Virus record (IMG/VR): IMGVR_UViG_2880389630_000005
Direction: 5' to 3' (one strand)
DNA length: 64,000 nt
Source of the DNA: a virus
Lineage: Duplodnaviria; Heunggongvirae; Uroviricota; Caudoviricetes
In this document: positions 1-64,000 of the stretch, one piece after another
Layout: the number at the start of each line of letters is the position of its first letter
Position numbering within the stretch: the first letter of the stretch is position 1
The notes under the pieces: generated by a model
Database searches by the model: none
Told to the model about the DNA's origin: nothing
What the model saw: the letters and a program-made list of their open reading frames with translations, nothing else
Program-made: the position numbers and the translations under genes

Positions 1-10179: not shown

Positions 10180-11528
10180 TGGGCTGGGCTGAAAACCTGC
10201 AAAACGCTTCCTTTCGTGGCGTGCAGTTTGAGGTGCTGAATACTGACGAACAAATCAGCCGCGACCATGCGGTCTATGAATACCCGTTTGTTGACGGGGC
10301 GGATTTGCACGACCTCGGACGCAAGGCGCGACCGTTCCGCATGACGGCGTTCCTGTGGGGCGATGACTATGAATATAAACTCGGGAAACTGACCGCCGCC
10401 CTGGATGAAGGCGGCGATGGTGAACTGATTCATCCGGTTTATGGCTCTGTGCCGTCGGTGATTGTGACCGGCTACAACATCCGCCATGACGCAGAAAGCC
10501 CGGACAGCTGCACCATTGACATGAGTTTTCTGGAAAACCGCACCGGTAGCGCGTTGTTCAGCACCCCGTTACCGGAGCTGTTCGCGCAACAGTTGTTTGA
10601 TGAACTGGACACTTTACAGGCGCGGTTAAGTGATTTTTTTGATGCCGTTACTGCACCTTTAAATACCGTTAACGGCATGATTAAAAAAGCCCAGACAGTG
10701 CGTGCCACACTGGTGAATACCCTGCTGTCGTTCAAAAGTGATTTTGTCTCCACTGTCGATAATATCGTGTCACTGGCAGGCGAACCCGGAAAATTTATCA
10801 ATGAACTGGCAGAGGTGCTGGAAATCCACACATCAGATGTCGGGCAACCGGTGCAGGTTCTGCAACGTGTTGATTCTGCCACCCGGACCGGGTTGGCAGG
10901 AGAGACGACCGTCGCCAGTTCTGCGACAGTGATGAACTGCTGGAATAAGGTCATCACTGATATGGATGAATTTGTTGCGTTGCCTGTTACCCTGGTCAGT
11001 GGCGATAAAGTAGCGGAGGTGGCACTTCCTGCGGATGCCTCGCCAGACGATGTGCAGGATGTGAAAGCAGTTTACGCAACACAGGCCGCATCTGAACTGG
11101 CCAGTGTTGCAATGGCGATACTGGTTGATGATGCGCAGTCAGAACAGCTTATACCGGCGGATATCGGGCGACTGGTCGGGGATGTGCGCACCCGCTTACA
11201 GGCTGCCATCACGCTGTTCCGTGAACGCTATGAAGGCGAACGCGAACGGATAACCGAAACCGCATCACCGCTGGGGCTGATGTACCCGGAAATCATTCAG
11301 AGCATGAAAAACGTGGCGGCAACCGTGCAGGATGTCGGCCTGCTGGTTCTGTCACGCCGCCCACCGCTGACGCAGAAACAGGTGCAGGCGGACAGCTGTC
11401 TGCTGTTGCTGGCGTGGCAGTGGTACGGCGATTACAGTCGTGCGGCAGAACTGCAACGCCTGAACCCGCAGTTACGTGACCCGAACAACATAACCGCCGG
11501 GGTGGTAATTAATGCCTACGCCAAATAA
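10179..11528 (+). CDS. DNA circularization protein (Mu N-like)
   Basis: 449 aa; N-terminal ASFRGVQFEV...GR...F motif matches the DNA circularization N-domain pattern. Confidence 0.7.
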   Translation: MGWAENLQNASFRGVQFEVLNTDEQISRDHAVYEYPFVDGADLHDLGRKARPFRMTAFLWGDDYEYKLGKLTAALDEGGDGELIHPVYGSVPSVIVTGYNIRHDAESPDSCTIDMSFLENRTGSALFSTPLPELFAQQLFDELDTLQARLSDFFDAVTAPLNTVNGMIKKAQTVRATLVNTLLSFKSDFVSTVDNIVSLAGEPGKFINELAEVLEIHTSDVGQPVQVLQRVDSATRTGLAGETTVASSATVMNCWNKVITDMDEFVALPVTLVSGDKVAEVALPADASPDDVQDVKAVYATQAASELASVAMAILVDDAQSEQLIPADIGRLVGDVRTRLQAAITLFRERYEGERERITETASPLGLMYPEIIQSMKNVAATVQDVGLLVLSRRPPLTQKQVQADSCLLLLAWQWYGDYSRAAELQRLNPQLRDPNNITAGVVINAYAK

Positions 11529-12723
11529 CGAAGACAAAATTAGCCTGGTCATTGCCGGAAGGTCGCATTCTGACTGGAGCAGTTATCGTATTGACAGCGA
11601 TTTCCTGAAAGCTGCCGACGGCTGGCAGCTTCAGCTGGGGCTGCCTGAAAAGGTGTTCCCGGCGGATATCGTCCGGGGCGCACAAATCCGGTTGCAGGTG
11701 GGAGATGAAACGGTGCTCAGTGGGCGCATAGACAGCGTGCGCCGTAGTGTGTCCCGTCAGAGCTGCACGCTGGCCCTGTCCGGGCGTGATGATGCCGCCA
11801 TCCTGGTGGACTGTGCCGCGCCGGTGTTCAGCGCCAACCAGCTGACGCTGGACGAGGTCATCGACAGGATAGTCAGACCACTGGGGATACAGCGCATCCG
11901 TATACAGGCGTCCGGTGTGTCACGTAATGACAAAGTTGTTATTGAGCCGGGGATGCGTGCGTGGGATGCACTGGCCAAAGCTGCCGCCGGTCGCGGCTTA
12001 TGGCCGTGGTTTGAGCCTGACGGGACGCTGGTTGTGGGTGGCCCTGACTACACCACCACGCCGGTGGATACGCTGATTCTGAAGCTGAACGGCACCGGGA
12101 ACAACGTGATGGAGCTGGACGATACCCGATCCATTAACGGCTGTTTCTCCGAACTGACGGTGCTGGCCCAGAGCCACGCCCGCCGCGCAGACAGCAAGAA
12201 ACAGGTGGCCGTGGTGCCGCTGGATATCTGGAACGAGGACGGCAGCGTGCGCACATTATCCGGGCAGGACAGCGGTAATACGGACTGTGGTCAGACAGGC
12301 ATTCATAACATGAAAGCCGTGGCCACCGACCCCACCGTGGATTATTACCGCCCGCAGATTATCACCCAGGGCGACACCAGCAATCTGGAGCAGGTGAGCT
12401 GGCGCGCAAAAAAAATGATGAGTGATGCCCGCCTGTCGGGGCTGGATATCGTCGCACTGGTTGCAGGTCATCGCACGGCAGATGGTGTTCTGTGGCAGCC
12501 CGGCCAGCGGGTGCGGATTGTCAGCGAACTCCACGGCATTGATGCCATCTTTTTCCTGATGGGGCGTGAGTTCAGCGGAGGCCGGAACGGGCAGACAACC
12601 CGGCTTCGCTTTAAGGAGGACGGCGTGTGGATACCTGACGCCTTCCCGCGCGAGAAGAAACGCCATCACCGCAGGGGCAAAAAGAAAAAAGAGGTCGCCA
12701 TTGTTAAGGTCTGGGAGAAATGA
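11512..12723 (+). CDS. baseplate hub protein (Mu P/gp44-like)
   Basis: 403 aa; conserved order after N-like gene. Confidence 0.6.
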   Translation: MPTPNNEDKISLVIAGRSHSDWSSYRIDSDFLKAADGWQLQLGLPEKVFPADIVRGAQIRLQVGDETVLSGRIDSVRRSVSRQSCTLALSGRDDAAILVDCAAPVFSANQLTLDEVIDRIVRPLGIQRIRIQASGVSRNDKVVIEPGMRAWDALAKAAAGRGLWPWFEPDGTLVVGGPDYTTTPVDTLILKLNGTGNNVMELDDTRSINGCFSELTVLAQSHARRADSKKQVAVVPLDIWNEDGSVRTLSGQDSGNTDCGQTGIHNMKAVATDPTVDYYRPQIITQGDTSNLEQVSWRAKKMMSDARLSGLDIVALVAGHRTADGVLWQPGQRVRIVSELHGIDAIFFLMGREFSGGRNGQTTRLRFKEDGVWIPDAFPREKKRHHRRGKKKKEVAIVKVWEK

Positions 12724-13373
12724 TGTGGGACAAGGTTAATCAGCGCGTACAGCAGGCACTGGCCGCCGTTCGCCAGGCATTCAGGGTGGTGATCGGTACG
12801 GTGGACAGTTCGACCAAAGTACAGCTGCTTCAGCTGAACGGGCTGGCAGGCGAACAGCTGGATGGTGCGGAGTATTTTCAGCATTACGGCCTCACCACAT
12901 CCCCGCCGCCCGGCTCAATGGGTATTGCCGTTCCGCTGAATGGCAATACCTCCCATACCGTCATCGTGGCCACAGAGCACGGCGCATATCGCCTGACGGA
13001 ACTGAAACCCGGCGAGGTGGCCCTGTATACCGACGAAGGCGCGAAAATCGTATTGAAGCGCGGGCGGATTATTGAAACAGAATGTGACGTTTACCGGGTG
13101 AAATGCAAACGCTATGAGGTTGAGGCAGAGGAGAACGCCGCATTCACGACACCGTTACTGACGGCCAGCGATAAGCTGACGGTGGAAGGTAAAATCACCG
13201 GCAACGGTGGCATGGCCATCCGTGGCGGCAAGGAATACGCCGCCACTTTTGAAGGCAACATCAACCATGTGGGTGGTGTGCTTACCTCCGTTGATGTCAC
13301 CATTAATGGCATTAAAATCGGAACACACAAACACCCAACCCCACACGGCATGTCTGACACGCCGGTTAATTAA
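12720..13373 (+). CDS. baseplate spike/assembly protein (Mu gp45-like)
   Basis: 217 aa; overlapping start (ATGA); position in baseplate cluster. Confidence 0.6.
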   Translation: MMWDKVNQRVQQALAAVRQAFRVVIGTVDSSTKVQLLQLNGLAGEQLDGAEYFQHYGLTTSPPPGSMGIAVPLNGNTSHTVIVATEHGAYRLTELKPGEVALYTDEGAKIVLKRGRIIETECDVYRVKCKRYEVEAEENAAFTTPLLTASDKLTVEGKITGNGGMAIRGGKEYAATFEGNINHVGGVLTSVDVTINGIKIGTHKHPTPHGMSDTPVN

Positions 13374-13426
13374 GTGCTGAACACCCTCACCTGATTCTGA
13401 CCTGTCCATGCTGCCAGACTGGCGGC

Positions 13427-13777
13427 ATGGACCAGACGATTTCACCTGCAACCGGCGACTACGAACGCCGCCGGATTTATACACTCCATAACGCGGTTTA
13501 TCTGCGACTGGCGACACCGCTTGGCAGTTACTGGGCGGATGCGTTGCTGGGGTCACGCCTGCACGAACTGAAGCGGGAAAAAGACGTTTCCCGTGTTCAC
13601 AGGCTGGCGGCGCAGTATGCCAGCCAGGCACTTCAGCCCCTGCTTGATGACGGGCGGGCAAAATCCATTACTGTTGACACGAAACCGGGTCAGCGCGGCT
13701 GGCTGTTGCTGTTAATCACCGTCACGGATAACGCGGGCACACCGCAGACATTTGAACACCCTGTGAGGATTATGTAA
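13427..13777 (+). CDS. baseplate protein (Mu gp46-like)
   Basis: 116 aa small baseplate component upstream of J-like gene. Confidence 0.55.
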   Translation: MDQTISPATGDYERRRIYTLHNAVYLRLATPLGSYWADALLGSRLHELKREKDVSRVHRLAAQYASQALQPLLDDGRAKSITVDTKPGQRGWLLLLITVTDNAGTPQTFEHPVRIM

Positions 13778-14856
13778 TGCCGTTTCCTGTTCCGGGCGTT
13801 GCTGAAAACACAGAACGCCAGCTACGTGATATCGCTAACGCCCTGCCGGGAGAAACCATCGACACCAGCGCTGACAGCGATTACCGCATTCGTGCAAATG
13901 CCGTATCCGGTGTGGCTGACGGGCTTTATATGCATCAGGGGTGGATACTCCGTCAGGTGTTTCCTGACACGGCAGACCCTGAATATCTGGAGCTGCACTG
14001 CCGCACGCGCAATGTTTTTCGTAAAAAAGCGACCGCCTCATCCGGTCCGGTGGTGATTACCGGCACTCCCGGTAAGACACTGCCAGCCGGTGCGGAAATT
14101 CGTGGTGAAGGTGTCAGCGTGTCCACCACAGCAGACTGCACCATCGGCCACGAAGGCAGCGCAGAGGTGACGGTAAAAAGCACTGCCACGGGGGCACTGA
14201 CGAATGCATCCACGACGCAGACGGCAACGCTGGTCAGTCCGCCGGAAGGCATCAACAGCACGGTGACGATTAAATCCCTGACCGGTGGAACAGACAGGGA
14301 AAGCAACGCCGACCTGCTGGCGCGTTATCTGGACATTCTGCGCAGGCCGCCCGCTGGCGGTAATAAATATGATTACAAACGCTGGGCGCTGGAAGTGGAT
14401 GGCGTTACCTCGGCATATGTGGAGCCATTACGTCGTGGACTGGGGACGGTTGATGTGGCCATTACGTCAGCCAATGACCTTCCCTCGCAGGAACTGATTA
14501 ATGCCGTGCTGGCACATATTGAGGAAGTCTGCCCGGTCACAGCAAAGGACACGATGGTACTGGCCCCGACGAAAAAAGCCGTTGATTTCGTTGTCCGGGT
14601 AAAAACCAGCGGCCTGACCGTTGAGCAGATAAAACCACAGATAACTGAAGTTATCACGGATTTTATGAACCGACTGGAGCCGGGGCAGGAATTAATTATT
14701 TCACAACTGGAAACTCAGATTTCATTAATTTCTGGCGTCAGTGACCGGCGGATTATTATGCCGTCAGATAATGTAAAAGCAGTTGTCAATGAATCCACAT
14801 GGGAGTGGCTGCGTCCGGGGAGTATTGATATCCAGCCATTTCCCCGGGAGAGTTAA
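13777..14856 (+). CDS. baseplate J-like wedge protein (Mu gp47-like)
   Basis: 359 aa; position and size of baseplate J family. Confidence 0.65.
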   Translation: MPFPVPGVAENTERQLRDIANALPGETIDTSADSDYRIRANAVSGVADGLYMHQGWILRQVFPDTADPEYLELHCRTRNVFRKKATASSGPVVITGTPGKTLPAGAEIRGEGVSVSTTADCTIGHEGSAEVTVKSTATGALTNASTTQTATLVSPPEGINSTVTIKSLTGGTDRESNADLLARYLDILRRPPAGGNKYDYKRWALEVDGVTSAYVEPLRRGLGTVDVAITSANDLPSQELINAVLAHIEEVCPVTAKDTMVLAPTKKAVDFVVRVKTSGLTVEQIKPQITEVITDFMNRLEPGQELIISQLETQISLISGVSDRRIIMPSDNVKAVVNESTWEWLRPGSIDIQPFPRES

Positions 14857-14859
14857 TAC

Positions 14860-15432
14860 ATGAATACGGTTGATTTATTTCGTGCCATGTTACCACCGGT
14901 CAGCTATGACCCGAACGGGAAATATATTTCAACAGAACTGAACGCAGAAGCAGCCATTATGGATGAAGTAAAAGCGTCAGCTGCACGAGTGCTTGCATCT
15001 GTCACACCATTTTACGCATCCATGACACTGTCTGACTGGGAACGAGTGTATGAAGTAATACCCCGCGATGGTGCCACACAGCAGGAACGCCGAGAAAATA
15101 TTCTTATAAAGATGGCTGCAACTGGTGGGTTATCTATCCCTTATTTTAAACAACTTGCAGCCAGCCTCGGGTACACCATAACAATTACTGAACTCCATCC
15201 ATTTAGAACGGGGGTAAACCGATGTGGTGATCGTCTCTATATAACAGATGCCCGATGGATTTGGCAGGTTAATGTCACAGGAAGCAAAACGCCAGCTTAC
15301 AGATTCAGAACCGGAGTATCTGCTGCCGGGGAACCGTTACTTTCCTTTGGTGCCCCTGTACTGGAAGAAACATTTAAAGAGCTTAAACCCGCTTTTACTT
15401 ATTGCCATTTCACATATAAGGAGGAGCAGTAA
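14860..15432 (+). CDS. tail protein (Mu gp48-like)
   Basis: 190 aa between baseplate J-like gene and tail fiber. Confidence 0.55.
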
Positions 15433-17810
15433 TGCAAAATCTGATGCCCCCGATAAATACACCGGATCAATTGTTTCATGATGGTGACCCCACTCAGGGG
15501 ATAGAAGGAACCATCGTAACTGCTGATTATTTAAACAATCAGCAGGGGGCAATCCGTGATTTACAGCAGGAACTCCTTAATGTTCTTGGTAGTGTACATA
15601 TTCAACCTGCCCCCCAAAAAACGGATCAGCTACTTACCGCGCTTCGTGCGCTGCTGTTAAGCCGCAAGAATCCGTTTGGCGATATCAAATCGGATGGCAC
15701 GGTAGAACGCGCTCTTGAAAATCTGGGGTTACAGGATGTAAAAGCTGGTTCATTGAACAATCTGTACACTAACCATTCCCGTAGTGTCTTAATGGAATTG
15801 CCGTTATTATTCCCGGACTACGATACGGTGCTGGCTGCTCAGTCTGGTGCGGAATATATGTATCCACAGGGATTTGTGGTGACAGGAGAAAAAATCTATC
15901 TGAGTTATACCGTTGAGCCAAAGCAGACACGGAACGTTATAGTTCAGTACACAACATCCGGCGAATATGAGGGATATTATTATGTCGATAATGGAGGTCG
16001 TGGCGTTGTCAGCGAAGGCCTTGTGGTGACAACGGATTACGGTGGATTACGTTTGTTCATGTCAGGAGAAAATGGATTACTGAAACAGTTTTCGCTTGAT
16101 GGGGCAATTTCTGGTTCAGTATTGCCGTTAATTGATGAACATGATGTCGGTGTTTACAACCAGTTCAGCTATCGTAAAAACCGCTGGGTGGTTGAACAGT
16201 CAGCGCCGGAAGTGGGAGGCCTGATCACCCGCACAGTATTTGCGGTGTATGATTTTCAGTTTCGTCGGACAGGGACATTCACATTACCGTTGCATGATTC
16301 CGGATATATCACGGAAAGCACAGACAGCTATGCAAGACGCTTCACAAAACGTCAGGGAATTGCTGTGGGAGACGATTATATTGCCTGTTCTTATGGTGGC
16401 TATTTTAATACCGGGGCATCAGCCGGATTTAACCAGTTTCAGGGGGTTAAGGTCTTTTCTCCGGATGGAGTAAAGCAGCAGGAATCCATTCTTCATCCCC
16501 AAAAAATGATAGATGTGCTTACCAGGCAGGGTTTTACACCTTCGCGCATTGAGAACGAAGGAATTTGTATTTCTGACGACGGCGGCAGTATATATTCGCT
16601 TTATATCTTTCTGGAGCGTGGGTTACCACAGGCTTATCAGAAAGGAATTGTTCTGATGAAAGAGTTCAGTACTGGCAGAGATGCTATTGATTTTCGTCAG
16701 GCAGCCTGGTTGTACACGGGGTTTGATGTGTCTCATGCCAGTATTGGAACATTTCCCCGTAGTGCCCAGGGGTTGGTAAACCCGGTGTTGGGGACGGTAT
16801 TCACATCCCTGTCTGAAATTCTGGCATATATGCGTTCTGTGAGTCAGAAATGGTTTTGTCTGCATACAACCACGACACCGATTAAAGATCTGAGTGGAAA
16901 TGACATTCCTGCTGACAATTATGTGTTCATCAAGAATGCTAATAACCAGACATTCTATATAACGCAGGAGTCAGCTGAAGGTGGAATAAAATATAAAGCT
17001 GTCACTACAGACAGCGGAGAATATGGTTTTCAGCGACAAAGAGAGGCAATCTGGTCCAATGTTATCACCATCGCACAAAAGAGCGATGGTGAGGATCAGT
17101 TTAATCGTATTATCGCTGCCTCGAAAAGTGGTTCGGGTAAAAATCAGGATAAAATACTGGTAGTTGACCAACAGGCATCAGAGGGGAATAACACGCTGGT
17201 AATTGGCGGTGGTTCATCTGTGTTCAGGTCAGCGACAGTGATTGATTTTGCAACGAATCAGGATGCAAATGCCACAGGAGGAGAAAAGAGATGGCGCATA
17301 GATTCATCAGGAAATCTCCGCCCTTATACAGATAATACGTATTCGATCGGTTATGCCTCATGGCGACCCGCACAGGTTTATTCAGCTACGGGAAGTATCA
17401 GTACATCAGACCGGACTCATAAACAGGACGAAACAATTCTGTCGGATGCAGAAAAAAGGGTTGCCAGAAAGCTGCTCGGGTATATCTGTCGGTTCCGTTT
17501 CAGGGATGCAGTGTCCAGCAAAGGGAACGCAGCCAGATGGCATGTAGGAGTGATTGCTCAGGACGTACAGAAGGTCTTCTCCGAGGAAGGGCTGGACGCT
17601 TTTGATTACGGTATTTTGTGTCGTGATGAATATCCGGCGGAATATGAAGTGGTTTACGGGACTCGTATGGAGCTTGGTTCTGACGGACTCCTTACAATGG
17701 AAGAATACGATACCGGAGAGCGCAAGCTGGTCAGGGAGGCTGGTGAAATAATGTCTGTAAGGAATGATGAGCTGCATTATTTCATGCTGGCATCGCTGTC
17801 TGGCCAGTGA
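15432..17810 (+). CDS. tail fiber protein with C-terminal intramolecular chaperone domain
   Basis: 792 aa; conserved fiber N-terminus; C-terminal about 130 aa resemble the peptidase S74-type auto-cleaving chaperone domain. Confidence 0.7.
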
Positions 17811-17821
17811 ATAATATTAAT

Positions 17822-17846
17822 GTAAGGAGCGATATAAGCTCCTTAC
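17822..17846 (+). terminator. hairpin downstream of tail fiber gene
   Basis: GTAAGGAGC-N7-GCTCCTTAC inverted repeat just after stop; weak T-tract. Confidence 0.4.
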
Positions 17847-17926
17847 ATCATGCATTTTATGCTGCGATTATGCGTTCTCCTGTTGTTTGTTGCTGAGAGT
17901 GAAACACCGGAAACATAACTAATAAG

Positions 17927-17984
17927 TTAGCGCCCAATTCTGGGCTTTTTGGCTGAGATCTCCCCGCCCAGAATTGGGCGCTAA
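17927..17984. repeat. 19-bp perfect inverted repeat with 20-bp spacer
   Basis: TTAGCGCCCAATTCTGGGC ... GCCCAGAATTGGGCGCTAA; lies in the junction between Mu-like module and CP4-like genes. Confidence 0.6.
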
Positions 17985-18055
17985 TTAGCCCAGAAAAAAA
18001 CGCGAAGTTACACTGGTACCGTCAGCATCATGCTGACAGCAACTGGTATGAAAAC

Positions 18056-18583
18056 GTGTATGAGGACTTCAGGGCGGTCTGTGGCATTTTCGGAATTGAC
18101 CTCCGCCAGCGCGTTTTCCGGCTCAGCAACGGCAGGTTTATGGAAGAGGCGTGCATCTGGTTCAGCGGATTCTGCAGCCAGGGGGACGGAGCCTGTTTTG
18201 AAGGACGCTGGCACTGGCAGCCAGCAACAGCCAGAAGGCTCCGGGAGTATGCCACACAGGACCATGAACTCCATCGTATCGCGGATGCCCTGCAGGCGGT
18301 GCAGAAACGTAACTTCTGGCAACTGCAGGCTGAAATCCACCACCGGGGACGTTACTGCCATCCGTACAGCATGGATATCACTGTTACCCGGAACAGTCCG
18401 ACTGGTCAGGCTATGACAGCCGATGCGGAAGCCGCTGTCAGCGAAGCCCTGCGCGACCTGGCCTTCTGGTTGTACCGTCAGCTGGAAAACGAGTACGACA
18501 GGCTGACCTCTGATGCCGCTGTGGATGAGGCCCTTCTCATCAACGAATACACCTTCACCGAAGCCGGTCTGCGCGCCGGCTGA
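18056..18583 (+). CDS. hypothetical CP4-type prophage protein, possibly 5'-truncated
   Basis: 175 aa from a GTG; frame open upstream with no ATG; directly precedes the cbeA-like gene. Confidence 0.35.
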   Translation: MYEDFRAVCGIFGIDLRQRVFRLSNGRFMEEACIWFSGFCSQGDGACFEGRWHWQPATARRLREYATQDHELHRIADALQAVQKRNFWQLQAEIHHRGRYCHPYSMDITVTRNSPTGQAMTADAEAAVSEALRDLAFWLYRQLENEYDRLTSDAAVDEALLINEYTFTEAGLRAG

Positions 18584-18598
18584 CCTGAGGACTTTATC

Positions 18599-18967
18599 GT
18601 GTCAGACAAACTCCATGAGACAAATTATCCCGACGACCATAACGACCGCCTCTGGTGGGGACTGCCCTGCACCGTGACGCCCTGTTTCGGGGCACGTCTG
18701 GTGCAGGAGGGTAACCGGTTGCATTACCTTGCCGACCGCGCCGGTATCAGAGGCCTGTTCAGCGATGCAGATGCGTACCACCTGGACCAGGCCTTTCCGC
18801 TGCTGATGAAACAACTGGAACTCATGCTCACCAGCGGTGAACTGAATCCCCGCCATCAGCATACCGTCACGCTGTATGCAAAAGGGCTGACCTGCAAAGC
18901 CGATACCCTCAGCAGTTGTGGTTACGTTTATCTGGCTGTTTATCCGACGCCCGAAATGAAAAATTAA
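18599..18967 (+). CDS. cbeA: CbeA/YeeU-family antitoxin (type IV TA)
   Basis: 122 aa; near-identical to remembered YeeU sequence (WWGLPCTVTPCFGARLVQEGNRLHYLADRAG...). Confidence 0.85.
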   Translation: MSDKLHETNYPDDHNDRLWWGLPCTVTPCFGARLVQEGNRLHYLADRAGIRGLFSDADAYHLDQAFPLLMKQLELMLTSGELNPRHQHTVTLYAKGLTCKADTLSSCGYVYLAVYPTPEMKN

Positions 18968-19055
18968 CTCTCCAGAATAGCCTTCTGCTACGGCCTGGTG
19001 TTTTCACCACGCCACTTTTCCATTTTTATATCTGCATATCAGGAAAATCTTCAGT

Positions 19056-19430
19056 ATGAAAACATTACCTGTATTACCCGGGCAGGCGGCCAGTTCTCGC
19101 CCGTCTCCTGTTGAAATCTGGCAGATACTGCTGTCCCGACTGCTGGACCAGCACTATGGCCTCACACTGAATGACACACCGTTTGCCGATGAACGTGTGA
19201 TTGAGCAGCATATTGAGGCAGGCATTTCACTGTGTGATGCGGTGAACTTTCTCGTGGAAAAATACGCGCTGGTGCGTACCGACCAGCCGGGATTCAGCGC
19301 CTGTACCCGCTCTCAGTTAATAAACAGCATCGATATCCTCCGGGCTCGCAGGGCGACCGGCCTGATGACCAGCGACAATTACAGAACGGTAAATAACATT
19401 ACCCTGGGTAAGTATCCGGAGGCGAAATGA
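19056..19430 (+). CDS. cbtA: CbtA/YeeV-family toxin (type IV TA)
   Basis: 124 aa; near-identical to remembered YeeV sequence (MKTLPVLPGQAASSRPSPVEIWQILLSRLLDQHYGLTLNDTPFADERV...). Confidence 0.85.
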   Translation: MKTLPVLPGQAASSRPSPVEIWQILLSRLLDQHYGLTLNDTPFADERVIEQHIEAGISLCDAVNFLVEKYALVRTDQPGFSACTRSQLINSIDILRARRATGLMTSDNYRTVNNITLGKYPEAK

Positions 19431-19621
19431 TGACACTGGAAGCCGACAGCGTTAACGTACAGGCGCTGGATATGGGGCACATTGTCGTTGACATTGATGG
19501 TGTTAATATCACTGAACTGATTAATAAGGCCGCTGAAAACGGTTATTCACTCCGCGTGGTGGATGACCGTGACTCTACCGAAACACCGGCAACTTATGCC
19601 AGCCCTCACCAGTTGCTGTAA
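19427..19621 (+). CDS. yeeW: YeeW-like small protein
   Basis: 64 aa overlapping the cbtA stop, as in CP4-44. Confidence 0.7.
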   Translation: MMTLEADSVNVQALDMGHIVVDIDGVNITELINKAAENGYSLRVVDDRDSTETPATYASPHQLL

Positions 19622-20061
19622 GACAATGCAGTGATACAGGGTATAGTGCCATTAACCACAGAAACAGCACTGTTGTCCTGTATTAAGCAGGCAAGAGAAG
19701 ATGTCCTTACCCTGCGCCATCTGCAGCTTCTGCACCAGAACCGGTGAATCTCACTCAACAGGCTTCATTTCCCCTGACGCCAGCCTGAATACAGCTGGCG
19801 TTTTCATTTATAAACAGAAAGGAAAACCGATAATAATGGAATGGACGCCCCGACCATGAAGCAACGGTAGGATATTACTGATAAACCTTCCAGTGGAGGT
19901 GCGTTATGGCCGTTTTAACGATTAGCATTGACCTGACAAAAAATGAATTCCAAATCCACGGTCTGGGTAGGAACAGAAAAATCTAAGCTCAGAAAACGGA
20001 TTAAAGTAAGCGTCAACGGAGCACCGTATTGACGCTTATTTATTGGTGAGAACTACGTTCC

Positions 20062-20418
20062 ATGGCAGGAGTTCGTCAACACGGTTGGAGGGCCATTCCG
20101 GCAGTATGCTCAGAATATGGCGCAGATACGCTTCCGGATCGATACCGTTCAGACGGCAGGTGCCTGCTTTTCCGGCAACAAGCAGGAATCTCAGCGCTGA
20201 AGCAGGAATTAGAGGTAAAAACGCCCTACCGGGCCATGAATCACCCGGTCATTGGAGTAGTAACCAAAGCAGATTTAGCCAGCATGGAACAAATATCTTT
20301 GGTGACAAGTTGGTTACGGGAAGCTGGAGCGCACAACGTGTTAGTAACCAGTGCAGTTAATAACAATGGAGTTACAGAACTTTTTGCCTTGCTGCATACA
20401 GAAGAAGGCTGTTGTTAA
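20062..20418 (+). pseudogene. yoeF-like gene fragment (GTPase-like C-terminal remnant)
   Basis: 118-aa ORF with no clear RBS, in the position of CP4-44 pseudogene remnants between yeeW and yeeX. Confidence 0.3.
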
Positions 20419-20470
20419 TTTCGATTGGTTCTCAGATGAGAATGATGACGGTGATACACAGATAAGAATC

Positions 20471-20499
20471 AATGAGCAATGAGGGTTGCCGGGCAACCC
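20471..20499. terminator. perfect palindromic hairpin downstream of yeeX
   Basis: CAATGAGGGTTGCC/GGCAACCCTCATTG directly after the yeeX stop (- strand). Confidence 0.5.
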
Positions 20500-20518
20500 T
20501 CATTGAATAAAACGGGAA

Positions 20519-20848
20519 TTACTTCGCTTCGCCGTTTTTCATTTCGCCCATAGCTTTCAGCTTTTTGGAGATATCGCGGCGTTCTTTGGAGAGCTCGGCA
20601 TTTTTGATGATGTAATCGTCAACGCGATCTTCATAGTCACCTTTCATGCTGGCGATGATGCCCTGGATTGCTTCAACGCTCATCCCTGGCTTGATGTAAT
20701 CGCTCAGGTTGTCCAGCAACAGGACGCGCTTCTGGTTGTCACGGATCTTTTTCTCAACGTCCTGAATTTCACGTTGCAGTTTGTTCTTACGACGGAACAG
20801 ACGAACAAATTCCAGTACGTCCTGGAATGAAGGCTTGGTAGTTTCCAT
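20519..20848 (-). CDS. yeeX: UPF0265/DUF496 protein YeeX
   Basis: Starts at internal Met ([41 protein letters not shown]...), 109 aa; matches remembered YeeX. Confidence 0.85.
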
Positions 20849-21019
20849 TTTTATACCCCTGATAATGTGAGAGTCGGATTCGTTTAAGCAACCGCTATTC
20901 GTTAGGGCCAACATTACTCATAGCTGCCGCAGATGACAATGCTTTTATCCCTTTTCACTATCATACCCTTTATCCTTGCTGAATCGAAGCAGCAGCAAGA
21001 TGATTCTGAAGTTCAGGAA

Positions 21020-22078
21020 TTATTTGCGCAAGGCCCGGCAAATCAGATTCGATAGCAACTCAAGCTGATGTGCCGTTTCCATGTTCAGCCACACATAACC
21101 ATAGATTGGTGTTTCCAAGACTTTCAGGTCATGGTGGTTATCGAGCAACTGACGCAGCTCTTCCACAGCATCGTTCAATTTTTCCGTATTGGCAAAAACC
21201 GGCTGCGGATTACCTTCGTACAGCGCATGAACAAGGCTCAGCAGTATTTGCTGCATCATGTGCTGGGTATCACGAAGTTTTTGCGCGTTCAATAACACGA
21301 AATGGCTGGGGCGCGTGGCCCAGTATGCATTGATTTGCAACTCCAGCATACAAACCAGATTGCGATTAATGGTCTGGATACCTTCATATATCGATTTGGG
21401 AATACGGGTTTCTTTGCTGGCGGGCGCAATCAGCCCACGCATTTTCACGGCATCGGTCAGGAGTTTTTGTAGATGGCTTTCCAGACGTGGGCGTTCGAGT
21501 AAGTTCGGTGAGAATGCAGATTGATAGACCCGATTATACTCGGTCAGACTTTTCGCCAGTTGAATGCGCCAGTGGATGAACGCCCGTTGTGGCCAGATAC
21601 CGGTAAACAACATTGCCAGTAAAGAGCCGAGGATCACATCGCCGCTTCGCCATAACGCCGTATCAATTTCACCTGTCGGGGAACCCACAACAATTGCCAG
21701 CGTCACCCCAATCAATAATCCTTGATACGGTTTCTTGCCCAGCGCCAGCCAACCGCAAAGAAACATCGCCGCCGCGCACCAGACTAACATCAGCGGTAAC
21801 GAAATTAACTCCAGTTGCAGAGCGATAAGACCTAAAATCGAACCCAACACCGTACCGCCAATACGTTCGAAGGCACGAGGGACAACGTTCCCCCAGAACG
21901 AGATTGGCCCCATAATCACCACCATGGTGACCAGCGGCCAGGTGCTTTCCGGGATAGTAAACAGGCGGATAATGAGAAAAGTGAGCAGGAATGCCAGCGC
22001 GACCCGAGTACCATGCACAATGCGGTAATGGCGGTATACCCGGATTTCAAACGGGCTTAATGACTTATCGGCACGCAC
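21020..22078 (-). CDS. yeeA: inner membrane protein YeeA
   Basis: Multi-pass membrane protein; GTG start (VRADKSLSPFEIRVYRHYRIVHG...) gives about 352 aa. Confidence 0.75.
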   Translation of the reverse strand: MRADKSLSPFEIRVYRHYRIVHGTRVALAFLLTFLIIRLFTIPESTWPLVTMVVIMGPISFWGNVVPRAFERIGGTVLGSILGLIALQLELISLPLMLVWCAAAMFLCGWLALGKKPYQGLLIGVTLAIVVGSPTGEIDTALWRSGDVILGSLLAMLFTGIWPQRAFIHWRIQLAKSLTEYNRVYQSAFSPNLLERPRLESHLQKLLTDAVKMRGLIAPASKETRIPKSIYEGIQTINRNLVCMLELQINAYWATRPSHFVLLNAQKLRDTQHMMQQILLSLVHALYEGNPQPVFANTEKLNDAVEELRQLLDNHHDLKVLETPIYGYVWLNMETAHQLELLSNLICRALRK

Positions 22079-22275
22079 GCAGAAACTCCGTAATGAAGAT
22101 GAAAAGCGCTCATAACACATCTGTCGGCCAGAAGGCGCGCCTCTGAGTTATCCGACGGACATACCGGGAACAGTGTAATTTCCCGGCAGGAGCGAAAAAT
22201 TTGAAAGGCGCATCTTACTCTTTTCGCTTTCAAAAAAAGAGTGGTCTTCGCGTTAACACACCGCCCTGAGATGAA

Positions 22276-22749
22276 TTAGTGATGTTTTGGCTGCACCGCA
22301 ACATACATTTCGATATCCCAGTACCCATCTTCCGCGCCATTGTTCAAGTAAACCTCGAAGCAGGGCTTTGGTAACATTTCATAAGCACTGTCCTGCAAGA
22401 GGCTATTAAAGAACTGATACCAGGGTTTAGCAAAATCATCACCGACTACACGAGCCACCGCCACCGCATACTGACCACCTGAAATTTCTGTCAGAATGAC
22501 GCCCTCACTGTTTTCGGGGAGCGTAAAGTTATTCGGTACCGTCACGACGGTGTCGCAGCGTAATTTTTCGGCGGGTGTTTCATCTGGATTGTCGTAATAG
22601 ACAGCAACCCACTCCTTCGGCACAATATTTTTGCTATCTATCCACATCATCAACTGCTCAAAACCTTTCTTTACCATCTGCTCCCACGGGCCAACAAGAT
22701 GGAAACCTGCAACGGTACGTTTATCTTCCTGCTTAATCTCGTAGTTCAT
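22276..22749 (-). CDS. sbmC: DNA gyrase inhibitor SbmC (GyrI)
   Basis: 157 aa; matches remembered SbmC; LexA box upstream. Confidence 0.9.
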
Positions 22750-22765
22750 GACGCCTCCACTAACA

Positions 22766-22781
22766 CTGTTTTTATATACAG
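22766..22781. promoter_or_regulatory. LexA (SOS) box upstream of sbmC
   Basis: CTGTTTTTATATACAG fits CTGT-N8-ACAG, about 20 bp upstream of sbmC start. Confidence 0.6.
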
Positions 22782-22867
22782 TATAGTTGCAATATTAAAA
22801 CCACAAGGAATGAGTGTTGATTATGCGAGCAGACTCGCACTCCTGCCAGTCTGCTGCAAAAGAAAGG

Positions 22868-24040
22868 TCAGGCCTTATGGTGGAAATAATCACTCAGGCG
22901 GGAAAACATGCTGCCTTCCCCGACAGATTCCAGGGTAACCAGCGGCCAGTGCGCCACCTGTTTATCACGGTCGTAAAGTTCAATTTCCCCTACCCGCTGA
23001 TGGGCGCTAATTGGCGCGGTGAGTTCTTTACCATCAAGGGTATATTTGGCTTTGATATGTGGAATTTCGGCTTTCGGTAGCACCATCCAGAACTCTTGTT
23101 CCGTTCCCAGGGCGATATTTTCTTTATCACCATACCAGATGCGTTCCGTACCGACCTTTTTCCCACGGTGCAAAATTTGCACCGTAGTAAAGTTTTGTTG
23201 CCCCCAACGCAGTAATTTTCTTGCCTCTTCCTCACGACCTTTTGCGCTGTCAGCCCCCATTACCACTGCAATGAGGCGACGCTGCCCGTCTACAGCCGAA
23301 GCAATAAGATTAAACCCGGCACCAGAAGTATGGCCCGTTTTCAGGCCGTCAACATTCATGGTTTTATCCCACAATAACCCGTTACGGTTTTGCTGGGTGA
23401 TACCGTTCCAGGTGAGGCTTTTCTCACTGTACATATGATAAAACTCGGGCTCGCCGTGGATGATAGCGCGAGAAAGCACGGCTAAATCATAAGCCGAGCT
23501 ATGCTGGCCAGGTGCATCCAGACCATGCACTGTTTCAAAATGCGTATCCTTGAGATGCAGCTTCTCGGCATAGTTGTTCATCATTTCAACAAACTGCCGT
23601 TGCCCACCGGCAATATAGTCAGCCAGAGCAACACAAGCGTCATTTCCGGAATCCACAATTAAACCACGGCTTAAATCACGTACCGATACGCGATCGCCCT
23701 CTTTCAAAAACATCAGTGAAGAACCGACAAACACCGGATTATCTTTCGCCCACGCATCACGCCCCACGGTGACAATATCGTCTGGCGTAATGCGATGACT
23801 ATCGATAGCGCGATCCACGACATAGCCCGTCATCAGCTTTGTCAGGCTGGCGGGATTGCGCTGTTGATGCTCATTACCCGCGGTGAGAATCTGACCGGTG
23901 GTGTAATCCATCAATACCCAGGACCCGGCATGAATCTCTGGAGGCTGAGGTGAAAAAGGAATGTTTTCCGCCGCAAAACCAGACGATAAATTAAAAACGA
24001 ACAAAGAAGCAGCAATAATAAGACGGCGTTTCAACAGCAA
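22868..24040 (-). CDS. dacD: D-alanyl-D-alanine carboxypeptidase DacD (PBP6b)
   Basis: 390 aa with signal peptide; SxxK (SLTK), SGN and KTG motifs; matches remembered DacD. Confidence 0.9.
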   Translation of the reverse strand: MLLKRRLIIAASLFVFNLSSGFAAENIPFSPQPPEIHAGSWVLMDYTTGQILTAGNEHQQRNPASLTKLMTGYVVDRAIDSHRITPDDIVTVGRDAWAKDNPVFVGSSLMFLKEGDRVSVRDLSRGLIVDSGNDACVALADYIAGGQRQFVEMMNNYAEKLHLKDTHFETVHGLDAPGQHSSAYDLAVLSRAIIHGEPEFYHMYSEKSLTWNGITQQNRNGLLWDKTMNVDGLKTGHTSGAGFNLIASAVDGQRRLIAVVMGADSAKGREEEARKLLRWGQQNFTTVQILHRGKKVGTERIWYGDKENIALGTEQEFWMVLPKAEIPHIKAKYTLDGKELTAPISAHQRVGEIELYDRDKQVAHWPLVTLESVGEGSMFSRLSDYFHHKA

Positions 24041-24827
24041 ACCCTCAGGTGTTTCAAATAGCTGTTCTTTTTACGGAAATACTTATGAACTGGCTGGAAT
24101 AAAGTGCAAGAAAATGTGACTACTATCTCATTTTTATCTGACATGATCTGTTGCCACTCGCTGCCAAATTGTCGCGCTAAAGCTGATTAGCACGGTGATA
24201 TTTGATACTCTGGCAGACAGCAGAAATAACGGATTTAACCTAATGATGAATGACGGTAAGCAACAATCTACCTTTTTGTTTCACGATTACGCGCAACACC
24301 CCTGAGAACCGCCATGAACAAGGGTTTCATGATTTGTGATTTTAGTTTGGTACGCAATTTGGTACACAACACAATTTTCACTTCAGCGGGTAGTCATCAA
24401 ACTCACCATAACGAGCATCGTTGATGATGTATGTGATCACCACAAATATCACATCTGGACTAGTTCCGTCTTCATGCGCAGGTATTTGTTCACGCCTCCC
24501 TTTCTGCAAATCCTAAAGATGAGATTTTGGGGTTTTGGGATATCTTTTTATCCTCAGTTCTCTATCCATTCTACAAAGCAGTAATGAACCATCACCGTGT
24601 GATAGTGAGGCATCCGCTACGTTAAGCGCAGAGAAATGATGCAGTGGTGGTCGGACTGGATTGATGAAAAGGTGTAGCAACCAACATTGCTATATCTCAG
24701 ATAGCACAAAGCCTTGCAATCCAGTGCAAAGCTTTGTGTGTCTCAGTTTTTATAAATTCTTAAGCAAGAATTATAGTTATAACTATTATGTAAATTTTAT
24801 GATATATATTGTATTTAAATGCTGGTT

Positions 24828-26909
24828 TTACTTATTAACCCAACCTGTAGCATTTGTGTTGCTTTCCTTTATATAAAGTACTGTATTTCCACCTCCATCA
24901 GAACGAGTGTAAATAGAACCAACTGGTGCTCCAACTCCGCTAGATGTTGGGTTGCCTTCTTGCCCAAATATCACAAGTGAGCTTTTATCTGTAGCTTGAT
25001 TATTCTGTGTGGCTGATGTTCCAAATGAAACATTCCCTATAAATGACACGCTCTTACAGCTTGATGTAGCAAATATACCAACTGATGGTTTATTATTTGC
25101 AACGCCATCACGAATTTGATTTGAACTAACAATTACATTTTCTGCACCAGAGTCAATTCGTATGCCATTATGGTTATTATCTGCGGTAGAAACCCCAACT
25201 ATAATGTTTGATTGAATAGTAACATTTGAATATTTACCATTAATATGAATCCCATGCAGGGAAATATTTCTAAAGATGTTGCTAGAAATTACAACATCAT
25301 GCGAAAAACCAGACCCTATAAATTCTTCTGCATTAGTTTCAGAAATCCATAAAGAACTTGATGTTCCTGAATCGTATTCATTATTAGAGATGATTGATTT
25401 GTTAATAAAATCACCTTTGAAAAAACCGATTCCGCCTCTTGCTGTGTTTCCAGTGACAGTTAGTCCTGAAACCCATCTTGCGTCTACTGCATATGATTGA
25501 GACTCTGTAATAAACATGGAATTGTTGGATATTACGATATCTTCATGAAATGCATCTGATGTATCTGTATATGGATATGTAGGTGCAGCCAGAAGAATCG
25601 GGGATCTAACGCCTTCAAAATAATTGCCAACAATGCGCCCCCTCCTTGCCCCCTGTGGTTTTGATGATGATGGGAATGGGGTTACATGAACTCCTCGCGC
25701 GGTACTGTTATAGAAAGAGCATCCGCTAACCACCCAATCATACCAGTTGAAAACCCTTACCCCGGCAAAGAGCATTCCATCGAACCTGCAGTTTATGACC
25801 CTTATATTTTTGTCCTGATTCCCATATGAATTAGCATGGTTCCCAACCCCCACCCCCCACGCCCCAAACCCAGTGGTGGTATTTTGTGGATTTGAACCAA
25901 AATAACAGTTATCAACAAGAACATTGATGTTTGGGTAATAATCGCCAAGAGATTCAATCCCCGGATCTAACTGGATCGCTTCTGAATAATTTCGGTTGGA
26001 AAGTGGTTTGAAGCCAAGAAACTTACAGTCTCTTATAATCACCCCTTGCCCGTCAGCAATATCTACAGCATGAAAATCGACTACATCAAGAAATGTTACT
26101 CCAACAATAGAAAGATTTCTTGGTGAGGAGGCTGCAATGATGTCAAAAGGATCTGTAGGGTGGTCTTGTCCTCCTCCATCTAGTATTCCGCCTGTTATTT
26201 TAATGTTAGTGCCAGTATTAGGGCTTATTCTCAGCATGACGTCATTAGAAAAATTACGTTTAATGGTTACGCCATCAGTCATCTTTAGGTGAGTATTTGA
26301 TTTTATTTGCAACTCAGAAAGCAAAGTATATATGCCTGGTAGTGAAAACTGTAGTGTACCTCCTCCAATGCTATATATTGCATCTAGCGCAAATTGCAGA
26401 GCTACTTTATTGTCAGCATTCGATGGATGAGCACCGAAGTCAAGAACATCAATGATTTGTTGGTTCTTTTGGTGTTGAGTTTGATTTGCTGCTCCGGGGA
26501 ATGGTTGTTTCACCGACACTAATTCATCCCCATCACCATCATCAAAGGATGCCAACCTCTTCTGAAACTGATCAGGGTCATACTTCAGCACATTAGGAAA
26601 ATAAAACTGCTGCGCACCATATGCATCATAAACAGCCATAGAATGGCCCTGTACAGTAACGAATTTGGCAATCTGTCCGTTATATACAGGGTAACCAGCA
26701 GCGTTAATGATGATTGGTTGCGAAACAGGAACGTGAGAACCATCTTCGTTCTCTACATAAACTTGAATCTGGTTTTCAGGATTTACCGGGTCAGTGTCAA
26801 TTTTACCGATATAAATTTTGCCATTGGCTACGGCTTTAAAAGAACGCGCCATAGTGAAGAGTTGCGAAGGCATACTCACTACAACATTGGCATTTATCGA
26901 ATCTGTCAT
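24828..26909 (-). CDS. P22-like tailspike protein
   Basis: 693 aa; N-terminal ~115 aa closely match the P22 gp9 head-binding domain ([22 protein letters not shown]...VLKYDPDQ); divergent beta-helix C-terminus. Confidence 0.85.
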
Positions 26910-27076
26910 TTAATTTGCTCCAGATACAAGGAATCGCCGCAGCATGGCTACGGTGAGTTTTTTGTGATAAAACAACTTTTTCGGAAGTTATTTTGTTCGC
27001 TTTTCGACCTACACTTTTTGTGTAGGTCTCTCCTTCAAGCTCATTGCCTAAGTGTGGCTACGGTGAATTTTGGGCA

Positions 27077-27100
27077 TAAAAAACCCAGCCGAAGCTGGGT
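27077..27100 (-). terminator. rho-independent terminator downstream of ant
   Basis: On - strand ACCCAGCTTCGGCTGGGT followed by TTTTTT. Confidence 0.55.
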
Positions 27101-27118
27101 CGTTGCGTTGGTTATCTG

Positions 27119-28021
27119 TCAGTAGTTATGTACTGAAGGAGGTAATTCTTTATTCTTAAGTCTCATCCATGCGGAAAGATTCGTTGGTCCGTCTGGCTCA
27201 TTGATATCAACATCTCGTGTGTGATTGATTAAAACGTCTCTCGCCATTCCGATAACATACGAGAACTCATGACCGTAGTCGTAGCATCTGCCGGAATAGT
27301 TCGATTGAATTTGTTTTAATGCCGGATACAGTTCGCGGAATAATGCCTGTGAACGGTTAGCATAATCCCATAGCCATACAAGGCTGTTTGCTTCTTTTGC
27401 GGAAAGCTCGTTGGTTTTCTTCTCTTGTTTGCCGATGAATTCGCCTTCAAGCACTACCCTGTGGATGTACTCTACGGCTTGCGGTATCTGAGACGCATCA
27501 AGCTCTTCAATACTTTCCACATTGAAACGCTGATGAATCATTGCATAAGCTTCTGGGTACATTAGATGCTTTTTGCTGACCAGCATATTTACAGCATCAC
27601 GAAGCGGAGTCCTGTCATCAACAGATGTTTTCTTACGTGCATTTTCTGCCTTTCCCTTTGTCCAGTAGTCATGCAGCACGGTAAAGCATTCTTCCTGGTA
27701 CTGAATCAGTTTATCGCGGATGTCATCACGAACTTTCTCAGGGTTGATGCTGAACAGCCATCCATTTAACTTCTTCAAAGGAAGGCAGAGTAGCTTACGA
27801 AGCTTTCCATCAGCAGCAACCATATTCATATGAATACAGTTGAACTTATCTAGTTGTTTCATAAGTTTTTGTTGCTGAGTACCCCAGCTCATTCCGAGGT
27901 TTTCAACGATTGGCTTCATCGCAACATATGCAACTCCGGCAGCCATGGCGGTGATAATTTGCTGACCGTTGAATGGCACGTAAGAGGTGTTCACTGCTTC
28001 TAAAATTGCTATACTATTCAT
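27119..28021 (-). CDS. ant: antirepressor Ant
   Basis: About 300 aa from ATG ([21 protein letters not shown]...); ORF track's 28051 is an upstream TTG; position downstream of arc. Confidence 0.7.
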
Positions 28022-28083
28022 GTTGGTTTTTCTCCAAGGATTTACCGACAACCGAAGCCCTGACTGTTACCGCAGTTGGGGCT

Positions 28084-28308
28084 TCAACTTTTCACTTCTT
28101 TAAAGTGCCTACCTTCTACAGTTGCTCTGAGATAAAAATTCTTATCTTTACCGTTTAGTGCTTCCCAAGCATCAACAATGCACTTATTACAGATGTGGAC
28201 TTCTCGATAACCAATAGCTTTCCTGTCAATATTAGTGAACATAACAGCTTCTTTATCTGTCAATGTGGATGCATGACAGAAGTCGCAATCTATATAAGAT
28301 ACCTTCAT
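28084..28308 (-). CDS. Cys-rich small protein (putative zinc ribbon) in arc-ant operon
   Basis: 74 aa with CDFC...CNKC; sits between arc and ant, overlapping the arc stop. Confidence 0.4.
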   Translation of the reverse strand: MKVSYIDCDFCHASTLTDKEAVMFTNIDRKAIGYREVHICNKCIVDAWEALNGKDKNFYLRATVEGRHFKEVKS

Positions 28309-28463
28309 ACCGTTATCCCCTCTCTCTTCAGGCTGTCCATCACTCGCTTGTAAATCTCAGAGTTAACAGATCGCCCGTTCTCTTCCGCCACCTTACGCAC
28401 CAAATCCAATACTTCTTTAGGCCACCGCAAATTGAACTGCGGCATTTTGCTCATTCCTTTCAT
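28305..28463 (-). CDS. arc: Arc repressor
   Basis: 52 aa from internal Met; MKGMSKMPQFNLRWPKEVLDLVRKVAEENGRSVNSEIYKRVM matches P22 Arc. Confidence 0.85.
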   Translation of the reverse strand: MKGMSKMPQFNLRWPKEVLDLVRKVAEENGRSVNSEIYKRVMDSLKREGITV

Positions 28464-28479
28464 ATTCACCTCACAATAT

Positions 28480-28530
28480 AGGTCCACCGTGGACCTATTG
28501 AGAATATAGTAGAGTGCTTCTATCATGTCA
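28480..28530. promoter_or_regulatory. immI control region: Mnt operator and Arc operator, divergent Pant/Pmnt
   Basis: 17-bp palindrome AGGTCCACCGTGGACCT (Mnt operator-like) and ATAGTAGAGTGCTTCTATCAT (Arc operator-like) between arc and mnt. Confidence 0.7.
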
Positions 28531-28553
28531 ATACACTAACTTGGGGTGATGGC

Positions 28554-28808
28554 ATGGCTAGAGACGATCCGCACTTTAACTTCCGTATGCCTTTGGAAGT
28601 AAGAGAAAAATTGAAATTAAGAGCAGAGGCTAACGGAAGGTCAATGAACTCTGAGTTATTACAAATCGTTCAGGATGCTCTCTCAAAGCCATCATCAATT
28701 GTAGGCTATCGAGACGAAGCTGAGCGAGTCGCGGATGAGCAATCTAACGTTGTTAAGAAGATGGTCTTTGAAACGCTGAAAAATATTTATAGCAAAAGTA
28801 AGTTATAG
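28554..28808 (+). CDS. mnt: Mnt repressor
   Basis: 84 aa; MARDDPHFNFRMP...GRSMNSELLQIVQDALSKP matches P22 Mnt. Confidence 0.85.
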   Translation: MARDDPHFNFRMPLEVREKLKLRAEANGRSMNSELLQIVQDALSKPSSIVGYRDEAERVADEQSNVVKKMVFETLKNIYSKSKL

Positions 28809-28857
28809 GCTTATGACGTACAGTTAACCATATCGATATTGGCTCGCGTGATGACAA

Positions 28858-29577
28858 ATGAAAAAAAGCAATGGACTCACATTAAAACTTGACGGAACCA
28901 CCCCTGGCCAGCTGTCAATGGCTAAGTTGGTCAAGTATATGTCTGCTCTCGTAGATCTATACGGTTCTGCAGATTCTGTTCACTTCGACTGTGTAAGTGA
29001 AGGATCGGCTGACTTAAATGCATGGGTCGATAATGATATTTGTTATAACGCTGTCATAGCAAGGGCCTCTCTCTCAGCCAAAGAGAAATCACCCGCGTAT
29101 CAAAAAATTGTTAATTTACTGGAACATGATGGTTTTTCAGCGAAACTACTCGGACGAAACCACTCAACCATTATCGCATTCCCGCGAGTAAAAAAGGAGC
29201 CAATCCCTTTACTCATAACAAAAACGTCAGAAGTTCAAGGAAGGCTATACAGTGTTGGTGGAAAAGACAACTCAATACCTGTGCGTATTGAGGGAGCCAA
29301 CGGTGAAACATTCAAGTGCGAGGCAACCCCTGATTTGGCGGCAGCTCTTGGGTCCCATCTATTCAAATATATTAGAGTTAAAGGAGATGGGTGCTGGGAA
29401 AAAAAGAACAACAAATGGGAGCTAAAGAAACTAAAAATAACTTCATTTGTATTGCTCAAAAAATCATCACTCAAGGATGCTATTAATGCTATCAAGCAAG
29501 TTCCTGGAGATCAGTGGTCCGAGGAACGCGATGTTGATTCAATCCTTAGGACTCTGAGGAAGATAAATTGCGAGTAA
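28858..29577 (+). CDS. hypothetical protein, first gene of accessory cassette
   Basis: 239 aa; AT-rich; no motif recognised; co-directional with mnt; 3' end overlaps next ORF by 10 nt. Confidence 0.5.
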   Translation: MKKSNGLTLKLDGTTPGQLSMAKLVKYMSALVDLYGSADSVHFDCVSEGSADLNAWVDNDICYNAVIARASLSAKEKSPAYQKIVNLLEHDGFSAKLLGRNHSTIIAFPRVKKEPIPLLITKTSEVQGRLYSVGGKDNSIPVRIEGANGETFKCEATPDLAAALGSHLFKYIRVKGDGCWEKKNNKWELKKLKITSFVLLKKSSLKDAINAIKQVPGDQWSEERDVDSILRTLRKINCE

Positions 29578-30116
29578 TTTTAGATACCAATATTCTGGTA
29601 TACCTACTATCAGATATAGAACACGATTATAGATTATCTGACCCTATACTTGGTTCTGAGATTCCAGATGCCAAAAGAAGAGCAGAAGCTCTTGTTGATC
29701 GAATAGATAACAAGAACGGGACAATCATCGTTCCAACTCCTGTATTGGCGGAGTTTTTAGTTGGAATCCATAAAGATTACCAACAAGAAAAACTGAATGT
29801 TATCAAATCGTTATCGTGCTTCGAGACTGTATCATTTGATGAGTTGGCTGCTATTGAATGCGCATCGATACCAACATTAAAAGAATTAAGGAAAATTAGC
29901 ACAGAAGGTACAGCAAATAAAATTAAGTTTGACAGACAAATAATAGCAATTGCAAGAGCAATTAATGCTGACGAGGTATGGACTCATGATAAGGGAGTGT
30001 TTGAGCGTTGCAAAAGTCTCAATATTCCTGTGTTCACATTGTCATCAATAGAACCAATTCCGGTTCAAAGTCTCATGGAGTTCTTACACGATTCAGACGA
30101 TCAGAGATTACACTAA
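29568..30116 (+). CDS. PIN-domain nuclease-like protein (VapC-like fold)
   Basis: 182 aa; N-terminal ILDTNIL, Glu in VLAEF, and FDRQIIAIARA...THDKGVF resemble the PIN acidic-residue signature. Confidence 0.55.
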   Translation: MRVILDTNILVYLLSDIEHDYRLSDPILGSEIPDAKRRAEALVDRIDNKNGTIIVPTPVLAEFLVGIHKDYQQEKLNVIKSLSCFETVSFDELAAIECASIPTLKELRKISTEGTANKIKFDRQIIAIARAINADEVWTHDKGVFERCKSLNIPVFTLSSIEPIPVQSLMEFLHDSDDQRLH

Positions 30117-30243
30117 AATATAATTTTTATGCATCCGTGATAATTACATCCGTCACGGATACATAAAGCTATAGCCAAAAGTGGACAAACCTTTATCTCA
30201 CTCCAAACCATCTGGTATCCTGCGTAAAACTAAGGAGGTTGGT

Positions 30244-30666
30244 GTGTTTGGTATATTAACGAGAAGCAAGATAAAAAAATTAAGGGCAGAACTCGCCGAA
30301 ACACAAAAACTGGCTTCACATTTTTACAAAATGAAATACGACGCTGAAGAGCGTGCATTTGTTGAGTTATGCGATTTATCTATTCGTATGGGAGTAGAGC
30401 CAGATGTAGCGGCAAAAACCCAACAAGGCATTGATATACTTGCAGATGTTGTTTTAAACAGGCAATATGCGTTTTATCTAAACGAGAAGGCCATTCAGAT
30501 TTACTCTCAAATCTTCCTCCTAGAAAAAAGAAGAGGAACTCACGATCGAGAAGAGTGGTTAAATGAAGTTGTTAAAAAATCTGGCTGGGAAGTTGTTTCA
30601 TCAGAGCTACCTCTTATTTGTGCTGATTTAATCGAAGAGGCAAAAGAGCGCCTATCCGATGGCTAA
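30244..30666 (+). CDS. hypothetical protein, third gene of accessory cassette
   Basis: About 140 aa from GTG preceded by AAGGAGG RBS (ORF track's first start is 30181); AT-rich. Confidence 0.45.
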   Translation: MFGILTRSKIKKLRAELAETQKLASHFYKMKYDAEERAFVELCDLSIRMGVEPDVAAKTQQGIDILADVVLNRQYAFYLNEKAIQIYSQIFLLEKRRGTHDREEWLNEVVKKSGWEVVSSELPLICADLIEEAKERLSDG

Positions 30667-30690
30667 ACGAATCCATCCGTGGATTACTAA

Positions 30691-32799
30691 TTACTCCCGC
30701 TCCATTCCGCTTAGCGATGCCACAATCCCACCCCTCGCTAAGCGCTGAAACTCTTCGTTTCCGACGGTATCACGTATCGCTTTTACAGCAGCTTTATTTG
30801 CCATAAATCTGCGTTCAGCCGCCGCTAATGCACCATCACTTGCCCCAACCTTAACTGCCTTTGTTGCCTCTTGAACAGCCTTTTCAATAGCGTAACGACC
30901 ACTGCGGGATGCAGCTAACTTTTCTATCGTCCCTTTAGCTATAGATCCAGAAACAGCCCCCACAACACCGCCAACAATCCCTCCACCAGTGGTACCAACA
31001 ATAGCCCCTGATGTTGAATTGCCTATTGCATTGAGAACTGTCATGACAGCTTTTGGCAGTCCTTGCTCAAGAGAGTTAATTGCCGGTATAGAGCGCCCAG
31101 TATGCTCTACATATCGCAGTGGTCTGGTTGCTGCTCTGGCAAGGTCGCTGTATGCCCTAGCAATCTTACCCATTTCTGGCGAGTGCTTGCTAATGGCAGT
31201 AATATTCTGCGGCGTAAGGATCGACGCTATATGGAATACGCCAGCAGACTCTGATTTACCGCCACGCACCCCTTGCGATACCGCATCTTGTAATATTGAT
31301 GCAATTGCTGGAGATCGCTCAGACTCTGGCAGTGCGCCAATAATCTGATGAAACTTTCCTGTCCCACTTTTTGATGAATTTTGCAAGGCTTTAATACCAT
31401 CAGTGACTAACTGATCAGTTGCAAGGTTTCTAAACGCTGCTTCAGCCTGTTCTTGTGCTGTAAATCTTGCTTTTGACAGATCATTAGCTTTTTGCCAGTC
31501 ATCAAGAAAACCGCCATTTTGAGCCATTATGCGCATATCTTCCGTTGCTGCATCACGAAGCTCCGCCATGCGCCTTGCCGTATTTGCCTCACCAGACCTT
31601 ATATACTTCTGCTCAGCGTCAGCAAGTTTACTTCGCCATGCCTTCATGGCATCAAACGTGATTCCTTTTTTACCAGTTTTAGCATAAGCAGATGCAAATT
31701 GTTTCATCTCAGGAGTTAGCGGCATACCAGCCAAAATATCACCCTGAATTGTAGCGTTCAGGTTTGACATTCTGGCCTTTGCGTCAGGCATCGTGGAGCG
31801 GACGCTATCCCATGCTGCCTTTTCTGAGTTCTTCATTTTATCAATACTTGCTAAAACCCTTTGTTTTATGGCTGCACTTTTTTCTGATGCAGATCCAGCC
31901 TCAGCACCAAGTTCATCAAGTGCTGAGTGGAATTTCGACTGTATTTCACTAAAAGCCCTAGTATGTGCATCCTGAACAATTCCTGGTTCGGATGCCAATA
32001 TCCCTTCGGCTTGTGCAATTCCACGACTTCCAGATCGCATTCCTGGTGTTAATGCGTTTATATCAATTCCAGCAGACTCAGCCGCTTTTGCTACATCTTC
32101 GGACACATTAGCGGCCTGACTGGCAATTGACTGACGCCCAGCACCTGACTTTGCCATCCTGGAAACATCATTAGCAGAATTCAGTGCTGCACCACCAAGA
32201 GCCTGTGAAACCCTTGGAGCAATAACGCGCCCGACACCTGAAAGAACGCCTTGAGCACCAATATTGATACCACCGTTAATGGCAGCATTTTGTGCAAAGT
32301 CGCCCTCCTGATTTGCAGCATCAGCAAGAGAACCTGCAATCATGTTTCCTGCGGAACCGATATCTTCAGCGAGCTTTGCTGGCGCTCCAGCAGCTTTTGC
32401 CGCTGTGCCAATTGGCAGGAGATACCCACCAATTGTTTCACCGGCTTGCGCGTAAGGGTCTGTCGGTCGATCGACTGGACGATAGACATCATCCAAAACC
32501 TTGGGGCCACCAAGCCCCTGGCTGATTGCATTAATCAGACTTGCGCCACCCTGCAATACGTCAAATGGTATGTTTACCAGACCACGACCAGCCTGTTCTG
32601 CAATTTGCCCTGCACTTTGACCACCAGTGAGCCAGCCAGTGGCTTTTCCTACCAGAGATTGTTCTTCTGGCTGCGATTGGTTTTGAGTGGATTGATCACC
32701 AGAAGACAGCATCTGAGCAATGCGACGTGCTCCCTCAGTATCACCGGCAGCATCAGCATTCCTTAACGCCGTCATCAACTGTTCGCGACTATAGGCCAT
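30691..32799 (-). CDS. ejection/DNA-transfer protein (P22 gp16-like)
   Basis: 702 aa, Ala/Gly-rich; position after gp20-like gene at end of the ejection protein cluster. Confidence 0.6.
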
Positions 32800-33346
32800 T
32801 ACTGCCCTCCGAGATATTTATTAATCAAGTCATCATCAGAAAGCTGCTGTTGAGACGGTTGTATGTCCTTCCCGTATTTCTGTTGCATACGTTTCTGAGC
32901 CATCTCAGTGGTTTTTATGATTGTTTTGATAGCTGCTCTGGCTGATTTTTCAGACTGATTTGGGGACAAACTACCAATAGCATCCATTACCTTTTGCCCC
33001 TCGGCATTACTTAAAGCCCCCATCCCTTTCATCTGCTGAATGCCAGATAAGAATCCCTGAGATTTCAGTGTGTCAACCAGAGTTTCTGTATCAGCAGCCT
33101 CTGTTCCTGGAATGAATCTACTCGATAGTGGGTTTAGGTTTGTTCCGAAATATCCCGTGAATCCTGGGCTATTAAGAACTTTTGTAGCCGTCTCTATCGT
33201 TCTGGAGAGATTATCCATTCCAGAGTTGTACGCATCGGCCTTATCTCGCTTTGCCTGCTCCATAGCTTGCTGATTGAAGTGGTTTACTGAATTTGGCCAC
33301 CTGAACAGAGGTGATATGCTCACCTCAGAACAACACAGGTGCCATA

Positions 33347-34494
<1,148 letters not shown>

Positions 34495-35336
34495 CTCGGT
34501 GGCCAGTTTTTGTTGACCACTTCAGATTCTGCAATCTCTTGTCCTGCAATTCAGCAAGTTTTAAGGCATTAGTTTCATTTGCGATGAGTCTGTCGTATTT
34601 CTTGTCCTCTAATTCCATCCGACGAAGATTGACATTTTGTTGCGCAATATTGTTGCTTGCCCACCCTCTGGCATTTGTCATGTCATTATTACGGATTGTT
34701 TCGTTAATTCTTTGCTGCTCCTGCTGGCGACCAACCATCTTGTCCTGATAATCCAGCATTTTATCCGGACCAACAGCCCCTAGCGTCATAGTAGTCAGCA
34801 TGTGTGATAGCTGCTCTGGATTCTGGATACCTGTCTGAATCATCCAGTCAGCATTCGCCCCCACGCGATTTAACCTGTCCTTGTTGTCAGTAATGAATTT
34901 ACTGTAGGCTTCCGGTCCCTGAGAAAGAGCGACGTTAGCCCTCATGGCTAAATCGCCCATATCGTTGCGTTGCTGATCATTAAGACCGGAAAACGCCTGT
35001 TGTGCCTGTGCAACAAACGCTGGATTTTCCTGGGCAAACTTAAATAGTCCCGATGGATCACCAGAAGCCCATGCATCAGCGTGAACCTTATTGAACGCAC
35101 TAATAGCTTTCTGTTGCTGTTCCTGCTTATAAATATCAGCAACTCCAGCCAGACCACGTAACGCGGTCAGACCAACGTTATTTGCACCTGATCGAGCCAG
35201 TTCATTGTTTTCGCGGATCAGACCAAGCGTTGCGTTAATGTCGCTTGCCTTTGGCGCATTCTCGTTTTGCGCACCAATGCCAGCCAGAAAACCACCAGAA
35301 TTAATACCCTGTTGCCACGTAGCCATTGATTACCCC

Positions 35337-36029
35337 TTAAAACAACGAGCCAAGCAGACCAAGACCAGCACCGATACCAGCACCCCACGGAGTTGATAGC
35401 TCGAGAGCACTGGCTATGCCACCACCCAAAAGCGCACCGGATGCAGCACCACTAACCCCCTGCTGCAATGCTGACGGTCGGTTGGCGTTTGCCGCAGCCA
35501 GCGCCGCGCTTTGCTGTGAAATCTGACTCATGTTGTTGGCATATGTTTGCCCGGCGTTTGCCTGCCCCTGAAGAGCGCCAAGACCGATATTTGCCAGGTT
35601 GTTGTAATTGTTCATTTGTCCAGATAGCCATTGCTGACCAAGCGTTGGTGCGATTGTTGCTAACTGATTACTTGTTGCGGTGGAACCCAATCCACCTGTT
35701 GCTTCCGCTGCCGCCAGACTCTGATAACGAGCCTGCCCTGCAAGGTCTTTATACTGCTGAGAGTTGTAATACTGGTTAAGTGCCTGACCTTGCCCCTCCA
35801 GAGACGATAAGTTCTCGAGGCTGCCGACATACTTCTCAGCCAGAGGAGTAAACGGCTTCAGGTTGTTCATGATGGTGTTGAACTGCTGATTTTGCAGGTC
35901 TGCGGCATACTTCTGGGCTTCTGCTGCATACTTTGCGCTTTTATCAGAGCTACCACCTTTCCCGCCTTTTTCAGGGCAATAAGGTTCCTCGCCGCGCAGT
36001 TTTCTGCCCAGCTTAAATGCATATAACAT
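35337..36029 (-). CDS. ejection protein (P22 gp7-like)
   Basis: 230 aa; Gln/Ala-rich with Gly-rich hydrophobic C-terminus; position before gp20-like gene. Confidence 0.6.
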   Translation of the reverse strand: MLYAFKLGRKLRGEEPYCPEKGGKGGSSDKSAKYAAEAQKYAADLQNQQFNTIMNNLKPFTPLAEKYVGSLENLSSLEGQGQALNQYYNSQQYKDLAGQARYQSLAAAEATGGLGSTATSNQLATIAPTLGQQWLSGQMNNYNNLANIGLGALQGQANAGQTYANNMSQISQQSAALAAANANRPSALQQGVSGAASGALLGGGIASALELSTPWGAGIGAGLGLLGSLF

Positions 36030-36031
36030 GG

Positions 36032-36487
36032 CTATCTCCCGTGATTCAGGAAGTCGATTAGTTCTTCGCGTGTGGCGCTGTAAAACGTCACGTCATCCAC
36101 GCCTTTGAAGTATTTCTTGATGGTTCCTACACGATTAAGGCCAATCATTGCGCAGTACATCTGCCCGTGGCGGAATTTGCGTGCAGCGAACGATGTGACG
36201 CACTGAACGGTGGTGTTAGTCAGAATGTATCGCCAGAACGCCAGCCCGATTTCCTTGCTGAAGCCGCGAATCTCTGGCAGGTACATGGCGTGGCAATCAA
36301 AGGTTAGCGGCTGAATCTCCTGATAGTAAACAATTCCGCCGAACTGCCCGTGCACGTTCACCTCAAAGTAACGGCATTCAGGTTTGTAGTCGTATCCATC
36401 ACCGTTGTTGCTCCCGGCGATAATGTCATGGTGATTTCCGACTGCTTCGATCAGGTCGATGTTTCGCGTTGGTTTGAATGTAATCAT
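36032..36487 (-). CDS. head assembly protein (P22 gp14-like)
   Basis: 151 aa between tail needle and ejection protein genes. Confidence 0.5.
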   Translation of the reverse strand: MITFKPTRNIDLIEAVGNHHDIIAGSNNGDGYDYKPECRYFEVNVHGQFGGIVYYQEIQPLTFDCHAMYLPEIRGFSKEIGLAFWRYILTNTTVQCVTSFAARKFRHGQMYCAMIGLNRVGTIKKYFKGVDDVTFYSATREELIDFLNHGR

Positions 36488-37188
36488 CAGTCAATCAGCC
36501 CATGTAATCTAAGTGCCGTTTCAAGCGCCAGAATACGCTGCCGCGCCTGCTGCAAACCTGTAGCGAGAGCCGCGACTTCGGATTGTGTGTACGTAGTGCC
36601 AACCGTGTATGACTGGTTAGCGTTGAATGAGCCAAGAAGAGGTGTACCTGTGGCTGCAGTCCATCCGGTATTTCTTGCTCCAACAACCTGAATTCCATCA
36701 ACTGAATATGATGTTTTTACATCCAGCGGTGACGCAAGAGACTGCGATTCGGTTACAGTTTTCGATACGTAATCACTCTTAATGTCAGATACATTGCTTT
36801 CTACGCCATCCAGTCTTTGGTCAACAGTGACCAGATGCGCCTGAATATCGATAACCTCATCAAGCAAGTAATCAACATCGCTACGCAGTACGACTATCTT
36901 CCCTTCGGCGGTTGTTAACCTGACCTCAAGGAGATTTATCGCTTTTGTGTTTGCGGTGATTCTTGCATCGTGATCTGCCAGTTCGACGTCCTGTTCATCG
37001 TTTTTTACCTGAGCATCGTAAGCGCCCTGACCAGCCTGATTTGCCTTCCCGGCAATTGCGCCAACATCAGCACCCTGATTTATGACATACAGCAGGTAAG
37101 ACTGGCTGAATATATTGCGTGGCAAAATTGAAGCATCAAGGCGCGTAGCCTGAACCGCGACAGGATTATTCAGTGATGAATCCGCCAT
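36487..37188 (-). CDS. tail needle protein (P22 gp26-like)
   Basis: 233 aa; N- and C-termini closely match P22 gp26 ([10 protein letters not shown]...; ...[21 protein letters not shown]). Confidence 0.85.
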
Positions 37189-38606
37189 TACTCAATCCTT
37201 ATCTGGCAGCCAGACAGAGTGACAGGTGACTTCGTGATAACGCGCAATTTGAAGCCGACATTTTTCCTGATTCGCCCGACACGCTTCCACAAAACGCGTT
37301 TGTCGTAAACGAACGGTTCATTCTGCTCAATCATCTGCTCACGACCGTAATTGATGCCGTCAGTGGTTGCAGAGAGGAACAGGCGGTCAGCGTACTGAGC
37401 GACACCCGTCGATGATTCAACTTCAAGATCGAAGCATCTGGCGTTATCTGCTTTGAAGAGTGGAGTAAACAGCAGGTGTTCTTGCTGTAGCCCATACTGG
37501 CTGCTGATATCGAACTGCAATTTCCCGGTCACGGACTCCAGCTTATCGCCGCACGTTATCTGATTGCCTTCGTAAATGAAGTCAATAGCGCGGTACACAT
37601 CGTCATACAGGCCTGTTTTCAGCACACACCATTGCGGACCATTGGCGCTTGAAGATGCGTCGTACACCAGAACATGGCGCGGAAGATGGATAATCAGCAG
37701 CTCATGCGCATCAAATCGCAGAGACTCCATCACGCCATCAGCCAGTTCATCAGCAGTGTAGGAGCGTAGTATTTTCTCAATGCTCGCGCTGGCGATTGGT
37801 GATACCTGACCGGAGCCGATGATGTACACAGACGGCGCACCCGTTGCCGGGTTGCTGATGAAAGCATAGGAATCAGCAAACGGCGTTTTGCAGTAAGTCC
37901 CGGCGATGCCTTTTTGCACCATCAGCGATGGCTGTGCGACATACAAAGCAGCACCAACAGTGGTTGCACCAGTCAGGGAGAAATATTCAATCGTCGATGA
38001 ACCAAAGCAGACGATGAAGTCTCGCCATGTTCCGATGCCGATGATACCGTCAGGCTGAGACTCGGCACGATATTGTGCACTGTAACGGTCAGGATGCGAT
38101 TCGTCTTCAAGGTCAGTGATAAACCATGAATCCGTGCCGTCTTTTGACCACGCATAACGCCCACGTAAGCGTGTAATGTCACGAACAGAACCTAACTCAT
38201 ACTGTGTGAATCCGCTGTCTGTAGGCCAGTTTGAGACGGTTTTAACCGTGCCATCATAGCGATACTCGACCAGTTGACCATTAACGCCTACCGCCTGTGA
38301 TGTCCGACCATGCGCCATTGATACGCGACCACTTCCGGCAACATCACCGACTTCACTTTCTCCTTTGTACAGCTTTCCACCACACACGCGATAAACAGCA
38401 TTCTGCGCCATGTTGTACTCGACGCCTCGCGATACTCCGTTCACATCAGAACGTTTGGCAATGCCCGGGAATGAACGAAGATATCCGCTGCTGTTAAGGA
38501 TTTCTTTGGGTGTAGCCAACATATTCACTGGCAGATAGTCGATATAGTCGGCGTTTCGGAAATCTTTGCCGACACCTTTCATAAGCGGAAGTTGCTGAAT
38601 CGGCAT
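37188..38606 (-). CDS. tail accessory protein (P22 gp10-like)
   Basis: 472 aa, same size as P22 gp10; conserved order. Confidence 0.7.
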
Positions 38607-38615
38607 TTATTCACC

Positions 38616-39077
38616 TCACGTACTCGGATCATCTTTCTCGATGTAAAACCGATTCCACGTAAACGCGCTTTTGTTACCACTACCGCGAGGCATGTCATTT
38701 CGTCGCTCAAGTGGTGGTATTTTTGTTAAAGCGATACAGATTGTCTGATATGCACTGTCAGCAGCGGTCAGGAGAGCATCCGACGGCTGAATGACGTTAT
38801 CCATGCACACCTGCACAGCGAGCTTCAAAGCGACGCCATCATTTGCCCATGCAGGGATACCTGAATCATCGTCAGGTAACGGCATGATGCCGTTTTCTGT
38901 ATCAGCAAACTGATATCCAAGCTCGATACCTTTCGCCTGCCATGCTGCCATCATGTCTTCGAGGTCATTAATGGCATCTTCAATTGCCTGAGGGTCGGCA
39001 TCTGTCAACGTGGCATTGGAATACAGCCCGGCTTTTCGTAAAGCCTTAAGAACGAGATCACCCTTCGTTTTCGCCAT
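38616..39077 (-). CDS. tail accessory protein (P22 gp4-like)
   Basis: 153 aa downstream of coat gene. Confidence 0.6.
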   Translation of the reverse strand: MAKTKGDLVLKALRKAGLYSNATLTDADPQAIEDAINDLEDMMAAWQAKGIELGYQFADTENGIMPLPDDDSGIPAWANDGVALKLAVQVCMDNVIQPSDALLTAADSAYQTICIALTKIPPLERRNDMPRGSGNKSAFTWNRFYIEKDDPST

Positions 39078-39246
39078 CTTCTTCCGCCTTAGCCACTTTT
39101 TGCTTCGTTGCGGTTTCTTCAGGAGTTTTTACCCAGCCTTTTTTCAGGTGAGATTTAACTTCTTCGTCATCAACAATGATGTAATCGACAGCAAACTGAC
39201 CACAGGTGATCATGTTGCCCGGCTTATAGAGCATTGTTCGTGCCAT
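39058..39246 (-). CDS. small hypothetical protein
   Basis: About 62 aa from internal ATG; acidic C-terminus; between coat and gp4-like genes. Confidence 0.3.
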   Translation of the reverse strand: MARTMLYKPGNMITCGQFAVDYIIVDDEEVKSHLKKGWVKTPEETATKQKVAKAEEDGENEG

Positions 39247-39287
39247 TGTCTTCTCCCAATAAAAATGGGGCCGAAGCCCCACCAAAA

Positions 39288-40541
39288 TTACTGCCCGGCA
39301 ATAACGATGCCCGTATATTCAGGAACAAGTACAGAGCAACCGTACAGAGTGGTGAAACGAGCAGTGGTTACGCCTTTGATGTGGTCGAAGGCATAAGACA
39401 TGATCAGCGTAGCGCCCTGCTCGGTGGTTGCTGTCATTACCTGTGGACCCTGACCAGTCGGGAACGCCAGTTTGCCGTACATCAGTTCAACAGAACCATC
39501 AGCCCAGAACAGGTTAGCCGGTGCGGCATTTTTGTTGAGAATGGTGATTGCTGCGCTACTTGCCGCATTAGCATCAACGTTTGCATATGGACGGCTGGCG
39601 ACATCCGCGTTGTCAGGCGGCAGAATTTTCGGGGATATAGTTACTGTCGTTCCGCTAACTGCCAGAACGCGGAATACCTGCGGCTGCCCGGTGGTATCTT
39701 TGGTGATCTGGTGTACGGAATTCACCCCTGCGATGGTAAACGCATCGCCAACCTGCAAACCTTCAGCAGATACCGTAATGGTCCCCTGTCGGTTATCCAC
39801 TGGCATATCGTTAGCATCTTTCGCTTCAACCTTGTGCGCAGGTGCTGCTGCCAGCGTAATGGAAGTTGCTGTACCCTTCGGAACACGACCGGAAATATCG
39901 GTCTTGTAGCTATCGAAGGACGCAACCGGAGGGATCTGCGCTTTTTCGTATGCTGTCAGGGTTGCGCCCTGAGCATAAGCACGGTGACCAAGCTCGCCAG
40001 CAAGGTCTTTATAGTTGAAGGGGTTCCAGAAAGAGCGGCGGTTGATACCCTGTGGTACACCAATCGCCGTCATGGTGGCATCAATACCTGCCGCACAGTT
40101 CCACAAATCACGGCCCTGTGAACCAGTGGTTGAGTCAGCCATTGTGATCACGTTAGTAGCACGCTGCGTGACCATGGAAATCAGATCAGAGTCAATCTGT
40201 GCAGCAAGGCGCATACCTGCGGCGCGACCAGCTTCAGTTTTATGTTCCGGGTCACGCATTTCACGCGCATCCAGAGTGTACAGAATGTTTTTCGGCTCCT
40301 TGAACACTGAAGGAACAAGGCGCTGAACCAGTGCTGTTGGCGTTTTGCCGCTGAGATCGAGGCCTTCCTCAATGTTCATGTGGTAATGCTGCGGACGATA
40401 CAGAACATCACCTGCTCGCTGCATTGCTGTATCACCGGGACGGAATTTTTTAGCGTTACGGGAAACTACGCAGGCGGCCTCAAAGCCTTCAACGTAGTTT
40501 TCGAACATGATTTCAAGGTCTTTTGCTAATTGGTTAGACAT
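39288..40541 (-). CDS. coat (major capsid) protein, P22-like
   Basis: 417 aa; position after scaffold gene; size of P22-family coat proteins. Confidence 0.75.
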   Translation of the reverse strand: MSNQLAKDLEIMFENYVEGFEAACVVSRNAKKFRPGDTAMQRAGDVLYRPQHYHMNIEEGLDLSGKTPTALVQRLVPSVFKEPKNILYTLDAREMRDPEHKTEAGRAAGMRLAAQIDSDLISMVTQRATNVITMADSTTGSQGRDLWNCAAGIDATMTAIGVPQGINRRSFWNPFNYKDLAGELGHRAYAQGATLTAYEKAQIPPVASFDSYKTDISGRVPKGTATSITLAAAPAHKVEAKDANDMPVDNRQGTITVSAEGLQVGDAFTIAGVNSVHQITKDTTGQPQVFRVLAVSGTTVTISPKILPPDNADVASRPYANVDANAASSAAITILNKNAAPANLFWADGSVELMYGKLAFPTGQGPQVMTATTEQGATLIMSYAFDHIKGVTTARFTTLYGCSVLVPEYTGIVIAGQ

Positions 40542-40559
40542 GCTTAATGCTCCGATAGG

Positions 40560-41453
40560 TTATTTTTTTGCCTTTTTAGCGGCGAAATACGGCGTCCAGT
40601 CACCAGTTTCCAGCGCCTTGGCTTTCAATTTGTCGAGGTTGTTGATTACTGCGCCGTTGCTCCCCTTAACTGTCGGGGTTGTGGCTGCCGTGGTTTTTGC
40701 TTTTGGCATGATTCTGGCCTTAGATTCGATACGTTCCAGCAGACGACCAATTGCTACGGGGTTGGTAGCTTCTGCCAGTTGCTTGCGCAGTTCAGCGTTG
40801 CGACCAAGCGCCAGAACAACGATTTCCGGCTTCTCTGACTCAAACAGGATCGCGTTTTGTGTCTCGATGGGGATTTCCTCGAGTACGGCCTGTTCTGCTT
40901 CCTGATAGCCAGGAACCTTGAGAGCCTTAACACGTTGCTGATATTTGGATAATCGCTCTTGATAAGCAGCCTGAAGCTCCTGCTCCTTCTGCTTGCGAGC
41001 CATCTCCTGTTGCTGGTACTTGCCGTTATCCTCTGCCCACTTAGCCATGCGTTGCTGGTAGATTTCTTCATCGAAACCGATGTCCTCATCGTCCAGTTTT
41101 GGCATTCGCGGTGGTTGAGTGATTACCGGCTGCTGCTCGACGGGTTTCTGAGACTGACGCATCAGCTCTTTCAGCTCGCGGTCTTTCTCTTTAATCGTCT
41201 TGCGCAGGTGTTTTACCAGTCCATGCTCTGCGCCATCTTCGCTGGTTGGCGAATCCAGCTTTTCGTCACCAAAGTAGAATTCCTGTTCTGATTCGTCGTC
41301 ATCAGTTTCAGTAGCTTCCTCTGCATCATTGCCGGAGGACTCACTGCCATCTTCTGTTTCGACTTCTTCAGCCAGTTCGACATCATCAGGAATCTGCTCT
41401 GACGCGTCGGTTTCGATTTCAACTTCTGGTGTGTTTTCTGCCATCTGGTCCAT
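40560..41453 (-). CDS. scaffolding protein
   Basis: 297 aa; highly charged, acidic N-terminus, helical; between portal and coat. Confidence 0.65.
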   Translation of the reverse strand: MDQMAENTPEVEIETDASEQIPDDVELAEEVETEDGSESSGNDAEEATETDDDESEQEFYFGDEKLDSPTSEDGAEHGLVKHLRKTIKEKDRELKELMRQSQKPVEQQPVITQPPRMPKLDDEDIGFDEEIYQQRMAKWAEDNGKYQQQEMARKQKEQELQAAYQERLSKYQQRVKALKVPGYQEAEQAVLEEIPIETQNAILFESEKPEIVVLALGRNAELRKQLAEATNPVAIGRLLERIESKARIMPKAKTTAATTPTVKGSNGAVINNLDKLKAKALETGDWTPYFAAKKAKK

Positions 41454-41543
41454 TTGTTACCCCTGTTTACTCGATGTTCAGCCCATCGGAAGGCAATAGG
41501 GTGCCAGGCCTCATAAAGACAGCCATTGCACGTTATGGGTTAA

Positions 41544-43742
41544 TTACTGCTGTGGTTGTTGCTGAGTTGGTTTTTGCAGGATGCTGCTGATGTCCATGCG
41601 CTGCGCATGGCCCTGTGCCTGACTTTTCAGGACAAGCTCTGCATCAGCACGGGCATTGTCTCCTTGCTGTTGCTGGAACTGTCCGAGCAGTTTCAGAGCC
41701 TCGCGGATATCAGATTTCTGCTGGCTATCGGCAGATGCGAGGATTTTCACAACATTTGCCGCTGCAACCTGAGCATCAGTCTGTGCCTGGAATGCTTTAA
41801 CCTGAATGGCTGCCTGTTCGTTCTGCGCTTTCTGCAATTCAGCCTGACCAGCAAGAAGCTGACCTTGCGCAGCAACCATAGCCGGATCTGGCTGACTGGC
41901 CTGTTGTTGTTTCGCCTGCTCAACCATTTGCTGCTCTTCTGGCGTTCTCGGCTTGATAACGCCAGACAGAAGCAACTGATTGCGGTTGTATTCTTTCAGG
42001 TCGTCCATCCCTTCGCCGTCCATATTGTCGAGAATCATCGACGATACAAGGTCGTGCTTCGGCGTTCCTGGTGGGATAAGTGCCAGCATGGAAAGTAACG
42101 ACTTAACCGTTGCATCACGGCGAGTAGCGAACGACTGACCGACATCGACAGTCACTTCATAGTTACCCTGCGAAAGGTCGTTAAGCGCGATAACCTGCCC
42201 TGTCTGACGGTCAACCACTTCACCAGTCATCAGCGCCACGTCATCGCTGCCGTCCTCATTAACGATACGCATCGGCGTATCACTGCCATAGACCTCACGC
42301 GCCATAGAAAGCCACACAACGCCAGCGCGGCGCATGGATTTAGCCATGTTGTCCATGTAGATATAGGACTGCGTGTCCATCCGGTTAAAAATGCTATCAA
42401 CGGTATCGGTGGCGACGTTGCTCGGCATGTTCTCAAGCTGCGACGCACCTGTAATTTGCTGAATAGCCGTTCCGGTGTACTGCAATAGCCCGGCAAGAGC
42501 TGGAGGCATTTGTGTCGGAGGTGTCCAGCCAGCAACCTGAGCCTCTGAAATGACCGTTCCGTTTTTGTCCTTCTTGCTGGTCATGGGAAGAACTGCAGGT
42601 CTTTTCTTATTCCTCTCTGCCCAGTGATTCATTAATGGACCGGGAATGAAATCAACATCCACGATAGGAATGCCATCACCGCCAGCCTGAGTAGCGTTAT
42701 CTGCAATCATGGAAACCATCAGGTTCTCAAGACGCTGTGCATCCATCGCTTTTGCAGCGTGGCCTTCGATTCGCTCCTGATTATCAACAAATGAGCGACG
42801 CCCATATACCGGGATGAGAGGAATATGTTCACCCGGAATACGCTTCGGTTCTTCCAGCCATTCAGCGCCAGACAGAAGACCGCAATAAACGCGGCGCTTC
42901 TTCACCGTTCGCTCGCCAATCAGTTCGAATGCACCATCGGTCAGCTCGTCGACAATATCTTTGATTTGCTCTTCATCATAGATTGCCGTTTCTCCGCTAA
43001 CAGGGTTGCGCCACGCCGTGAGCTTCACCTTCTCTATGCGAACTTCGTAGTAGCGTCCAACATAGATGGCATCGGGCGTTGACCAGTCATATTGAGTGCC
43101 AGTGTCATCACGAGAAAGGCTTGCCGCGATGGAATCAGGGTATTCAGCCTCGAACGCTTTAGGCGTCATGGAGAACATTTCCATAGCCCACATAGCATCA
43201 GAGCGGTCATATTGCTTGCTGTCCTGATCGAAGAAGACGCATGTCGCTGGGTCGTAAACAGGAAGAAGACTGATGCGTCGCTGCTCGTTACTCGGATCCA
43301 TTTCATCTTCGTAATCGGCACACATGCGGAAACAACCGAATCCGCCCGTTACAGCATCATCAAATGCGTTATCACACGCTTCGCCACCGGATGTTTCCTG
43401 ATAGTCAGCGCGGAATTTGCCGTTCATCTTTTCGGCTAACGCTTCCGATGCCTTATCGTCCTTCGGCCTGAATTTAACGCTTATGCGATTCTGTCGATAC
43501 TCGCCAATGATGCGATCACATTCACGGGCAATCTTATTCAGTTCAAAGCGCGGGTAATGCTCAAACCTGCCTTCATCAAATGAGTAACCAGCGTTTGTGC
43601 TGCCTTCCCACTGTGCGCCGGACACCCGTACGAAACGTTGAGCCTCAATAATCTGCTCACGCATATCCTGCGTTGCTGACCAGGCATTATCAAAGTTGCA
43701 CAGCACCTTGCGATGCCAGTCAGTCATCTTTTTTTCTGCCAT
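41544..43742 (-). CDS. portal protein (P22 gp1-like)
   Basis: 732 aa with Gln-rich C-terminal barrel-like tail; after terminase large subunit. Confidence 0.8.
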   Translation of the reverse strand: MAEKKMTDWHRKVLCNFDNAWSATQDMREQIIEAQRFVRVSGAQWEGSTNAGYSFDEGRFEHYPRFELNKIARECDRIIGEYRQNRISVKFRPKDDKASEALAEKMNGKFRADYQETSGGEACDNAFDDAVTGGFGCFRMCADYEDEMDPSNEQRRISLLPVYDPATCVFFDQDSKQYDRSDAMWAMEMFSMTPKAFEAEYPDSIAASLSRDDTGTQYDWSTPDAIYVGRYYEVRIEKVKLTAWRNPVSGETAIYDEEQIKDIVDELTDGAFELIGERTVKKRRVYCGLLSGAEWLEEPKRIPGEHIPLIPVYGRRSFVDNQERIEGHAAKAMDAQRLENLMVSMIADNATQAGGDGIPIVDVDFIPGPLMNHWAERNKKRPAVLPMTSKKDKNGTVISEAQVAGWTPPTQMPPALAGLLQYTGTAIQQITGASQLENMPSNVATDTVDSIFNRMDTQSYIYMDNMAKSMRRAGVVWLSMAREVYGSDTPMRIVNEDGSDDVALMTGEVVDRQTGQVIALNDLSQGNYEVTVDVGQSFATRRDATVKSLLSMLALIPPGTPKHDLVSSMILDNMDGEGMDDLKEYNRNQLLLSGVIKPRTPEEQQMVEQAKQQQASQPDPAMVAAQGQLLAGQAELQKAQNEQAAIQVKAFQAQTDAQVAAANVVKILASADSQQKSDIREALKLLGQFQQQQGDNARADAELVLKSQAQGHAQRMDISSILQKPTQQQPQQ

Positions 43743-43743
43743 A

Positions 43744-45159
43744 TCAACCTACACCACAAGGAATTGAGTAACTGGAATAGTCGGTTTGCGCAGCCGACTC
43801 CGGGCAATGCATACACATCATCAGCGCATCAGCCAGGTTAGGAGATGGAATACCGAGCTTCTGCTTCATTTCGACCTTAGTCATAAGCTCCAGCTTCCCG
43901 TTGTTATTGAATTTGCGCTGAATCTGCGTCAGTTCTGCAAACAGCTTCTCCAGCATCTTCTCGTCTATCGCTTCTTTGTCGAAACTCAGCATGTCGTCGG
44001 GGTCTGCATACTCACCGTGGGCAACCGCCCGATATGTCAGATACAGCCTGTCAGCCAGCGCGTAATAGAATTGCGCTCGCTTATTGCGGAATACATCGCC
44101 AATAGTGCGAACGTTGTCGCCCTGTACGACTTCATCAGCCCATGCTCCGGCCTGATACGGAGCATCTTCATCGAATGGCGATTCGCTGCCCTTGAACATC
44201 GTGGCGGTGATTTTCTTGCCGGAGAACGCTTCCGCTGTCTGTCTGCGTAGCCCGGCACCAACACCATCACCATCCCACAGGTAATGGTCAGCACCGTCTT
44301 CAATCGCCAGCGAAGTTGCCCAGTCAGCACCTTCATTGATGTCCATCAGCAGACCTTCGGCAATGCGCTTAACAACCGAACCGTGACGCGATGCATAACC
44401 TTTAGCATCCGGCCCTGTATCTGACGGGTCATGCGCAGAGACAACAGCGCCTTTCGCTTTCCATCCGAGTTTCTTGTGCGCATCGGTTGCGGCTTCAAGC
44501 CATTCACGTTTGATGATTGCCATATCACTTGCGCTTACTGGCTCACCAAGCCAGATGTGACGATACAGTGTCGGGTTTCTGCGTTTACACTCTTCCATCT
44601 CCAGACGGAGAACTTCAGGAAAGTGCGGGTTGTCGGTGTAGTTCACCGTCAGCAGACAAATATCATCAGGAGGATTTACGACGAATCGCTGATAGGTATC
44701 GTCGAGGATGTTTTTCGGGTTAAAGCTCACCCATATTTCGGAAAACGGCTTGCGGATGGTTGGTATCAGGATATCCCATGATTCCTTCGTTACCGCTTCC
44801 GCTTCTTCCACCCAGCAGATATCAATGCCTTCGAGCGATTTAATCTTCGTCGGGTTGTTTTTTATGCCGTAGAACATGAATTCAGCATTCGTTCCGAGAT
44901 GACGAATCATTGAACGCTGAATTTCAAACTCAGCCGAATACCCTTCCCGCTCTATGGTGTCTTCAAGCAACCGGATTACCGAATCGCTGATACTGTTTTG
45001 CAGTTCACGAGCGCAGAGAATACGCACAGGCTGCCGACGCGCCGCTTCAACAAGCAGCCTCGCAATTGCCCATGATTTACCGCTACCTCGACCGCCTTTG
45101 GCGACTTTGTAGCGATGCGCCTCAATGAACGGTTCAAAGATAGGATTAATCGAGGTCAT
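43744..45159 (-). CDS. terminase large subunit
   Basis: 471 aa; N-terminal Walker A-like GGRGSGKS; C-terminal nuclease-like region. Confidence 0.85.
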   Translation of the reverse strand: MTSINPIFEPFIEAHRYKVAKGGRGSGKSWAIARLLVEAARRQPVRILCARELQNSISDSVIRLLEDTIEREGYSAEFEIQRSMIRHLGTNAEFMFYGIKNNPTKIKSLEGIDICWVEEAEAVTKESWDILIPTIRKPFSEIWVSFNPKNILDDTYQRFVVNPPDDICLLTVNYTDNPHFPEVLRLEMEECKRRNPTLYRHIWLGEPVSASDMAIIKREWLEAATDAHKKLGWKAKGAVVSAHDPSDTGPDAKGYASRHGSVVKRIAEGLLMDINEGADWATSLAIEDGADHYLWDGDGVGAGLRRQTAEAFSGKKITATMFKGSESPFDEDAPYQAGAWADEVVQGDNVRTIGDVFRNKRAQFYYALADRLYLTYRAVAHGEYADPDDMLSFDKEAIDEKMLEKLFAELTQIQRKFNNNGKLELMTKVEMKQKLGIPSPNLADALMMCMHCPESAAQTDYSSYSIPCGVG

Positions 45160-45596
45160 TTTCCGAATAGAGTGCTCATCGGTGATGTTTCAATCTGGAT
45201 TGCGCCGCCGTCTTTGCCTGTTAGCTCGTGATCAACCTTGTCGCGCCATTTATCCTTCTGTCGGTTCTTAAGCCAGAAGATGGCAGCGGTTGTATCAGGC
45301 GGGTAATACTTCTCAAGCGGAGTTTCGACAATTCTGTTTTCAATAACACGAATATCGATGTCTGGAGCCACGAAGCCCATAGCTCGTTGATAAAGACGAT
45401 CACTAACTTCTGCATCAGCGACGGCCTTACCCTTTTTTATGGACTCCGAAAACTTAGGATAATCAAGCTTCCACTTGTTAATAGTTGACTCACTGACTTC
45501 GAAGAAATCAGCAAGCTCTGCATCGGTGTAGCCCAGCAAGCACAGTTTGCGTGCCTGTTCGGCATACGCCTCTTGATACTTTGTTGGGCGCGCCAT
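45156..45596 (-). CDS. terminase small subunit
   Basis: 146 aa with N-terminal HTH-like segment; stop overlaps terL start. Confidence 0.6.
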   Translation of the reverse strand: MARPTKYQEAYAEQARKLCLLGYTDAELADFFEVSESTINKWKLDYPKFSESIKKGKAVADAEVSDRLYQRAMGFVAPDIDIRVIENRIVETPLEKYYPPDTTAAIFWLKNRQKDKWRDKVDHELTGKDGGAIQIETSPMSTLFGK

Positions 45597-45598
45597 GT

Positions 45599-45841
45599 TT
45601 ATGCTCCGGTAGTAAACAGGTCTAACGCTTCCTTCGATTTACGCACCGCTTCGATTGTACGGGTCGTGATATCTGAATTAGCGCCACCTGACTGGAAGTG
45701 AATTTTGAATAGCTCAAGCTTCAGTTCGTCAGTGCCAATGAACTGAAATGCTTCCTCTGCAGCTGCGTTCTGGTTCATGACCAGTTTGTAAATCTCTAAC
45801 TGGAATTTCTGTTCTTCAGTCATGGGAATAATCTCTGCCAT
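45599..45841 (-). CDS. hypothetical protein
   Basis: 80 aa immediately upstream of terS. Confidence 0.4.
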   Translation of the reverse strand: MAEIIPMTEEQKFQLEIYKLVMNQNAAAEEAFQFIGTDELKLELFKIHFQSGGANSDITTRTIEAVRKSKEALDLFTTGA

Positions 45842-46068
45842 TGTTGGCTCCGTTTATCCGTTAAAAGGGATATCAGTTAAGTTATCCCGTGTAGGGTATA
45901 AGCCATTGTCGAGACCACTCATTGAATGGTCTCTGCAATAACCGATGTCTTTCCATCAGTCCGCCACCACAAAGAATCTTTTTTGCCACAAGGCTGGAGG
46001 TTCATCTTTCAGTGGCTGCCAGTGTTATTTCCCCACTTACTGGCTTGGGTTGTTTCGTGGTACTGCCG

Positions 46069-46611
46069 TTAATTGGTGAGTCCGGGGATTACGGTTTGCC
46101 CGTGCTGTTCAAGGCGTTCAATTCTCGCCAGTAGCTGAGGCTTCTTAATTTTTCCCCAGCGATTAAGCAGGCGGCCTGACATGCTGGCAACATCCTTCTC
46201 TTTCATGTACTCCAGCATTACGGCATTTCTCTCTTCTTCAAATTGACGATGACCAACCTGAAGCATGGCGTACATCCAGTTGAATGCGTTGATGTAAGCA
46301 ATTTTGATCCGCATTGCTTCTTTTTTGGTGTAGGACATAACCAAAAGCATCAACCCATCCTTACGTAGCCGATAGAATTTTTGTGGCTTACCATTCTGTA
46401 ACTCATTGTTTTTATAGCAAACCTCAAAATTGAGTTTTGTATCAAACTCTTCAGGACAAGCAGCGATAGTTCTTTCTACATCACGCACAACGTTGTCATG
46501 TCGCTTACGAAATGCTTTCGCCACCATAAATGAATCGGTGACAGGGTCATTGTTGGTAATAAAAACCAGTTCTTTGAAATCAATGCCGTCAACGATAGTT
46601 GGATAATTCAT
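46069..46611 (-). CDS. Rha-family phage regulatory protein
   Basis: 180 aa; N-terminal VTDSFMVAKAFRKRHDNVVRDV fits the Rha domain pattern. Confidence 0.6.
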   Translation of the reverse strand: MNYPTIVDGIDFKELVFITNNDPVTDSFMVAKAFRKRHDNVVRDVERTIAACPEEFDTKLNFEVCYKNNELQNGKPQKFYRLRKDGLMLLVMSYTKKEAMRIKIAYINAFNWMYAMLQVGHRQFEEERNAVMLEYMKEKDVASMSGRLLNRWGKIKKPQLLARIERLEQHGQTVIPGLTN

Positions 46612-46756
46612 CGGTGATTACCTTTTAGTGATGAACCTTGTCACACAGGATTCCGGCCCACAGAAAGGCACCGATCACCAAACCGGCATCCTCAAGGGTC
46701 ATCCTGAAAGGTTCTGTGTTCATAAATCGCGCGTGTGAAGCGCGTTTACTGCGGAC

Positions 46757-46781
46757 ATAAAAAAGCCCCGCATCGCGAGGC
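46757..46781 (-). terminator. rho-independent terminator downstream of Rz
   Basis: On - strand GCCTCGCGATGCGGGGC followed by TTTTTT. Confidence 0.5.
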
Positions 46782-46813
46782 TCATTAAATGGACTTTGTG
46801 ATTTGCAAAAAAA

Positions 46814-47251
46814 TTATTTCAGGCACTGAGTCCTGATGTATTCCTGCAGGTAGTCAACCTGCGCGGTTATCCTGTCGATTCCACTTCGGAGACGGTAATA
46901 ATTGAGTTCAGCATCTGCTGTAAGTCCTGGACTTTCTCCATCGCCCATGCCGCTGGCTCCGGTCGTTGACTTTGCACAGGTGGCGGCGACTTGCAGGCGC
47001 TTACGCCCAGCAGAAACATCAGCACGGAGACTTTCGATAGTCGCGTTAGCATCAGCAAGCTCCTTTGTGTATCTGGCGTCAAGTTCTGCTACATCACGTT
47101 GACGCTTCTGCATGTCAGCGATTGTGGATGCGGCCTTATCGCGCTGCTCTTTGTAGGCGATGGCGTTATCACGGTAGTGATTAACAGCCCATGACAGGCA
47201 AACGATGATGCAGATAACCAGAGCGGAGATAATCGCGGTTACTCTGCTCAT
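46814..47251 (-). CDS. Rz: i-spanin Rz
   Basis: 145 aa; N-terminal TM ([30 protein letters not shown]) matches lambda Rz. Confidence 0.8.
46867..47082 (-). CDS. Rz1: o-spanin Rz1 (embedded in Rz, +1 frame)
   Basis: Lipobox LLGVSAC followed by Pro-rich segment; true start probably an internal Met. Confidence 0.6.
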
Positions 47252-47724
47252 ACCTCAATCTCTCTTACCGTTCCGCCAGCTTCTTTGAATTTTGCAATCA
47301 GGCTGTCAGCCTTATGCTCGAACTGACCATAACCAGCCCCCGGCAGTGAAGCCCAGATATTGCTGCAACGGTCGATTGCCTGACGGATATCACCGCGATC
47401 AATCATCGGTAAAGCGCCACGTTCCTTAATCTGTTGCAGCGCCACAGCGTCCTGACTTTTCGGAGAGAAGTCTTTCAGACCAAGCTGCTTACGGTAGGCA
47501 TCCCACCAACGGGAAAGAAGCTGGTAGCGTCCGGCGGCTGTTGATTTGAGTTTGGGGTTTAGCGTGACAAGTTTGCGAGGGTGATCTGAGTAATCAGTGA
47601 ATAGCTCTCCGCCTACAATGACGTCATAACCATGATTTCTGGTTTTCTGCCGTCCGTTATCAGTTCCCTCTGACCACGCCAGCATATCGAGGAACGCCTT
47701 ACGTTGATTATTGATTTCCACCAT
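47248..47724 (-). CDS. R: endolysin R (lytic transglycosylase)
   Basis: 158 aa; essentially identical to remembered lambda R ([39 protein letters not shown]...). Confidence 0.9.
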
Positions 47725-48031
47725 CTTCTACTCCGGCTTTTTTAGCAGCGAAGCGTTTGATAAGCGAACCAATCGAGTCAGTACCGATGTAGCCGATGAA
47801 CACGCTCGTTATATAAGCGAGATTGCTACTTAGTCCGGCGAAGTCGAGAAGGTCACGAATGAACCAGGCGATAATGGCGCACATCGTTGCGTCGATTACT
47901 GTTTTTGTAAACGCACCGCCATTATATCTGCCGCGAAGGTACGCCATTGCAAACGCAAGGATTGCCCCGATGCCTTGTTCCTTTGCCGCGAGAATGGCGG
48001 CTAACAGGTCATGTTTTTCTGGCATCTTCAT
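47708..48031 (-). CDS. S: holin S (dual-start S107/S105)
   Basis: 107 aa; [39 protein letters not shown] matches lambda S. Confidence 0.9.
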
Positions 48032-48039
48032 GTCTTACC

Positions 48040-48495
48040 CCCCAATAAGGGGATTTGCTCTATTTAATTAGGAATAAGGTCGATTACTGATAGAACAAAT
48101 CCAGGCTACTGTGTTTAGTAATCAGATTTGTTCGTGACCGATATGCACGGGCAAAACGGCAGGAGGTTGTTAGCGCGACCTCCTGCCACCCGCTTTCACG
48201 AAGGTCATGTGTAAAAGGCCGCAGCGTAACTATTACTAATGAATTCAGGACAGACAGTGGCTACGGCTCAGTTTGGGTTGTGCTGTTGCTGGGCGGCGAT
48301 GACGCCTGTACGCATTTGGTGATCCGGTTCTGCTTCCGGTATTCGCTTAATTCAGCACAACGGAAAGAGCACTGGCTAACCAGGCTCGCCGACTCTTCAC
48401 GATTATCGACTCAATGCTCTTACCTGTTGTGCAAATAAAAAAAGCCACCGTTGCAACTTAAGAGTCACTAACGGCAGCTTACCCTCTAATTATGG
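48040..48495 (-). promoter_or_regulatory. late promoter pR' / qut / tR' region between Q and S
   Basis: Noncoding stretch; about 48040-48430 matches remembered lambda sequence upstream of S; hairpin plus T-run near 48436-48470 on - strand. Confidence 0.5.
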
Positions 48496-49014
48496 CTAAA
48501 TGGATAATTGCATGTCAAGGTTTTTAACAGCAATATGCTTAACTTTCTCAACACGTTTACGCATTTTGAAAGCATTTTGCATTGGTTGGTATAAAACAAA
48601 TAATGACGCTTTCAGGATGTCGTCAATTTCGTTTCTACAGGTTGCCAGTGAAGGTTTTCTCCATCCCTCGCCACCACGTCCACACATCTTGCGTGGCTTT
48701 GCAGTCGCGTGATAGTAGGATGCAATTGCTCGCTTAGATGAACCATGAGCGTAGTAGCTGAGGAGGATGCCAAAGGCTTTCTTGTCAATGTACATGACGG
48801 AATCGACGACCTGAGAAATCAACATTCCATCATCATCATTACACATTGGCCTTGTCATGACTCTTCCCGGCTCTACGCTCTCCATGAACTTCGCTATTAC
48901 GCTGCTCATGCGCTTTTCCAGACGACCTGAATAAACCCATGCGCCCCACAGTTCAAGCCAGCCATTCAGCCACTCGTGCTGCTCTTTGGTGAGGTTTAGT
49001 TCTCTTATGCCCAT
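48496..49014 (-). CDS. Q: late antiterminator Q (non-lambda allele)
   Basis: 172 aa just upstream of pR'/lysis cassette; Cys cluster; unlike lambda Q in sequence. Confidence 0.65.
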
Positions 49015-49676
49015 GCGCCTTCTCCCTGTACCTGAATCAATGTGAGGTTTCCGCAGAACACTGCGCCGGTATCGATATACATCTGGTTGGCAAACTTGAG
49101 TGGTTTCACTGCTGGCGTATGACCAAAGATGAACGTGTCCGCGCCTTTGATTTCTTTCACGATCCCGTTTTGTGAGTTGCTGATTCGTTCGCGGTTCCAG
49201 ATTACCTGCTGATGATCAACTGGCTTTCCAAACTCGTATTCGTCACAAGGATAATCGGCGTGGCAGATGACATATTTTTTATCTTTGCTCACCAGTTCGA
49301 TGATTAACGGAAGTTCATCTGCTTTATGGGCAAGAGCTTTAGCCAGAATTTCTTTGTCGTAATCGAGATTAAAGAACCAGCCACCGCCATTAAGTAGCCA
49401 GTGATTGACGTTTCCACGCTCTGATAAGCCATCAATCATCATTTGCTCATGGTTTCCACGTACAGCTCTGAACCAGGGGAATGTGATTAATTCCAGGCAT
49501 TCGACGTTCTCTGTACCGCGATCGACCAAATCGCCAACCGAGATAAGCAGGTCTTTTTTGGTGTCGAATCCTATCGTCTCCAGTTTTTTCATCAGGTTCG
49601 TGTAGCATCCGTGCAGATCGCCAACTACCCAAATATTTCGGTATTTTCTGCCATCAATTTTTTCGTAATAGCGCAT
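49005..49676 (-). CDS. ninI: Ser/Thr protein phosphatase NinI
   Basis: Starts at internal Met (MRYYEKIDG...); GDLHGC, GDLVDRG, GNHE metallophosphatase motifs; matches lambda NinI. Confidence 0.85.
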
Positions 49677-49860
49677 CTCTTTCACTCCATCCGCGATGAA
49701 CCATGAGAACGTCGTTGACGATGGCGTGCATTTTCCCGTCTTTATCATCAACGTATTTTCTGACCGTACCGCGACTACATTTCAGTCTGCGTGCTACTTC
49801 TGTCTGGTTTCCGTATGCTTCAACGAGCATGTCTGGAATGGTTTTTACTGAGAACGTCAT
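49654..49860 (-). CDS. ninH: NinH
   Basis: 68 aa; identical to remembered lambda NinH. Confidence 0.85.
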
Positions 49861-50468
49861 GCGGCCTCACTTCTGCTATTTCGCAGGTCTTTGAGTTTCT
49901 GTTGGTACTCTGCCTTGATCGCCTTGCACTCTTCGATAGTCCAGCGATGGCGGTTATGGTTTGATTCGATTTCGTCTACTGCTTCCTGCCCGATGCGGCT
50001 AATCAGTTCGACGCGATACGGAACGAGATTTCCGCTTTTGTGCTGGTTGCACACCACGCATTGCTTGTGAATATTGCGTTCATCAAATCGGAGTTGAGGT
50101 GCCGCAGCAGTTGTCCGGTAATGTCCGGCATCCCACTGAGCAGACGTGAGCGTTCCGCACGAGATACATGGTAAGTCGCGGTCTCTTTCTCTGATGAAGG
50201 CGTTTACGGCTTGTTGGGCTTGTTTAATCCAGTAACTGCGGGGCTTTAAAGCGAGTTTTCGAATCTTCAGTTTATCTTTCTGTTTCTGTTCCTCTCGTCG
50301 TCGTTTCTTCTCTGCTGCTTTTTCCGCTTTTTCGCGTTCTTTGCTTCGTCGTTCGAGTGCTATCTTTGTTCCACACTCTGGAGAGCACCACCACTGATTA
50401 GCGAATGCAGGGTGAAACCATTCCCGACATTCATCGTTTTTACATCGTCTTCGCGCTGGTTTAGCCAT
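49857..50468 (-). CDS. ninG: recombination endonuclease NinG (Rap)
   Basis: 203 aa; matches remembered lambda NinG. Confidence 0.85.
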
Positions 50469-50853
50469 GACGTCTCCCCCATTTCTCTTGGCATCTCCTC
50501 AACCACACACGCATATTTTGGCTGGTAATATCGGTATGCTCTCCGCTGTATTTCTTTTGTGAGTGTTTGCATCTCACATAAACAAATACGGCAAGCAATG
50601 GATATGCGAATAACAAAATAAATAACAGAGCTGTAGCAACAGATACTTTCACAAAAAATGCAGGCAACTCTCTGACCTGATAGTCTGGAAAATCCAAGAA
50701 TTCATCGATTATGTTGTTAGCAACATTGGTAGTTGCTATACATGCGACTGACAGACAATCAAAATAATTAAAGTCATATCCAGCCGCAGCAGCCCATGTT
50801 GGATTGTCTTGAAAATGTTTAAACGTTATTTGTCCGTATCGGCTAATCACCAT
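50461..50853 (-). CDS. hypothetical membrane protein inserted between ninF and ninG
   Basis: 130 aa with a hydrophobic helix ([28 protein letters not shown]); AT-rich; absent from lambda at this position. Confidence 0.35.
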
Positions 50854-51022
50854 CGTCTTCTTCCTCGTACATTGAGCTATTCGGATCGCTCATCAGTTCT
50901 GCGCAGCAATCGGAGCACACGTGAACTTCCAGCACATGCAGCTTCTGACCGCAGTTAGCGCACGTTAAAGCTCGCTCGACGCTTTCTTTCTGGTATTGGA
51001 GGGATTGGGATGGGCTAAGCAT
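50843..51022 (-). CDS. ninF: NinF
   Basis: 59-aa ORF found by hand translation (below ORF-track cutoff): [36 protein letters not shown]... matches lambda NinF. Confidence 0.7.
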   Translation of the reverse strand: MLSPSQSLQYQKESVERALTCANCGQKLHVLEVHVCSDCCAELMSDPNSSMYEEEDDGD

Positions 51023-51386
51023 TATTGGCGTCCTGAATCATGAGAAAGACAATCATGGCGGCGCGGAGGGGATTTTCATGTATAGCTCGCTTAGATTTAC
51101 AGTAGGCCACACCGCGTGCACCCCACTCGTCTTCATCGAGATTGATAATGCTAATCCTGTATTTTTCAATAATCGGCCATGCGTCTGCTGGGTTTGCGCA
51201 TGGGTTAAAGGATCCGCGCTCAACTTCTACTTCAACTGCGTCTCCGTTTACAATGTCTCCCTCAAATGAGATAAACACCATCGCGCCATTCTCACCTTCT
51301 TTGTAATCCGGTGATCCGTTATGAATGGCTTCGAATACCGCCACGTTAATTTCAAAATCACTTAACTGTGAATAATCCATTGTCAT
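51015..51386 (-). CDS. hypothetical protein (NinX-like position)
   Basis: 123 aa between ninE and ninF, where P22 carries ninX. Confidence 0.4.
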
Positions 51387-51559
51387 TTCCTAGCACGATG
51401 TCTTAGCCACCGGATATCCCACAGGTGAGCCGTGTAATTGAATGTTTTTACGTCAGATTCTTTTGGGATTGGCTTGCGTTTATTTCTGGAGCGTTTCGTT
51501 GGAAGGTATTTGCAGTTTTCGCAGATGATGTCGGTGAAACTTCGTCGCTGTCGCCTCAT
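51383..51559 (-). CDS. ninE: NinE
   Basis: Starts at internal Met; [53 protein letters not shown] matches lambda NinE. Confidence 0.8.
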
Positions 51560-51996
51560 GCCGCCCTGTCTCCCCATCTCGCTTTCCACTCCAGAGCCAG
51601 TCGCGCTTCGTCTGACCACTTAACGCCACGTTCTGTACCGAATGCCTGTATAAGCTCTAATAGCTCCGCAAATTCGCTTACACGCATCCTGCTGGTTGAC
51701 TGGCCTATTACCACAAAGCCATTCCCGGCAAGGTTAGGAACAACGTCCTGCTGCTTTAATGCTGCGGTAAACACACACTTCCAGCTTTCTGCATCCAGCC
51801 AGCGACCATGCCATTCAACCTGACGAGAGACGTCACCTAAGCAGGCCCATAGCTTCCTGTTTTGGTCTAAGCTGCGGTTGCGTTCCTGAATGGTTACTAC
51901 GATTGGTTTGGTTGGGTCTGGAAGGATTTGCTGTACTGCGTGAATAGCGTTTTGCTGATGTGCTGGAGATCGAATTTCAAAGGTTAGTTTTTTCAT
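51556..51996 (-). CDS. ninB: recombination protein NinB (Orf)
   Basis: Starts at internal Met ([31 protein letters not shown]...); matches lambda NinB. Confidence 0.85.
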
Positions 51997-52073
51997 GACT
52001 TCCCTCTCCCCCAAATAAAAAGGCCTGCGATTACCAGCAGGCCTGTTATTAGCTCAGTGATGTAGATGGTCAT

Positions 52074-53954
52074 TTAATACTCCGTCACGTTTTCCTGTCG
52101 CCACGCCTCGTCATATTCCGATTTCGGCATATTGGCGATGTAGCTATATGGCGATCCTGATTCAAGTTGCAGGAACTGGTGCGATTGCTCGTCAAGGAAC
52201 AACGGGACACCACCTTCCCAACCTTCGCCGTTACGTTGCTTTTCAAGCATCAAAACAGATGCCGGAGATGCCAGTAGCTGTTCGTCCTTCTCTGACATCT
52301 TTTCACCACTCTGAACTCTCTGTAACGCTCTCTCGCGAGCCTTGTTACGCCAGATGATAAAAAGGTTGTCTGTCAGGTCTGTTATCGCTCCAGAGCCTTT
52401 TACGTCCATTTTCCCGGTTGGTTTTTCTTCGCTATCTCCTTTTCTGGAGTGAGTAACGAGAATGACGTGGGAGTTTGTTTTGTTTTTGAAGTCACAAATC
52501 GAGTCAACAAATGCTTTCTGCCCGTTATAGTCATCGTCACCTATGCCGCATTTCATCAGGCTGTCGATGATGAATAACTGGATCCCGTATCGGCGGCGAG
52601 CGTAGTCGAATATTTCGATCAGCCTGTCGGCTTTCGCCGTTCCGGTCAGACCAAACACCCAAAGTCTCTCGTCATAAAATTTAAATGCAGAGTCAATTTC
52701 CAGCACTGGCGGCATCTTGCAGCACGTCGCCTGACGGGTAAGGCGCTTAAGGAGAATACCAGGCTTCAGCTCAAGTGACGCGATGCACGTCTTCACACCC
52801 TGACGCATTGCCTCAAGTGCCATATGCCCGACAACCTCCGTTTTTCCGTGACCGTTCACACCATTGACCAGCGTCAACTCGGCCTCACGGAACTGGAATT
52901 TATCTGCCAGAGATTCCCACGGTGGATTAAACAGATACTGCTGCTTGCCGTAGAAAGCGTTGATAGTGTCCTGGTAAAACTCTCGCGCGCTGTAGAGTTC
53001 TTCAGGATCGAAGTAGGATGCCGTGCCGATGTACTGCCAGATTTCATCCTCGGTAACACCGTTCATCAGGCATTCGTTGATGTCTTTGTACGGCAGAGTA
53101 ACAAGACGGCAACGATGTTCACCGAGTCGGCTTGCGATTTCCCTTGCGGCTTCACGACCAACATCATCAACGTCCATCGAGATGAATATTTCCTCAAACC
53201 TGTCGAGGTTGTGATACTCAAACTCAATCCACTGTTGCTTAGCGCCTTTCCCGCCACCAAACGGCACGGATAACGCCGAGATGCCGTATTGCGCATAGCT
53301 CATACAATCAATTTCGCCTTCGCAAAGTACAACCGCCCTCACGCCAGCGTCCAGAGCCTGCCATCCAAACAGACAAGGTTCGCAATCACCTTCTGCCATA
53401 ATGACTTTCTTCCCGTCCGGTCGCTCAGTGCTGATTCGCTTGACCTGCAACAACTCACCATCGCGTTTGTACGGAAGCACCAGTGCATCAAGTTCTCGTT
53501 CTCCATTCCACACCTTGCCGCTGACAACCTCGTAGCGCTTTACGACTTCTGGCGATATGCCACGCGATTGCAGGTACTCAAGATGGGATTCTGTTCTGGT
53601 AACGTAGCGGGCGATTTTCTTGCGGTCAGGTCTGGAGAATTTCTTCTCACGTTTGGCATCGAAATGGTGATCGTCATCCTTGATTCCGAGAAAGGCTTTC
53701 GCTTCCTGCATAGCCTGATGCAGGTTAATTCCACGACATGCCATCCACAAATCAAGCATGTCACCGCCGTCTCCCTCAGCGAAATCAGCCCATTTTTTCT
53801 TGCCGCTAAGGTTGACCTTAAGGCTGTTTCCCTTGTCACCGTTGACGTTACCGGCAACCCACTCATGCCCCTCTCTCTTGCCGTTTGGCAACAGGTGCGG
53901 AGCCACCCTGTCAACCTGCGCCCAAAGCAGGTCACTGAGTTCACTTGGAGTCAT
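52074..53954 (-). CDS. bifunctional DNA primase/replicative helicase
   Basis: 626 aa; central Toprim-like acidic cluster; C-terminal Walker A GVNGHGKT and RecA-like helicase features. Confidence 0.7.
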   Translation of the reverse strand: MTPSELSDLLWAQVDRVAPHLLPNGKREGHEWVAGNVNGDKGNSLKVNLSGKKKWADFAEGDGGDMLDLWMACRGINLHQAMQEAKAFLGIKDDDHHFDAKREKKFSRPDRKKIARYVTRTESHLEYLQSRGISPEVVKRYEVVSGKVWNGERELDALVLPYKRDGELLQVKRISTERPDGKKVIMAEGDCEPCLFGWQALDAGVRAVVLCEGEIDCMSYAQYGISALSVPFGGGKGAKQQWIEFEYHNLDRFEEIFISMDVDDVGREAAREIASRLGEHRCRLVTLPYKDINECLMNGVTEDEIWQYIGTASYFDPEELYSAREFYQDTINAFYGKQQYLFNPPWESLADKFQFREAELTLVNGVNGHGKTEVVGHMALEAMRQGVKTCIASLELKPGILLKRLTRQATCCKMPPVLEIDSAFKFYDERLWVFGLTGTAKADRLIEIFDYARRRYGIQLFIIDSLMKCGIGDDDYNGQKAFVDSICDFKNKTNSHVILVTHSRKGDSEEKPTGKMDVKGSGAITDLTDNLFIIWRNKARERALQRVQSGEKMSEKDEQLLASPASVLMLEKQRNGEGWEGGVPLFLDEQSHQFLQLESGSPYSYIANMPKSEYDEAWRQENVTEY

Positions 53955-54061
53955 GATTCCCTCAGATTGAGATTTTTAAACCAGAAATCGACAAACGAAA
54001 TACTTAACCAGCCGTGGTTATAACCAGCGACCAGTAGCGATTTGATTTTTGATTTCATGGT

Positions 54062-54922
54062 TCACCTGTCGAAAAACACGTAGCCAGTTTTCGATACGGT
54101 GATTGCGGATGATGGTTTGGATTGTGGTTGAATAGTTTCTGGCTTCTCGTCGTTCCAGCGCTGACCGTTCAGGTAGCTCGATGGTAACAACCTGTCGAAT
54201 CCGAACTGCTTACCATTCCTGCATGCGATGTCTTCTGCCAGCATCGTGGCAAACTCGCTTGCCGTACCCCTGGTAGTTTTACGCCATTCCCTGAACTGTG
54301 TTCTGAATGCCGAAGCTGCGTTTTTCTTCCCGGCTTTCCGCATGCCTGCACACCAGAATATTTCCTCGAATGCCTTGTCGGTTTCTTGGTGACGGTCAGA
54401 TGATTTTTCACACTCCGTCCGAACACTTTCGGACATAGTGTTTTTATTATTTCTTTTTTCTTTTGTAATAGTTTCTTTTGTGTGTCCCTGTTTTGGTGAC
54501 AGCGCTGTCACCGTTTTGGTGACACTTTTTGTCACCAATGCAGTGACATTATCACCAGAGTAGTGACACCCTTCGATTTGCCATTCTTCGATGTTCTTGT
54601 TAGGCCCGATTTGCTGGCCTTCGCGAAGGATAACCTTCATCGCGATAAGCTCATTCTTGGCCTTGTTTACCTTCTGTCTTGGCAGCCTGGTAATTTGAGC
54701 TAACTGACTATCAGAGATGCGATCCATCTTTTTACCGTAGCCGTATGTTTTACGGCATATGGCGTGGGCAACCTTGCTCTGATTTTTCGTTAAATCTGCG
54801 CCGATAAGCTCTTCATACAGGGCATTTGCAAGACGGGTATAACCATCTTCAACTTCTGCCACACGACGCTCCACAGGCCGTTGTGAAGGCCTTAAATGTG
54901 TTACGGTTGCAAGATTACTCAT
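54062..54922 (-). CDS. replication initiator (lambda O-like N-terminal domain)
   Basis: 286 aa; N-terminal segment (GADLTK.Q.KV...RKTYG...MDRI.DSQL..IT.LP...GPNKNI.EW) similar to lambda O; iterons inside the gene. Confidence 0.7.
54470..54575. repeat. replication origin iterons within the O-like gene
   Basis: Repeated GGTGACA/TGTCACC half-sites (GGTGACAGCGCTGTCACC, GGTGACACTTTTTGTCACC, ...) next to an AT-rich stretch (about 54420-54470). Confidence 0.6.
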
Positions 54923-55061
54923 GACCTTTCTCCTTCTGCATCAGCTTCACTTTTTCCAACTCAGCCCGGAATCGACCAGGCTGCTTGAAGCTGGACAGGA
55001 AGCGATCACGTAGTATGTGTTTGTGAATTTTGTCCTGGTAAGGACTGAGTTGTTTTGTCAT
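54915..55061 (-). CDS. small hypothetical ORF between cII and O-like gene
   Basis: 48-aa ORF found by hand translation ([21 protein letters not shown]...), overlapping the initiator start. Confidence 0.25.
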
Positions 55062-55095
55062 AATTACTCCTGTGGATTGATCCAGTCTTTCTACA

Positions 55096-55377
55096 TCAGG
55101 CCTCGAAGAATTCGCCGTTCTTCGGGGCTTTTTCTTTTGTCAGGTAATTGGCAAGCCGCTTAGTCAATTCAGCCATTTCATCGTCTTCGATTCCGTATTC
55201 CAGAACAGCCAGCATCATGCTTACCTGCGAGAAGAAACCATTCTTCCATCGGCTTACCTGATATTCAGGAACCCCCATTGCTCGAGCGAATGTCTTCTGC
55301 CCCATCAGTGCCAGTTTGTTCAGCAAGGCTGACTCGATGCGAGCCGCTTTCTTGCTTTTAGTTGCAATAGTACCCAT
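55096..55377 (-). CDS. cII: transcriptional activator CII
   Basis: 93 aa; RIESALLNK...SRWK...SMLLAVLE motifs as in lambda CII. Confidence 0.75.
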
Positions 55378-55453
55378 AGATAATTTCCTTAATGATTAGA
55401 TAGAGTTGGCTTCGCAAAGAAACGCAAAACCATAGAGATTTGTTTCTGGTAAT

Positions 55454-55485
55454 GCCCTTTTTCAGGGCTGTGATGTGTAAGAGCT
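55454..55485 (-). promoter_or_regulatory. nutR (boxA and boxB)
   Basis: On - strand boxA-like AGCTCTTA followed by boxB hairpin GCCCTGAAAAAGGGC, just downstream of cro. Confidence 0.55.
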
Positions 55486-55493
55486 AGAATGTC

Positions 55494-55709
55494 TTAAGCG
55501 GCTTTGTGTTCCGGCGGGAACACGTCATCAAGACTGACTTTTGCGCCTAACTTGTTTAGGCACTCAACAAGAGCACGGCATGTTTTAAGGTCTGGGAAGC
55601 GACGACCAGATTCCCAATGTCCGATAGCTCCCTGTGTGCATCCAACTGCCTTAGCAAGTGTTGTTTGAGAGATATTCAGTGACTCTCGATATTTTCGTAG
55701 GTTGCTCAT
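55494..55709 (-). CDS. cro: Cro-type HTH repressor
   Basis: 71 aa from internal Met (MSNLRKYRESLNISQTTLAKAVGCTQGAIGHWESG...); HTH; divergent from cI. Confidence 0.7.
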   Translation of the reverse strand: MSNLRKYRESLNISQTTLAKAVGCTQGAIGHWESGRRFPDLKTCRALVECLNKLGAKVSLDDVFPPEHKAA

Positions 55710-55820
55710 ATGCCCTCCATAGTAACCATGAAATAATAATACGATATGTACTTTTAGAATGCAAACAAAAAATACATCTTGTGCATGGATGGTTTTAGTA
55801 CAGAGCGTAATAATAAGGGT
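55710..55820. promoter_or_regulatory. immunity control region (OR operators, pR, pRM)
   Basis: About 110-bp AT-rich divergent intergenic region between cro and cI; operators not individually resolved. Confidence 0.5.
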
Positions 55821-56480
55821 ATGAAAATGAAATGGTATGAACTGGCTAGATCCAGAATGAAAGAGCTCGGCATAACTCAAGAGAAGTTAGCTGAAGAGCT
55901 TGGTATGACGCAGGGTGGAATTGGTCACTGGTTGCGCGGATCTCGTCATCCATCTCTTGACGAGATTGGTGTGGTGTTTAAATACCTTGGTATTGATAAC
56001 GTCTCATTCAACCACGACGGTACATTTTCACCTGTTGGCGAATACTCATCTGCCCCCGTTAAAAAACAATATGAGTACCCTGTTTTTTCTCATGTTCAGG
56101 CCGGGATGTTCTCGCCTGAACTTAGAACCTTTACCAAAGGTGATGCGGAGAGATGGGTCAGCACAACCAAAAAAGCCAGTGATTGTGCGTTCTGGCTTGA
56201 AGTTGAAGGTAATTCCATGACCGCGCCAACAGGATCCAAGCCAAGCTTTCCTGACGGGATGTTAATTCTCGTTGACCCTGAGCAGGCTGTTGAGCCAGGT
56301 GATTTCTGCATAGCCAGACTTGGTGGTGACGAGTTTACCTTCAAGAAACTGATCAGGGATAGCGGTCAGGTGTTCCTACATCCACTAAACCCGCAATATC
56401 CAATGATCCCATGCAATGATAGCTGTTCCGTTGTAGGGAAAGTTATCGCCAGCCAGTGGCCTGAAGAGACATTTAGTTAA
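55821..56480 (+). CDS. cI: CI repressor (HTH plus LexA-like S24 peptidase domain)
   Basis: About 219 aa; N-terminal HTH; C-terminal GNSM...Ser/Lys autocleavage domain motifs; start may be the ATG 6 nt downstream. Confidence 0.8.
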
Positions 56481-56512
56481 CAGCCTCACCACTCTAAAGC
56501 ACACAACAATAA

Positions 56513-56540
56513 CCCGACCTTAGTGTCGGGTTTTCTTTTT
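56513..56540 (+). terminator. rho-independent terminator after cI
   Basis: CCCGACC-TTAGT-GTCGGG followed by TTTTCTTTTT. Confidence 0.6.
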
Positions 56541-56605
56541 CCAAAATATAAACCCATTAAATACAAAGCGTTATAAAAAACCAATTATATTTAGAACATT
56601 TTGTA

Positions 56606-56634
56606 TTGACTCGATAAAGTACAAATCGTACTAT
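56606..56634 (+). promoter_or_regulatory. candidate pL promoter (with OL)
   Basis: TTGACT -35 and TACTAT -10 with 17-bp spacer; GTACAAATCGTAC dyad overlaps; upstream of nutL and N. Confidence 0.45.
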
Positions 56635-56673
56635 TTAGCCATCAGCAGGACGCACTGACCACCATGAAGGTGA

Positions 56674-56704
56674 GGCTCTTAAAAATTTAGCCCTGAAGAA
56701 GGGC
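56674..56704 (+). promoter_or_regulatory. nutL (boxA and boxB)
   Basis: boxA-like GGCTCTTA and boxB hairpin GCCCTGAAGAAGGGC, identical to lambda nutL boxB. Confidence 0.7.
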
Positions 56705-56814
56705 AGCATTCAAAGCAGAAAGCTTTGAGTAGCGCGAAATGCAGCTGCAAGACAGCAACCGTGGAGATAAGCATCACGGCGCGTTACTCAAAGCTAACTG
56801 ACAGGAGAATCCGG

Positions 56815-57141
56815 ATGGATGCACAAACACGCCGCCGCGAACGTCGCGCAGAGAAACAGGCTCAATGGAAAGCAGCAAATCCCCTGTTAGTTGGGGTAAG
56901 CGCAAAACCAGTTAACCGCCCTATTCTCTCGCTGAATCGCAAACCGAAATCACGAGTAGAAAGCGCACTGAATCCGATAGACCTTACGGTGCTGGCTGAA
57001 TACCACGAACAGATTGAAAGCAACCTGCAGCGTATTGAGCGCAAGAATCAGCGCACATGGTACAGCAAGCCACGTAGTGAAATGGGTGTGACTTGTGTTG
57101 GTCGCCAGAAAATGAAATTAGGCAGCAAACCACTTATTTGA
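56815..57141 (+). CDS. N: antitermination protein N
   Basis: Starts at internal Met; MDAQTRRRERRAEKQAQWKAANPLLVGVSAKPVNRPILSLNRKPKSRVESALNPIDLTVLAEYH matches lambda N. Confidence 0.85.
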   Translation: MDAQTRRRERRAEKQAQWKAANPLLVGVSAKPVNRPILSLNRKPKSRVESALNPIDLTVLAEYHEQIESNLQRIERKNQRTWYSKPRSEMGVTCVGRQKMKLGSKPLI

Positions 57142-57152
57142 GAGGAATTAAT

Positions 57153-57776
57153 ATGTCATCAATCCGCTTAACTACGAGAATGAAAGAGGAAATCGCTCGT
57201 AACGCTTTAATTAAGTCTGGGGTTTTCACTGAACTTAAAGAAGTAACAAAGTTAAAGAACCAGCTTGCACTTGACGCCAGAGTTATTGCGTTTGGCGGTA
57301 AAAAGAAAACTGAGGAAGTGGAACAGTTATCATCCAAGTTAGTAGCTATAAGTGAAGAACTTGAAAAAATGGGATGTTCATTTTACTCACGCGATGTTCG
57401 TTCTACATCAATTTATCTGACTGTATCTGGCAGAAGGGTTGGATGGCTTTCATATGGGAAAGACGGCAACGGTGAAGATATATTGCTCCCTACTCCGACC
57501 AAAGATAAATGCATGTTTGACGCAGAACACGAAATAACAAAAAGGTTTGATGAAATCTGCGCATTGCAACAAAACCTTGAAGCCTTGAAAAAGGATATCG
57601 AATCAAATGTATGGGCTGCTTTGAACTCAGTCACAACAGTTAAGCGACTTATTGAAGTTTGGCCTGAAAGCAAAGAATTGCTACCAAAAGAAGAAGATAA
57701 AGCAAGTACAGCACTTCCTGCTTTACGGGTAGAAGATTTGAATAAGATGATTGGACTTCCTTCCGAGGCCGCATAG
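57153..57776 (+). CDS. hypothetical protein, first ORF of N-cIII accessory block
   Basis: About 207 aa from ATG with GAGGAA RBS; AT-rich; no motif recognised. Confidence 0.4.
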   Translation: MSSIRLTTRMKEEIARNALIKSGVFTELKEVTKLKNQLALDARVIAFGGKKKTEEVEQLSSKLVAISEELEKMGCSFYSRDVRSTSIYLTVSGRRVGWLSYGKDGNGEDILLPTPTKDKCMFDAEHEITKRFDEICALQQNLEALKKDIESNVWAALNSVTTVKRLIEVWPESKELLPKEEDKASTALPALRVEDLNKMIGLPSEAA

Positions 57777-57792
57777 TCGGCCTTTATTTTTG
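57766..57792 (+). terminator. hairpin with T-tract after the 57153 gene
   Basis: AGGCCG-CATAGT-CGGCCT followed by TTATTTTT. Confidence 0.4.
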
Positions 57793-57815
57793 GCATAAAT
57801 ACACAGAGGTGAATA

Positions 57816-58067
57816 ATGACAGCAGGAAGAATGAAAAGGCCATGGAATGTTGTTGGCGCTGGATTTAACGATGATGGGGTTTATTTCACGTTTGACGATA
57901 CAACCATCCATCGAGGTGATGTGAGATTGATGGAGGCAGCTCCTGATTTGCTCGAAGCTCTGCAAGCGATGCTAAACAAGGCATACAAGCAAAACTGGAA
58001 TGACCATTATCCTGATGAAGTATCGAAAGCACAGTCAGCAATCAGCAAAGCCCTTGGAGATGAGTAA
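57816..58067 (+). CDS. hypothetical protein
   Basis: 83 aa; AT-rich. Confidence 0.35.
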   Translation: MTAGRMKRPWNVVGAGFNDDGVYFTFDDTTIHRGDVRLMEAAPDLLEALQAMLNKAYKQNWNDHYPDEVSKAQSAISKALGDE

Positions 58068-58070
58068 TAT

Positions 58071-58541
58071 ATGACAAAATCATGGAGCGTACCTTTTCCT
58101 GAATCAGAAACTGAACATGAGGGAATGCCTGTTTTCTGGAGATTCCAAGCGACAGTTGAAGAAGATGGAATCAAAATATTCGCACTTCAATATATAGCTT
58201 TTCATCAGACAGAGCATTATGCATGGTTGGTTCCTGCGCATTGGATTGTTAATTTTAAACCAGCACCAAATCAGTGGTTACAGGAATGGAAACAAAGGAG
58301 AAATAGATATGCAATTAAGAAAGTAGCAAAAAATGCAGAAAGATCTTTTGCATTCCCAACGAAGAAACTTGCCATTGAGAGTTTATTGCGCCGGAAGAAA
58401 CACCATTTAATGAGAATCAAACAAGATTTAGCTGTTGTATCAACTCTTGTTGATGGGATGAAGAATATTGATACATCAACACCAGATATTGAATATAACT
58501 TTGGACACAACCAAGAAACAGAAAATTGGGTATTTTATTAG
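58071..58541 (+). CDS. hypothetical protein
   Basis: 156 aa; AT-rich; follows previous ORF by 3 nt. Confidence 0.35.
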   Translation: MTKSWSVPFPESETEHEGMPVFWRFQATVEEDGIKIFALQYIAFHQTEHYAWLVPAHWIVNFKPAPNQWLQEWKQRRNRYAIKKVAKNAERSFAFPTKKLAIESLLRRKKHHLMRIKQDLAVVSTLVDGMKNIDTSTPDIEYNFGHNQETENWVFY

Positions 58542-58731
58542 TACGAATAAGCACTGTGTATTCATTCCAACGAGTGAATACACGGAGCAATGTCGCTCGT
58601 AACTAAACAGGAGCCGACTTGTTCTGATTATTGGAAATCTTCTTTGCCCTCCAGTGTGGGGGCCTTTTTATATGCATACCAATAACGCTTCACTCGAGGC
58701 GTTTTCGTTATGTATAAATAAGGAGCACACC

Positions 58732-58896
58732 ATGCAATATGCCATTGCAGGGTGGCCTGTTGCTGGCTGCCCTTCCGAATCTTTACTTGAACGAATTACC
58801 CGTAAATTACGTGACGGATGGAAACGCCTTATCGACATACTTAATCAGCCAGGAGTCCCAAAAAATGGATCAAACACTTATGGCTATCCAGACTAA
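58732..58896 (+). CDS. cIII: CIII (FtsH inhibitor)
   Basis: 54 aa from internal Met; MQYAIAGWPVAGCPSESLLERITRKLRDGWKRLIDILNQPGVPKNGSNTYGYPD matches lambda CIII. Confidence 0.85.
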   Translation: MQYAIAGWPVAGCPSESLLERITRKLRDGWKRLIDILNQPGVPKNGSNTYGYPD

Positions 58897-58978
58897 ATTC
58901 ACTATCGCCACTTTTATTGGCGATGAAAAGATGTTTCGTGAGGCCATCGAAGCCTACAGAAAATGGAGGTCAAAATGA
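58865..58978 (+). CDS. kil: Kil-like small protein
   Basis: 37-aa ORF MDQTLMAIQTKFTIATFIGDEKMFREA... overlapping the cIII 3' end as lambda kil does; shorter than remembered lambda Kil. Confidence 0.5.
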   Translation: MDQTLMAIQTKFTIATFIGDEKMFREAIEAYRKWRSK

Positions 58979-59163
58979 TTCCGGTAGAACTGGCGAAAAC
59001 TCCAGAATTAAGTCGATTAAAAAGAGAATATCACATTGCTGAGGCTCGTTACTGGCGTAAAGCGGGAGATAAATCAAAGAAACAACTTTGTTTATGGCAG
59101 GCTCAAAGAGAGCGCATGAATGAGCGCGAATTTCTTTCCGTCCCATCCGAATTACCATTCTGA
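58963..59163 (+). CDS. hypothetical small protein
   Basis: 66-aa ORF between kil-like and ATPase genes; start ambiguous. Confidence 0.3.
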   Translation: MEVKMIPVELAKTPELSRLKREYHIAEARYWRKAGDKSKKQLCLWQAQRERMNEREFLSVPSELPF

Positions 59164-59171
59164 GGCAAATT

Positions 59172-59852
59172 ATGGGAACTGCGACATTAATACTCGGTGA
59201 ATCTGGCACCGGAAAATCAACCAGCATGAGAAATATCAATCCAGAGGAAGCAATACTTATAAAACCAATAGGCAAGCCGCTACCATTTAAATCAAAAGAC
59301 TGGCTTGCATGGGATGCCAGAGCAAAAAAAGGAACCGTAGTTACCACTGACAAATGGGACGTAATAGTTGCCGTAATTAAGCGTGCTCACGAATACGGGA
59401 AAAGAATCGTTATTGTTGATGACTTCCAGTATGTGATGAGCAATGAGTTTATGCGCCGCTCAGAAGAAAAATCGTTTGATAAATTTACTGAGATAGGCCG
59501 CCACGCATGGGAGGTGATTAAGGCTGCACAGGATGCACCTGATGACCTGAGAGTCTATTTTCTTGCACACACCGAAGAAACCCCTATGGGGCGCGTGAAA
59601 ATGAAAACTATCGGCAAAATGCTGGACGAGAAAATCACTGTCGAAGGCATGTTTACTATAGTTCTTCGCACCCTTACCCGTGATGACCAGTTCTTTTTCA
59701 CCACAAAAAACAACGGTGCAGACACTGTTAAATCCCCAATGGGAATGTTTGACTCCAATGAGATTGATAACGATCTCTCTTTCGTCGATGCCACTGTTTG
59801 TGATTACTACGGCATCAATAATGTTCATCAAATTAAGGAAAACGCAGCATGA
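59172..59852 (+). CDS. Sak4-like RecA-core ATPase (phage recombination protein)
   Basis: 226 aa; Walker A GESGTGKS near N-terminus; Walker B-like VIVDDFQ; sits where lambda has Red genes. Confidence 0.55.
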   Translation: MGTATLILGESGTGKSTSMRNINPEEAILIKPIGKPLPFKSKDWLAWDARAKKGTVVTTDKWDVIVAVIKRAHEYGKRIVIVDDFQYVMSNEFMRRSEEKSFDKFTEIGRHAWEVIKAAQDAPDDLRVYFLAHTEETPMGRVKMKTIGKMLDEKITVEGMFTIVLRTLTRDDQFFFTTKNNGADTVKSPMGMFDSNEIDNDLSFVDATVCDYYGINNVHQIKENAA

Positions 59853-60436
59853 GCAACGTGATTTTTACTTATAACGAAGAAGCAGCACTGACCGCAGGGC
59901 AAGGTGGTTTTATTAACGAAACTGGCGCTCATATCATTACCATTACTGAAGCAGAACTCAAGCAATCAGAAAAAGGCGCAAAATTTATTGAGTTTTCTGG
60001 CGAATCCGACGACGGACGTAAAATCCAATATCTTAGCGTCTGTGTTCAGAAAAATGACGGAACGGAAAACAAATTTGGCGCAAATGTCGTTCACGCCATG
60101 ATGGGGTGTGCCGGTATTGGACAATTAACGCAACATATGGTTTCCGCCAGTAAATTTGTTGCGCCTGAATTTCATGGAAAGAAAATCGGGTTAGTGCTCC
60201 AGAAAGTATTAACCACAAACAAAAAGACTGGCGCAGACAGCTACCAGATGGAAATACGCATCCCGTTTATTGCACAAACAGGTCAAACCCTTAAAGAAAA
60301 GGCGGAAGGCAAGCAACCAGAAACTATCGCCAACATGGTTGCCAGCCTCAAAGATAAAGACAATCGCTCTAAAAACGTAAGCCAGAATCATGCAGATGAT
60401 TATGGTTACAGCCAGAACGATTACCCTCCTTTCTGA
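59849..60436 (+). CDS. putative ssDNA-binding protein (DUF669-like)
   Basis: 195 aa; overlaps ATPase stop; C-terminal acidic/aromatic tail ...DDYGYSQNDYPPF resembles an SSB C-terminal tip. Confidence 0.4.
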   Translation: MSNVIFTYNEEAALTAGQGGFINETGAHIITITEAELKQSEKGAKFIEFSGESDDGRKIQYLSVCVQKNDGTENKFGANVVHAMMGCAGIGQLTQHMVSASKFVAPEFHGKKIGLVLQKVLTTNKKTGADSYQMEIRIPFIAQTGQTLKEKAEGKQPETIANMVASLKDKDNRSKNVSQNHADDYGYSQNDYPPF

Positions 60437-60459
60437 TTACTGAAAATAAGGCTCCCATT

Positions 60460-60753
60460 ATGCCAGCGCCTCTGTATGGTGCGGATGACCCGCGCCGCTG
60501 TTCCGGCAATTCCGTATCGGAGGTGCTGGATAAATTCAGAAAAAACTACGACCTGATAATGTCGCTACCGCAGGAAACGAAAGAGGAAAAGGAATTTCGC
60601 CATTGTATATGGCTTGCAGAGAAAGAAGAACGCGAGCGAATTTACCAGACATCAATCCGACCATTCCGCAAAGCCACATATACCCACTTCCCTGAAATTG
60701 ACCCTCGCCTGCGTAATTACCGCTCACGCTATGGCGCTATCAGTAATGACTGA
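60460..60753 (+). CDS. hypothetical protein
   Basis: 97 aa. Confidence 0.35.
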
Positions 60754-60927
60754 GGAATTTACCATGAGAGGACTTGCATACAATCCCGGCATTCTTCCAG
60801 CAGAAATGATTATTCGCCAACGCGTAAAGCCAATGCCATAGAGAGAGGAATTGCTTAAGAGAAATAGTTTCGGTTCTGTTAATGACAACAAATATCTGAA
60901 TGCGATGTTGCGTAAAGGAGTCATCCA

Positions 60928-61305
60928 ATGAGCAAGATTGATTATCAAAAGCTTCGTGAAATCGCTGAAAAAACAAAAATTGCTGGTGAAGCACCTGTAA
61001 TGCCTTTCGATCAGCGAATTAATGCGCTTAACGATTTTATGAAGCACTTTTCGCCAGATATCGCGCTGGCATTGTTGGATGAAGTTAAACGCCTAGAAGA
61101 CACAAATATTGATGCCATGTGCCGAATTGCAGAACTGGAGAGCAATCGCGCGACGCTGGCGGCGGAGCATGGTATTCAGATTGCAATAAATGAACTGCTT
61201 GCTCTGGCCCCGCGTCTGGATAAACGAGCGGTGGATGCACTCTCTGTGGCTGTGGAGCACCTGTGTAAACTGATTAAGAAGGAGGCAGTCAGTGAGCAAA
61301 ATTAA
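60928..61305 (+). CDS. Ead/Ea22-like protein
   Basis: 125 aa; shares N-terminal pattern MSKI.YQ.LRE.A... and ALALLDE-type segment with next ORF. Confidence 0.45.
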   Translation: MSKIDYQKLREIAEKTKIAGEAPVMPFDQRINALNDFMKHFSPDIALALLDEVKRLEDTNIDAMCRIAELESNRATLAAEHGIQIAINELLALAPRLDKRAVDALSVAVEHLCKLIKKEAVSEQN

Positions 61306-61888
61306 TTGCCAGGCACTGCGTGAGGCGGCACAGAACGCGAAAGATTTAGGTGGGATTAAGAATTACAAGCGAGGCGAGCAAGCTGTTGCCGAATTTGAGT
61401 CCTTGATAACGCCACACATTGTGCTGGGGCTTCTGGATGAACGGGAAAGAAACCAGCAATACATAAAACGCCGTGACCAGGAGAACGAGGAAATTGCGCT
61501 AACGGTAGGGAAGCTGCGTGTTGAGCTGGAAGCCGCAGAGAAGCGCAACGCAAAATTACAAAGCGAGAATGCATACATCCGCAACAGGTACAAAGAACTG
61601 GACCTATTAATCGGGAAAAACATTCTGGTCATGCAGGCTGCCATTATCGAATGGCAATCGACTGGCGACGCTAAAAGCGGACTGGCATGGATTTATAACA
61701 CACTGTTTGGCCCAGGCGAATTGCCGGACGAATCTGAGAAAGATGCTCAGGCCTACTTTAATCGCAAATATGCACCGATTGACGAAAAGCTCATGGAGCT
61801 TCACAAGTGGTTTTGGGAACAAAGTGAAGCCGAGCGCGCCGCTGGAATTCGCACCAAAGGAGACGCAGGAGAGCAAAACGATGAATAA
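61292..61888 (+). CDS. Ead/Ea22-like protein (paralog of previous)
   Basis: 198 aa; N-terminus parallels previous ORF (MSKINCQALREAAQ...HIVLGLLDE). Confidence 0.45.
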   Translation: MSKINCQALREAAQNAKDLGGIKNYKRGEQAVAEFESLITPHIVLGLLDERERNQQYIKRRDQENEEIALTVGKLRVELEAAEKRNAKLQSENAYIRNRYKELDLLIGKNILVMQAAIIEWQSTGDAKSGLAWIYNTLFGPGELPDESEKDAQAYFNRKYAPIDEKLMELHKWFWEQSEAERAAGIRTKGDAGEQNDE

Positions 61889-62072
61889 CCGTAAAGCAAA
61901 GATGCTTATTTCCCGTGTATACAGACGTTGCTATCCCAGCCAGTGGTTGAGAGTTAGCAATCGCCGTATGGTGTTGTACTTATATTCTGGAATTGCCAGA
62001 GAGGGAATCAAAGATAAGCGCAGCGCGGCGCAAAACCGCTGGAAAAACCCCTTGCGTATCAAAGGAGAGTGA
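61881..62072 (+). CDS. small basic hypothetical protein
   Basis: 63 aa from internal ATG overlapping the upstream stop. Confidence 0.3.
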   Translation: MNNRKAKMLISRVYRRCYPSQWLRVSNRRMVLYLYSGIAREGIKDKRSAAQNRWKNPLRIKGE

Positions 62073-62210
62073 GGATGTTCAATAATTTGCCTGGTACTGG
62101 TTTTTTCGTTGTTTTCGGTGTCATTTGCGCCGTTATTGGTTGGGCAGTTATTGAGTCCATTCTTTGGCTGCTTTCTTTCATTCACATAACTATTGGTTGA
62201 GAACTGACCC

Positions 62211-63008
62211 ATGACCACTTTCACCGACAAAGAACTGATTAAAGAAATCAAAGAGCGCATAGGCAGCCTGGACGTTCGAGACAATATTGAGCGACGGTCG
62301 TATGAAATTGCTCTGGCATCGCTGGAACGCGAACTGATTCGCCACGAGCATGCCAAATGGTCTGACTCCACATTTGGCTGCGTTGGCCCCATTGGTCCAC
62401 TGAAACACCTCTCAAAAGAGGCTCTGGAAGCCGCAGCCGAACCAGACGATCTCAGCGAGTGGGCTGATATGCATTTCCTGTTGTGGGATGCACAGCGCCG
62501 TGCTGGCATCAGCGATGCTGAAATTACCGCTGCTATGGAAGATAAATTGAAGATCAACATGGAGCGCCAGTGGCCTGAACCAAAAGATGGTGAGCCTCGC
62601 TTGCACATTAAAGAACCCGGCAACTCTCCGGTAATTCCGGATGGTTTATCCACGGTATGCGCTGAGGCTTATCAGGTTGTAGGAGTTATGGCAGATGCGC
62701 TTGGTGTATTCGGTGATGCAGCAGTACAGAAAGTTCTGGATAACCTGTCACAGCAAAAACTTGTTCACAGAGATGTGCTGCCGTTCTCGCTTCCGGTGAC
62801 TCCGGATGGTTGGATAAGCTGTAGTGAGCGAATGCCGGATACCAAAACAGCCGTTCTTGTTGCCAGGGAGTTTGACAGGAAAGGTGACTGGCGAATGAAA
62901 TGGGCGACTTACATCCCGGGTCATCCTGACGCTAATGATGGGTGGATAATTCCTGGTGCGTCGTGGAAACCGTCACACTGGATGCCGCTACCAGAGCCTC
63001 CACTTTGA
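62211..63008 (+). CDS. DUF550/DUF551-type phage protein
   Basis: 265 aa; C-terminal WISCSERMP...WMPLPEPP resembles DUF551 of lambdoid early-left regions. Confidence 0.45.
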   Translation: MTTFTDKELIKEIKERIGSLDVRDNIERRSYEIALASLERELIRHEHAKWSDSTFGCVGPIGPLKHLSKEALEAAAEPDDLSEWADMHFLLWDAQRRAGISDAEITAAMEDKLKINMERQWPEPKDGEPRLHIKEPGNSPVIPDGLSTVCAEAYQVVGVMADALGVFGDAAVQKVLDNLSQQKLVHRDVLPFSLPVTPDGWISCSERMPDTKTAVLVAREFDRKGDWRMKWATYIPGHPDANDGWIIPGASWKPSHWMPLPEPPL

Positions 63009-63104
63009 AAGCGAAGCTTATACATATCTTTTACATCAGCAATCTATTGTTAATCTCCAATCAATGTTACGTTGTCATCTCACTCATGCTTTGGAGGTAG
63101 TGAT

Positions 63105-63284
63105 ATGTCTTGTCCAAAATGCGGTTCTGGAAATATTGCAAAAGAAAAAACAATGCGTGGATGGTCTGGTGATTATGTGTGCTGCGATTGCGGATACAAC
63201 GACTCTAAAGACGCATTTGGAGAGCGTGGTAAAAACGAGTTTGTCAAAATTAATAAAGATCGCGAAGGCAACGGAAAAAGCTAA
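63105..63284 (+). CDS. small zinc-ribbon protein
   Basis: 59 aa from ATG with GGAGG RBS; CPKCGS...CCDCG motif. Confidence 0.35.
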   Translation: MSCPKCGSGNIAKEKTMRGWSGDYVCCDCGYNDSKDAFGERGKNEFVKINKDREGNGKS

Positions 63285-63384
63285 TTTATTTATTCATATA
63301 TGAAAACAATGTAACCAATATTCGATTTGAAGAACTGAAAGAACACCAAGCCGCCTGATGGCGGTTTTTTATTGGAGACAAGAA

Positions 63385-63729
63385 ATGTCAGATTTGGCTA
63401 TGAAGGTTTTGAAATGGCAATCGACTGGCGATGTTGGCATCAGTAGCGCAACTCTTGCCTCAATCGCATGTGGACTGAAAAAGAATATCTATGGTCATCA
63501 CTTCGGCGCTCCCCATGACGCAGCCGATTTCAGACGATGCGTTGCACTTGTTGAGCAGATTCCAGAAATCAGAGATTCATTCAACAAGGTTGCAAAGCGC
63601 GTTCCGGCATTCAAAGGAATCCTCAACGAATGGGATTCCCTCGTTGCTCTGTTGAAGTCTGAAATGAAGACGTACGGGAACAAAGCACCAGAGACTTACA
63701 GAAGAATCAGCGAGCTACGAAAGGACTAA
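63385..63729 (+). CDS. hypothetical protein
   Basis: About 114 aa from internal ATG; the ORF-track start lies inside the upstream terminator hairpin. Confidence 0.35.
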   Translation: MSDLAMKVLKWQSTGDVGISSATLASIACGLKKNIYGHHFGAPHDAADFRRCVALVEQIPEIRDSFNKVAKRVPAFKGILNEWDSLVALLKSEMKTYGNKAPETYRRISELRKD

Positions 63730-63808
63730 CCCGCCTCACACTCGATGAGGCCTGTTCATATCTGATAGAGCCGCTATATGGCGGTTTATTTTTGCCTGGA
63801 GAATTAAG

Positions 63809-64000
63809 ATGACCGATACCAGCCTGATTCCTGAGAAAGAAGTGATGAACAAGCTCGGTGTTTCATCACGTCAGACAATCTGGAACTATACCAAACGGCA
63901 CGGATTTCCGAAGCCAGTCAGAACCCACCCCAAATCATACCTTCGTGAAGCTGTTGAAGGGTGGATTCTTAACGGTGGCGTTAATCAGAAATGCTCCTGA
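63809..64000 (+). CDS. AlpA/Xis-like excisionase or regulator
   Basis: 63 aa; FPKP...W..EVEGW pattern of AlpA-family HTH proteins; rightmost gene, integrase expected beyond window. Confidence 0.55.
   Translation: MTDTSLIPEKEVMNKLGVSSRQTIWNYTKRHGFPKPVRTHPKSYLREAVEGWILNGGVNQKCS

Follow-up and report, generated by a model that had tools for sequence, protein, structure and literature searches.

The window analysed here is the whole 64,000-nucleotide stretch of tailed-virus DNA held as IMG/VR record IMGVR_UViG_2880389630_000005. The region of interest lies where Mu-like tail genes give way to genes of a CP4-type island. The last phage gene encodes a tail fibre and, as the preliminary description had it, ends at 17810 in the ORF list. 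On the far side, an ORF of 175 aa can be read from a GTG at 18056, with its frame open upstream, and is followed by the type IV toxin-antitoxin pair cbeA and cbtA, both of which are intact (Table 1). Between the two lies a perfect 19-bp inverted repeat with a 20-nt spacer, and shuffling the window 20 times yielded no perfect inverted repeat of at least 14 bp within 40 nt. A search for the arm elsewhere in the window and in prophage-free reference loci returned no other copy.

Table 1. Features of the prophage right end and the adjoining island (positions are those of the window)
Feature	Position	Strand	Basis
Tail-fibre gene, 792 aa, last gene of the prophage	15432..17810	+	ORF list; Pfam
3' flank of the tail-fibre cassette	17811..17917	+	Common to stfP regions
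Terminator-like hairpin (11-bp stem, 7-nt loop), then T-rich tail	17820..17848	Both strands score	-19.3 kcal/mol, z = -4.4
Family-conserved right end (attR), 95 bp	17918..18012	+	Alignments in 651/5426 genomes
Minimal conserved attR unit, 86 bp	17927-18012		Alignment of right-end variants
Left arm of the inverted repeat, read as R3-like site (TTAGCG-CCCAA-TTCTGGGC)	17927..17945	+	Core at +68..75 from terminus, inverted
Right arm of the inverted repeat, read as R2-like site	17966..17984	-	Core at +40 from terminus, 22 bp from R1
R1-like site with terminal CA	17985..18012	-	Core GCCCAGAA at 17988-17995, +18..25 from terminus
CTGG, predicted right copy of the 4-bp target duplication	18013..18016		7/7 family insertions and empty-site sequence
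3' remnant of the 214-aa gene (codons 26-214 and stop)	18013..18583	+	WP_000086752.1
cbeA	18599-18967	+	Pfam PF06154
cbtA	19056-19430	+	Pfam PF06755

Direct comparison with a Mu-like prophage of E. coli S13 and with the empty site in strain AREA_R485 placed the boundary between phage and host DNA at 18012/18013. Positions 1-18013 match the S13 prophage at 100% identity with 0 mismatches, and prophages of strains S13, R4 and AVS0151 are 100% identical to the window up to 18012/18013. From 18012 onward, the DNA is that of the CP4-44-type island of ST131 strains (100% identity), and 18012-42800 matches AREA_R485 at 99.98%. The latter strain holds the island gene uninterrupted, with an empty-site sequence of ...GCCCGCGA / CTGGTACC..., the slash marking the boundary. 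Its downstream order is also that of the window: cbeA, cbtA, yeeW, tmaR, yeeA, sbmC, dacD and a P22-like prophage with ISEc52. The phage DNA terminates as ...AAACGCGAAGTTACA, with its terminal CA at 18011-18012. Thus, the abrupt junction between phage and CP4-type genes is real, but its placement at 17810 does not hold; the 202 bp 3' of the fibre gene, inverted repeat included, are phage DNA. The repeat always travels with the phage and is absent from prophage-free strains, in which the ORF is longer (214 aa); the refuting outcome named in the preliminary description, a repeat conserved in strains lacking the prophage, is thus not what these strains show. The boundary falls inside a protein-coding gene and differs between all genomes. 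No integrase was found at it, a tRNA scan of 17000-25000 returned none, and the combination expected of an integrase-type boundary (an att site at a tRNA or conserved locus together with a tyrosine or serine integrase) is not present.

The same terminus occurs beside many other host sequences. With a query of 113 bp, an 86-95-bp relative of attR was detected in 651 of 5426 complete E. coli genomes. Among the 60 matches listed, 59 alignments stop at 18012 and one at 18011, while their starts fall at 17918 or 17927 (a few at 17919-17925); these matches lie within or adjoining many genes, including eutC, mhpT and fliH. The identical 792-aa fibre protein was encountered in ten assemblies with ten different host flanks, nine of them new and the tenth being the cirA site known from S13. 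The last 202 bp are identical across these loci, one copy being 1 bp off, and the flanks begin directly after ...GTTACA. With related copies included, the number of distinct host flanks beside the terminus rises to 22. Such a pattern is the expected product of a Mu-like phage transposing replicatively or conservatively.

The S13 element measures 35,818 bp and splits cirA, beginning TGTGGGG... and ending ...GTTACA. Its left side encodes a CI-type repressor, a Ner-like HTH protein, a 680-aa transposase with the domains HTH_Tnp_Mu_1, rve and Mu-transpos_C, and an AAA+ partner (further Pfam matches at this end: AAA_22, Phage_CI_repr and HTH_35). Next come Mor, lysis genes, terminase, portal, a Mu gpT-type head and a Mu-type tail and baseplate, with the fibre gene last. 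In the window, the gpT head subunit occupies 3025-3933, by identity to S13, and Pfam recognises Phage_Mu_Gp48; loci with the same genes add sheath, tape measure, DNA_circ_N, Gp45, GP46 and Baseplate_J. Complete copies of the window's phage are 35,816-35,818 bp long and share the same final 202 bp. Complete copies in general, identical and related, begin TGTGGGGTAG and end GTTACA, and further ones split eutC (in EPEC E2348/69), mhpT, fliH, a PAAR/Rhs toxin gene, ypdF and the capsid gene of another prophage.

On this evidence, 17811-18012 very probably represents attR, the right end of a Mu-like, DDE-transposing prophage of 35.8 kb, which entered the CP4-44-type island by transposition and interrupts a 214-aa gene there at codon 25/26. 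The elements share TG...CA termini, repeated end sites, many insertion sites, a short duplication of fixed length and Mu-type head and tail genes, all features of Mu-like transposable prophages. Those of Muvirus in the strict sense (a 5-bp duplication, gin and the G segment, com/mom, and MuA consensus sites) are absent. Their transposase, exemplified by WP_060589422.1, is 45% identical to that of Sp18, a prophage of E. coli O157:H7 Sakai, and about 21% identical to MuA over the core; among phage records, none reached 60% identity or more to it. The family is thus a common but uncharacterised group of E. coli transposable prophages. With its ends defined (TG...CA, an 86-bp attR and an attL of about 160 bp, three sites each), its members can be delimited exactly in many genomes.

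The preliminary description had found neither canonical TG...CA ends nor transposase sites and had suggested that the prophage might end here with unusual termini. The window does contain a genuine, family-conserved right terminus, but the termini themselves are canonical: the CA is in place, identical copies begin with TG, and the inverted repeat is part of a repeated end motif in a Mu-like layout. These sites were overlooked because their sequence differs from that of Mu. The repeat consists of two copies of a motif with the 8-mer core TTCTGGGC, and three motif copies occur at each prophage end. Counting inward from the left end, cores lie at +18, +92 and +142; from the right end, they lie at +18 and +40 in the same orientation and at +68..75 inverted. 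Of these right-end copies, the one at +40 forms the right arm of the repeat and the inverted one its left arm; the third copy (GCCCAGAA at 17988-17995) adjoins the terminal CA, at the same offset as the first core of the left end. A weaker T-N-G-Y-G block (TAGTG, TGCGC, TCGCG or TAGCG) stands 3-5 nt upstream of every core. Across the window, a 9-mer scan allowing one mismatch gave 22 matches against 14.9 expected, which is not significant alone; the signal of the motif lies in its clustering at the termini rather than in its count. The two termini of the E2348/69 copy account for six of the seven cores present in 43 kb.

Comparison of variants points to a site recognised by protein. The core is kept in all nine distinct right-end variants, and outer arm positions drift without compensation. 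In the variant right end L023, GCCCAGAA has become GTCCAGAA at all three sites, and the left end L041 carries the same G-to-A change at all three of its sites (the variant left-end pattern gave three matches, of which two, L039 and L040, are chance matches inside coding DNA). Coordinated change of dispersed copies is expected from co-evolution with a DNA-binding protein, and not from a hairpin. From this co-variation and the layout, we infer that the arms are R2- and R3-like transposase-binding sites, by analogy with Mu.

Each end of Mu carries three MuA sites (PMC3145075). When the same analysis was applied to the CGAAAR cores of Mu, they were located at +22, +127 and +167 from the left end and, from the right, at +22 and +44 in direct and +56 in inverted orientation. 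The two right ends are accordingly alike in their terminal CA, in three repeats within the last 80 bp or so, in direct R1 and R2 copies exactly 22 bp apart and in an inverted R3. Craigie et al. are said to have noted the inversion of Mu R3 in 1984, and it is also visible in the Mu sequence. Further likenesses are the three left-end sites, with L1 at the same offset as R1, random insertion and a short duplication. The family differs from Mu in its sites (TTCTGGGC rather than CGAAAR), its duplication (4 bp rather than 5 bp), its CI-type repressor and its distant transposase; moreover, Mu has the G segment with gin, and com/mom, between fibre gene and end, and the family has none of these. By analogy with Mu, transposase monomers would bind R1-R3 and the three matching left-end sites, with R1 at the terminus, R2 22 bp inward of it on that strand and R3 in inverted orientation, all within the last 86 bp. 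The bound transposase would then bring the two ends together, nick the DNA behind the terminal CA (18011-18012, where cleavage and joining are presumed to occur) and link the 3' ends to target positions that are staggered.

The stagger can be gauged from the target duplication. In all seven independent complete insertions (loci L002, L003, L016, L017, L018, L036 and L037), 4 bp are duplicated, the tetramers being CATT, CACT, ATTC, ATTG, AGTA, CGCT and ACTT. Empty sites in K-12, available for two insertions, showed that the T and the A at its edges are part of the element itself and confirmed simple insertion at cirA and eutC. The same procedure returned 5 bp (CCAGG) for Sp18. For Mu and B3, duplications of 5 bp and 6 bp, respectively, have been reported (PMC8705779), and the D3112-type phage Ab30 showed a 5-bp shift between orientations (PMC5977238). 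A literature search for the ends of this family, or for a 4-bp duplication in a Mu-like phage, found no description of either. A tentative proposal, to which we would give slightly less than even weight, is that the family cuts its target with a 4-bp stagger and uses a hitherto undescribed TTCTGGGC end motif in a Mu-like L1-L3/R1-R3 layout. If true and unreported, this would provide a natural variant for asking what sets the stagger in MuA-type transpososomes, and the 4-bp duplication would be useful for comparison with the structure of the Mu transpososome. In the small sample of 22 right-flank tetramers, a weak preference for C, A/T, T and G/C (12, 17, 13 and 16 of 22) was apparent; this C-W-T-S bias may represent a target preference.

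For the window's own insertion, the duplication is predicted to be CTGG, and the left half of the copy is predicted to be intact. The left junction would lie about 17.8 kb upstream of the window start. There, CTGG (18013-18016) would recur, and ...GCCCGCGACTGG would be joined to the left end TGTGGGGTAGTG...; the predicted left side, ...CACAGGAAAAAGCCCGCGACTGG / TGTGGGGTAGTGATCAATTCTGGGCGG..., would comprise yeeT, the first 77 bp of the island gene, CTGG and then the phage left end with its repressor and transposase genes. Scans of the genome and metagenome contig collections for this junction, with 0-2 extra bases, gave no match, and the corresponding fusion peptides (for a 4-bp and for a 5-bp duplication) were absent from the protein collection.

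Other explanations of the repeat and of the junction have to be weighed against transposition. The inverted repeat could act mainly as a hairpin, terminating or insulating transcription at the edge of the prophage or forming a DNA cruciform there. Indeed, the arms are predicted to form an RNA hairpin of -38.7 kcal/mol (z = -6.8), a terminator-like score on the outward strand was obtained for its inner segment GCCCAATTCTGGGC plus the TTTTT that follows, and 90.6% of cells pair across the nine family variants. This pairing is, however, accompanied by covariation at the level of shuffled controls (210 of 500 shuffles reach the observed value), and three pair positions are unpaired in four to six of the nine variants. 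The perfect 19 bp is a peculiarity of the window's lineage, the arms in E2348/69 having three mismatches, and the lone double change recurs in the third copy, which stands outside the hairpin. Moreover, the left end has three copies of the same core that all point one way and cannot pair into a hairpin, and no U-tract follows the full 19-bp stem. Rfam returned only matches far below the gathering score, all to miRNA-precursor hairpins, and the 19-bp repeat qualifies neither as an intrinsic terminator nor as a structured RNA. A mainly structural function is thus unlikely, even if the arms might, beside their role as sites, have a secondary one as an RNA or DNA structure or a weak outward terminator.

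For the junction itself, the preliminary description had offered a recombination or deletion scar as its other option: an illegitimate or homologous join would have removed tail-fibre assembly, invertase and mom genes together with the start of the island gene. The island ORF is truncated, the junction is common to no public genome searched, and Mu itself has gin and mom beyond its fibre genes, all of which would be in keeping with such a loss. Yet the position of the break is exactly that of the terminus found next to 22 different host flanks, and with a terminus so mobile, a deletion on the right side is excluded as the origin of the junction. Nor do full-length copies of this phage (35,816-35,818 bp) have tail-fibre assembly, gin or mom genes, and the host-side sequence runs on from the insertion point without loss; a scar is accordingly very improbable. 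The evidence for the junction comes from one assembly, and an artefact, such as a chimeric join of replicative-transposition or virion reads with host ends, deserves slightly less credence still. In its favour, no sequence among the 5426 complete E. coli genomes spanned 17000-19500 in a megablast search, an exact-pattern scan for the right junction in the genome and metagenome contig collections gave no match, and Mu-type phages make many transient junctions. Even so, reads of that kind would stem from genuine transposition at this terminus; both sides match real genomes, over 18 kb and 24.8 kb, and a faulty join that hit the phage CA with single-base precision would be unexpected. Apart from its 4-bp footprint, the locus is thus an ordinary junction between a transposable prophage and its host. 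Its annotation can be settled accordingly, with the prophage ending at 18012, the repeat forming part of the phage end and the 175-aa ORF being a gene fragment.

The genes that seemed to be missing after the fibre gene are normally absent from this phage. Neither the ORF list nor the S13 copy shows a tail-fibre assembly, invertase or mom gene there, as the preliminary description had observed. The fibre protein carries a C-terminal Peptidase_S74 intramolecular chaperone domain (residues 659-721; Pfam PF13884, E=1.3e-9), so a separate tail-fibre assembly gene is not needed. Positions 15624-17917, which take in the distal part of the fibre gene and 107 bp beyond it, are 99.7% identical to the stfP side-tail-fibre regions of unrelated prophages in ST131 strains, which indicates that the fibre cassette and its terminator-like hairpin were acquired by recombination; the conserved 95 bp of the phage end begin right at the mosaic joint, 17917/17918. 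Assembly genes do occur in family members equipped with a different fibre module (E2348/69 and STEC strains). Neither gin nor mom was found in the complete family copies examined; invertase and mom are features of Mu and Sp18 and not part of this family.

Among the other systems compared, the eutC prophage of EPEC E2348/69 (NC_011601, 2715935-2751670) belongs to the same family and has the same gene order. Its right end is 91.6% identical to that of the window, with the terminal 36 bp identical; the motif layout of its left end is shared as well, and its duplication is likewise 4 bp long (CACT). It differs in its tail-fibre module, in which fibre genes are accompanied by assembly genes and another such set is encoded on the opposite strand, and in its imperfect repeat. 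Sp18 is a Mu-like prophage that is packaged but not circularised (PMC2669165, PMC7430833). Like the family, it is an E. coli transposable prophage with TG...CA ends, in this case splitting sorM; unlike the family, it has retained the invertase and a mom-like gene, its end sequences are different, and its duplication is 5 bp long. Assignment of the family to the Sp18-like phages was considered and rejected, Sp18 being a different lineage with gin, mom and a 5-bp duplication. The B3/D3112-type Pseudomonas phages share the general strategy and the TG...CA ends but differ in the length of the duplication or shift (6 bp in B3, 5 bp in Ab30) and have transposases that are about 30% identical.

Some observations on related copies may be added. 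At L037 (NZ_CP082831, 2789000-2827000), the Mu-like phage has a copy lying within the major capsid/prohead protease region of another prophage; such a phage-in-phage arrangement has been reported for Sp18-like phages in STEC (PMC10132054). Two phage records, CP025907 (21638-21723) and KU052038 (8889-8970), contain an 86-bp relative of the right end that is 77-79% identical, inverted repeat included, and one of them carries a 'side tail fiber' annotation over it. These relatives may represent an unnoticed Mu-like end or insertion.

On the host side, truncation of the 175-aa ORF had rightly been suspected: the start and the first 25 codons were lost to the insertion, the intact form having 214 aa. 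In the intact gene product (WP_000086752.1), the N-terminus reads MSRIITTTVYTLHELSSTAQEKARD-WYRQHH...; W26 is the first residue left in the window copy, and no Pfam family was found for the 214-aa protein. The apparent start at 18056 is merely the first start-like codon in the leftover frame, that is, a mechanical reading. The promoter-proximal 73 bp of the gene, together with 2 bp of codon 25, would have been moved to the far side of the prophage. In its intact state, the gene sits between yeeT and cbeA, and the island is of the CP4-44 type, as indicated by the genes for the CbeA antitoxin and CbtA toxin by yeeT/yeeW and by the yeeA-sbmC-dacD locus. The gene was intact in all 23 contigs read via the neighbouring P22-like tailspike, so the empty site is the common state. 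This insertion adds to the cases in which a gene carried by one mobile element has been inactivated by a transposable phage.

Looking up the 175-aa version gave no match, and a 147-aa version was found only in frameshifted island copies without the phage. In six ST131 assemblies (L028-L033), the island gene is split into ORFs of 47 aa and 147 aa (four assemblies) or only the 147-aa ORF is called (the other two). This suggests that the island gene is decaying independently of the phage insertion.

The window holds a second prophage, which is P22-like and extends from 24292 to at least 42800, probably further, in the same arrangement as in AREA_R485. Its start lies 49 bp into sbcB, as judged against the ST131 strain 4/1-1, and its genes encode a tailspike (24831-26909, minus strand), an antirepressor, Arc/Mnt-type regulators, ejection proteins, portal and capsid. 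The gene for an ejection/DNA-transfer protein of this prophage is interrupted by the IS3-family element ISEc52 at about 33347-34516, the transposase of which is frameshifted in the RefSeq annotation of AREA_R485.

Follow-up and report, generated by a model that had tools for sequence, protein, structure and literature searches.

An intact cbeA-cbtA-yeeW module beside a Mu-like prophage in a CP4-44-type island: an island probably split rather than truncated

Has the genomic island that carries this toxin-antitoxin module been cut short by the phage that lies next to it, or has it only been divided in two? In the window, by which we mean the whole 64,000-nucleotide stretch of DNA analysed here, three genes resembling yeeU, yeeV and yeeW lie beside the end of a run of Mu-like phage genes. 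An earlier note on this DNA held that the usual upstream partners of these genes, yeeR, yeeS and yeeT, are missing, and that the Mu-like genes and a 175-aa open reading frame (ORF) have replaced them, which suggested to it that the island had been truncated by the phage insertion or by a deletion.

The toxin-antitoxin module and its locus

A yeeU/yeeV/yeeW-like module does occupy positions 18599-19621, as the earlier note described: ORFs at these positions, Pfam matches and identity to K-12 all attest to it, and the Pfam scores of all three ORFs are far over the family cut-offs. The first gene, cbeA (yeeU), encodes an intact type IV antitoxin of 122 aa (18599-18967, + strand; CbeA_antitoxin, PF06154, E 7.1e-53). 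It lies directly upstream of the intact toxin gene cbtA (yeeV), of 124 aa and on the same strand (19056-19430; CbtA_toxin, PF06755, E 7.8e-58, 193.8 bits against a cut-off of 25, with model positions 1-112 of 112 covered), and the 88-nt spacer between the two is equal to that in K-12. The yeeW-like ORF that follows on the + strand (64 aa, 19427-19621; DUF5983_N, PF25638, E 2e-29) carries only the N-terminal domain of DUF5983, and its start overlaps the cbtA stop codon by 4 nt. Compared with the proteins of K-12 CP4-44, the window CbtA is identical at 123 of 124 residues, the sole change being R105S, CbeA at 113 of 122 and YeeW at all 64. The window CbeA also matches the YeeU structure 2H28 (E 3e-76) and the YfjZ structures 2JN7 and 2EA9 (E about 1e-41), and in genomes with identical DNA the gene is annotated as cbeA. 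By every sequence criterion the pair belongs to the CbtA/CbeA family. The differences from K-12 are unevenly spread, with eight of the nine CbeA changes falling within the first 18 residues (window 18599-18655) and the remaining antitoxin, the toxin and YeeW being almost invariant; the closest relative, strain AREA_R485, has yet another CbeA allele (WP_059338454.1, compared with WP_001280918.1 in JJ1887).

An antitoxin that counteracts its toxin without touching it makes a type IV toxin-antitoxin system, and Masuda et al. are said to have found in 2012 that CbeA bundles FtsZ and MreB filaments instead of binding the toxin. In published work on the near-identical K-12 proteins, the toxins are neutralised by CbeA and its paralogues. 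CbtA binds FtsZ and MreB independently, such that division and elongation are both blocked; substitutions at R15 abolish the binding of MreB, and those at F65 the binding of FtsZ (PMC5624674). Both residues are retained in the translated sequence of the window CbtA. From the 99% identity of the two toxins, the window toxin would be expected to cause growth arrest and a change of cell shape, with rescue by an antitoxin that does not bind it. The finding is in this respect an ordinary one and already known in kind, the pair being among the best-known type IV systems and essentially the K-12/ST131 allele. The proteins YkfI/YafW of CP4-6 and YpjF/YfjZ of CP4-57 fall into the same Pfam families as the window pair, but they are paralogues at other loci. 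Such paralogous loci share a neighbourhood of antirestriction, RadC/JAB, DUF987, antitoxin and toxin genes (PMC5371832).

The chromosomal position is set by what lies downstream. The core genes tmaR/yeeX, yeeA, sbmC and dacD follow at 20519-24034 on the - strand, assigned from their ORFs, Pfam and the gene order of JJ1887 and K-12, and these neighbours place the locus at the CP4-44 site. Between the module and the core genes is the decayed right border of the island (19655-20418), which we mapped from the JJ1887 annotation with an offset of +6011. It comprises a DUF957 fragment (19655-19747), a transposase fragment on the - strand (20036-20173) and a yoeF/EutP-PduV fragment (20236-20418), the last being also recognised through PF10662 on a 118-aa ORF. 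K-12 has the same border remnants, yoeD and yoeF, so that in the window, as in K-12 CP4-44, a right border with yoeD/yoeF-type remnants adjoins tmaR/yeeX. Overall, the window and K-12 are 98.5% identical over 18588-24291.

The two islands thus share both their chromosomal locus and the order cbeA-cbtA-yeeW, and they differ in what stands upstream. In K-12, yeeT lies 73 bp upstream of cbeA, with flu-yeeR-yeeS further up, whereas the window-type island has an extra gene, encoding a protein of 214 aa, between yeeT and cbeA. The contiguity of flu-yeeR-yeeS-yeeT with cbeA that defines the K-12 element is absent, none of it being found in the window. Judged from its sequence and surroundings, the island is of CP4-44 type, at the same locus as the K-12 element and distinct from it, and cbeA-cbtA-yeeW is the intact module of that locus and, by position, orthologous to the K-12 system.

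The right end of the prophage

The Mu-like neighbours of the module were also correctly recognised at the outset, Pfam giving Baseplate_J, Phage_Mu_Gp48 and a 792-aa Peptidase_S74 tail fibre upstream of it. The genes of positions 1-18012 (+ strand) encode head, tail sheath, tape measure, baseplate and tail fibre, and identity to a prophage of strain S13 shows that they make up the right-hand, late half of a Mu-like transposable prophage 35.8 kb long. All 18,013 bp of window 1-18013 agree (100.000% identity) with positions 25276-43288 of the S13 sequence L002. The complete prophage there measures 35,818 bp (L002 7470-43287), and cirA lies in two pieces on either side of it. Over their right 18 kb the two prophages are therefore the same, whereas their insertion sites are different. 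Among the products of the S13 copy are a transposase and head, tail and baseplate proteins of Mu type, an AAA ATPase, Mor and two HTH proteins, of which the one at the left end is divergently oriented; the transposase and ATPase are seen in S13, and the corresponding left half of the window's prophage lies outside the window. Window position 1 corresponds to L002 25276, so that 17,806 bp of the prophage precede it, and the left flank of the phage is consequently out of view.

The tail-fibre gene (15432-17810, + strand), which is the last of the prophage, was taken from the ORF list and its Peptidase_S74 match. The exact 792-aa protein occurs in 251 blocks of public assemblies, at many chromosomal sites, and the gene is present at >=99% identity in 57 of 5,426 complete E. 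coli genomes (~1%); some genomes carry two copies of the Mu-like phage. The look-up of the tail fibre gave ten other insertion sites, and the present site is not among them. Phage_Mu_Gp45 and GP46 are matched by identical proteins in loci L004-L013. Among deposited phages, the prophage has no nucleotide-level relative beyond ~100 bp of tail-fibre sequence. In RefSeq the S13 tail fibre (L002 40707-43085) is broken up into a partial pseudogene and an independent CDS of 326 aa, although the DNA is identical to that of the window. Because the tail fibre is a single 792-aa ORF in the window and a single gene in the 251 assembly blocks, the S13 call looks like an annotation quirk with no real disruption behind it.

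Where exactly does the phage stop? Read directly, the right end at 17931-18012 (+ strand) carries inverted copies of the motif GCCCAGAATTGGGCGCT / TTCTGGGC and closes with the terminus ...CGCGAAGTTACA. This motif is found again at the left end in S13, and its copies are likely to be transposase-binding sites. The termini of the prophage family read TGTGGGGTAGTG...CGCGAAGTTACA, with a TTCTGGGCG motif repeated near both ends. The right terminus, ...GTTACA, ends in the terminal CA at 18012, and S13, Ec55, SCAID WND1 and E2348/69 show the left end, TGTGGGG...; the Mu-like prophages of S13, R4 and AVS0151 (in cirA) and of the EPEC strain E2348/69 (in eutC) have the same TG...CA termini as the window's. 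Beyond ...CGCGAAGTTACA, a different host sequence follows in each of L004, L005 and L007-L013, which makes at least nine, and cirA follows in L002 and L006. A single terminus succeeded by many different host sequences implies that 18012 is the true right end of a TG...CA transposable phage.

Four genomes could be compared at both phage ends, and in all four the target sequence is found on both sides of the phage with no deletion. In S13 the target is cirA, with a 4-bp duplication CATT (the intact cirA was checked in K-12); in Ec55 it is ypdF, with CGCT; in SCAID WND1 it is a gene of another prophage, with ACTT; and in E2348/69 it is eutC, with CACT. The observation covers L002 7461-7480 and 43276-43295, L020-L023, and L036 at 436 and 36171. 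By analogy with these four, CTGG at 18013-18016 is predicted to be the right copy of a 4-bp target-site duplication in the window. Phage Mu duplicates 5 bp of its target. A Mu-like 5-bp duplication was considered for the present family too, and it fits S13, Ec55 and E2348/69 only with a mismatch; the family appears to make a 4-bp duplication, compared with the 5 bp of Mu.

The interrupted island gene

The DNA to the right of the terminus belongs to the island. Positions 18013-18583 (+ strand) are 100% identical to JJ1887 L001 12002-12572 and represent nucleotides 75-645 of the 214-aa gene that has its place between yeeT and cbeA, the full gene in JJ1887 being the CDS at L001 11928-12572 (WP_000086752.1). 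In the window the gene is broken after nucleotide 74, with loss of its start codon and first 25 codons. The break reads ...GAAGTTACA|CTGGTACCG, with the phage terminus as ...CGCGAAGTTACA|CTGGTACCG, and the uninterrupted sequence of JJ1887 at the same point is ...GCCCGCGA|CTGGTACCG. The 175-aa ORF (18056-18583, + strand), which on the ORF list is the longest left in this remnant, starts at an internal GTG that has no recognisable ribosome-binding site. What it represents is the 3' portion of a gene native to the island, the 214-aa gene, and the idea that it had replaced the partners of the toxin-antitoxin pair must be given up; the lesson for annotation is that this ORF should be labelled a gene remnant.

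The 214-aa gene is absent from K-12 CP4-44, homology to K-12 beginning at window 18588, and its uninterrupted junction with yeeT is found in 1,933 of the 5,426 complete E. coli genomes. The protein has no family or relative in Pfam, NCBIfam or the PDB, and its sole family match, in PHROGs, is phrog_5162, of unknown function. An exact-product look-up of the 175-aa remnant protein gave no record, and the records of a 147-aa alternative-start product all come from strains that lack the phage and have the 214-aa gene divided into 47 and 147 aa. Such a division into 47-aa and 147-aa ORFs is seen in many draft genomes, and for this reason the gene seems to be decaying. Some NCBI records name fragments of it 'antitoxin of toxin-antitoxin stability system', a name for which we found no basis. 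In one database protein (P0003) the first 27 residues of the 214-aa protein are fused to a CbeA-like C-terminus, implying a deletion in some strain.

The break was placed among E. coli islands by a megablast search of window 17300-21000 against the 5,426 complete genomes. Matches to 18012-21000, the best at 100% identity, were obtained in 402 genomes, largely of ST131 type, and none of them reaches further left; homology to uninterrupted islands begins at 18012/18013, and that junction is spanned in none of the 5,426. This is the synteny comparison that the earlier note had proposed, with the same arrangement in phage-free strains as the outcome that would speak against a role for the phage. 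Its absence from all 5,426 genomes supports the phage insertion and refutes a natural arrangement.

Two of the 402 genomes were examined more closely. Between the window and JJ1887 there is not one mismatch in the 6,280 bp of 18012-24291 (100% identity), and identity to AREA_R485, which has a downstream P22-like prophage in common with the window, is 99.92%; the closest relatives that share this prophage carry an uninterrupted island. Both JJ1887 and AREA_R485 continue past the break point into the 214-aa gene, yeeT, a JAB (yeeS-like) gene and an antirestriction gene, the order in JJ1887 being DUF932, a hypothetical gene, antirestriction, JAB (yeeS-like), yeeT, the 214-aa gene (WP_000086752.1), cbeA, cbtA and yeeW. 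The islands of these ST131 strains thus run uninterrupted from DUF932 through the antirestriction, JAB, yeeT and 214-aa genes to cbeA, whereas in the window the 214-aa gene is interrupted by the phage.

Split or truncated

What, then, has become of the upstream partners? A tblastn search found no homologue of yeeR, yeeS/JAB, yeeT, the antirestriction gene or DUF932 within the 64-kb window, and to this extent the earlier statement that yeeR, yeeS and yeeT are missing is correct. Their absence is nevertheless an effect of the window's edge: because the window ends inside the prophage, the lack of yeeS, yeeT and the other genes says nothing of the genome from which it came. For yeeR the case is clearer still. 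No yeeR was found in the annotated stretch upstream of cbeA in JJ1887 (~12 kb) or in AREA_R485 (~29 kb), nor was flu in the upstream stretches examined in the two strains, and since the relatives have no yeeR there, its absence from the window means nothing and should not be read as a loss.

The most economical account, and one that we consider very probable, is that a simple insertion of a Mu-like phage, in an ST131-like E. coli, has parted the cbeA-cbtA-yeeW module, itself intact and lying at the right border of a CP4-44-type island, from the rest of that island. The 35.8-kb phage would have entered the 214-aa gene, which stands between yeeT and cbeA, after nucleotide 74, with the right end of the phage at 18012. 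The first 74(+4) nt of that gene, followed outwards by yeeT, the JAB/yeeS-like gene, the antirestriction gene and the remaining island genes, would then be found at the left end of the phage, whose flank is expected about 17.8 kb before window position 1. There, the phage left end TGTGGGGTAGTGATC... would directly follow ...GAAAAAGCCCGCGACTGG, with yeeT further upstream, such that the flank would read ...GCCCGCGACTGG. Written in full, the predicted left junction is ...yeeT - ATGAGCAGAATT...GAAAAAGCCCGCGACTGG|TGTGGGGTAGTGATCAATTCTGGGCGG..., with the first 78 nt of the gene present and CTGG duplicated. The analysis establishes what the genes are, where exactly the phage ends and that the island is intact in relatives; three steps are ones that we infer, namely that the left half of the island persists, that 4 bp are duplicated at the window's own site, and any effect on expression. 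The clean splits in all four genomes compared at both ends lead us to expect the upstream island genes beyond window position 1, and with the closest relatives carrying a complete island we hold with considerable assurance that the island is split rather than truncated. An insertion did take place, as the earlier note had suggested, and the break falls exactly at the phage terminus; the loss of upstream genes that it attached to this insertion is without support, and until the left flank is read the island is best described as prophage-interrupted.

The strongest competitor is true truncation, in which island DNA on the left side was deleted or inverted, during replicative transposition or by recombination afterwards, so that the toxin-antitoxin module became an orphan at the phage end. 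Mu-type elements can cause adjacent deletions and inversions, and with the left junction outside the window such a change beside the insertion keeps a small probability. No upstream island gene lies anywhere in the window, and the left junction was recovered from none of the collections searched. Pattern searches for the predicted left junction (with a variable gap, so that a duplication of any length would be caught) and for the observed right junction each gave zero exact matches in genome_contigs, metagenome_contigs and viral_contigs, a result that is uninformative; an X-padded query of the predicted 36-aa left-junction fusion against 5.8 billion proteins returned only N-terminal fragments of the normal gene, the phage fusion peptide being absent from all of them. 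Against truncation, the window ends inside the prophage, so that the absence of upstream genes carries no information; the four relatives examined at both ends are all clean splits with a target duplication; and the right junction falls precisely at the terminal CA, as a primary insertion predicts. We regard truncation as unlikely. Somewhat less likely again is its more specific form, an insertion accompanied by a Mu-mediated deletion or rearrangement that has left cbeA-cbtA an orphan 0.6-1.4 kb from the phage right end, off its normal operon. Were it true, the orphan pair would lie inside the stretch of host DNA that Mu-type headful packaging from this copy would carry. That the window itself might be phage-particle DNA with a packaged host flank was also considered, and is ruled out by the host DNA, which runs 46 kb rightward.

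A mis-joined contig, in which an assembler linked the prophage end to the island, is far less probable than either of these. The junction is unique with respect to the 5,426 complete genomes, and the occurrence of two phage copies in some genomes provides repeats of the kind that can confuse assemblers. A mis-join would, however, be expected within repeated sequence, whereas here the switch falls at the exact last base of the element, and the two sides of the junction have zero homology, which is a signature of transposition; a switch at that base with no sequence shared across it makes mis-assembly unlikely. Least credible of all, to the point where it can be set aside, is a natural ancestral arrangement of cbeA-cbtA with a short upstream ORF unrelated to the phage, for although K-12 CP4-44 lacks the 214-aa gene and the upstream content of these islands therefore varies, the break occurs in no phage-free genome, the 402 relatives stop matching there, the two relatives examined run on into a full 214-aa gene and yeeT, and the remnant has no start codon or ribosome-binding region of its own.

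If the phage has simply inserted, as we prefer to think, what might follow for the toxin-antitoxin pair? In K-12, published work found its transcription to be weak, and the pair is not autoregulated; at the homologous CP4-6 locus the upstream genes apparently share one operon with the pair (PMC5371832). The insertion would probably cut cbeA-cbtA off from transcription that enters through the upstream island genes. On the phage side, a hairpin of 11-13 bp (17820-17848, + strand), terminator-like on both strands by consensus match, sits just 3' of the tail-fibre stop codon, and this strong hairpin may limit read-through from phage late transcription. A promoter consensus scan of 18013-18598, next to cbeA, gave 2 sites against 1.9 expected by chance, and with no promoter above chance level near cbeA we can only infer what happens to transcription there. 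Should cbeA-cbtA have been uncoupled in this way from transcription upstream, the strain would offer a natural test of the pair's expression, a minor point. That a transposable phage should insert into an island gene that is not essential is to be expected, and such events are strain-specific; the specific site, although new, is trivial.

Two further features of the surrounding DNA deserve mention. The last 94 bp before the phage terminus (17918-18011) are matched by megablast in five of the tail-fibre genomes among the matches listed, 25 others among these stop matching at 17917, and E2348/69 has a diverged version of the stretch with its last ~30 bases unchanged; the DNA that separates the tail-fibre terminator from the transposase sites at the terminus seems to be variable. 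Downstream, a P22/lambdoid-type prophage with tailspike and antirepressor occupies window 24292-64000, beginning 48 nt into sbcB, and identity to JJ1887 and K-12 ends at its start in that gene. A sar antisense RNA (28022-28089, 97 bits) and, further on, a lambda cIII thermoregulator element (58719-58777, 88 bits) were recognised within it, and its first 10 kb are found at 100% identity in 18 complete ST131-type genomes. The two prophages lie only ~6 kb apart, flanking the toxin-antitoxin module and the four core genes.

Follow-up and report, generated by a model that had tools for sequence, protein, structure and literature searches.

Genes and features between dacD and the tailspike gene

The DNA analysed here, a single stretch of 64,000 bp that we call the window throughout, contains a gap of ~0.8 kb between dacD and a tailspike gene. 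The original prediction described this gap as a strongly AT-rich, noncoding interval at the probable end of a prophage. The gap is real and lacks a long open reading frame, but it is not empty of gene sequence, as it holds the 5' end of sbcB, a humD pseudogene fragment and the 17-codon 3' end of an integrase gene. The features of the interval and its two neighbours are the following:

22868-24034, minus strand: dacD (PGAP annotation; the longest open reading frame extends to 24040)
24035-24242, no strand: host dacD-sbcB divergent intergenic region, not phage (100% identical to strain R14, where dacD and sbcB adjoin)
24243-24305, plus strand: orphaned host sbcB 5' end (read directly and aligned with the annotated R14 sbcB start; frame checked)
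24279-24291, plus strand: attR crossover core TTTCACGATTACG, 13 bp, common to attR (window), attB (R14) and attL (E. coli p11A)
24292-24377, plus strand: attP phage arm with two direct arm-type repeats (motif search)
24345-24355 and 24357-24367: the arm-type repeats GTTTGGTACGC and ATTTGGTACAC, consensus TTTGGTACRC
24381-24641, minus strand: humD', a truncated and inactivated fragment of a UmuD/HumD homologue (NCBIfam NF051876)
24624-24677, plus strand: 3' fossil of an IntS-type integrase gene, last 17 codons (24624-24674) and stop (tblastn)
24696-24758, plus strand: hairpin and U-run, likely an intrinsic terminator (RNA fold)
24751-24827, no strand: AT-rich downstream flank of the tailspike gene, 77 bp, which adjoins the tailspike stop and travels with the tailspike
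24828-26909, minus strand: tailspike gene, 692 aa, the final intact gene on this side of the prophage (PGAP annotation in p11A)

Strong AT-richness applies to just one part of the interval. The GC content is 39.3% for the interval and 49.1% for the whole window; by part, it amounts to 39.4% in the host-derived 24041-24243 and 43.3% in the phage-derived 24292-24700, and only the final 127 bp (24701-24827) are strongly AT-rich, with 26.8% GC. A tRNA scan finds no tRNA genes in the whole window, and thus the attachment site does not target a tRNA. No Rfam family is detected in 23900-25000 at E ≤ 1, and a scan of the interval for consensus promoters and terminators returns two weak promoter-like sites (fewer than in shuffled sequences) and no terminator.

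The tailspike matches PHROG tailspike families with E = 5e-115, the matches covering residues 3-130. Its receptor-binding C-terminal part (24828-25440) is rare: of 5,426 complete E. coli genomes, only 23 have it, and several of these bear the label O25b:H4-ST131. The 3' part of the gene has no match in the phage collection. The tailspike is possibly specific for O25b. The same tailspike is found in prophages with two different integrases, the sbcB type and the argW/IntS type, which suggests cassette exchange.

The host/phage junction and the attachment core in sbcB

We searched window positions 23900-24900 against the 5,426 complete E. coli genomes. In the majority of those sampled, the match is confined to 23900-24291, and dacD and sbcB are annotated as neighbours; 405 of the 5,426 match at least 80% of the query, i.e., to ~24750, having the module next to dacD. 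In the empty-site strain R14, identity is 100% over window positions 21400-24291, and the sequence beyond is unrelated. The empty-site comparison thereby sets the host/phage junction at 24291/24292, within the interval in which a prophage end had been expected. Host DNA makes up the first 251 bp of the interval (24041-24291), and it takes in the start of sbcB, which had gone unrecognised in the original prediction. The sbcB ATG lies at 24243 and is followed by MMNDGKQQSTFLFHDY, giving 16 codons at 24243-24290; identity to the host sequence extends to G24291, with which sbcB codon 17 begins. The stranded frame continues into phage DNA as far as a stop at 24303-24305, with MMNDGKQQSTFLFHDYAQHP as its would-be product, and annotation should not treat the short sbcB-like start at 24243 as a gene.

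The prophage boundary can thus be fixed to the base, at 24291/24292, with the core at 24279-24291. This core, TTTCACGATTACG, occurs as a single copy in the window and as exactly two copies in the p11A locus (L001 8224-8236 and 48066-48078), where the copies lie 39,842 bp apart and bracket the prophage. In the alignment of attR, attB, and attL, it lies within a 46-bp stretch of imperfect homology (34/46 identical). The core is the reverse complement of CGTAATCGTGAAA, the attP core published for phages 2851 and Sf101, both of which integrate in the 5' end of sbcB (PMC4159516), and so the attachment site is located in this interval, as predicted. The integrase of Sf101 shares 99% identity with its counterparts in HK544, mEp234, and 2851 (PMC4159516).

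The integrase end of the prophage lies past the window, again as predicted. The window terminates at the stop codon of an xis-like gene, the reading frame of which is complete. Over 18012-64000, the window matches the reverse strand of the E. coli p11A chromosome at 100% identity, except that it has 1,253 bp more, made up of an insertion sequence (1,250 bp; described below) and its 3-bp target duplication. We therefore read attL from p11A, which differs from the window's strain left of 18012 and lacks this insertion sequence. Mapping onto p11A places the predicted attL of this strain at ~65,374, which lies ~1.37 kb beyond the last base of the window, and gives the prophage a length of ~41.1 kb with the insertion sequence counted in; by the same mapping, the last 20 bases of the window (63981-64000) are also the 3' end of int. 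In this phage type, the xis-like helix-turn-helix gene (window 63809-64000) converges with int, their 3' ends overlapping by 20 bp, and attP is located upstream of int, unlike in lambda and P22.

In p11A, the prophage terminates with an integrase gene whose product is identical to Sf101 Int at 385 of 392 residues (98%), and divergent to this gene lies a full sbcB gene encoding 474 aa, which PGAP annotates as intact. Upstream of the core, attP brings an ATG of its own with 11 substitute codons (MTDTDKQPTFL), after which the core encodes FHDY; at the p11A attL, the phage provides this ATG and the substitute codons MTDTDKQPTFLFHDY. The substitute sbcB start expected at the attL of the window's strain is ATGACAGACACAGATAAACAACC... 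From FHDYE onward, the hybrid SbcB of p11A is host SbcB, with all 464 remaining positions identical. FHDYE presumably includes Asp15 and Glu17 of the exonuclease I active site, and the presence of active-site residues would explain why the stretch is sufficiently conserved for use as an attachment site. The 181 bp of phage arm that precede the hybrid sbcB contain no match to a sigma-70-like promoter in a consensus scan. Of the hallmarks of the sbcB-integrating module, the core and the insertion in the 5' end of sbcB are present in the window, and the integrase of the Sf101/2851 type and the second core, beside int and the rest of sbcB, are found in p11A.

The attachment module, its gene fossils and the empty cargo slot

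On the phage side of the junction, the module 24292-24750 is 91-95% identical in mEp234, in the Stx phages 2851/1717 and their relatives, and in Sf101, and ~415 complete E. coli genomes hold it. In the free Sf101 genome, the arms of both prophage ends are contiguous around the core. The Sf101 attP contains five copies of the arm-type repeat in the same orientation, three beside int and two on the arm that corresponds to the one seen here, and the repeats are kept in all five aligned relatives. By number alone, they are weakly above chance: TTGGTACRC is found three times in the window against 0.69 expected, and 3 of 100 shuffles reached three. The weight that we give to the repeats comes from their clustering and conservation and not from the motif count, and by analogy they are presumed to be arm-binding sites of the integrase.

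Next to the arm, the minus-strand humD' stretch matches the HumD model NF051876 with E = 8.6e-27 over profile positions 46-128 of 129, its score of 93.6 being below the cutoff of 120. The N-terminal third is missing, and an in-frame stop occupies 24513-24515. No full-length, uninterrupted frame reaching the cutoff of the HumD/UmuD (S24 peptidase) family is present, and the stretch is a homologous pseudogene fragment; in relatives, PGAP annotates it as a S24 peptidase/HumD pseudogene. The humD-like translation has no match in Pfam and no sequence match in the PDB, and the NCBIfam HumD model alone detected it. A humD-like fragment is also found between int and gtrA in the P22-like Salmonella phages MG40 and BTP1.

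Overlapping the humD' stretch on the plus strand is the integrase fossil, which tblastn aligns with residues 368-384 of K-12 IntS at 88% identity (E = 2e-7); its DNA aligns with the intS 3' end of both K-12 CPS-53 and the ST131 argW prophage. The hairpin that follows (24696-24746) has a folding energy of -22.1 kcal/mol (z = -4.6), none of 200 shuffles folds as well, and UUUUUAUAAAUU comes directly after the stem. A stable GC-containing hairpin followed by a U-run is the sequence signature of a Rho-independent terminator; the consensus terminator scan missed it owing to bulges, and it was found by folding. The stem is kept in all relatives, and its counterpart in K-12 CPS-53 and in the ST131 argW prophage lies immediately after intS. 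Originally, the hairpin was likely the terminator of the old int gene. In its present position, we infer that it would stop transcription coming from the orphaned sbcB promoter, a termination function predicted from the fold. That sbcB-type and argW-type phages have this fossil and hairpin in common suggests that an older integrase gene gave way to the sbcB module. In annotation, the humD-like and int-like pieces are to be treated as fossils and not as conversion genes.

Relatives diverge from the window right after 24750. What follows the module in each of them is listed here:

Sf101: oacB
E. coli AHB1: gtrA, gtrB and a gtrC-like gene
STEC799: nleG7
mEp234: the module runs directly into a side tail fibre gene

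Conversion genes had been expected in this position from the P22 gene order, and the relatives at sbcB do hold them there, gtrABC in AHB1 and oacB in Sf101. In the window, only the 77-bp flank separates the module from the tailspike stop. This flank and the 3' part of the tailspike gene are 98.9% identical in the ST131 strain 4993, an argW-integrated relative in which a full-length intS beside argW abuts the same tailspike without cargo. Because the 77 bp are nearly identical in this cargo-less argW prophage, the boundary at 24750/24751 is an empty cargo (moron) slot and not a decayed cassette.

The junctions of two relatives differ from this arrangement. In the AHB1 prophage at sbcB (L007 ~2780-2795), no exact 13-bp core is present at the dacD-side junction, and the flanks align at 91%; this junction may be a variant or decayed attR. 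In STEC799 (L008 1595-3456), int, the core, and the att arm are contiguous in the chromosome as they are in free-phage attP, with nleG7 beside them, an arrangement that fits a prophage inserted into a prophage or a tandem at sbcB.

Integration model, alternative readings and related prophages

The original prediction was right in its main points, with the coding sequence of sbcB as the target that it had not named: the interval is an ordinary junction of a P22-like prophage sitting in the start of E. coli sbcB. More specifically, we are highly confident that it represents attR, the int-distal junction, of a P22-like (Lederbergvirus-type) prophage ~41 kb long, inserted by a tyrosine integrase at codons 13-17 of sbcB, the gene of exonuclease I. 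The site and the mechanism are already known, and the interval is a further example of a published integration system. The assignment to the P22-like phages agrees with the P22-type virion genes annotated by PGAP in p11A (tailspike N-terminal head-binding part, capsid, gp4/gp10, and ejection proteins).

In the mechanism read from the sequence, a tyrosine integrase recombines attP with sbcB codons 13-17 at the 13-bp core, with excision of the prophage, binding of the integrase to the repeats and transcription of the hybrid sbcB as predicted steps. Host DNA ends at 24291, and the phage arm of attP starts at 24292; of the five TTTGGTACRC repeats, this arm has two, and after them come the truncated humD, the 3' end and terminator of the older IntS-type int, the empty slot, and the tailspike gene. 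At attL beside int, as read from p11A, the ATG and substitute codons supplied by attP rebuild a complete 474-aa sbcB frame, and the hybrid gene would be expressed from there; at attR, the original sbcB promoter and the first 16 codons stay stranded. The int' fossil and hairpin, common to sbcB-type and argW-type phages, could plausibly serve as a homology patch for swapping tailspike and cargo cassettes.

A further, doubtful extension is that integration rewires sbcB. The hybrid gene, which lacks the native promoter and the first 12 residues, is placed behind the 181-bp arm, divergent from int and with three putative arm-type sites, so that exonuclease I levels, and hence recombination and repair, could depend on the state of the prophage, while the stranded promoter would fire into the prophage end. 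We consider it improbable that these effects occur.

Several other readings of the interval were weighed. That all of it is ordinary host intergenic DNA, with the prophage boundary elsewhere, agrees with the identity of 24041-24291 to empty-site strains, but this identity stops at 24291, the free phages Sf101, mEp234, and 2851 match from 24292 onward, and the rest of sbcB directly adjoins this very point in empty-site strains; the empty-site genomes and the phage matches together rule this reading out, and we assign it practically no probability. It is also very unlikely that the module contains a working small gene, either an 82-aa plus-strand frame (24336-24584, homologous to Sf101 orf17) or a short functional HumD. 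The plus-strand frame is annotated as a hypothetical protein in Sf101, a 43-aa piece carries the name UmuD in one mEp234 record, and the region is 91-95% conserved among phages; however, recent spread of the attachment module explains that conservation well enough, deletions of 1 bp in STEC799 and 67 bp in AHB1 disrupt the frames, the humD frame contains a stop and lacks profile positions 1-45, Pfam returns nothing significant for the plus-strand frame, and PGAP annotates a pseudogene here in other genomes. The 82-aa frame was rejected as a gene on account of the frame-breaking deletions.

The presence of gtrABC (AHB1) or oacB (Sf101) in exactly this position, and the resemblance of 24620-24750 to a K-12 CPS-53 stretch bounded by the intS 3' end and a point ~80 bp before gtrA, could be taken to mean that the interval holds a decayed gtrABC or oac cassette which once lay between the tailspike gene and the attachment site, as the original prediction had considered. 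Yet the conserved module lies just 77 bp from the tailspike stop, and tblastn with six proteins of relatives, among them GtrA, GtrB, GtrC, OacB, and the MG40 acetyltransferase, detects no gtr, oac or nleG remnants in 24000-24900, all matches having E > 0.25; with the gtr and oac proteins there is no match below E = 0.56 in that stretch and none at E ≤ 1e-3 anywhere in the window, and by this measure it carries no conversion cassette. The remnants that do exist are those of humD and an older integrase gene, and we regard a decayed cassette as extremely improbable. Somewhat less remote, though still unlikely, is the idea that the junction is a dead scar of a locked prophage whose attachment site no longer works. 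An IS3-family insertion in the gene of a DNA transfer protein, by which this copy is probably defective as a virus, would agree with it. Against it, the core and arm repeats are intact, int and the xis-like gene are annotated as intact in p11A, and the xis-like frame is complete in the window; moreover, the insertion lies far from the recombination module, so that excision should still be possible.

Among known systems, the closest is Sf101, a P22-like phage that integrates in sbcB (PMC4159516) and has the same 13-bp core, the arm repeats, and the ~460-bp module (91.6% identity), with the same gene order of tailspike, cargo slot, att module, and int. It differs in having oacB between module and tailspike, where the slot is empty here, and in the receptor-binding part of the tailspike. 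The Stx2c phage 2851 and other sbcB-integrating Stx phages of E. coli O157 use the same site with an identical attP core and a module that is 91.5% identical over 459 bp; in contrast to the prophage described here, they are long-tailed lambdoid phages with other late genes and cargo (stx, nleG), and the integration module alone is shared. sbcB is one of four standard Stx-prophage insertion loci in E. coli O157, and since it is a known Stx-phage site, recognising non-Stx occupants aids the reading of site-occupancy PCR.

With the argW/IntS-type P22-like prophages (K-12 CPS-53 and ST131 4993), the prophage has in common the int 3' end, the terminator hairpin, and the position of the cargo slot; ST131 4993 additionally shares the 77-bp flank and the tailspike at 98.9%. 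The argW type carries a full-length functional integrase and an attachment site in the tRNA-Arg gene argW, whereas only 17 codons of that integrase are left here and a different integrase lies at the opposite end of the prophage. P22 itself, with tailspike, gtrABC, attP, and int, follows the same order of tailspike, conversion slot, attP, and int; it integrates in thrW and its int reads toward attP, whereas here attP is upstream of int, the target is protein-coding, and gtr is absent. The interval illustrates two features already known for temperate phages, namely that an attachment site in a protein-coding gene may carry a replacement gene end, so that the host gene survives integration, and that conserved junk beside attP can link the exchange of cargo and tailspike cassettes between phages with different integrases.

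The insertion sequence mentioned above is an IS3-family element of 1,250 bp (window 33275-34524), with ends TGAAGTGG...CCACTTCA and a 3-bp target duplication, GAT. We take this element to resemble IS911. It lies within a gene that PGAP names a P22-type 'DNA transfer protein' (presumably an ejection protein) and is absent from the otherwise identical p11A prophage. A low-GC patch at ~29.4-30.6 kb (35-38% GC) falls in 28858-30666, where three plus-strand genes encode a 239-aa hypothetical protein, a PIN-domain protein, and a 140-aa hypothetical protein. Flanked by the ant/arc immunity region and the ejection-protein genes, and not on the minus strand that carries the late genes, these three genes occupy the place where P22-like phages usually have superinfection-exclusion or defence cargo. 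At the left end, window positions 1-18011 hold a second, unrelated phage module on the plus strand, a contractile-tail set with a head protease, tail sheath, tape measure, baseplate hub and wedge, and a 792-aa tail fibre/spike; left of the position corresponding to 18012, p11A has different DNA, a CP4-44-like island with ISEc12 and a dynamin-family gene, and so it is not the strain of the window.

Follow-up and report, generated by a model that had tools for sequence, protein, structure and literature searches.

The window, that is, the whole 64,000-nucleotide stretch of DNA analysed here (IMG/VR record IMGVR_UViG_2880389630_000005), carries a P22-like prophage of Escherichia coli, which is adjoined by dacD and sbmC and over this region is 100% identical to ST131-type and other clinical E. 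coli strains. The genes for the tailspike, Ant, a 74-aa ORF and Arc, all on the minus strand, are followed by facing Pant-like and Pmnt-like promoters, then by mnt and three more genes on the plus strand (here called A, B and C), and finally by the minus-strand gene of a gp16-like ejection protein (30691..32799), which forms the right-hand edge of the cargo site. The lysogenic repressor gene mnt (28554..28808, plus strand), directly upstream of A, shares 85% DNA identity with mnt of P22 and encodes an Arc-like RHH and an Mnt C-terminal domain (PF03869, E 6e-27; PF11423, E 6e-13). Gene A (28858..29577, plus strand) encodes the 239-aa partner protein of B. Gene B (29568..30116, plus strand) encodes a PIN-domain nuclease of 182 aa and starts with TTG, with GAGGA 6–7 nt upstream, while the 140-aa product of gene C (30244..30666, plus strand) most likely starts with GTG, preceded at 5 nt by the Shine–Dalgarno sequence AAGGAGG.

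The gene order in P22 is arc (−), mnt (+), ORF59a (+), sieA (+) and gene 16 (−), and A, B and C occupy the slot that is held there by ORF59a and sieA. The initial annotation had described three plus-strand ORFs in the sieA-equivalent position, co-directional with mnt and about 50 bp downstream of it. These coordinates and sizes hold, with C being 140 aa long when read from GTG 30244, and the gap between the mnt stop (28808) and the A start (28858), on the same strand, is 49 bp. The comparison across P22-like prophages that it had proposed shows that the content of the mnt–gp16 slot varies among E. coli prophages, with A–B as one of several cargoes: sister prophages carry there a hypothetical gene with a YafO toxin gene and a small gene, the gene of a Rap1a/Tai immunity protein, a ClpP-like gene with a Panacea-domain gene, or a transthyretin-like gene. 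The suggestion that the block is much more AT-rich than the flanking structural genes stands only in part. The GC contents of A (0.419), B (0.368) and C (0.388) are lower than those of the gp16-like gene (0.486) and the whole window (0.491), yet similarly low values are seen in mnt (0.40), ant (0.43) and the tailspike gene (0.40).

A Pmnt-like sigma-70 promoter (TTGAGA-17-TATCAT; 28498..28526, plus strand) matches the consensus at 10 of 12 positions. Facing it is the Pant-like promoter (TTGACA-17-TATATT; 28503..28531, minus strand; 11 of 12 matches), which drives arc and ant. The interval from the start of arc to the −10 box of the Pant-like promoter contains a perfect palindrome, ATAGGTCCAC-G-GTGGACCTAT (28478..28498; 100% complementary), which we take to resemble the Mnt operator of P22. 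Pmnt had been named earlier as the candidate promoter of the cargo genes and, judging from the consensus match, the Pmnt-like promoter is the likely source of an mnt–A–B transcript in the lysogen. A terminator-like site was sought in the 49-bp gap between mnt and A, and none was seen. A and B lie directly 3′ of the maintenance repressor gene mnt and on its strand, as lysogeny-operon cargo (a 'moron') does. Past the B stop, at a distance of 10 nt, there is a strong hairpin (30126..30167, plus strand; 15-nt arms, 12-nt loop, dG −20.7, z −5.06) that lacks a T-run. Since the homology between prophages extends through this hairpin, it belongs to the A–B block, and it could possibly form the 3′ end of the A–B transcript or stabilise it.

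Gene C turned out to be an independent neighbour. RefSeq places its start at the same GTG, 30244; an alternative start at 30181 was rejected, as the homology with an independent copy of C reaches back no more than about 35 nt from this GTG. The C protein matched no family in Pfam, PADLOC, NCBIfam or the PDB and gained no functional label from PHROGs, and it forms three protein clusters among 5.8 billion, all from E. coli. Among 5,426 complete genomes of E. coli, about 45 have A and B at 99% identity or more, and only 19 of these have C as well; in the other 26 or so, there is a 75-aa gene in its place or nothing at all. Homology among the A–B prophages stops at the start of C, and a 95%-identical copy of C is found in other P22-like prophages without A–B, beside a P63C-domain gene. 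The two variants of C differ by 21 synonymous and 6 non-synonymous codons, which indicates a real gene under purifying selection. It is therefore an E. coli-restricted orphan gene of P22-like prophages that lies outside the A–B module, and the three-gene cassette assumed in the initial annotation has to be abandoned: C is missing or replaced in most E. coli prophages with A–B, occurs without A–B and is without relatives in other species. All three are real genes rather than chance ORFs, given the 1,553 clusters of the A family, the conserved PIN family of B and the mostly synonymous differences between the C variants.

Genes A and B as a two-gene unit

The PIN-like signature noticed earlier in the product of gene B is borne out by its match to Pfam family PF01850 of the PIN clan (40.8 bits against a cut-off of 23.6, E 4e-10, residues 36–147), with PIN_12 and PIN_4 matching partially from residue 3. 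Residues D6, E62, E97, D122 and D141, as well as the FDRQI motif, are invariant among 26 family members down to 30% identity, and D6, E62, D122 and D141 make up the catalytic-metal acidic set expected of a PIN domain (Asp after strand 1, Glu, Asp, Asp). B is identical to RefSeq WP_001263856.1 and also matches phrog_21691, a PHROG with no known function. Many of its homologues have been named VapC by NCBI. B itself falls far under the NCBIfam cut-offs for VapC (NF047863, 27.1 versus 140; TIGR00028, 19.9 versus 73.6; NF047959, 14.8 versus 80), carries an insertion of about 20 residues after strand 1 and has no sequence relative in the PDB, even when the family profile is used. B is a divergent PIN-domain protein with an intact active site, and nuclease activity is predicted for it.

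Gene A is a different matter. As the initial annotation had supposed, its 239-aa product is not a VapB and bears no familiar motif: searches of Pfam, NCBIfam, PADLOC and PDB sequences gave no match. The only hit was phrog_19868, a PHROG of unknown function. Nine diverse members of the A family likewise came without a domain or functional label from Pfam/NCBIfam-type domain models and PADLOC, and no RHH, AbrB, Phd or HTH antitoxin domain was found by Pfam in A or in family members. PDB searches with the single sequence and with the family profile gave nothing usable, the matches to USP7 and Kelch entries being noise. The family itself is large. A profile of A run against 1.84 billion representative proteins found 1,553 relatives at E ≤1e-3, 298 of them at ≤1e-30, and nearly all of the top 150 are 230–260 aa long and match over their full length.

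An AlphaFold2 model of A, built from a 30-sequence alignment (pLDDT 83), predicts a ferredoxin-like N-terminal domain (residues 1–110), an OB-fold (about 118–199) and a C-terminal tail (200–239). Most invariant residues fall in the OB domain, where they form the motif QG(R/K)LYxVGGKD..PV..EG..E...CE. The tail is modelled as low-confidence helices, yet it contains the invariant residues G217, W220 and R234, and is conserved but probably disordered. Foldseek searches of BFVD returned only local OB/SSB matches with TM <0.3 and no full-length analogue. The predicted combination of a ferredoxin/RRM-like and an OB domain is of a kind typical of single-stranded nucleic-acid binding, though such folds are generic. 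To judge from these searches, A represents a new partner family for a PIN nuclease, with a new architecture.

The initial annotation had proposed coupling of the first two genes from their 10-nt overlap, and both the overlap and the constancy of the pair have now been confirmed. Each of the 58 loci in the first collection has B immediately after A in the same orientation, with the two genes overlapping or abutting; these loci come from E. coli, Pseudomonas aeruginosa, Pectobacterium, Providencia, Marinobacterium, one environmental bacterium and 45 IMG/VR viral contigs. The same order was seen in 12 of 13 further loci from species-representative genomes, a scan by strict peptide patterns that provides context examples rather than statistics, which brings the total to 70 of 71. 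The sole exception is a Marinobacter metagenome-assembled genome in which only about 30 codons of B are left, next to an intact A. Even where the PIN protein is only 30–35% identical to B, the protein encoded 5′ of it is a homologue of A (hhalign probability 99.7–99.9%). The unit consists of the two genes A and B, whose overlapping arrangement points to translational coupling, and it ranges over Enterobacterales, Pseudomonas, Marinobacter and environmental bacteria.

Genomic settings of A–B

In 33 of the 45 viral contigs, A–B lies just 3′ of a repressor gene and always in the same orientation, which is the position of rexAB in phage lambda. The repressor is of the cI type (HTH_3 plus Peptidase_S24, with a divergent Cro) in 19 contigs, a short HTH_3 protein in 4 and Mnt in 10, the distance to mnt being 49 bp; 5 more contigs have A–B beside a DinI-like gene at the contig end and 2 near an integrase. 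A DNA search of deposited phages with the locus matched mnt alone, whereas a protein search found a relative in 2 of 50,697 deposited phage genomes, both of them distant Pseudomonas phages. The isolated Pseudomonas phage Ostro (OR683408) has the order Cro-like (−), CI-like (+), A-like and 'nuclease'. This systematic link of A–B to repressor genes is new.

The pair is not confined to such operons. It occurs in P4-like primase elements of Hafnia and Pantoea coffeiphila, beside a PLD nuclease and the type I restriction protein HsdR in Marinobacter manganoxydans, flanked by the genes of a DinG-like and an SLFN-g3 helicase in M. persicus, next to an Mrr-type nuclease in Marinobacterium, and with Fic and IS elements in Pectobacterium. 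It is also seen in small chromosomal islets and, once, between ftsI and murE in the dcw cluster of an environmental bacterium, an insertion that fits a selfish toxin–antitoxin (TA) module as well as a defence system. A–B is mobile among phages, satellites and defence islands.

Proposed function and its alternatives

We lean, by a narrow measure, towards the view that A–B is a lysogen-expressed, TA-like PIN module for anti-phage defence. The two genes would be expressed in the lysogenic state, in this prophage probably from Pmnt together with mnt. B would be the effector, a metal-dependent PIN (ribo)nuclease, and A its obligate regulatory partner, whose tail, with its invariant Trp and Arg, would most likely fill the acidic pocket of B and silence it, much as the tails of VapB and FitA do. 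A superinfection cue would then release or activate B; this cue may be a nucleic-acid intermediate of the phage, the engagement of the OB domain by a phage protein, or the loss of A once the host is shut off. Freed B would cut tRNA, rRNA or mRNA, so that the infection is aborted and the lysogen population is protected. The genomic context backs a defence or TA-like role: the linkage to repressors, the restriction, PLD and SLFN-helicase neighbours, and a slot that elsewhere carries other toxin and immunity genes. Against this reading stand the lack of any known defence model that matches A or B and the small number of deposited phages with a relative.

The main alternative, which we consider rather unlikely, is a sensor–effector system outside the TA scheme and similar to DS-5, in which B would be inactive alone and A, binding a phage nucleic acid through its OB and RRM-like domains, would recruit B to it or activate B there. 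It has a precedent in DS-5 itself, where a PIN protein works with an unrelated partner whose deletion ends defence without toxicity (PMC13092281), and for this reason A need not be an antitoxin. A is, moreover, far larger than any VapB, is predicted to contain two folds of the nucleic-acid-binding type and is devoid of the DNA-binding domains of antitoxins. On the other hand, the upstream, overlapping gene order and the conserved, probably disordered C-terminal tail are classic antitoxin traits, B has been lost and A kept at one locus, and DUF5830 is not detectable in A. Another possibility is that A–B serves addiction alone, retaining the prophage or island by post-segregational killing, with no role against other phages. 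The TA-like layout, the mobility across unrelated elements and chromosomal islets, including the dcw insertion, and the VapC labels on many B homologues would all fit. Yet the steady placement in immunity regions, behind repressors and by known sites of exclusion cargo, is the pattern of lysogen-expressed defence, A–B is found in restriction and nuclease islands, and a machine-learning prediction of a defence role for B, weak but independent, points the same way. We judge pure addiction to be unlikely, although the two roles are not mutually exclusive.

It is highly improbable that C is needed as a third component, or that the genes have a lytic-cycle function of their own, such as degradation of host RNA or DNA ejection. 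The three genes are adjacent, co-oriented and alike in their low GC content, and the site adjoins ejection-protein genes. This reading is at odds with the patchy presence of C next to A–B, its restriction to E. coli while A–B spans many genera, and the break in homology at its start. It is further contradicted by the occurrence of A–B outside phages, and by its position within the lysogenic operon, divergent from the structural genes.

A bolder reading can be put forward only tentatively. A–B may be a new, widespread two-component immune family (at least 1,500 clusters at 50% identity) in which a dedicated protein with an OB-fold and an RRM-like domain is the direct sensor, either of a nucleic-acid intermediate of the phage or of an SSB-like protein, and in response licenses the PIN RNase. 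Temperate phages of several lineages would have placed this family independently in their repressor operons, as a soluble functional counterpart of RexAB or SieA.

If A–B does act in defence, it adds a well-populated family that has been missed by PADLOC, Pfam and NCBIfam, and more than 1,500 clusters of uncharacterised proteins gain a function. In that case the slot behind repressors (that of mnt in P22-like phages, and that of cI in lambdoid and Pseudomonas phages) also takes soluble nuclease immunity besides membrane exclusion proteins. How the sensing of infection is coupled to the toxin is the chief question about TA-type defences, and the predicted OB-fold partner suggests a concrete answer for PIN toxins. 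As the host looks like an ST131-type clinical E. coli, A–B may affect the host range of phage therapy in about 1% of E. coli genomes. Should it prove to be only an addiction module, A would still be a new antitoxin architecture for PIN toxins.

Relation to known systems

No named system could be assigned to the locus in the initial annotation, and this remains the case: A, B and C gave no match at E≤1 in PADLOC-DB v2.0.0, including its PD-T4, PD-T7, PD-Lambda and PDC candidates, and distant homologues of A and B gave only marginal, PIN-level matches (E 0.001–0.05) to PDC-S70 and PDC-M11A. Literature searches on OB-fold, PIN and defence and on genes 3′ of repressors found no description of A–B, and two RefSeq accessions gave nothing in main texts.

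A superinfection exclusion role, one of the options raised earlier, is unlikely in the membrane form exemplified by P22 SieA. A–B shares with sieA the slot between mnt and gene 16, the status of prophage cargo and, presumably, lysogenic expression. SieA, a hydrophobic protein of the inner membrane, acts by blocking the injection of DNA, and PIN cargo is not a subject of the paper describing it (PMC10883804). A, B and C showed no meaningful BLASTP similarity to SieA (best E 5.5) and none to ORF59a, and with maximum Kyte–Doolittle values (window 19) of 0.75–1.19, compared with 2.6 for SieA, they are predicted to be soluble. SieA-like membrane exclusion was rejected on these grounds, hydropathy and absent similarity.

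The pair rexAB of phage lambda resembles A–B in layout, being a two-gene cargo that follows a maintenance repressor gene directly and in the same orientation, as in the 19 cI-linked loci, and by analogy of position A–B would likewise be expressed in lysogens. RexB forms a channel in the membrane. A and B, in contrast, have no sequence or fold relationship to the Rex proteins and no hydrophobic segments, and PIN is the sole Pfam family that they match.

DS-5, found by DefensePredictor and validated against phage Bas60, resembles A–B in being a pair of E. coli genes in which a PIN nuclease is joined by a partner unlike an antitoxin. It comprises a PIN ribonuclease (WP_021513009.1, with catalytic residues D7 and E44) and a DUF5830/AcrIF4-like partner, and mutation of the PIN catalytic residues abolishes defence, as does the partner deletion mentioned above (PMC13092281). 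The DS-5 partner is 166 aa long with DUF5830 (PF19148), whereas A has 239 aa without it; a DUF5830/DS-5-type assignment of A was rejected as neither A nor its family members match this domain. The catalytic residues described for DS-5, D7 and E44, differ from D6 and E62 in B, and the operon length of 1,648 bp (PMC13092281) implies a PIN protein much larger than B. Table S10 of the same study lists WP_001263856.1, that is, B, among uncharacterised 'predicted novel defense genes', with a mean log-odds of 6.81 (range 3.95–8.01) and no homology to known defence proteins, as a machine-learning prediction (PMC13092281).

A–B also resembles VapBC and FitAB. It has the bicistron of the VapBC style, with the partner gene first and overlapping or abutting that of the effector; the effector is a PIN protein with a four-acidic-residue site, the pairs are mobile on prophages and islands, and the partner ends in a flexible tail (a predicted one in A) with a conserved Arg. 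In FitA this residue, Arg68, inserts into the acidic pocket of FitB. The differences lie in both proteins: the 239-aa A, predicted to be ferredoxin-like plus OB, takes the place of an RHH, AbrB, Phd or HTH antitoxin of 70–90 aa, and B fails the curated VapC models, has the insertion of about 20 residues and lacks a PDB sequence relative. In kind, TA or abortive-infection modules that are built on a PIN protein and form part of the cargo of prophages are already known; what A–B adds to them is the partner family with its architecture and the systematic link to repressor genes.

Sequence features around the A-B pair

Immediately beyond the PIN nuclease gene (B), 10 nt past its stop codon, lies a strong hairpin with 15-nt arms (30126-30167; dG -20.7 kcal/mol, z -5.1), and no T-run was found 3' of it. 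This hairpin is a candidate terminator, RNA stabiliser or protein-binding site. On the other side of mnt, the interval separating ant from arc contains a 74-aa ORF (28084-28308, minus strand) that shares 4 nt with arc. This ORF carries a CxxC...CxxC pattern, and its match to the ClpX-type zinc finger is weak (E 0.0015, under the cut-off); in P22 this interval is devoid of genes.

An interrupted ejection gene in the window prophage

The gp20-like ejection protein gene of the same prophage (32799-35326) is broken by an ISEc52-like element of the IS3 family, whose ORFs occupy 33311-33649 and 33676-34494, leaving gene fragments at 32799-33323 and 34370-35326. The remnant is annotated in RefSeq as a pseudogene. 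Because this gene is split by the element, the prophage is probably defective for the production of infectious virions, and yet the immI region and the A-B pair have been retained despite the disruption.

A-B pairs in other genomic settings

Two distinct A-B paralogue pairs were found within one Pantoea prophage (loci L069 and L072 in Pantoea latae, NZ_MWUE01000022.1; also L023 and L039). Their A proteins, the large partners of the nuclease, share 70% and 57% identity with that of the window, and the pairs lie ~12 kb apart, one directly 3' of a cI-type repressor gene and the other adjoining the tail-tip J gene. In an environmental bacterium (L010-L012, 3251-4528), A-B is inserted in the cell-division (dcw) cluster, between an ftsI-like PBP gene and murE, an odd location for a nuclease module. 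A Marinobacter MAG (L076, 8716-10065) has an intact A, with the PIN gene cut to ~30 codons and followed by a gene encoding HTH_3 and Peptidase_M78 (ImmA/IrrE-like) domains; this may be a decayed or remodelled A-B locus.

Gene C and alternative cargo of the mnt-gp16 slot

The 140-aa orphan gene C recurs, 95% identical, in other P22-like prophages (L059-L062, 3952-5498), beside a 322-aa P63C-domain gene that lies on the opposite strand where mnt and A-B would otherwise stand; in these prophages the arc-mnt region has apparently been replaced. At the mnt-gp16 slot of another prophage, in E. coli APEC E19035 (L064, 4545-5900), a 199-aa hypothetical gene overlaps a YafO-family toxin gene, which is followed by a 109-aa gene. 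This layout parallels that of the window, again with a large uncharacterised partner gene 5' of a toxin gene.

Follow-up and report, generated by a model that had tools for sequence, protein, structure and literature searches.

The 64,000-nucleotide stretch of DNA analyzed here (the window; IMG/VR record IMGVR_UViG_2880389630_000005, Caudoviricetes) carries two open reading frames whose nature can be stated with high, though not complete, confidence. The 123-aa ORF between ninE and ninF is very probably an ordinary NinX gene, and the 130-aa ORF between ninF and ninG is very probably a genuine gene for a single-pass inner-membrane protein, which belongs to the rare family PHROG 2638 and occupies the ninF-ninG slot as an exchangeable module. 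This confidence covers what the two ORFs are and does not extend to function. Regarding function, the 130-aa protein would be an envelope-directed accessory factor of the lytic programme, a proposal that is made tentatively and weighed against four other readings below.

Both ORFs belong to the nin (delayed-early) segment of a P22-like E. coli prophage, and every gene of this segment lies on the minus strand. Identical DNA (100% over the 441 bases compared) is present in E. coli strain p11A and in other genomes, one of which is labelled O25b:H4-ST131. In the p11A prophage, the nin region is flanked by a toprim primase-helicase gene on one side and by Q, the lysis genes and P22-type head genes on the other. 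The genes are arranged as follows.

51556-52014, minus strand: ninB (Pfam and RefSeq name)
51383-51559, minus strand: ninE, 58 aa from the RefSeq start (PF05322 NinE, E = 1e-42; RefSeq coordinates mapped from locus L006)
51015-51386, minus strand: ninX, 123 aa (PF10765, phrog_444 and RefSeq)
50843-51022, minus strand: ninF, 59 aa, zinc-ribbon-like (PF05810 NinF, E = 8.6e-14; RefSeq 'protein NinF')
50461-50853, minus strand: the 130-aa gene, PHROG 2638 (ORF and phrog_2638 match; equal to RefSeq WP_000237096.1)
49857-50468, minus strand: ninG, 203 aa, the downstream neighbour of the 130-aa gene (PF05766 NinG, E = 4.4e-92)
49654-49860, minus strand: ninH (RefSeq annotation of the identical prophage)
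49005-49676 (RefSeq start), minus strand: ninI (RefSeq annotation of the identical prophage)
48496-49014, minus strand: Q
47248-48031: lysis cassette downstream of Q, with its own lambda-family holin, GH24 endolysin and lysis protein

NinB, NinE, NinF and NinG are supported by strong Pfam scores. The identities of NinH and NinI rest on the RefSeq annotation of the identical prophage, which also names the other nin genes, and the original recognition of all six as lambda homologues was therefore correct. An Rfam search of positions 47000-55000 returned no RNA family.

The first-pass annotation had described the 123-aa ORF as an extra gene inserted at the place where P22 has ninX. The place was right, as the order NinE-ORF-NinF confirms, but the ORF is not an extra gene. 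It is identified as NinX itself, because it matches the Pfam profile Phage_P22_NinX (PF10765, alias DUF2591) at 66.9 bits against a gathering cutoff of 22.6 (E = 2.4e-18) and bears the RefSeq name 'phage protein NinX family protein'. The PF10765 alignment is full-length, with residues 4-118 placed on profile positions 1-114 of 114, and the ORF also matches PHROG 444 (phrog_444; E = 9.4e-43). The start of the gene is ambiguous: 123 aa are read from an ATG that overlaps the ninE stop codon as ATGA, and the RefSeq start at 51380, two codons later, gives 121 aa. The ninX stretch recurs in 400 phage records at 90-99% nucleotide identity, many of them annotated as NinX or DUF2591, and the order NinE-NinX-NinF is also annotated in HK446, mEp234, Sf101 and others, as well as in RefSeq. 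A search for a solved-structure relative of NinX found none, and we know of no described function for this protein. The possibility that both ORFs are widespread nin genes of known function, which had been raised at the outset, thus does not apply, NinX being widespread but without known function.

The 130-aa ORF, judged by its pattern of variation, is a genuine conserved gene and not a chance ORF, because its alleles are intact, the polymorphism among them is biased to third codon positions, and homologues at 16-58% identity are present in other Enterobacterales phages. The window and 20 IMG/VR copies together contain 13 distinct alleles, all of which retain an intact 130-codon frame; the polymorphic sites number 4, 2 and 16 at codon positions 1, 2 and 3, respectively, and almost all amino-acid changes fall in the C-terminal tail. 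Coding signal and conservation, the lack of which had been considered possible, are thus both present. The ORF had also been described as AT-rich, with a hydrophobic helix and with overlaps at both ends, and all of this was borne out: its GC content is 39.7% and its GC3 36.6%, compared with 45-51% GC in the neighbouring genes and 49.1% in the whole window; hydropathy marks one strong hydrophobic segment; and the overlaps amount to 11 nt with ninF and 8 nt with ninG (ATGGCTAA).

Homology searches, which had been proposed as a check, placed the protein in PHROG 2638 (phrog_2638; E = 3.1e-55, residues 9-127 on profile positions 2-120 of 120), a family labelled 'unknown function' that is matched by all of the aligned relatives (46/46). 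Thirteen relatives were returned by a word-indexed search of 5.8 billion proteins, and a profile search of 1.84 billion cluster representatives yielded 43 clusters, nearly all of them stand-alone proteins of approximately 60-135 aa. The identical protein, RefSeq WP_000237096.1, is encoded on at least 1,000 contigs of E. coli and Salmonella, and its annotation is hypothetical in every case. The gene is thus already catalogued as uncharacterised (PHROG 2638, RefSeq) and is not new to the databases. Searches with the 130-aa protein against Pfam and NCBIfam gave nothing meaningful, only weak transmembrane-driven noise (ATP synthase c, LapA_dom); no family of PADLOC-DB (defence-system models) was matched at E <= 0.1; a sequence-profile search of the PDB gave no match; and no mention of the protein or of PHROG 2638 was found in the literature.

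Carriers of the gene are few. Among complete E. coli genomes, 36 of 5,426 contain it; EPEC E2348/69 is one of these carriers, and others form a cluster of nearly identical genomes in which one bears the label O25b:H4-ST131. When 50,697 phage records were searched by tblastn, a homologue was found in 16, and because these include neither lambda nor P22, the earlier remark that the ORF has no counterpart in those two phages holds. Relatives are encoded on 137 IMG/VR stretches (the query of this locus scan was a 10-member alignment, that of all 46 members being too divergent), and species-representative genomes contributed 7 loci in 6 of 185,579 genomes, all of Enterobacterales. PHROG 2638 members include Klebsiella phage phiKp_30 gp350, Salmonella phage SJ46 gp088, Yersinia phage P840 ORF53 and Proteus phage PM-CJR gp081. 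The non-lambdoid contexts comprise Yersinia phage P840, Proteus Gorganviruses and large contigs of up to approximately 100 kb, including SJ46 (P1-like), in which the gene lies between two unknown ORFs; non-lambdoid members are always situated inside early, replication or recombination gene blocks. Clustering of the neighbours at 77 of 80 IMG/VR loci revealed no constant partner gene. The usual lambdoid neighbour, ninF, is missing in the P1-like and Proteus phage contexts. Proteus phage PM-CJR, which carries a homologue, lacks both integrase and repressor genes and is proposed by its authors to be lytic (PMC8539402).

By aligning the window with related phages that lack the gene, the boundaries of the insertion can be located. 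Phages Huey and IME10 are approximately 96-97% identical to the window on both flanks, and the gene is absent from both. The segment that distinguishes them (hereafter, the cassette) and the signals at its two ends are the following.

50465-50849, minus strand: 385-bp segment present here and absent from phage Huey (by alignment; the boundary is ambiguous within the ATGG shared by both ends)
50862-50866, minus strand: GAGGA, Shine-Dalgarno-like, upstream of the ATG of the 130-aa gene (50851-50853); it precedes ninG in Huey
50474-50480, minus strand: GGGGGAG, Shine-Dalgarno-like, in the 3' end of the cassette, 5 nt upstream of the ninG ATG (50466-50468)

With a slash marking the joint, Huey reads ...GACGATGG/CTAAACCAGCG, or, in the longer reading, ...GAGGAAGAAGACGATGG/CTAAACCAGCG, and the window reads ...GACGATGG/TGATTAGCC...GTCATGG/CTAAACCAGCG, or ...GAGGAAGAAGACGATGG/TGATTAGCC...GGGGGAGACGTCATGG/CTAAACCAGCG. 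In Huey, the ninF stop codon and the ninG start codon overlap as ATGGCTAA; in the window, the ninG ATG overlaps the stop codon of the cassette, again as ATGGCTAA. Read from these joints, the cassette is an exact start-codon-to-start-codon insertion relative to Huey: it takes over the Shine-Dalgarno sequence and ATG of ninG and supplies the GGGGGAG and ATGG that rebuild the ninG start. In Klebsiella phage phiKp_30, the cassette is present at 97% identity, similarity stops exactly at ATGGCTAA, and the downstream sequence is different. The gene that follows the cassette is NinG in some contigs and DUF1364, followed by RusA, in other E. coli prophages and viral contigs. Even in homologues of only 50-58% identity that occupy the same slot, the -8 nt stop-start joint is kept as ATGGCTAA or ATGGCTGA; because this joint is retained, the proteins of the subfamily invariably end in [H/N/Y]-Gly. 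A few contigs have the gene ahead of ninF, or after ninB or dam.

No repeats were found at the insertion boundaries. Only one direct repeat of 10 nt, GAAGACGATG, is seen, and it belongs to ninF and ninG themselves and occurs in Huey as well. A transposable element or insertion sequence was considered and rejected, there being no flanking repeats and only a lone 130-aa protein with no transposase match. The idea that the 130-aa gene is a mobile insertion, to be examined by comparing nin regions, thus stands in part: the gene is inserted relative to the near-identical Huey and IME10, but the comparison points to mosaic exchange only and not to a transposable element. Taken at the level of these alignments, the gene is rare but conserved and exchangeable between ninF and ninG, and the cassette is best described as a long-standing exchangeable nin module that moves by lambdoid mosaic exchange at gene boundaries, not by transposition.

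The product of the gene, as predicted from hydropathy, is a small single-pass membrane protein. The transmembrane prediction that had been called for gave one strong segment by Kyte-Doolittle analysis:

50575-50661, minus strand: transmembrane helix, codons 65-93 (Kyte-Doolittle; inside model helix 60-101)

The hydrophobic run spans residues 65-93, and the 19-residue mean reaches 2.61 at residues 75-93; a single dominant hydrophobic segment is seen in nearly all of the 46 family members. The helix carries a family-conserved aromatic-Pro motif, here Y84-P85. Upstream of it lies the N-terminal motif F..P..A...GY....D(C), here residues T10 to 35, in which P18 and G25 are invariant among the 46 members and F14, A21, Y26 and D32 are conserved in at least 90%; this motif is kept down to approximately 20% identity across genera. 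The other family features are, in order, a variable helix, a (D/E)xxVRELP turn, the transmembrane helix and a Lys/Arg-rich tail with a conserved Asn-x3-Trp face. The N-terminal 64 residues contain 3 K/R and 8 D/E, and the tail contains 10 K/R and 3 D/E; the same asymmetry of acidic N-terminus and basic tail is found across the 46 members. Because of this asymmetry, the positive-inside rule would place the basic tail in the cytoplasm and the acidic N-terminal region of approximately 64 residues in the periplasm, as far as charge bias indicates. For such an N-out topology, the 64 N-terminal residues would have to be translocated with no signal peptide to direct them.

The AlphaFold2 model of the full-length protein is helical and confident (pLDDT 85, pTM 0.71); a short hairpin (residues 2-9) is followed by helices spanning 11-16, 18-23, 30-53, 60-101 and 108-128. 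When the N-terminal 64 residues were modelled alone, the pLDDT was 67 and the pTM 0.35, and the N-terminal region may therefore not be an independent domain. Foldseek comparison of the model with the PDB and a viral structure library gave no match at E <= 0.001 and otherwise only generic helical hairpins; the best viral match was R9RF93 (109 aa, E = 2e-3), which may be a PHROG 2638 family member. Helix 30-53 was also considered as a second transmembrane helix, as in a class II holin-like hairpin, and was rejected since the closest homologues have D/E and low hydropathy there. A few distant family members do show a hydrophobic stretch at this position.

No promoter-like or terminator-like site was found on the minus strand from ninB to ninG by a consensus scan, which a weak internal promoter could escape; the sole terminator-like hairpin lies upstream of ninB, at 52044-52021. 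Because the start and stop of the gene overlap its neighbours and no such site was found, the gene would be transcribed as part of the early-right operon, and its translation would be sequential with that of ninF and ninG; ninG appears to be translationally coupled to the cassette. The protein would then be made only in lytic growth or prophage induction, and not in the lysogen.

Based on the results presented above, an envelope accessory role in lytic growth is favoured, because a relative occurs in a lytic phage and the expression of the gene is inferred to be early. The protein would act on an envelope target, and its most likely action would be to block the entry of secondary phage DNA or to alter a host process at the inner membrane or in the periplasm. 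By analogy with known phage proteins, action on such a target during the lytic programme is a tentative suggestion. It is likewise conceivable, and hardly to be put more strongly, that PHROG 2638 as a whole is a class of effectors, so far overlooked, by which Enterobacterales phages act on the envelope in the lytic cycle, with an N-out/C-in orientation. According to this effector reading, the site of action of the conserved acidic N-terminal motif would be the periplasm or the inner membrane, and the protein might exclude the DNA of superinfecting phages or control an envelope process of the host, such as division, a membrane protease or lysis timing. The superinfection-exclusion version of the proposal is an analogy and not a result.

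Another reading takes the protein as a membrane tether whose N-terminal region lies in the cytoplasm and which anchors the DNA replication or recombination machinery of the phage. Phi29 p16.7 and p1, which anchor phage DNA replication to the membrane, serve as the model. Replication or recombination genes are neighbours in every context observed (NinB, NinG, RusA, exonuclease, helicase, primase, Dam), binding of DNA or lipid by the basic tail, which contains Trp, is conceivable, and the N-terminal motif is modelled with confidence only when the remainder of the chain is present. However, the charge bias in the 46 members indicates a cytoplasmic location for the tail and not for the N-terminus, and the searches gave no match to a DNA-binding domain or to any other. 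The neighbours also vary between phages, and the neighbourhood itself carries little weight, because the nin region is an assortment of genes that are non-essential. This reading is unlikely.

The anatomy of the protein also brings to mind a holin-like or lysis-timing protein, which would modulate membrane permeabilisation or the resident holin. Holins are small proteins with transmembrane helices and a highly charged C-terminus; one transmembrane helix with a charged C-terminal tail resembles this general description, and the conserved Pro-aromatic motif within the helix is in line with it. On the other hand, the gene stands outside the lysis cassette, which is situated approximately 2.4 kb downstream and is equipped with a lambda-family holin, a GH24 endolysin and a presumed spanin of its own. 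Moreover, no holin family of Pfam, NCBIfam or PHROG was matched, the gene would be expressed with the early genes, before Q, and the lysis cassettes differ among the phages that carry it. The holin-like reading is consequently regarded as quite improbable.

The composition and sporadic occurrence of the gene recall a moron of the classic type, or lysogenic-conversion gene, that the prophage expresses and that protects the lysogen, for example by superinfection exclusion as with P22 SieA or HK97 gp15. By definition, a moron has a promoter and a terminator of its own and is active in the prophage. The composition is indeed atypical (GC 39.7% versus 49%), the gene is present or absent between near-identical phages, it encodes a membrane protein, and it is found in prophages of successful clones, among them O25b:H4-ST131 and EPEC E2348/69. 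However, the consensus scan detected no promoter-like or terminator-like site belonging to the gene, and its start and stop overlap ninF and ninG, which implies early-right transcription that is silenced by the repressor in lysogens. In addition, a homologue is present in a Proteus phage that has no lysogeny genes. As far as these signals can be read, the 130-aa gene does not fit the moron definition, and a role in protecting the lysogen is decidedly unlikely.

Least probable, and very doubtful, is that the gene is a selfish or neutral passenger of no benefit to the phage that hitch-hikes, for example, by co-conversion beside an HNH homing endonuclease; in E2348/69 and several contigs, ninF is interrupted by an HNH gene immediately upstream of the cassette, the distribution is sporadic and nin-region genes are dispensable (Sf6 tolerates large nin-region deletions; PMC5630979), but the polymorphism is third-position-biased with the ORF always intact, the motif is conserved to approximately 20% identity across genera, and most loci, including the window, have no HNH gene nearby.

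For annotation, these results settle one 'extra' ORF as plain NinX and the other as a genuine conserved gene and not an artefact. For phage biology, they provide a compact and well-delimited case of a lambdoid single-gene swap at start-codon joints, in which translational coupling is kept. The family has no Pfam entry and is carried by prophages of ST131 and EPEC E2348/69, which are clinically important lineages, and by P1-like phage-plasmids. Should the protein turn out to serve in exclusion or host takeover, the catalogue of such factors would gain one further family, which would be useful but not surprising. In general, the 130-aa gene behaves like many other nin-region accessory genes.

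Compared with known systems, the 123-aa ORF shares with P22 NinX the same full profile and the same position between ninE and ninF, and no notable difference is seen beyond the start ambiguity. For the 130-aa protein, a functional analogy is proposed with T4 Imm, T4 Sp and T5 Llp, which are small phage proteins that are made early, are anchored in the membrane and have their effect at the envelope; the searches revealed no similarity to them in sequence or fold. The gene resembles the lambdoid morons (Hendrix-type extra genes, such as HK97 gp15 and lambda bor or lom) in being a single sporadic extra gene of atypical composition, but differs from them in that no promoter or terminator of its own was detected and it appears to be translationally coupled into the operon. 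Similarly, small size, a transmembrane helix and a charged C-terminal tail are shared with holins of classes I-III, although these features are not holin-specific, and the gene differs from holin genes in its early position outside the lysis cassette and in matching no holin family, in a prophage that has a lambda-family holin. The closest likeness in sequence is to PHROG 2638 itself, with an end-to-end profile match, a shared N-terminal motif, a single transmembrane helix and a basic tail; the subfamily found here differs from it by 8 additional N-terminal residues, predicted to form a beta-hairpin, and by a C-terminal [H/N/Y]-Gly that is fixed by the overlap with the start codon of the next gene.

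In the comparison locus L019 (3299-4011), ninF is interrupted by the gene for a 168-aa HNH endonuclease (Pfam HNH_3), the same insertion inside ninF is found in L022-L024 and L026, and an HNH endonuclease gene also lies within ninF of E. coli E2348/69 (L094, 2786-3498). The endonuclease gene separates the 5' portion of ninF (...HVLEVHVCERC) from the 3' terminus of ninF (...[20 protein letters not shown]), and the 130-aa gene, which belongs to the PHROG 2638 family of small membrane proteins, directly follows the split ninF in these loci. In the annotation of E2348/69, ninF appears twice, once intact and once as a short second copy (51 aa), together with an HNH remnant. This arrangement looks like a ninF gene split by a homing endonuclease; possibly, the interruption is an intron. 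The window lacks this HNH insertion.

Beyond the apparent splitting of ninF by a homing endonuclease, one member in the family alignment A3 also matches the HNH endonuclease PHROG phrog_2118 (E 1.2e-9). This member is probably P0025 (131 aa), because the C-terminal third of that protein is divergent. The match suggests a gene fusion or truncation beside an HNH gene, and it provides a second link of the PHROG 2638 family to homing endonucleases.

Another family member, ORF53 of Yersinia phage vB_YenS-P840 (L003, 3498-3857), is 40% identical to the window protein and is named 'conotoxin' in GenBank. This name is almost certainly spurious, since ORF53 is a PHROG 2638-type membrane protein. In some lambdoid contigs (L042 and L049, about 3670-3846), a different tiny ORF of 58 aa precedes the family gene; its sequence appears to contain two hydrophobic helices, and Pfam returned no match for it.

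Two features of the nin region in the window concern a hairpin and a start codon:

52021-52044, minus strand: terminator-like hairpin with a T run after its 8-bp stem, which contains 6 G-C pairs
51380-51386, minus strand: two candidate starts of NinX, ambiguous

The hairpin is located just upstream of ninB; in lambdoid phages, an N-dependent tR2-type terminator at that position defines the nin region. For NinX, the ATG at 51386 overlaps the ninE stop codon as ATGA and gives 123 aa, and the RefSeq choice, an ATG two codons downstream, gives 121 aa.

Further genes of the window include the following:

about 57153-57776, plus strand: 'Nmad5 family putative nucleotide modification protein' (RefSeq; mapped from 5105-5728 of L006, the identical prophage)
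52074-53954, minus strand: toprim protein of primase-helicase type, single 626-aa product
54062-54922: replication initiator-type gene, 286 aa (RefSeq 'replication protein')

In L006, the Nmad5 gene is part of the early-left operon, where it adjoins N and lies upstream of cIII, kil and an anti-RecBCD gene, with dATP/dGTP pyrophosphohydrolase-domain genes further along; a DNA-modification or anti-restriction module is a possible reading of this stretch. The toprim and initiator-type genes form the replication module of the window, and the same pair is shared by E2348/69 and several of the IMG/VR contigs with the 130-aa gene. At the equivalent position, P22 presumably encodes two separate proteins, the products of genes 18 and 12.

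Follow-up and report, generated by a model that had tools for sequence, protein, structure and literature searches.

The origin of phage lambda lies within its initiator gene, which contains four 19-bp dyad iterons and an AT-rich stretch, and the initiator O is paired with the loader P. Phage P22 (genes 18/12) and phages of Proteus, Erwinia and Klebsiella combine an O-like initiator with internal iterons and, in place of a loader, a replicative helicase of their own, which is of the DnaB family and has no primase domain; P22 is the precedent for replication that does not depend on host DnaB. Within a single chain, T7 gp4 and mitochondrial Twinkle unite a DnaG-type N-domain and a Toprim domain with a RecA-like SF4 helicase by way of a linker. 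Without its zinc-binding domain T7 gp4 cannot carry out template-directed priming; metazoan Twinkle, from which the zinc ligands are missing, is not an active primase. An O-like initiator and a T7 gp4-like protein occur together in a type of module known originally from Salmonella phage ES18, whose GenBank record marks, within the gene for the initiator, a rep_origin 'similar to lambda ori' and annotates gp61 as 'putative primase/helicase; similar to phage T7 gene 4'. GenBank entries for phages have contained the module since 2005; it is also found in epsilon34 (genes 50–52), g341c and vB_SosS_Oslo, and two published articles (PMC2629481 and PMC10307801) refer to an ES18-type O homologue with a primase-helicase. 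The Eru1–3 'non-lambdoid' replication types of Stx phages (PMC8044961) were considered and set aside as different modules, none of which is given as a single Toprim-plus-helicase fusion.

The window (the whole 64,000-nucleotide stretch of DNA analysed) is chromosomal prophage DNA and harbors, at positions 52074–54922, a 2,849-bp replication module with three intact ORFs, as seen in the ORF list and the sequence. The gene order is that of the ES18 type, with the O-like initiator followed by a 35-aa ORF and the primase-helicase, the whole being positioned between cII/orf48 and the nin region; Pfam identified cII, DUF2740 and NinB on the flanks. Very probably, the region represents the early-right replication module, in its ES18-type form, of an E. 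coli lambdoid prophage that resembles P22. Its genes and downstream boundary are as follows:

51556–52014: ninB (Pfam)
52021–52044, minus strand: terminator-like hairpin with a T-run, between the primase-helicase stop codon and ninB
52074–53954, minus strand: predicted T7 gp4/Twinkle-type primase-helicase gene, 626 aa (ORF, Pfam, PHROG, phmmer)
53951–54058, minus strand: conserved 35-aa ORF, equivalent to ES18 gp60 (PHROG 21848, E 4e-26)
54062–54922, minus strand: lambda O-like initiator gene, 286 aa (ORF, Pfam, TIGR01610, PHROG)

The earlier note, which had singled out this pairing of an O-like initiator with a primase-helicase, was correct, and the arrangement is real but ordinary, being already annotated in mEp043, Sf101 and ES18; the note read a known module correctly, and the module carries little weight as a discovery. 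The lambdoid phages mEp043 and Sf101 of E. coli/Shigella share about 99% nucleotide identity with the module over the 2,849 bp, and vB_EcoP-720R6 shares 98%; all three have its ORFs, its iterons and its AT-rich stretch and differ from it by a few substitutions only. Their records name the products 'DNA replication protein O' and 'DNA primase/helicase' or 'toprim domain-containing protein' and leave the origin unannotated. ES18 is more distant, with 88% nucleotide identity across genes 59 (3′ half), 60 and 61; its helicase is 94% identical at the amino-acid level. Among complete E. coli genomes, the module is present in 297 of 5,426 (~5%). Because the window is chromosomal and many prophages are defective, the module could in principle be an inactive remnant that no longer drives replication, and a truncated copy of the primase-helicase does exist in an Enterobacter prophage. 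However, the presence of nearly identical modules in isolated phages, the integrity of all three ORFs and the intact cI, cro, cII, ninB and N genes flanking the module make such decay very unlikely.

Within the initiator, two regions can be delineated:

54581–54865, minus strand: core of the origin-binding N-domain, aa 20–114 (Phage_rep_O match covering profile positions 1–95 of 95)
54065–54454, minus strand: C-domain, aa 157–286, lacking similarity to the lambda O C-terminus

The lambda O-like N-terminal DNA-binding domain proposed in the earlier note was readily recovered, with aa 20–114 matching the winged-helix Pfam family Phage_rep_O (PF04492; E 1e-37, 128.8 bits against a cut-off of 28.7) and the N-domain sharing 49% identity with aa 1–155 of lambda O. 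The protein also matches TIGR01610 phage_O_Nterm (105 bits, cut-off 45.5) and PHROG 277/2365 'replication initiation O-like'. Beyond aa 157 the resemblance to lambda O ends, and the two C-domains match disjoint sets of PHROGs. The C-domain found no match in Pfam, even at E values up to 10, and a sequence search of the PDB returned no solved relative of the initiator. By sequence and comparison, the initiator is a two-domain protein with a C-domain unrelated to the P-binding domain of lambda O, and this C-domain is presumed to recruit the helicase.

The candidate origin is located inside the initiator gene and comprises the following elements:

54550–54568: iteron 1, TGTCACTACTCTGGTGATA (coding strand), starting 20 bp before iteron 2, compare lambda ITN1/ITN2
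54530–54548: iteron 2, TGTCACTGCATTGGTGACA, starting 24 bp before iteron 3, as in lambda
54506–54524: iteron 3, TGTCACCAAAACGGTGACA, a perfect dyad with 0 mismatches and the AAAAC spacer of lambda
54483–54501: iteron 4, TGTCACCAAAACAGGGACA, with 2 mismatches
54441–54482: AT-rich stretch, 83% A+T, with 71% A on the coding strand
54410–54441: 32-bp palindrome with 14-nt arms and a 4-nt centre, adjoining the AT-rich stretch on its right (inverted repeat search)

The four 19-bp dyads (54483–54568) conform to TGTCACC-N5-GGTGACA and are spaced by 20/24/23 bp, exactly as are lambda ITN1–4, which start at 39034/39054/39078/39101. When up to 3 mismatches are allowed, this pattern occurs 10 times in the window, where 2.05 matches are expected and none of 100 shuffles reaches 10, and the four best matches (0–2 mismatches) are the adjacent ones at 54483–54568. 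The AAAAC spacer of lambda is found in two of the iterons, and the right arm of iteron 4 together with the sequence beyond it is nearly identical to lambda ITN4 and its flank. The AT-rich stretch, which ranks in the top 0.06% of the 40-mers of the window by composition and is near-identical to the AT-rich region of lambda, is presumed to be the DNA-unwinding element. The palindrome, which we take to occupy the place of the right-hand ori palindrome of lambda, is common to ES18 and phi24B and therefore belongs to the C-domain/helicase half of the module.

The iterons are indeed inside the initiator gene beside an AT-rich stretch, and in lambda geometry, as the earlier note had it, but the GGTGACA…TGTCACC dyads that it described are the junctions between neighbouring iterons. 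Rather, the register homologous to lambda is TGTCACC…GGTGACA, and lambda shows the junction dyads as well. Between iterons 2 and 3 a greedy dyad finder prefers the other register, GGTGACA-N5-TGTCACC, in the window as in lambda; the register was therefore set by homology to the annotated lambda iterons and not by symmetry alone. Tandem Repeats Finder reported short T-rich runs and not the iterons, since the units are dyads separated by variable gaps. A potential fifth iteron at 54376–54394 (74% match) was rejected, as it falls within the C-domain half, and this half is common to phages with other types of iteron.

The earlier note had made its reading depend on conservation of the repeats in related initiator genes, and relatives with 66–72% nucleotide identity do retain them. 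Five specificity types can be told apart, among which the repeats change together with the N-domain while remaining at the same place in the initiator gene for every iteron type compared. The TGTCACC/GGTGACA type is shared by the window and Proteus phage V3, TGTTACC/GGGAACA types are found in Erwinia and Citrobacter phages, TTAGCC/GGCTAA in a Klebsiella phage and TCCCTC/GAGGGA in lambda and ES18. As the iterons reside within coding sequence and encode a repetitive peptide, they might be a mere by-product of a peptide linker, with no role in protein binding and the real origin located elsewhere. We find this hardly credible, since coding does not demand dyads, whereas the iterons are dyads at the level of the DNA, agree in number, length and spacing with the annotated ori iterons of lambda, and abut an AT-rich stretch homologous to that of lambda. 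Moreover, relatives keep the DNA dyad while its sequence, and hence the peptide, changes along with the N-domain. The four iterons are probably the binding sites of the initiator, and the segment bearing them is a candidate origin.

Comparison with other phages shows that the module is composed of two halves that recombine within the AT-rich stretch. In PhiR12_1, the N-domain and iterons are 99.8% identical to those of the window up to the AT-rich stretch, past which the sequence is that of lambda, comprising the O C-domain, P and ren; the two halves are therefore exchangeable. Indeed, identity profiles of the window against PhiR12_1, ES18 and phi24B all switch within the AT-rich stretch (54441–54482). 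One half consists of the O N-domain and the iterons that accompany it; the other is a block made up of the O C-domain, the 35-aa ORF and the primase-helicase, and this block is found behind four different N-domains. In ES18 this block follows a lambda-type N-domain with TCCCTC/GAGGGA iterons, unlike the TGTCACC/GGTGACA iterons of the window, in phi24B it follows an unrelated N-domain, and in an Enterobacter prophage it follows a fourth N-domain, with identities to the window of 45% for the C-domain, 52% for the 35-aa ORF, which retains its position, and 59% for the primase-helicase. All 79 IMG/VR loci that carry the C-domain and have room downstream encode the primase-helicase next, although these loci are near-identical and do not represent 79 independent observations. 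The pairing is not universal for the family, because there is a 40%-identical relative of the primase-helicase, divided between two genes, that comes after an initiator whose C-terminus is different and lacks the 35-aa ORF in front of it. Proteus V3 carries a related N-domain with another C-domain and a DnaB-type helicase, and the initiators of P22 and of the Erwinia and Klebsiella phages likewise differ from that of the window in their C-domain. Collectively, these phages resemble a natural swap experiment, in which the same origin-binding half is joined to lambda P, to a DnaB-type helicase or to a gp4-type primase-helicase, with the crossover in the common AT-rich stretch.

The third gene encodes a protein with three recognizable regions:

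53670–53954, minus strand: DnaG-type zinc-binding-domain fold, cysteine-free at the ligand positions, aa 1–95 (TIGR01391, AF2, Foldseek)
53067–53330, minus strand: Toprim domain, aa 209–296, with CEGEID, DVDD and KDINEC (Pfam Toprim_2)
52173–52892, minus strand: SF4 helicase domain, aa 355–594 (Pfam, T7 gp4 alignment)

HMM searches detected both primase and helicase domains, in agreement with the earlier proposal that the partner of the initiator is a 626-aa fusion of Toprim and Walker-A helicase in place of a P-type loader. The matches are to Pfam Toprim_2 (E 3e-12, 47 bits, cut-off 22.1), to AAA_25 at 28 bits, just over its cut-off of 27, and to DnaB_C at 23.8 bits, under the 27-bit gathering cut-off, and PHROG 239 'DNA primase/helicase' is matched with E 2e-171. 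Among solved proteins, phmmer aligned T7 gp4 to aa 192–539 (E 3e-23), and Twinkle was matched with E 6e-14, in both cases across Toprim and helicase. The CEGEID, DVDD and KDINEC motifs align with EGEID, DMDE and KDANEC of T7 gp4 (E157, D207/D209 and D237). Helicase motifs H1, H1a, H2, H3 and H4 and the arginine finger were all located (Walker A GVNGHGKT, SLE, Walker B LFIIDSL, THSRK, KGSGAITD and KQRNG), and the catalytic residues of T7 gp4 are kept, namely the Toprim E/DxD/D, K318, E343, D424, H465 and an R522-like residue in KQRNG. No lambda P homologue or DnaB-like helicase was detectable anywhere in the window. By its sequence, the 626-aa protein is a predicted T7 gp4-type (SF4) primase-helicase with the single-chain anatomy of T7 gp4 and Twinkle.

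The N-terminal region is less conventional. Pfam yielded nothing for the first 202 aa at E values up to 10, whereas TIGR01391 (dnaG) matches at aa 27–143, and the AF2 model of aa 1–95 (pLDDT about 90 or higher) has its best Foldseek matches in DnaG 2au3 (E 2.5e-5) and the DnaG zinc-binding domain 1d0q (TM 0.64). The four cysteine zinc ligands expected in this fold were not found; C17 and C20 of T7 gp4 align to A34 and V37, and C73 is the sole cysteine within aa 1–190. The absence of zinc ligands, which distinguishes the protein from T7 gp4 and likens it to metazoan Twinkle, extends to relatives with identities down to 39%, as established by searching for homologues of the first 202 aa, which returned mostly fragments, sufficient for checking the ligands. 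With a zinc-binding fold that has no Cys/His ligands, priming by this protein is uncertain, and 'primase' is to be read as a domain-level statement only. It is conceivable, although we think it unlikely, that the protein has the same anatomy but acts solely as a helicase, its primase half being dead as in metazoan Twinkle and primers coming from host DnaG or from pR/oop-type transcripts. The retention of the fold without any ligand, here and in the relatives, would fit such a loss, as would the failure of T7 gp4 lacking its zinc-binding domain to make templated primers. However, the Toprim acidic residues (EGEID, DxD and KDxNEC) are all intact, and the N-domain is strongly conserved, with invariant E31, W32, G35, D57, G64, D65 and W70, which speaks for a function that has been kept and against decay.

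Between the initiator and the primase-helicase, we note the 35-aa ORF, which is absent from the earlier note. Its stop codon overlaps the start codon of the primase-helicase (ATGA), and comparison with phi24B gives a pN/pS of 0.38; NCBIfam contained no match. Translation of the peptide would be coupled to that of the helicase gene, a feature that enters into the adaptor role considered below.

Following transcription from pR, dimers of the N-domain would bind the iterons and build an O-some, which would strain the AT-rich stretch open. The C-domain, perhaps aided by the 35-aa peptide, would then recruit the hexameric SF4 helicase of the phage to the opened strands, so that neither host DnaB nor a loader of the P/DnaC type would be needed. 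Priming may be a further task of the Toprim domain, in which case DnaG would be bypassed as well, and synthesis would be carried out by host DNA polymerase III. Whereas the T7 origin is transcription-primed, the primase-helicase would here work in a temperate phage and depend on an origin and an initiator. Independence from host DnaB/DnaC, which the earlier note anticipated, can reasonably be inferred from the family to which the helicase belongs, and P22 offers a precedent for independence from DnaB (Wickner 1984, as cited in PMC8022706). We likewise infer binding of the iterons, contact between C-domain and helicase, self-loading of the helicase and independence from DnaB, DnaC and DnaG. More tentatively, helicase loading at a lambda-type origin may here follow a third route, in which the C-domain and the 35-aa peptide form a dedicated adaptor that places a self-loading gp4-type helicase onto AT-rich DNA opened by the O-some, while the zinc-free DnaG-like N-domain either still supports priming or has been re-used as a docking surface for the initiator; we regard this scheme as possible rather than probable. 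The genes themselves are known and annotated, and in the searchable literature we found no experimental work on this module type or its mechanism. The same primase-helicase is encoded by Stx2a-converting phages (phi24B, Min27 and others), and independence from DnaB, DnaC and DnaG, if settled, would therefore be relevant to the biology of Shiga-toxin phages.

An Rfam search of positions 51000–58000 returned no credible match. The hairpin at 52021–52044 has a tR2-like position and closes the module.

The replication module (window 52074–54922) lies in a lambdoid prophage, within its early-right operon, and the best likeness for the surrounding 24 kb is with P22-like E. coli/Shigella phages, among them vB_EcoP-720R6, CUS-3 and Sf101. 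From the right end the order is as follows.

N, plus strand, at the right end of the listed gene order
55779–56480, plus strand, cI
cro, minus strand, between cI and cII
55096–55377, minus strand, cII
54915–55061, minus strand, DUF2740 ORF
54062–54922, minus strand, initiator ORF, 286 aa
53951–54058, minus strand, 35-aa ORF
52074–53954, minus strand, primase-helicase ORF, 626 aa
52021–52044, minus strand, terminator-like hairpin plus T-run, AGGCCTGC...GCAGGCCT, between the primase-helicase stop and ninB, in a tR2-like position
51556–52014, minus strand, ninB

The module type is already known. Over its full 2,849 bp it shares 99.2% identity with mEp043, 99.1% with Sf101, 98% with vB_EcoP-720R6 and 91% with Salmonella phage SEN22, and the part from the C-terminal domain (C-domain) of the initiator to the helicase is found at 96–98% identity in several Stx2a phages and at 88% in ES18, epsilon34, g341c and vB_SosS_Oslo. 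In the GenBank record of ES18, gp59 is given as similar to lambda gpO, gene 59 contains a rep_origin feature ‘similar to lambda ori’, and gp61 appears as a ‘putative primase/helicase; similar to phage T7 gene 4’; an ‘ES18 DNA replication gene region’ is described in the epsilon34 paper (PMC2629481). The module is present in 297 of 5,426 complete E. coli genomes, at 100% identity in several chromosomes, where PGAP labels read ‘toprim domain-containing protein’ and ‘replication protein’. Literature searches turned up no experiments on how it works.

The lambda O-like N-terminal domain (N-domain) proposed in the earlier note is borne out: Pfam Phage_rep_O (E 1e-37) and TIGR01610 both match initiator residues 20–114, and residues 1–155 are 49% identical to lambda O. 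Past residue 157, sequence comparison finds no resemblance to lambda O. The C-terminal 130 residues have no match in Pfam and hit PHROGs 33384, 270, 9474 and 9327, a set disjoint from that of the lambda O C-terminus. A sequence search against solved structures returned no relative of the initiator.

The origin elements were also placed correctly within the initiator gene, as in lambda.

54550–54568, 54530–54548, 54506–54524 and 54483–54501, four 19-bp dyad iterons, TGTCACC-N5-GGTGACA
54441–54482, AT-rich stretch, 83% A+T and 71% A on the coding strand (top 0.06% of window 40-mers)
54410–54441, 32-bp palindrome directly beyond the AT-rich stretch

With up to three mismatches the iteron pattern has 10 matches in the window against 2.05 expected, a count reached in 0 of 100 shuffles, and the best four of the 10 are these adjacent iterons. 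Their starts are spaced 20, 24 and 23 bp in the coding direction, exactly as in the annotated lambda iterons (39034, 39054, 39078, 39101); two carry lambda's AAAAC spacer, and the sequence that starts at the right arm of iteron 4 is almost the same as lambda's (window CAAAACAGGGACACACAAAAGAAACTATTACAAAAGAAAAAAGAAA, lambda CAAAACAGGGGGACACAAAAGACACTATTACAAAAGAAAAAAGAAA). The GGTGACA...TGTCACC dyads originally reported do exist, but by the homology to lambda that sets the register they are junctions between adjacent TGTCACC-N5-GGTGACA units, an alternative register that lambda has as well.

The partner is indeed a Toprim plus helicase protein. Pfam identifies Toprim_2 (aa 209–296), AAA_25 and a sub-threshold DnaB_C (aa 355–594), while PHROG 239 ‘DNA primase/helicase’ covers its full length (E 2e-171). 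Among solved structures the protein is closest to T7 gp4 (E 3e-23) and Twinkle (E 6e-14), with the alignment running from Toprim to helicase motif H4; counterparts of T7 E157, D207/D209, D237, K318, E343, D424 and H465 are all present, as is an R522-like KQRNG. The structure predicted for the first 95 residues (pLDDT about 90 or higher) is closest in fold to the DnaG zinc-binding domains 2au3 (E 2.5e-5) and 1d0q (TM 0.64, rmsd 3.3 Å); TIGR01391 dnaG, which matches aa 27–143, agrees with this. In the alignment to T7 gp4, however, all four zinc ligands are missing from this domain: A34 and V37 stand in the places of T7 C17 and C20, and the sole cysteine in residues 1–190 is C73. Relatives down to 39% identity likewise lack the ligands and keep their own motif, LLPNGK..G.EW.AG...G..G.SL...W.DFA.G..GD..DLW. 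Because of these domain and fold matches, conserved T7 residues and missing ligands, the protein is, as judged from sequence and predicted fold, T7 gp4-like with a zinc-free version of the primase N-domain; priming by this half is uncertain.

Variant forms were observed among relatives. The Stx2a-phage allele (phi24B ‘P’, L003 1501–4407; also IMG/VR L015 and L030) is 968 aa long, with a 342-aa insert inside the Walker A motif (GHGK | ...HN | T) that looks like an intein, given its site and its Hint and LAGLIDADG matches; the window allele is without it. In JGI metagenome 3300020801 (L091 3038–5825), a 40%-identical relative is split into two overlapping genes, a 332-aa primase (Toprim) and a 287-aa helicase (AAA_25/DnaB_C), preceded by an initiator with a different C-terminus and without the 35-aa ORF.

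The 35-aa ORF (gp60 in the ES18 annotation, PHROG 21848) is probably a real gene. Its stop shares bases with the start codon of the helicase gene (ATGA), 24 of 105 nucleotides differ between it and the phi24B copy (pN/pS 0.38), and its position is retained in an Enterobacter prophage. That it has an accessory part in recruiting the helicase is only a guess.

Across phages, the two halves of the module occur in different combinations.

Combinations of the N-domain and repeats (first) with the C-domain and partner (second)
Window, mEp043, Sf101: window N-domain, TGTCACC iterons; window C-domain, 35-aa ORF, primase-helicase
PhiR12_1: window N-domain and iterons, 99.8% identical up to window 54450; lambda O C-domain, P, ren
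ES18: lambda N-domain, lambda-type iterons; window C-domain, gp60, primase-helicase
phi24B: unrelated N-domain, G/C-rich repeats; window C-domain, small ORF, primase-helicase
Enterobacter prophage L092: fourth, unrelated N-domain; C-domain 45%, 35-aa ORF 52% and primase-helicase (truncated there) 59% identical
Proteus phage V3: related N-domain (72% nucleotide identity), same TGTCACC iterons; other C-domain, DnaB-type helicase

Dyad repeats also occupy this gene position in each of the Erwinia, Citrobacter and Klebsiella relatives, and the repeat sequence varies with the N-domain. Sliding identity profiles map the crossover to gene nucleotides 450–480, the AT-rich stretch common to the compared phages. 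Its core, ACACAAAAGAMACTATT.CAAAAGAAA, is nearly unchanged in lambda, ES18, PhiR12_1 and the window (54441–54482 against loci L001, L004 and L005), whereas both flanks differ. This AT-rich core serves as the point of homologous crossover at which the two replication half-modules are swapped. Among IMG/VR loci with the window C-domain and room downstream, the primase-helicase comes next in 79 of 79 and a lambda P or DnaB-like gene in none, the 79 being near-identical and not independent observations.

Six IMG/VR loci (L039, L042, L058, L073, L081, L087) have about 490 bp extra between the initiator and primase-helicase genes, the latter starting at 4971 rather than 4480. In the Enterobacter locus (L092 2875–4786, Logan SRR29942953), the initiator N-terminus starts MRDYGKVSPHFWIGRTGKELR and has no Pfam match; the homologous C-domain and 35-aa ORF are followed by a primase-helicase cut to 261 aa, a truncation that makes this probably a decaying prophage.

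In the established lambda model, O uses its N-domain to bind the iterons and its C-domain to bind the partner. The sequences show the anatomy, the homologies and the joint inheritance of the parts, N-domain with iterons and C-domain with partner; this inheritance pattern fits the model, from which we infer that the window C-domain recruits the primase-helicase. The N-terminal 162 aa bind ori (PMC2629481). By analogy with lambda and P22, an O-some would assemble on the iterons, the AT-rich stretch would then open, and the gp4-type helicase would be delivered by the C-domain, bypassing host DnaB and DnaC-type loading. The observation in the earlier note is confirmed and its interpretation supported, with replication independent of host DnaB being a plausible part of it.

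Several further features were observed around the module. A strong terminator-like hairpin (55098–55140, plus strand; 14 pairs and a T-run) lies antisense to the cII 3′ end, in the same position as the lambda oop antisense RNA terminator; an Rfam search gave no match there. The DUF2740 ORF (48 aa, P22 orf48 type) overlaps the initiator start codon. Its family, PHROG 1913, carries the label ‘tail protein’, copied into RefSeq phage records, which looks like a mis-annotation because the ORF sits in the early operon. Over cro, the 128-aa ORF called mechanically from a TTG start (55494–55880, minus strand) is almost certainly too long, since mEp043 Cro is annotated as 231 bp and the HTH match starts at residue 60. 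Two long antisense ORFs inside the primase-helicase gene (53289–54023, 244 aa, and 52824–53273, 149 aa, both plus strand) most likely occur by chance on the strand opposite a real gene.

Follow-up and report, generated by a model that had tools for sequence, protein, structure and literature searches.

Three apparently independent accessory genes between N and cIII in the early-left operon of a lambdoid prophage of Escherichia coli ST131

The locus reported here has a positional counterpart in the ral-sieB-ea10 region of phage lambda, which shares with it the operon, the flanks (the 3' end of N, the ral-ea10 spacer and the cIII leader) and the early timing. In other lambdoid phages the interval between N and cIII is filled differently. 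HK542 carries a gene of the Nmad5 family (gp33) alone after N, and in HK97 and 933W an N of the H-19B/HK97 type is directly followed by the single gene for Gp45 or p19, respectively. Members of the Pfam family PF27050, found in phage Sf101 and among P22-like ORFs such as ST104 orf18, also lie early-left, between N or Ral and Ea10 or cIII. Two further proteins with relatives in this interval are Gad1, which is an experimentally validated anti-Gabija protein, and the product of gene 17, which helps P22 escape exclusion. The Nmad5 family is moreover part of the thymidine-hypermodification cassette of M6/SN1 (PMC9476957) and is present in Dhillonvirus, in which a Lys-to-Glu change in Nmad5 leads to escape from Tmn immunity, deletion of the gene gives no escape, and cloning of the gene proved toxic (PMC11846954). 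This Dhillonvirus work is the sole genetics on the Nmad5 family.

The locus lies in a window of 64,000 nucleotides that appears to belong to a P22-like lambdoid prophage of E. coli ST131, and within the early-left (pL) operon it occupies what we read as a slot for variable accessory genes. Upstream, a repressor terminator (56511-56532) precedes a pL-like promoter found by consensus scan on the + strand (TTGACT-17-TACTAT, 56606-56634), and the DNA beside this promoter (56640-56727) matches the lambda nutL region at 97% identity. Within this match lies the nutL hairpin GCCCTGAAGAAGGGC (56690-56704, + strand; read from the letters), which we take to be the boxB sequence of lambda nutL. The antiterminator gene N that follows is of the lambda type (56815-57141, + strand, 108 amino acids; 'antitermination protein N' in RefSeq), and its product has 91% amino acid identity to lambda N. 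Three ORFs are then packed tightly on the + strand, in the same direction as pL and with spacers of 11, 39 and 3 nt: ORF1 (57153-57776, 207 amino acids), which starts 11 nt past the N stop codon, ORF2 (57816-58067, 83 amino acids) and ORF3 (58071-58541, 156 amino acids). Beyond ORF3, a conserved spacer (58551-58673, + strand) is 97% identical to lambda ral-ea10 intergenic DNA (lambda 34045-33923). This spacer contains a gene-less reading frame (58590-58685), which at other loci opens the cassettes designated c18 and c33 and the Gad1 cassette, and a terminator-like hairpin detected by the terminator scan (58646-58663). The right-hand end of the slot is formed by cIII (58732-58896, + strand, 54 amino acids), whose product is 100% identical to lambda CIII and which is accompanied by the lambda cIII thermoregulator RNA (58719-58777, + strand; Rfam RF01804, 88.5 bits versus a gathering score of 50).

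Identical ST131 chromosomes in RefSeq carry annotations of the same three CDS. ORF1-3 are real genes, because they are conserved across genera and under purifying selection (pN/pS of 0.31 for ORF1, of 0.27 for ORF2, from a single sequence pair, and of 0.15 for ORF3). Their GC content is 0.399, 0.448 and 0.361, respectively, versus 0.491 for the whole window, and that of the remaining pL operon is likewise low (0.43-0.45). A first-pass annotation of this DNA had described three ORFs of these lengths and of lower GC between N and cIII genes near-identical to those of lambda, with a hairpin and T-tract at the end of the first, and all of this holds. A minus-strand ORF (57413-57796, 127 amino acids, Ser/Leu-rich) was dismissed as an antisense shadow; comparable shadows face the Nmad5 genes of Klebsiella and Serratia.

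Compared with lambda, the Nmad5 gene has been swapped in for sieB-orf28-ral, ea10 is missing, and an insertion of 743 bp, about 40 bp beyond the position of ral, brings in ORF2 and ORF3. The three products are indeed distinct from Ral, SieB and Ea10, as had been proposed: blastp comparison with these proteins and with orf28 gave best E-values of 0.87-3.2 over 8-16 residues and no match below E 0.8, and the Pfam families for Ral, DUF2528 and SieB were unmatched by any of the three. Ral and Ea10, with no sequence similarity to ORF1-3, recur as neighbouring cassettes in sister prophages. Because Ral lies upstream of Nmad5 at 10 of 80 loci, the two are not alternatives to each other. Slot-mates identified by Pfam in sister prophages also include P22 gp17 (PF17420, E 7e-56) and a Gad1 homologue (PF25705, E 4e-67). 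In the stretch from Nmad5 to cIII, Gad1 is found at one locus (L020) and gp17 at four. Both are tied to ORF1-3 by position only, with no homology, and the Pfam scan gave no match of ORF1-3 to PF25705 or PF17420. With Ral, P22 gp17 and a Gad1 homologue present in sister prophages, the earlier view of the interval as a site for conflict genes is upheld.

The composition of the slot was surveyed at 80 IMG/VR loci with an Nmad5 gene at least 93% identical to ORF1, 75 of which have downstream sequence. Nmad5 stands alone before cIII at about 28 of these 75. In the IMG/VR set, ORF3 is found downstream of Nmad5 at 11 loci (directly adjacent at seven) and an ORF2-family gene at eight, and all three genes occur together at only one of the 80, L011, which is identical to the window. 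Among 5426 complete E. coli genomes, ORF1 is carried by 210, ORF2 by 34-102 and ORF3 by 597, frequencies that fit the earlier suggestion of accessory rather than housekeeping genes. The full three-gene arrangement is present in 19 of the 5426, the 15 of 15 matches listed being 100% identical, and it is confined to one clonal ST131 prophage lineage. The exact ORF1-3 proteins are found on about 955-982 contigs. In related prophages the order of the array is N, orf28-ral, Nmad5, ORF2 family, ORF3, then Ea10, gp17 or a 138-170-aa ORF, then a 322-354-aa coiled-coil ORF or Gad1, and finally cIII, all elements between N and cIII being optional and the cassettes being joined by conserved spacer sequences. 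ORF1-3 thus seem to be three independent cassettes that assort separately in a fixed order, and the notion of a single block or module, put forward in the first-pass annotation, is at odds with this distribution.

ORF1 is a member of the Nmad5 family (phrog_1965). Its match to Pfam PF18757 scores 237.1 bits (cut-off 27; E 2.7e-70), with residues 4-203 aligned to profile positions 1-206 of 206, and a PF18757 match is precomputed for 71 of 71 ORF1 homologues. The protein, named Nmad5 in RefSeq, is 96% identical to HK542 gp33 and to the HK244 ORF, which have the identical position after N; the Dhillonvirus homologue is 32% identical to ORF1 and differs in being longer, with a large central insertion. 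Nmad5 is promoter-proximal in early-left operons of six genera. In prophages of Klebsiella, Serratia and Providencia it is the first called gene past the S24 repressor, and in Dryocola and Izhakiella an N-like ORF lies no more than two genes from it; a scan of genome contigs contributed only four Nmad5 loci. In an alignment of 11 Nmad5 sequences from phages of five host genera (Enterobacteria, Pseudomonas, Bordetella, Edwardsiella and Vibrio), R5, G93, T162, L166, W170, P171, E172, L196, N197 and P203 are invariant. The motifs kept family-wide are an N-terminal RLT and a C-terminal WPE and LN..IGLP. The C-terminal module, composed of T-x-K-R-L-I-E-x-W-P-E, a variable disordered linker and L-P-A-L-x-V-x-D-L-N-x-x-I-G-L-P, sits at the tip of a long coiled coil and may well be the working part of the protein. 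The Lys-to-Glu change of Dhillonvirus (SECphi18 numbering) would map to K164/R165 of this conserved motif. The AF2 model of ORF1 (pLDDT 85) consists of a coiled coil and a beta-hairpin, in which structure comparison detected no enzyme-like, catalytic or DNA-binding fold, and no gene for a hydroxymethylase, hmU kinase, aGPT-Pplase, radical-SAM or PLP enzyme is annotated by RefSeq anywhere in the prophage. On these two grounds Nmad5 does not look like an enzyme. Modification-enzyme neighbours of Nmad5 are present in M6, LK3 and SN1, where thymidine-hypermodification partners lie beside it in the M6/SN1 cassette, whereas they are absent from the ST131 prophage. The 'nucleotide modification' label of Nmad5, which has spread via RefSeq, is unsupported in lambdoid prophages.

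The other two genes also have relatives, so that the 'no similarity' of the first-pass annotation is contradicted for all three. ORF2 is a small acidic protein (pI 5.0) that is 95% identical to an ORF of phage Sf101 and matches phrog_1273 (E 3.3e-18). Its membership of PF27050 (Phage_P22_Y8K6) is read via its homologues, since the family is precomputed for all of the at least 120 listed, some of them 98% identical. ORF2 shares the motifs AAPDLLEAL and AAISKALGEE with the Sf101 ORF and P22-like ORFs such as ST104 orf18, and with PF27050 members in general an early-left position. The family is mosaic within the gene: the N-terminus of ORF2 is of the short 'MKRPWNVVGAGFNDDG' type, from which members of 93-109 amino acids differ.

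ORF3 (pI 9.1) is the homologue of HK97 Gp45 and 933W p19 (ST933Wp19), with 98.1% and 98.7% identity, respectively, over 156 of 156 residues; all three have the same length (156 amino acids) and lie between N and cIII in the same operon. Its match to phrog_1636 (E 7e-111) covers positions 1-156 of 156. In HK97 and 933W the gene directly follows an N of another type, whereas ORF3 is third, behind Nmad5 and ORF2 and downstream of a lambda-type N. In phage Dewey it is the first gene past N, and its homologues in Pectobacterium and Brenneria adjoin xis-int, with Nmad5 and ORF2 absent from the nine upstream genes as judged by Pfam calls only. No relatives of ORF3 were found in Pfam, NCBIfam or the PDB. 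The AF2 model is unreliable (pLDDT 52), and a BFVD search with this model gave no matches below E 0.001; a likeness to Bro-N at E around 1 was treated as noise. A zinc-protease-like HxxEH motif (H45-H49) was likewise discarded, E48 and H49 being variable among homologues.

Expression of the slot was approached through its transcription signals. The hairpin at the end of ORF1, GAGGCCG-CATAGT-CGGCCTT (57765-57784), has a 7-bp stem and a 6-nt loop and is followed by TATTTTT, and the terminator scan places hairpin and T-tract together (57765-57792, + strand) across the stop codon of ORF1. With none between pL and 57765, this is the first intrinsic-terminator-like site past pL, and such a site directly follows ORF1 alone, not ORF2 or ORF3. 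The hairpin accompanies Nmad5 at 82 near-identical loci with an intact stem in about two thirds, and its 3' half and the DNA just past it (57773-57807) match lambda directly after ral. The folding energy of -11 kcal/mol is modest (z = -1.76). Covariation is lacking among its variants, which show single mismatches or G.U changes only and no compensatory changes. A promoter scan of ORF1-3 gave no credible promoter of their own, with three promoter-like sites versus six expected by chance in shuffled sequence. One of these sites (57790-57817) was considered as a moron promoter and rejected, as its -10 hexamer overlaps the ATG of ORF2 and it can thus not serve this gene. All three genes would be driven by pL alone, upon infection or induction. 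Since transcription from pL reaches N and Nmad5 before the first intrinsic terminator, Nmad5 would be produced at once, without N, and since ORF2 and ORF3 lie past it, they would depend on N-mediated read-through. The weakness of the terminator, its want of compensatory changes and a possible Rho-dependent stop upstream make this split into immediate-early and delayed-early genes an inference only.

PADLOC-DB defence profiles gave no family for ORF1-3 at E up to 1, NCBIfam gave nothing, and no defence or anti-defence family was linked to them by any profile searched; the defence module of the earlier proposal finds no PADLOC match. In the PDB, searches by sequence and by profile returned chance coiled-coil or low-complexity matches only. 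We found no literature naming HK97 Gp45, 933W p19, HK542 gp33 or phrog_1636 by accession, text matches to 'HK97 gp45' being all on unrelated gp45 proteins. The supplements of an accessory-gene screen (PMC12373910) hold no sequences matching ORF1-3, and a survey of lambdoid Rec modules (PMC12315714) does not discuss these genes.

On balance, ORF1-3 are best read as three independent, accessory cassettes of the early-left operon, probably encoding host-directed or counter-defence binders, a reading that as a whole is about as likely to be right as wrong. The proteins would be early-lytic, non-essential and independent of one another, and they may act through binding, not catalysis, on host or rival-phage functions, in host takeover or counter-defence. 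A counter-defence role in lambdoid phages is suggested by position and neighbours only. A bolder version, which we hold to be rather unlikely, is that Nmad5 is misnamed and, rather than a modification enzyme, represents a widespread immediate-early effector, whose WPE and LN..IGLP module would bind a conserved host component and either disarm bacterial immunity, for example the KAP-NTPase system Tmn, or be sensed by it, with ORF2 and ORF3 possibly as further counter-defence cassettes. The contexts of Nmad5 in M6-like phages, SP-058 and eiAU suit a role in DNA metabolism at least as well. Nmad5 might be an accessory of DNA replication, recombination or modification that binds phage DNA or recruits DNA-processing enzymes early, and that in lambdoids serves the downstream Rec or replication genes instead of acting against immunity. 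Among virulent phages, M6 and LK3 have DNA polymerase beside it, together with thymidylate synthase or hydroxymethylase (in M6-like phages within the hypermodification cassette), whereas SP-058 and eiAU have it amid replication genes, with ThyX, exonuclease, primase and Sak4 in SP-058 and helicase-primase in eiAU. In a Providencia prophage, DUF2800, an Enc34-type ssDNA-binding protein and DNA polymerase A lie downstream, in lambdoids every Rec module type is found downstream of Nmad5, and the enterobacterial set conserves the basic residues R5, K21, R43, K52, R95, K164 and R165. However, R5 is the sole family-wide invariant among these basic residues, and the model is devoid of a recognisable DNA-binding fold. 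Nmad5 is tied to no Rec module type in particular. In addition, lambda, HK97, 933W and some 96% of E. coli genomes do without Nmad5, which is therefore dispensable, and in Dhillonvirus it is the lone opposite-strand gene within the head module. We consider such a DNA-accessory function doubtful.

The first-pass annotation called the block a candidate moron. A reading in which at least one of the three genes would be expressed from the repressed prophage and protect the lysogen by phage exclusion like SieB or Rex would fit with genes that are AT-richer than their surroundings, the terminator-like site past ORF1, the hexamer pair at 57790-57817, the presence of lambda sieB in the same region and the success of a clone that carries the exact proteins. 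It is distinctly unlikely, as promoter-like sites are fewer than in shuffled sequence, the -10 hexamer of the pair sits on the ORF2 start codon, the genes are closely spaced and co-oriented with pL, PADLOC is silent, virulent phages carry the same genes, and the toxicity of the Dhillonvirus homologue counts against constitutive expression. That Nmad5 helps to modify phage DNA chemically in the ST131 prophage, and so shields it against restriction, is very unlikely: the family name with its RefSeq annotation, the M6/SN1 cassette and a place near that of the restriction-alleviation gene ral speak for it, but the prophage contains none of the modification enzymes sought, the confident model is non-catalytic, and Ral co-occurs with Nmad5. 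The name, moreover, is said to have been based by Iyer et al. in 2013 on gene neighbourhood only. That the three ORFs work together as one defence or anti-defence module is improbable in the extreme. The three genes are contiguous, co-oriented and AT-rich, with just 3 nt between ORF2 and ORF3, but their one joint occurrence among 80 loci, the lone ORF3 after N in HK97 and 933W, the lone Nmad5 in HK542 and the partnerless Pectobacterium and Brenneria homologues of ORF3 all point the other way.

In all, the observation is one of routine lambdoid mosaicism, with ordinary mosaic phage architecture and no new system, and all three genes were catalogued in databases beforehand. It calls for caution with the RefSeq 'nucleotide modification' label on Nmad5 of lambdoid prophages. 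If the bolder version outlined above were true, Nmad5 would be an uncharacterised family of counter-defence proteins or triggers, carried by about 4% of E. coli genomes and by many virulent phages. The comparison also maps a hotspot of ordered optional cassettes between N and cIII, with conserved joints and including Ral, gp17, Ea10 and a Gad1 homologue. For counter-defence screens in a genetically tractable group of phages, the map offers cheap and well-defined candidates: Nmad5, the PF27050 proteins, HK97 Gp45 and a further pair of nameless cassettes.

The window is an E. coli ST131-type chromosome segment (2.2 kb of it are 100% identical to p11A, S5, an O25b:H4-ST131 strain and others) in which a lambdoid prophage is integrated adjoining sbcB; the virion genes of this prophage are P22-like. 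Past the LexA-family repressor gene, which ends at 56480, and a terminator (56511-56532), the + strand holds a pL-like promoter (56606-56634), a nutL region 97% identical to that of lambda (boxB 56690-56704) and N (56815-57141; protein 91% identical to lambda N). Between N and cIII (58732-58896, +; protein 100% identical to lambda CIII, with its thermoregulator recognised by Rfam), the pL operon contains on the same strand ORF1 (57153-57776, 207 aa), ORF2 (57816-58067, 83 aa) and ORF3 (58071-58541, 156 aa), exactly where the first-pass annotation had placed them. Their GC contents are 0.40, 0.45 and 0.36 (0.49 for the window), and the spacers measure 11 nt (N-ORF1), 39 nt (ORF1-ORF2) and 3 nt (ORF2-ORF3). 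Downstream of cIII follow, also on the + strand, kil, shortened to 37 codons as compared with 47 in lambda, and then a recombination module (region 58865-60753). In place of gam-bet-exo, this module comprises a Sak4-like ATPase at 59172-59852, a protein of 195 aa with an SSB-like acidic tail (...DYPPF) at its C-terminal end (59849-60436) and an Abc2-type anti-RecBCD protein (60460-60753).

All three ORFs are real genes. Homologues of ORF1 occur in Enterobacterales prophages, with identities down to 33%, and in numerous virulent phages; ORF2 has over 200 relatives; and homologues of ORF3 with identities down to 56% are found in Pectobacterium, Brenneria and Rosenbergiella, their alignment containing 49 columns without variation. 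Pooled pN/pS of near-identical alleles is 0.31 for ORF1, 0.27 for ORF2 (from one pair only) and 0.15 for ORF3. A 127-aa minus-strand ORF within ORF1 was rejected as an antisense shadow. The earlier statement that the proteins resemble nothing recognisable does not hold, since each falls in a known family. ORF1 gives a full-length match to Pfam PF18757 (Nmad5; E 2.7e-70), is named 'Nmad5 family putative nucleotide modification protein' in RefSeq, and is 96% identical to the gene after N in HK542 and HK244. ORF2 belongs to PF27050 (named Phage_P22_Y8K6) and phrog_1273 and shares 95% identity with a phage Sf101 ORF; ORF3, a member of phrog_1636, is 98-99% identical to HK97 Gp45 and 933W ST933Wp19. 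None of them resembles lambda Ral, SieB, Ea10 or orf28, or matches PADLOC, NCBIfam or solved structures. In an alignment of the ORF2 family, PF27050 proteins show mosaicism within the gene: N-terminal segments of at least five unrelated types are combined with many central segments, and only the motifs AAPDLLEAL and AAISKALGEE are constant.

The assortment of these genes was followed in 80 IMG/VR loci with Nmad5 identity of at least 93%, and in reference phages. Directly upstream of Nmad5 stand an intact lambda-type N (34 loci), an HK97-type N (13), ral (10) or a 74-aa ORF (3); the remaining loci have no intact ORF there, and seven of eight inspected show only a 3' remnant of lambda-type N. 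Downstream, the order is fixed and the content combinatorial: an ORF2-family gene, ORF3, then Ea10, P22 gp17 or a 138-170-aa ORF, then a 322-354-aa coiled-coil ORF or a Gad1 homologue, and finally cIII. The gap between Nmad5 and cIII is empty in about 28 of the 75 loci having downstream sequence. ORF3 follows Nmad5 in 11 loci (directly in 7), and 8 loci carry an ORF2-family gene. Among 5426 complete E. coli genomes, 210 carry Nmad5, 34 ORF2 (102 counting partial matches), 597 ORF3 and 19 the full three-gene arrangement. ORF3 follows N in HK97 and 933W, and in Dewey it opens the interval behind N, further small ORFs separating it from cIII; in HK542, N, Nmad5 and cIII stand in succession; and other E. 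coli prophages show N, optionally Ral, a 140-aa ORF, an ORF2-family gene and a 62-aa ORF, with Ea10 and cIII next in two of three loci. In Pectobacterium and Brenneria, ORF3 homologues adjoin xis-int at the operon's far end (L102:5001-5477, L103:5001-5477), so that this family does not keep a constant place in the operon. Because the genes assort independently, the three-gene block, which the first-pass annotation had put forward as a candidate module, is a recent assembly in one clonal prophage and not a functional unit; the sole locus of the 80 with all three (L011) is identical to the window.

DNA comparison of the window with lambda locates the joints exactly. The window tracks lambda through N until about 25 nt short of the N stop codon, and lambda sequence resumes at 57773-57807 (lambda 34087-34055, just after the ral stop codon), 58551-58673 (34045-33923, the ral-ea10 spacer) and 58674-58967 (33522-33228: cIII leader, cIII and kil). 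Since the matches resume at these three joints, Nmad5 replaces sieB-orf28-ral, a 743-bp piece carrying ORF2 and ORF3 is inserted just past the ral-downstream sequence, and ea10 is absent. The last 20-95 nt of lambda-type N and the 11-nt spacer (57060-57152) immediately precede Nmad5 in all 80 loci, even behind an HK97-type N, ral, the 74-aa ORF or no intact ORF, and form the left recombination joint, which is conserved and leaves remnants of N behind. Likewise, a 31-codon frame at 58590-58685 (MSLVTKQEPTCSDYWKSSLPS...), which is part of the lambda ral-ea10 spacer and leads into no gene, enters in sister loci the mutually unrelated coiled-coil ORF, 138-170-aa ORF or Gad1 homologue, and is a shared joint, not coding sequence. 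We hold this anatomy, and the independence of the three genes, with high confidence.

The AlphaFold2 model of Nmad5 (pLDDT 85) consists of two long helices (residues 8-72 and 127-158) packed as a coiled coil, a β-hairpin (86-100), two short helices (163-176), a linker that is variable and disordered (181-192) and, at the end, a conserved peptide. Every BFVD match at E<=0.001 is either another Nmad5 protein or an unnamed one that is uncharacterised, and nothing in the predicted fold suggests an enzyme. Across phages of Enterobacteria, Pseudomonas, Bordetella, Edwardsiella and Vibrio, the invariant residues cluster in an N-terminal R-L motif and a C-terminal T..L...WPE ... LN...G.P module. The main rival to a conflict-related function is an accessory role in DNA metabolism: Nmad5 lies within the thymidine-hypermodification cassette of M6, LK3 and SN1, is flanked by ThyX and exonuclease/primase/Sak4 in SP-058 and follows the helicase-primase in eiAU. 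The annotated genes of this prophage include no modification enzymes, so that the defining association of the family is absent here, and the label 'nucleotide modification' is without support for lambdoid Nmad5 in this context. The genomic context of Nmad5 varies further: in Dhillonvirus it is a lone opposite-strand gene within the head module. The sole experimental study of the protein found there that a Lys-to-Glu substitution lets the phage escape the Tmn defence, that deletion does not, and that the gene is uncloneable owing to toxicity (PMC11846954). K216 of the 254-aa SECphi18 protein aligns to ORF1 K164/R165, inside the conserved T-x-K-R-L-I-E-x-W-P-E motif, to which the escape residue would thus map when placed through the SECphi18 and not the SMA8 sequence.

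In temperate phages, Nmad5 occupies a promoter-proximal position in the leftward operon. No other called gene separates it from the S24 repressor in Klebsiella, Serratia and Providencia; the Klebsiella and Serratia loci have no N ORF, and a promoter-like site scoring 10/12 is present about 200-290 nt upstream. In Dryocola and Izhakiella, an N-like gene and one small ORF precede it. A conserved leader of about 250 nt lies directly upstream of Nmad5 in Klebsiella prophages that lack an N ORF and have repressor/operator regions of three different kinds (L091:4620-5000, L092:4644-5000, L093:4742-5000). This leader forms a more stable fold than shuffled sequence does (z -2.87), holds a boxB-like GGCCGCCTGAAGGC hairpin, gives a sub-threshold Rfam match to the sRNA STnc100 (29.6 bits vs 47), and might be a processive-antitermination or regulatory RNA.

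Overlapping the stop codon of ORF1 is a weak 7-bp hairpin with T-tract (-11 kcal/mol, z -1.76). This hairpin accompanies Nmad5 in 82 near-identical loci, with the stem intact in about two thirds and the variants being single mismatches or G.U pairs with no compensatory changes; it is absent from the distant Nmad5 genes of Klebsiella, Serratia and Providencia. A function for it is plausible. Because a sequence scan found no terminator-like site from pL to 57765, N and Nmad5 would be made without antitermination, and ORF2 and ORF3 would need N for read-through, a model to which we give an even chance. Two more terminator-like hairpins just upstream of cIII (58646-58663 and 58684-58703) lie in DNA shared with lambda and probably correspond to the lambda tL2 terminators. 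A single promoter-like site, overlapping the start codon of ORF2, lies in the interval, and such sites are fewer than chance would give, which leaves the proposed moron nature of the block unsupported.

The alternative cassettes of the slot include Ral, P22 gp17 and a Gad1 homologue. Between Nmad5 and cIII, four loci carry homologues of P22 gp17 (E 7e-56 to the Pfam family 'Superinfection exclusion gene product 17'). A full-length homologue of Gad1, Gabija anti-defence 1 (PF25705, E 4e-67), takes this place in one lambdoid prophage of E. coli type (L020:4700-5800, IMG/VR UViG_3300045988_127283). Associated with the ORFs by position only, these slot-mates are the best support for the initial proposal of a defence/anti-defence role. 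Of that interpretation, the accessory/conflict character of the slot stands, as does the distinctness of the ORFs from Ral, SieB and Ea10; however, the ORFs belong to known families, form no module and are not demonstrably morons. In our preferred explanation, their products are accessory proteins of the early lytic phase, each independent and dispensable, which probably bind host or rival-phage components, and we regard a conflict-related role as a tentative reading with somewhat less than even odds. Neither the three genes nor the mosaic principle is new, and a useful by-product of the analysis is a cassette map of the N-cIII hotspot.
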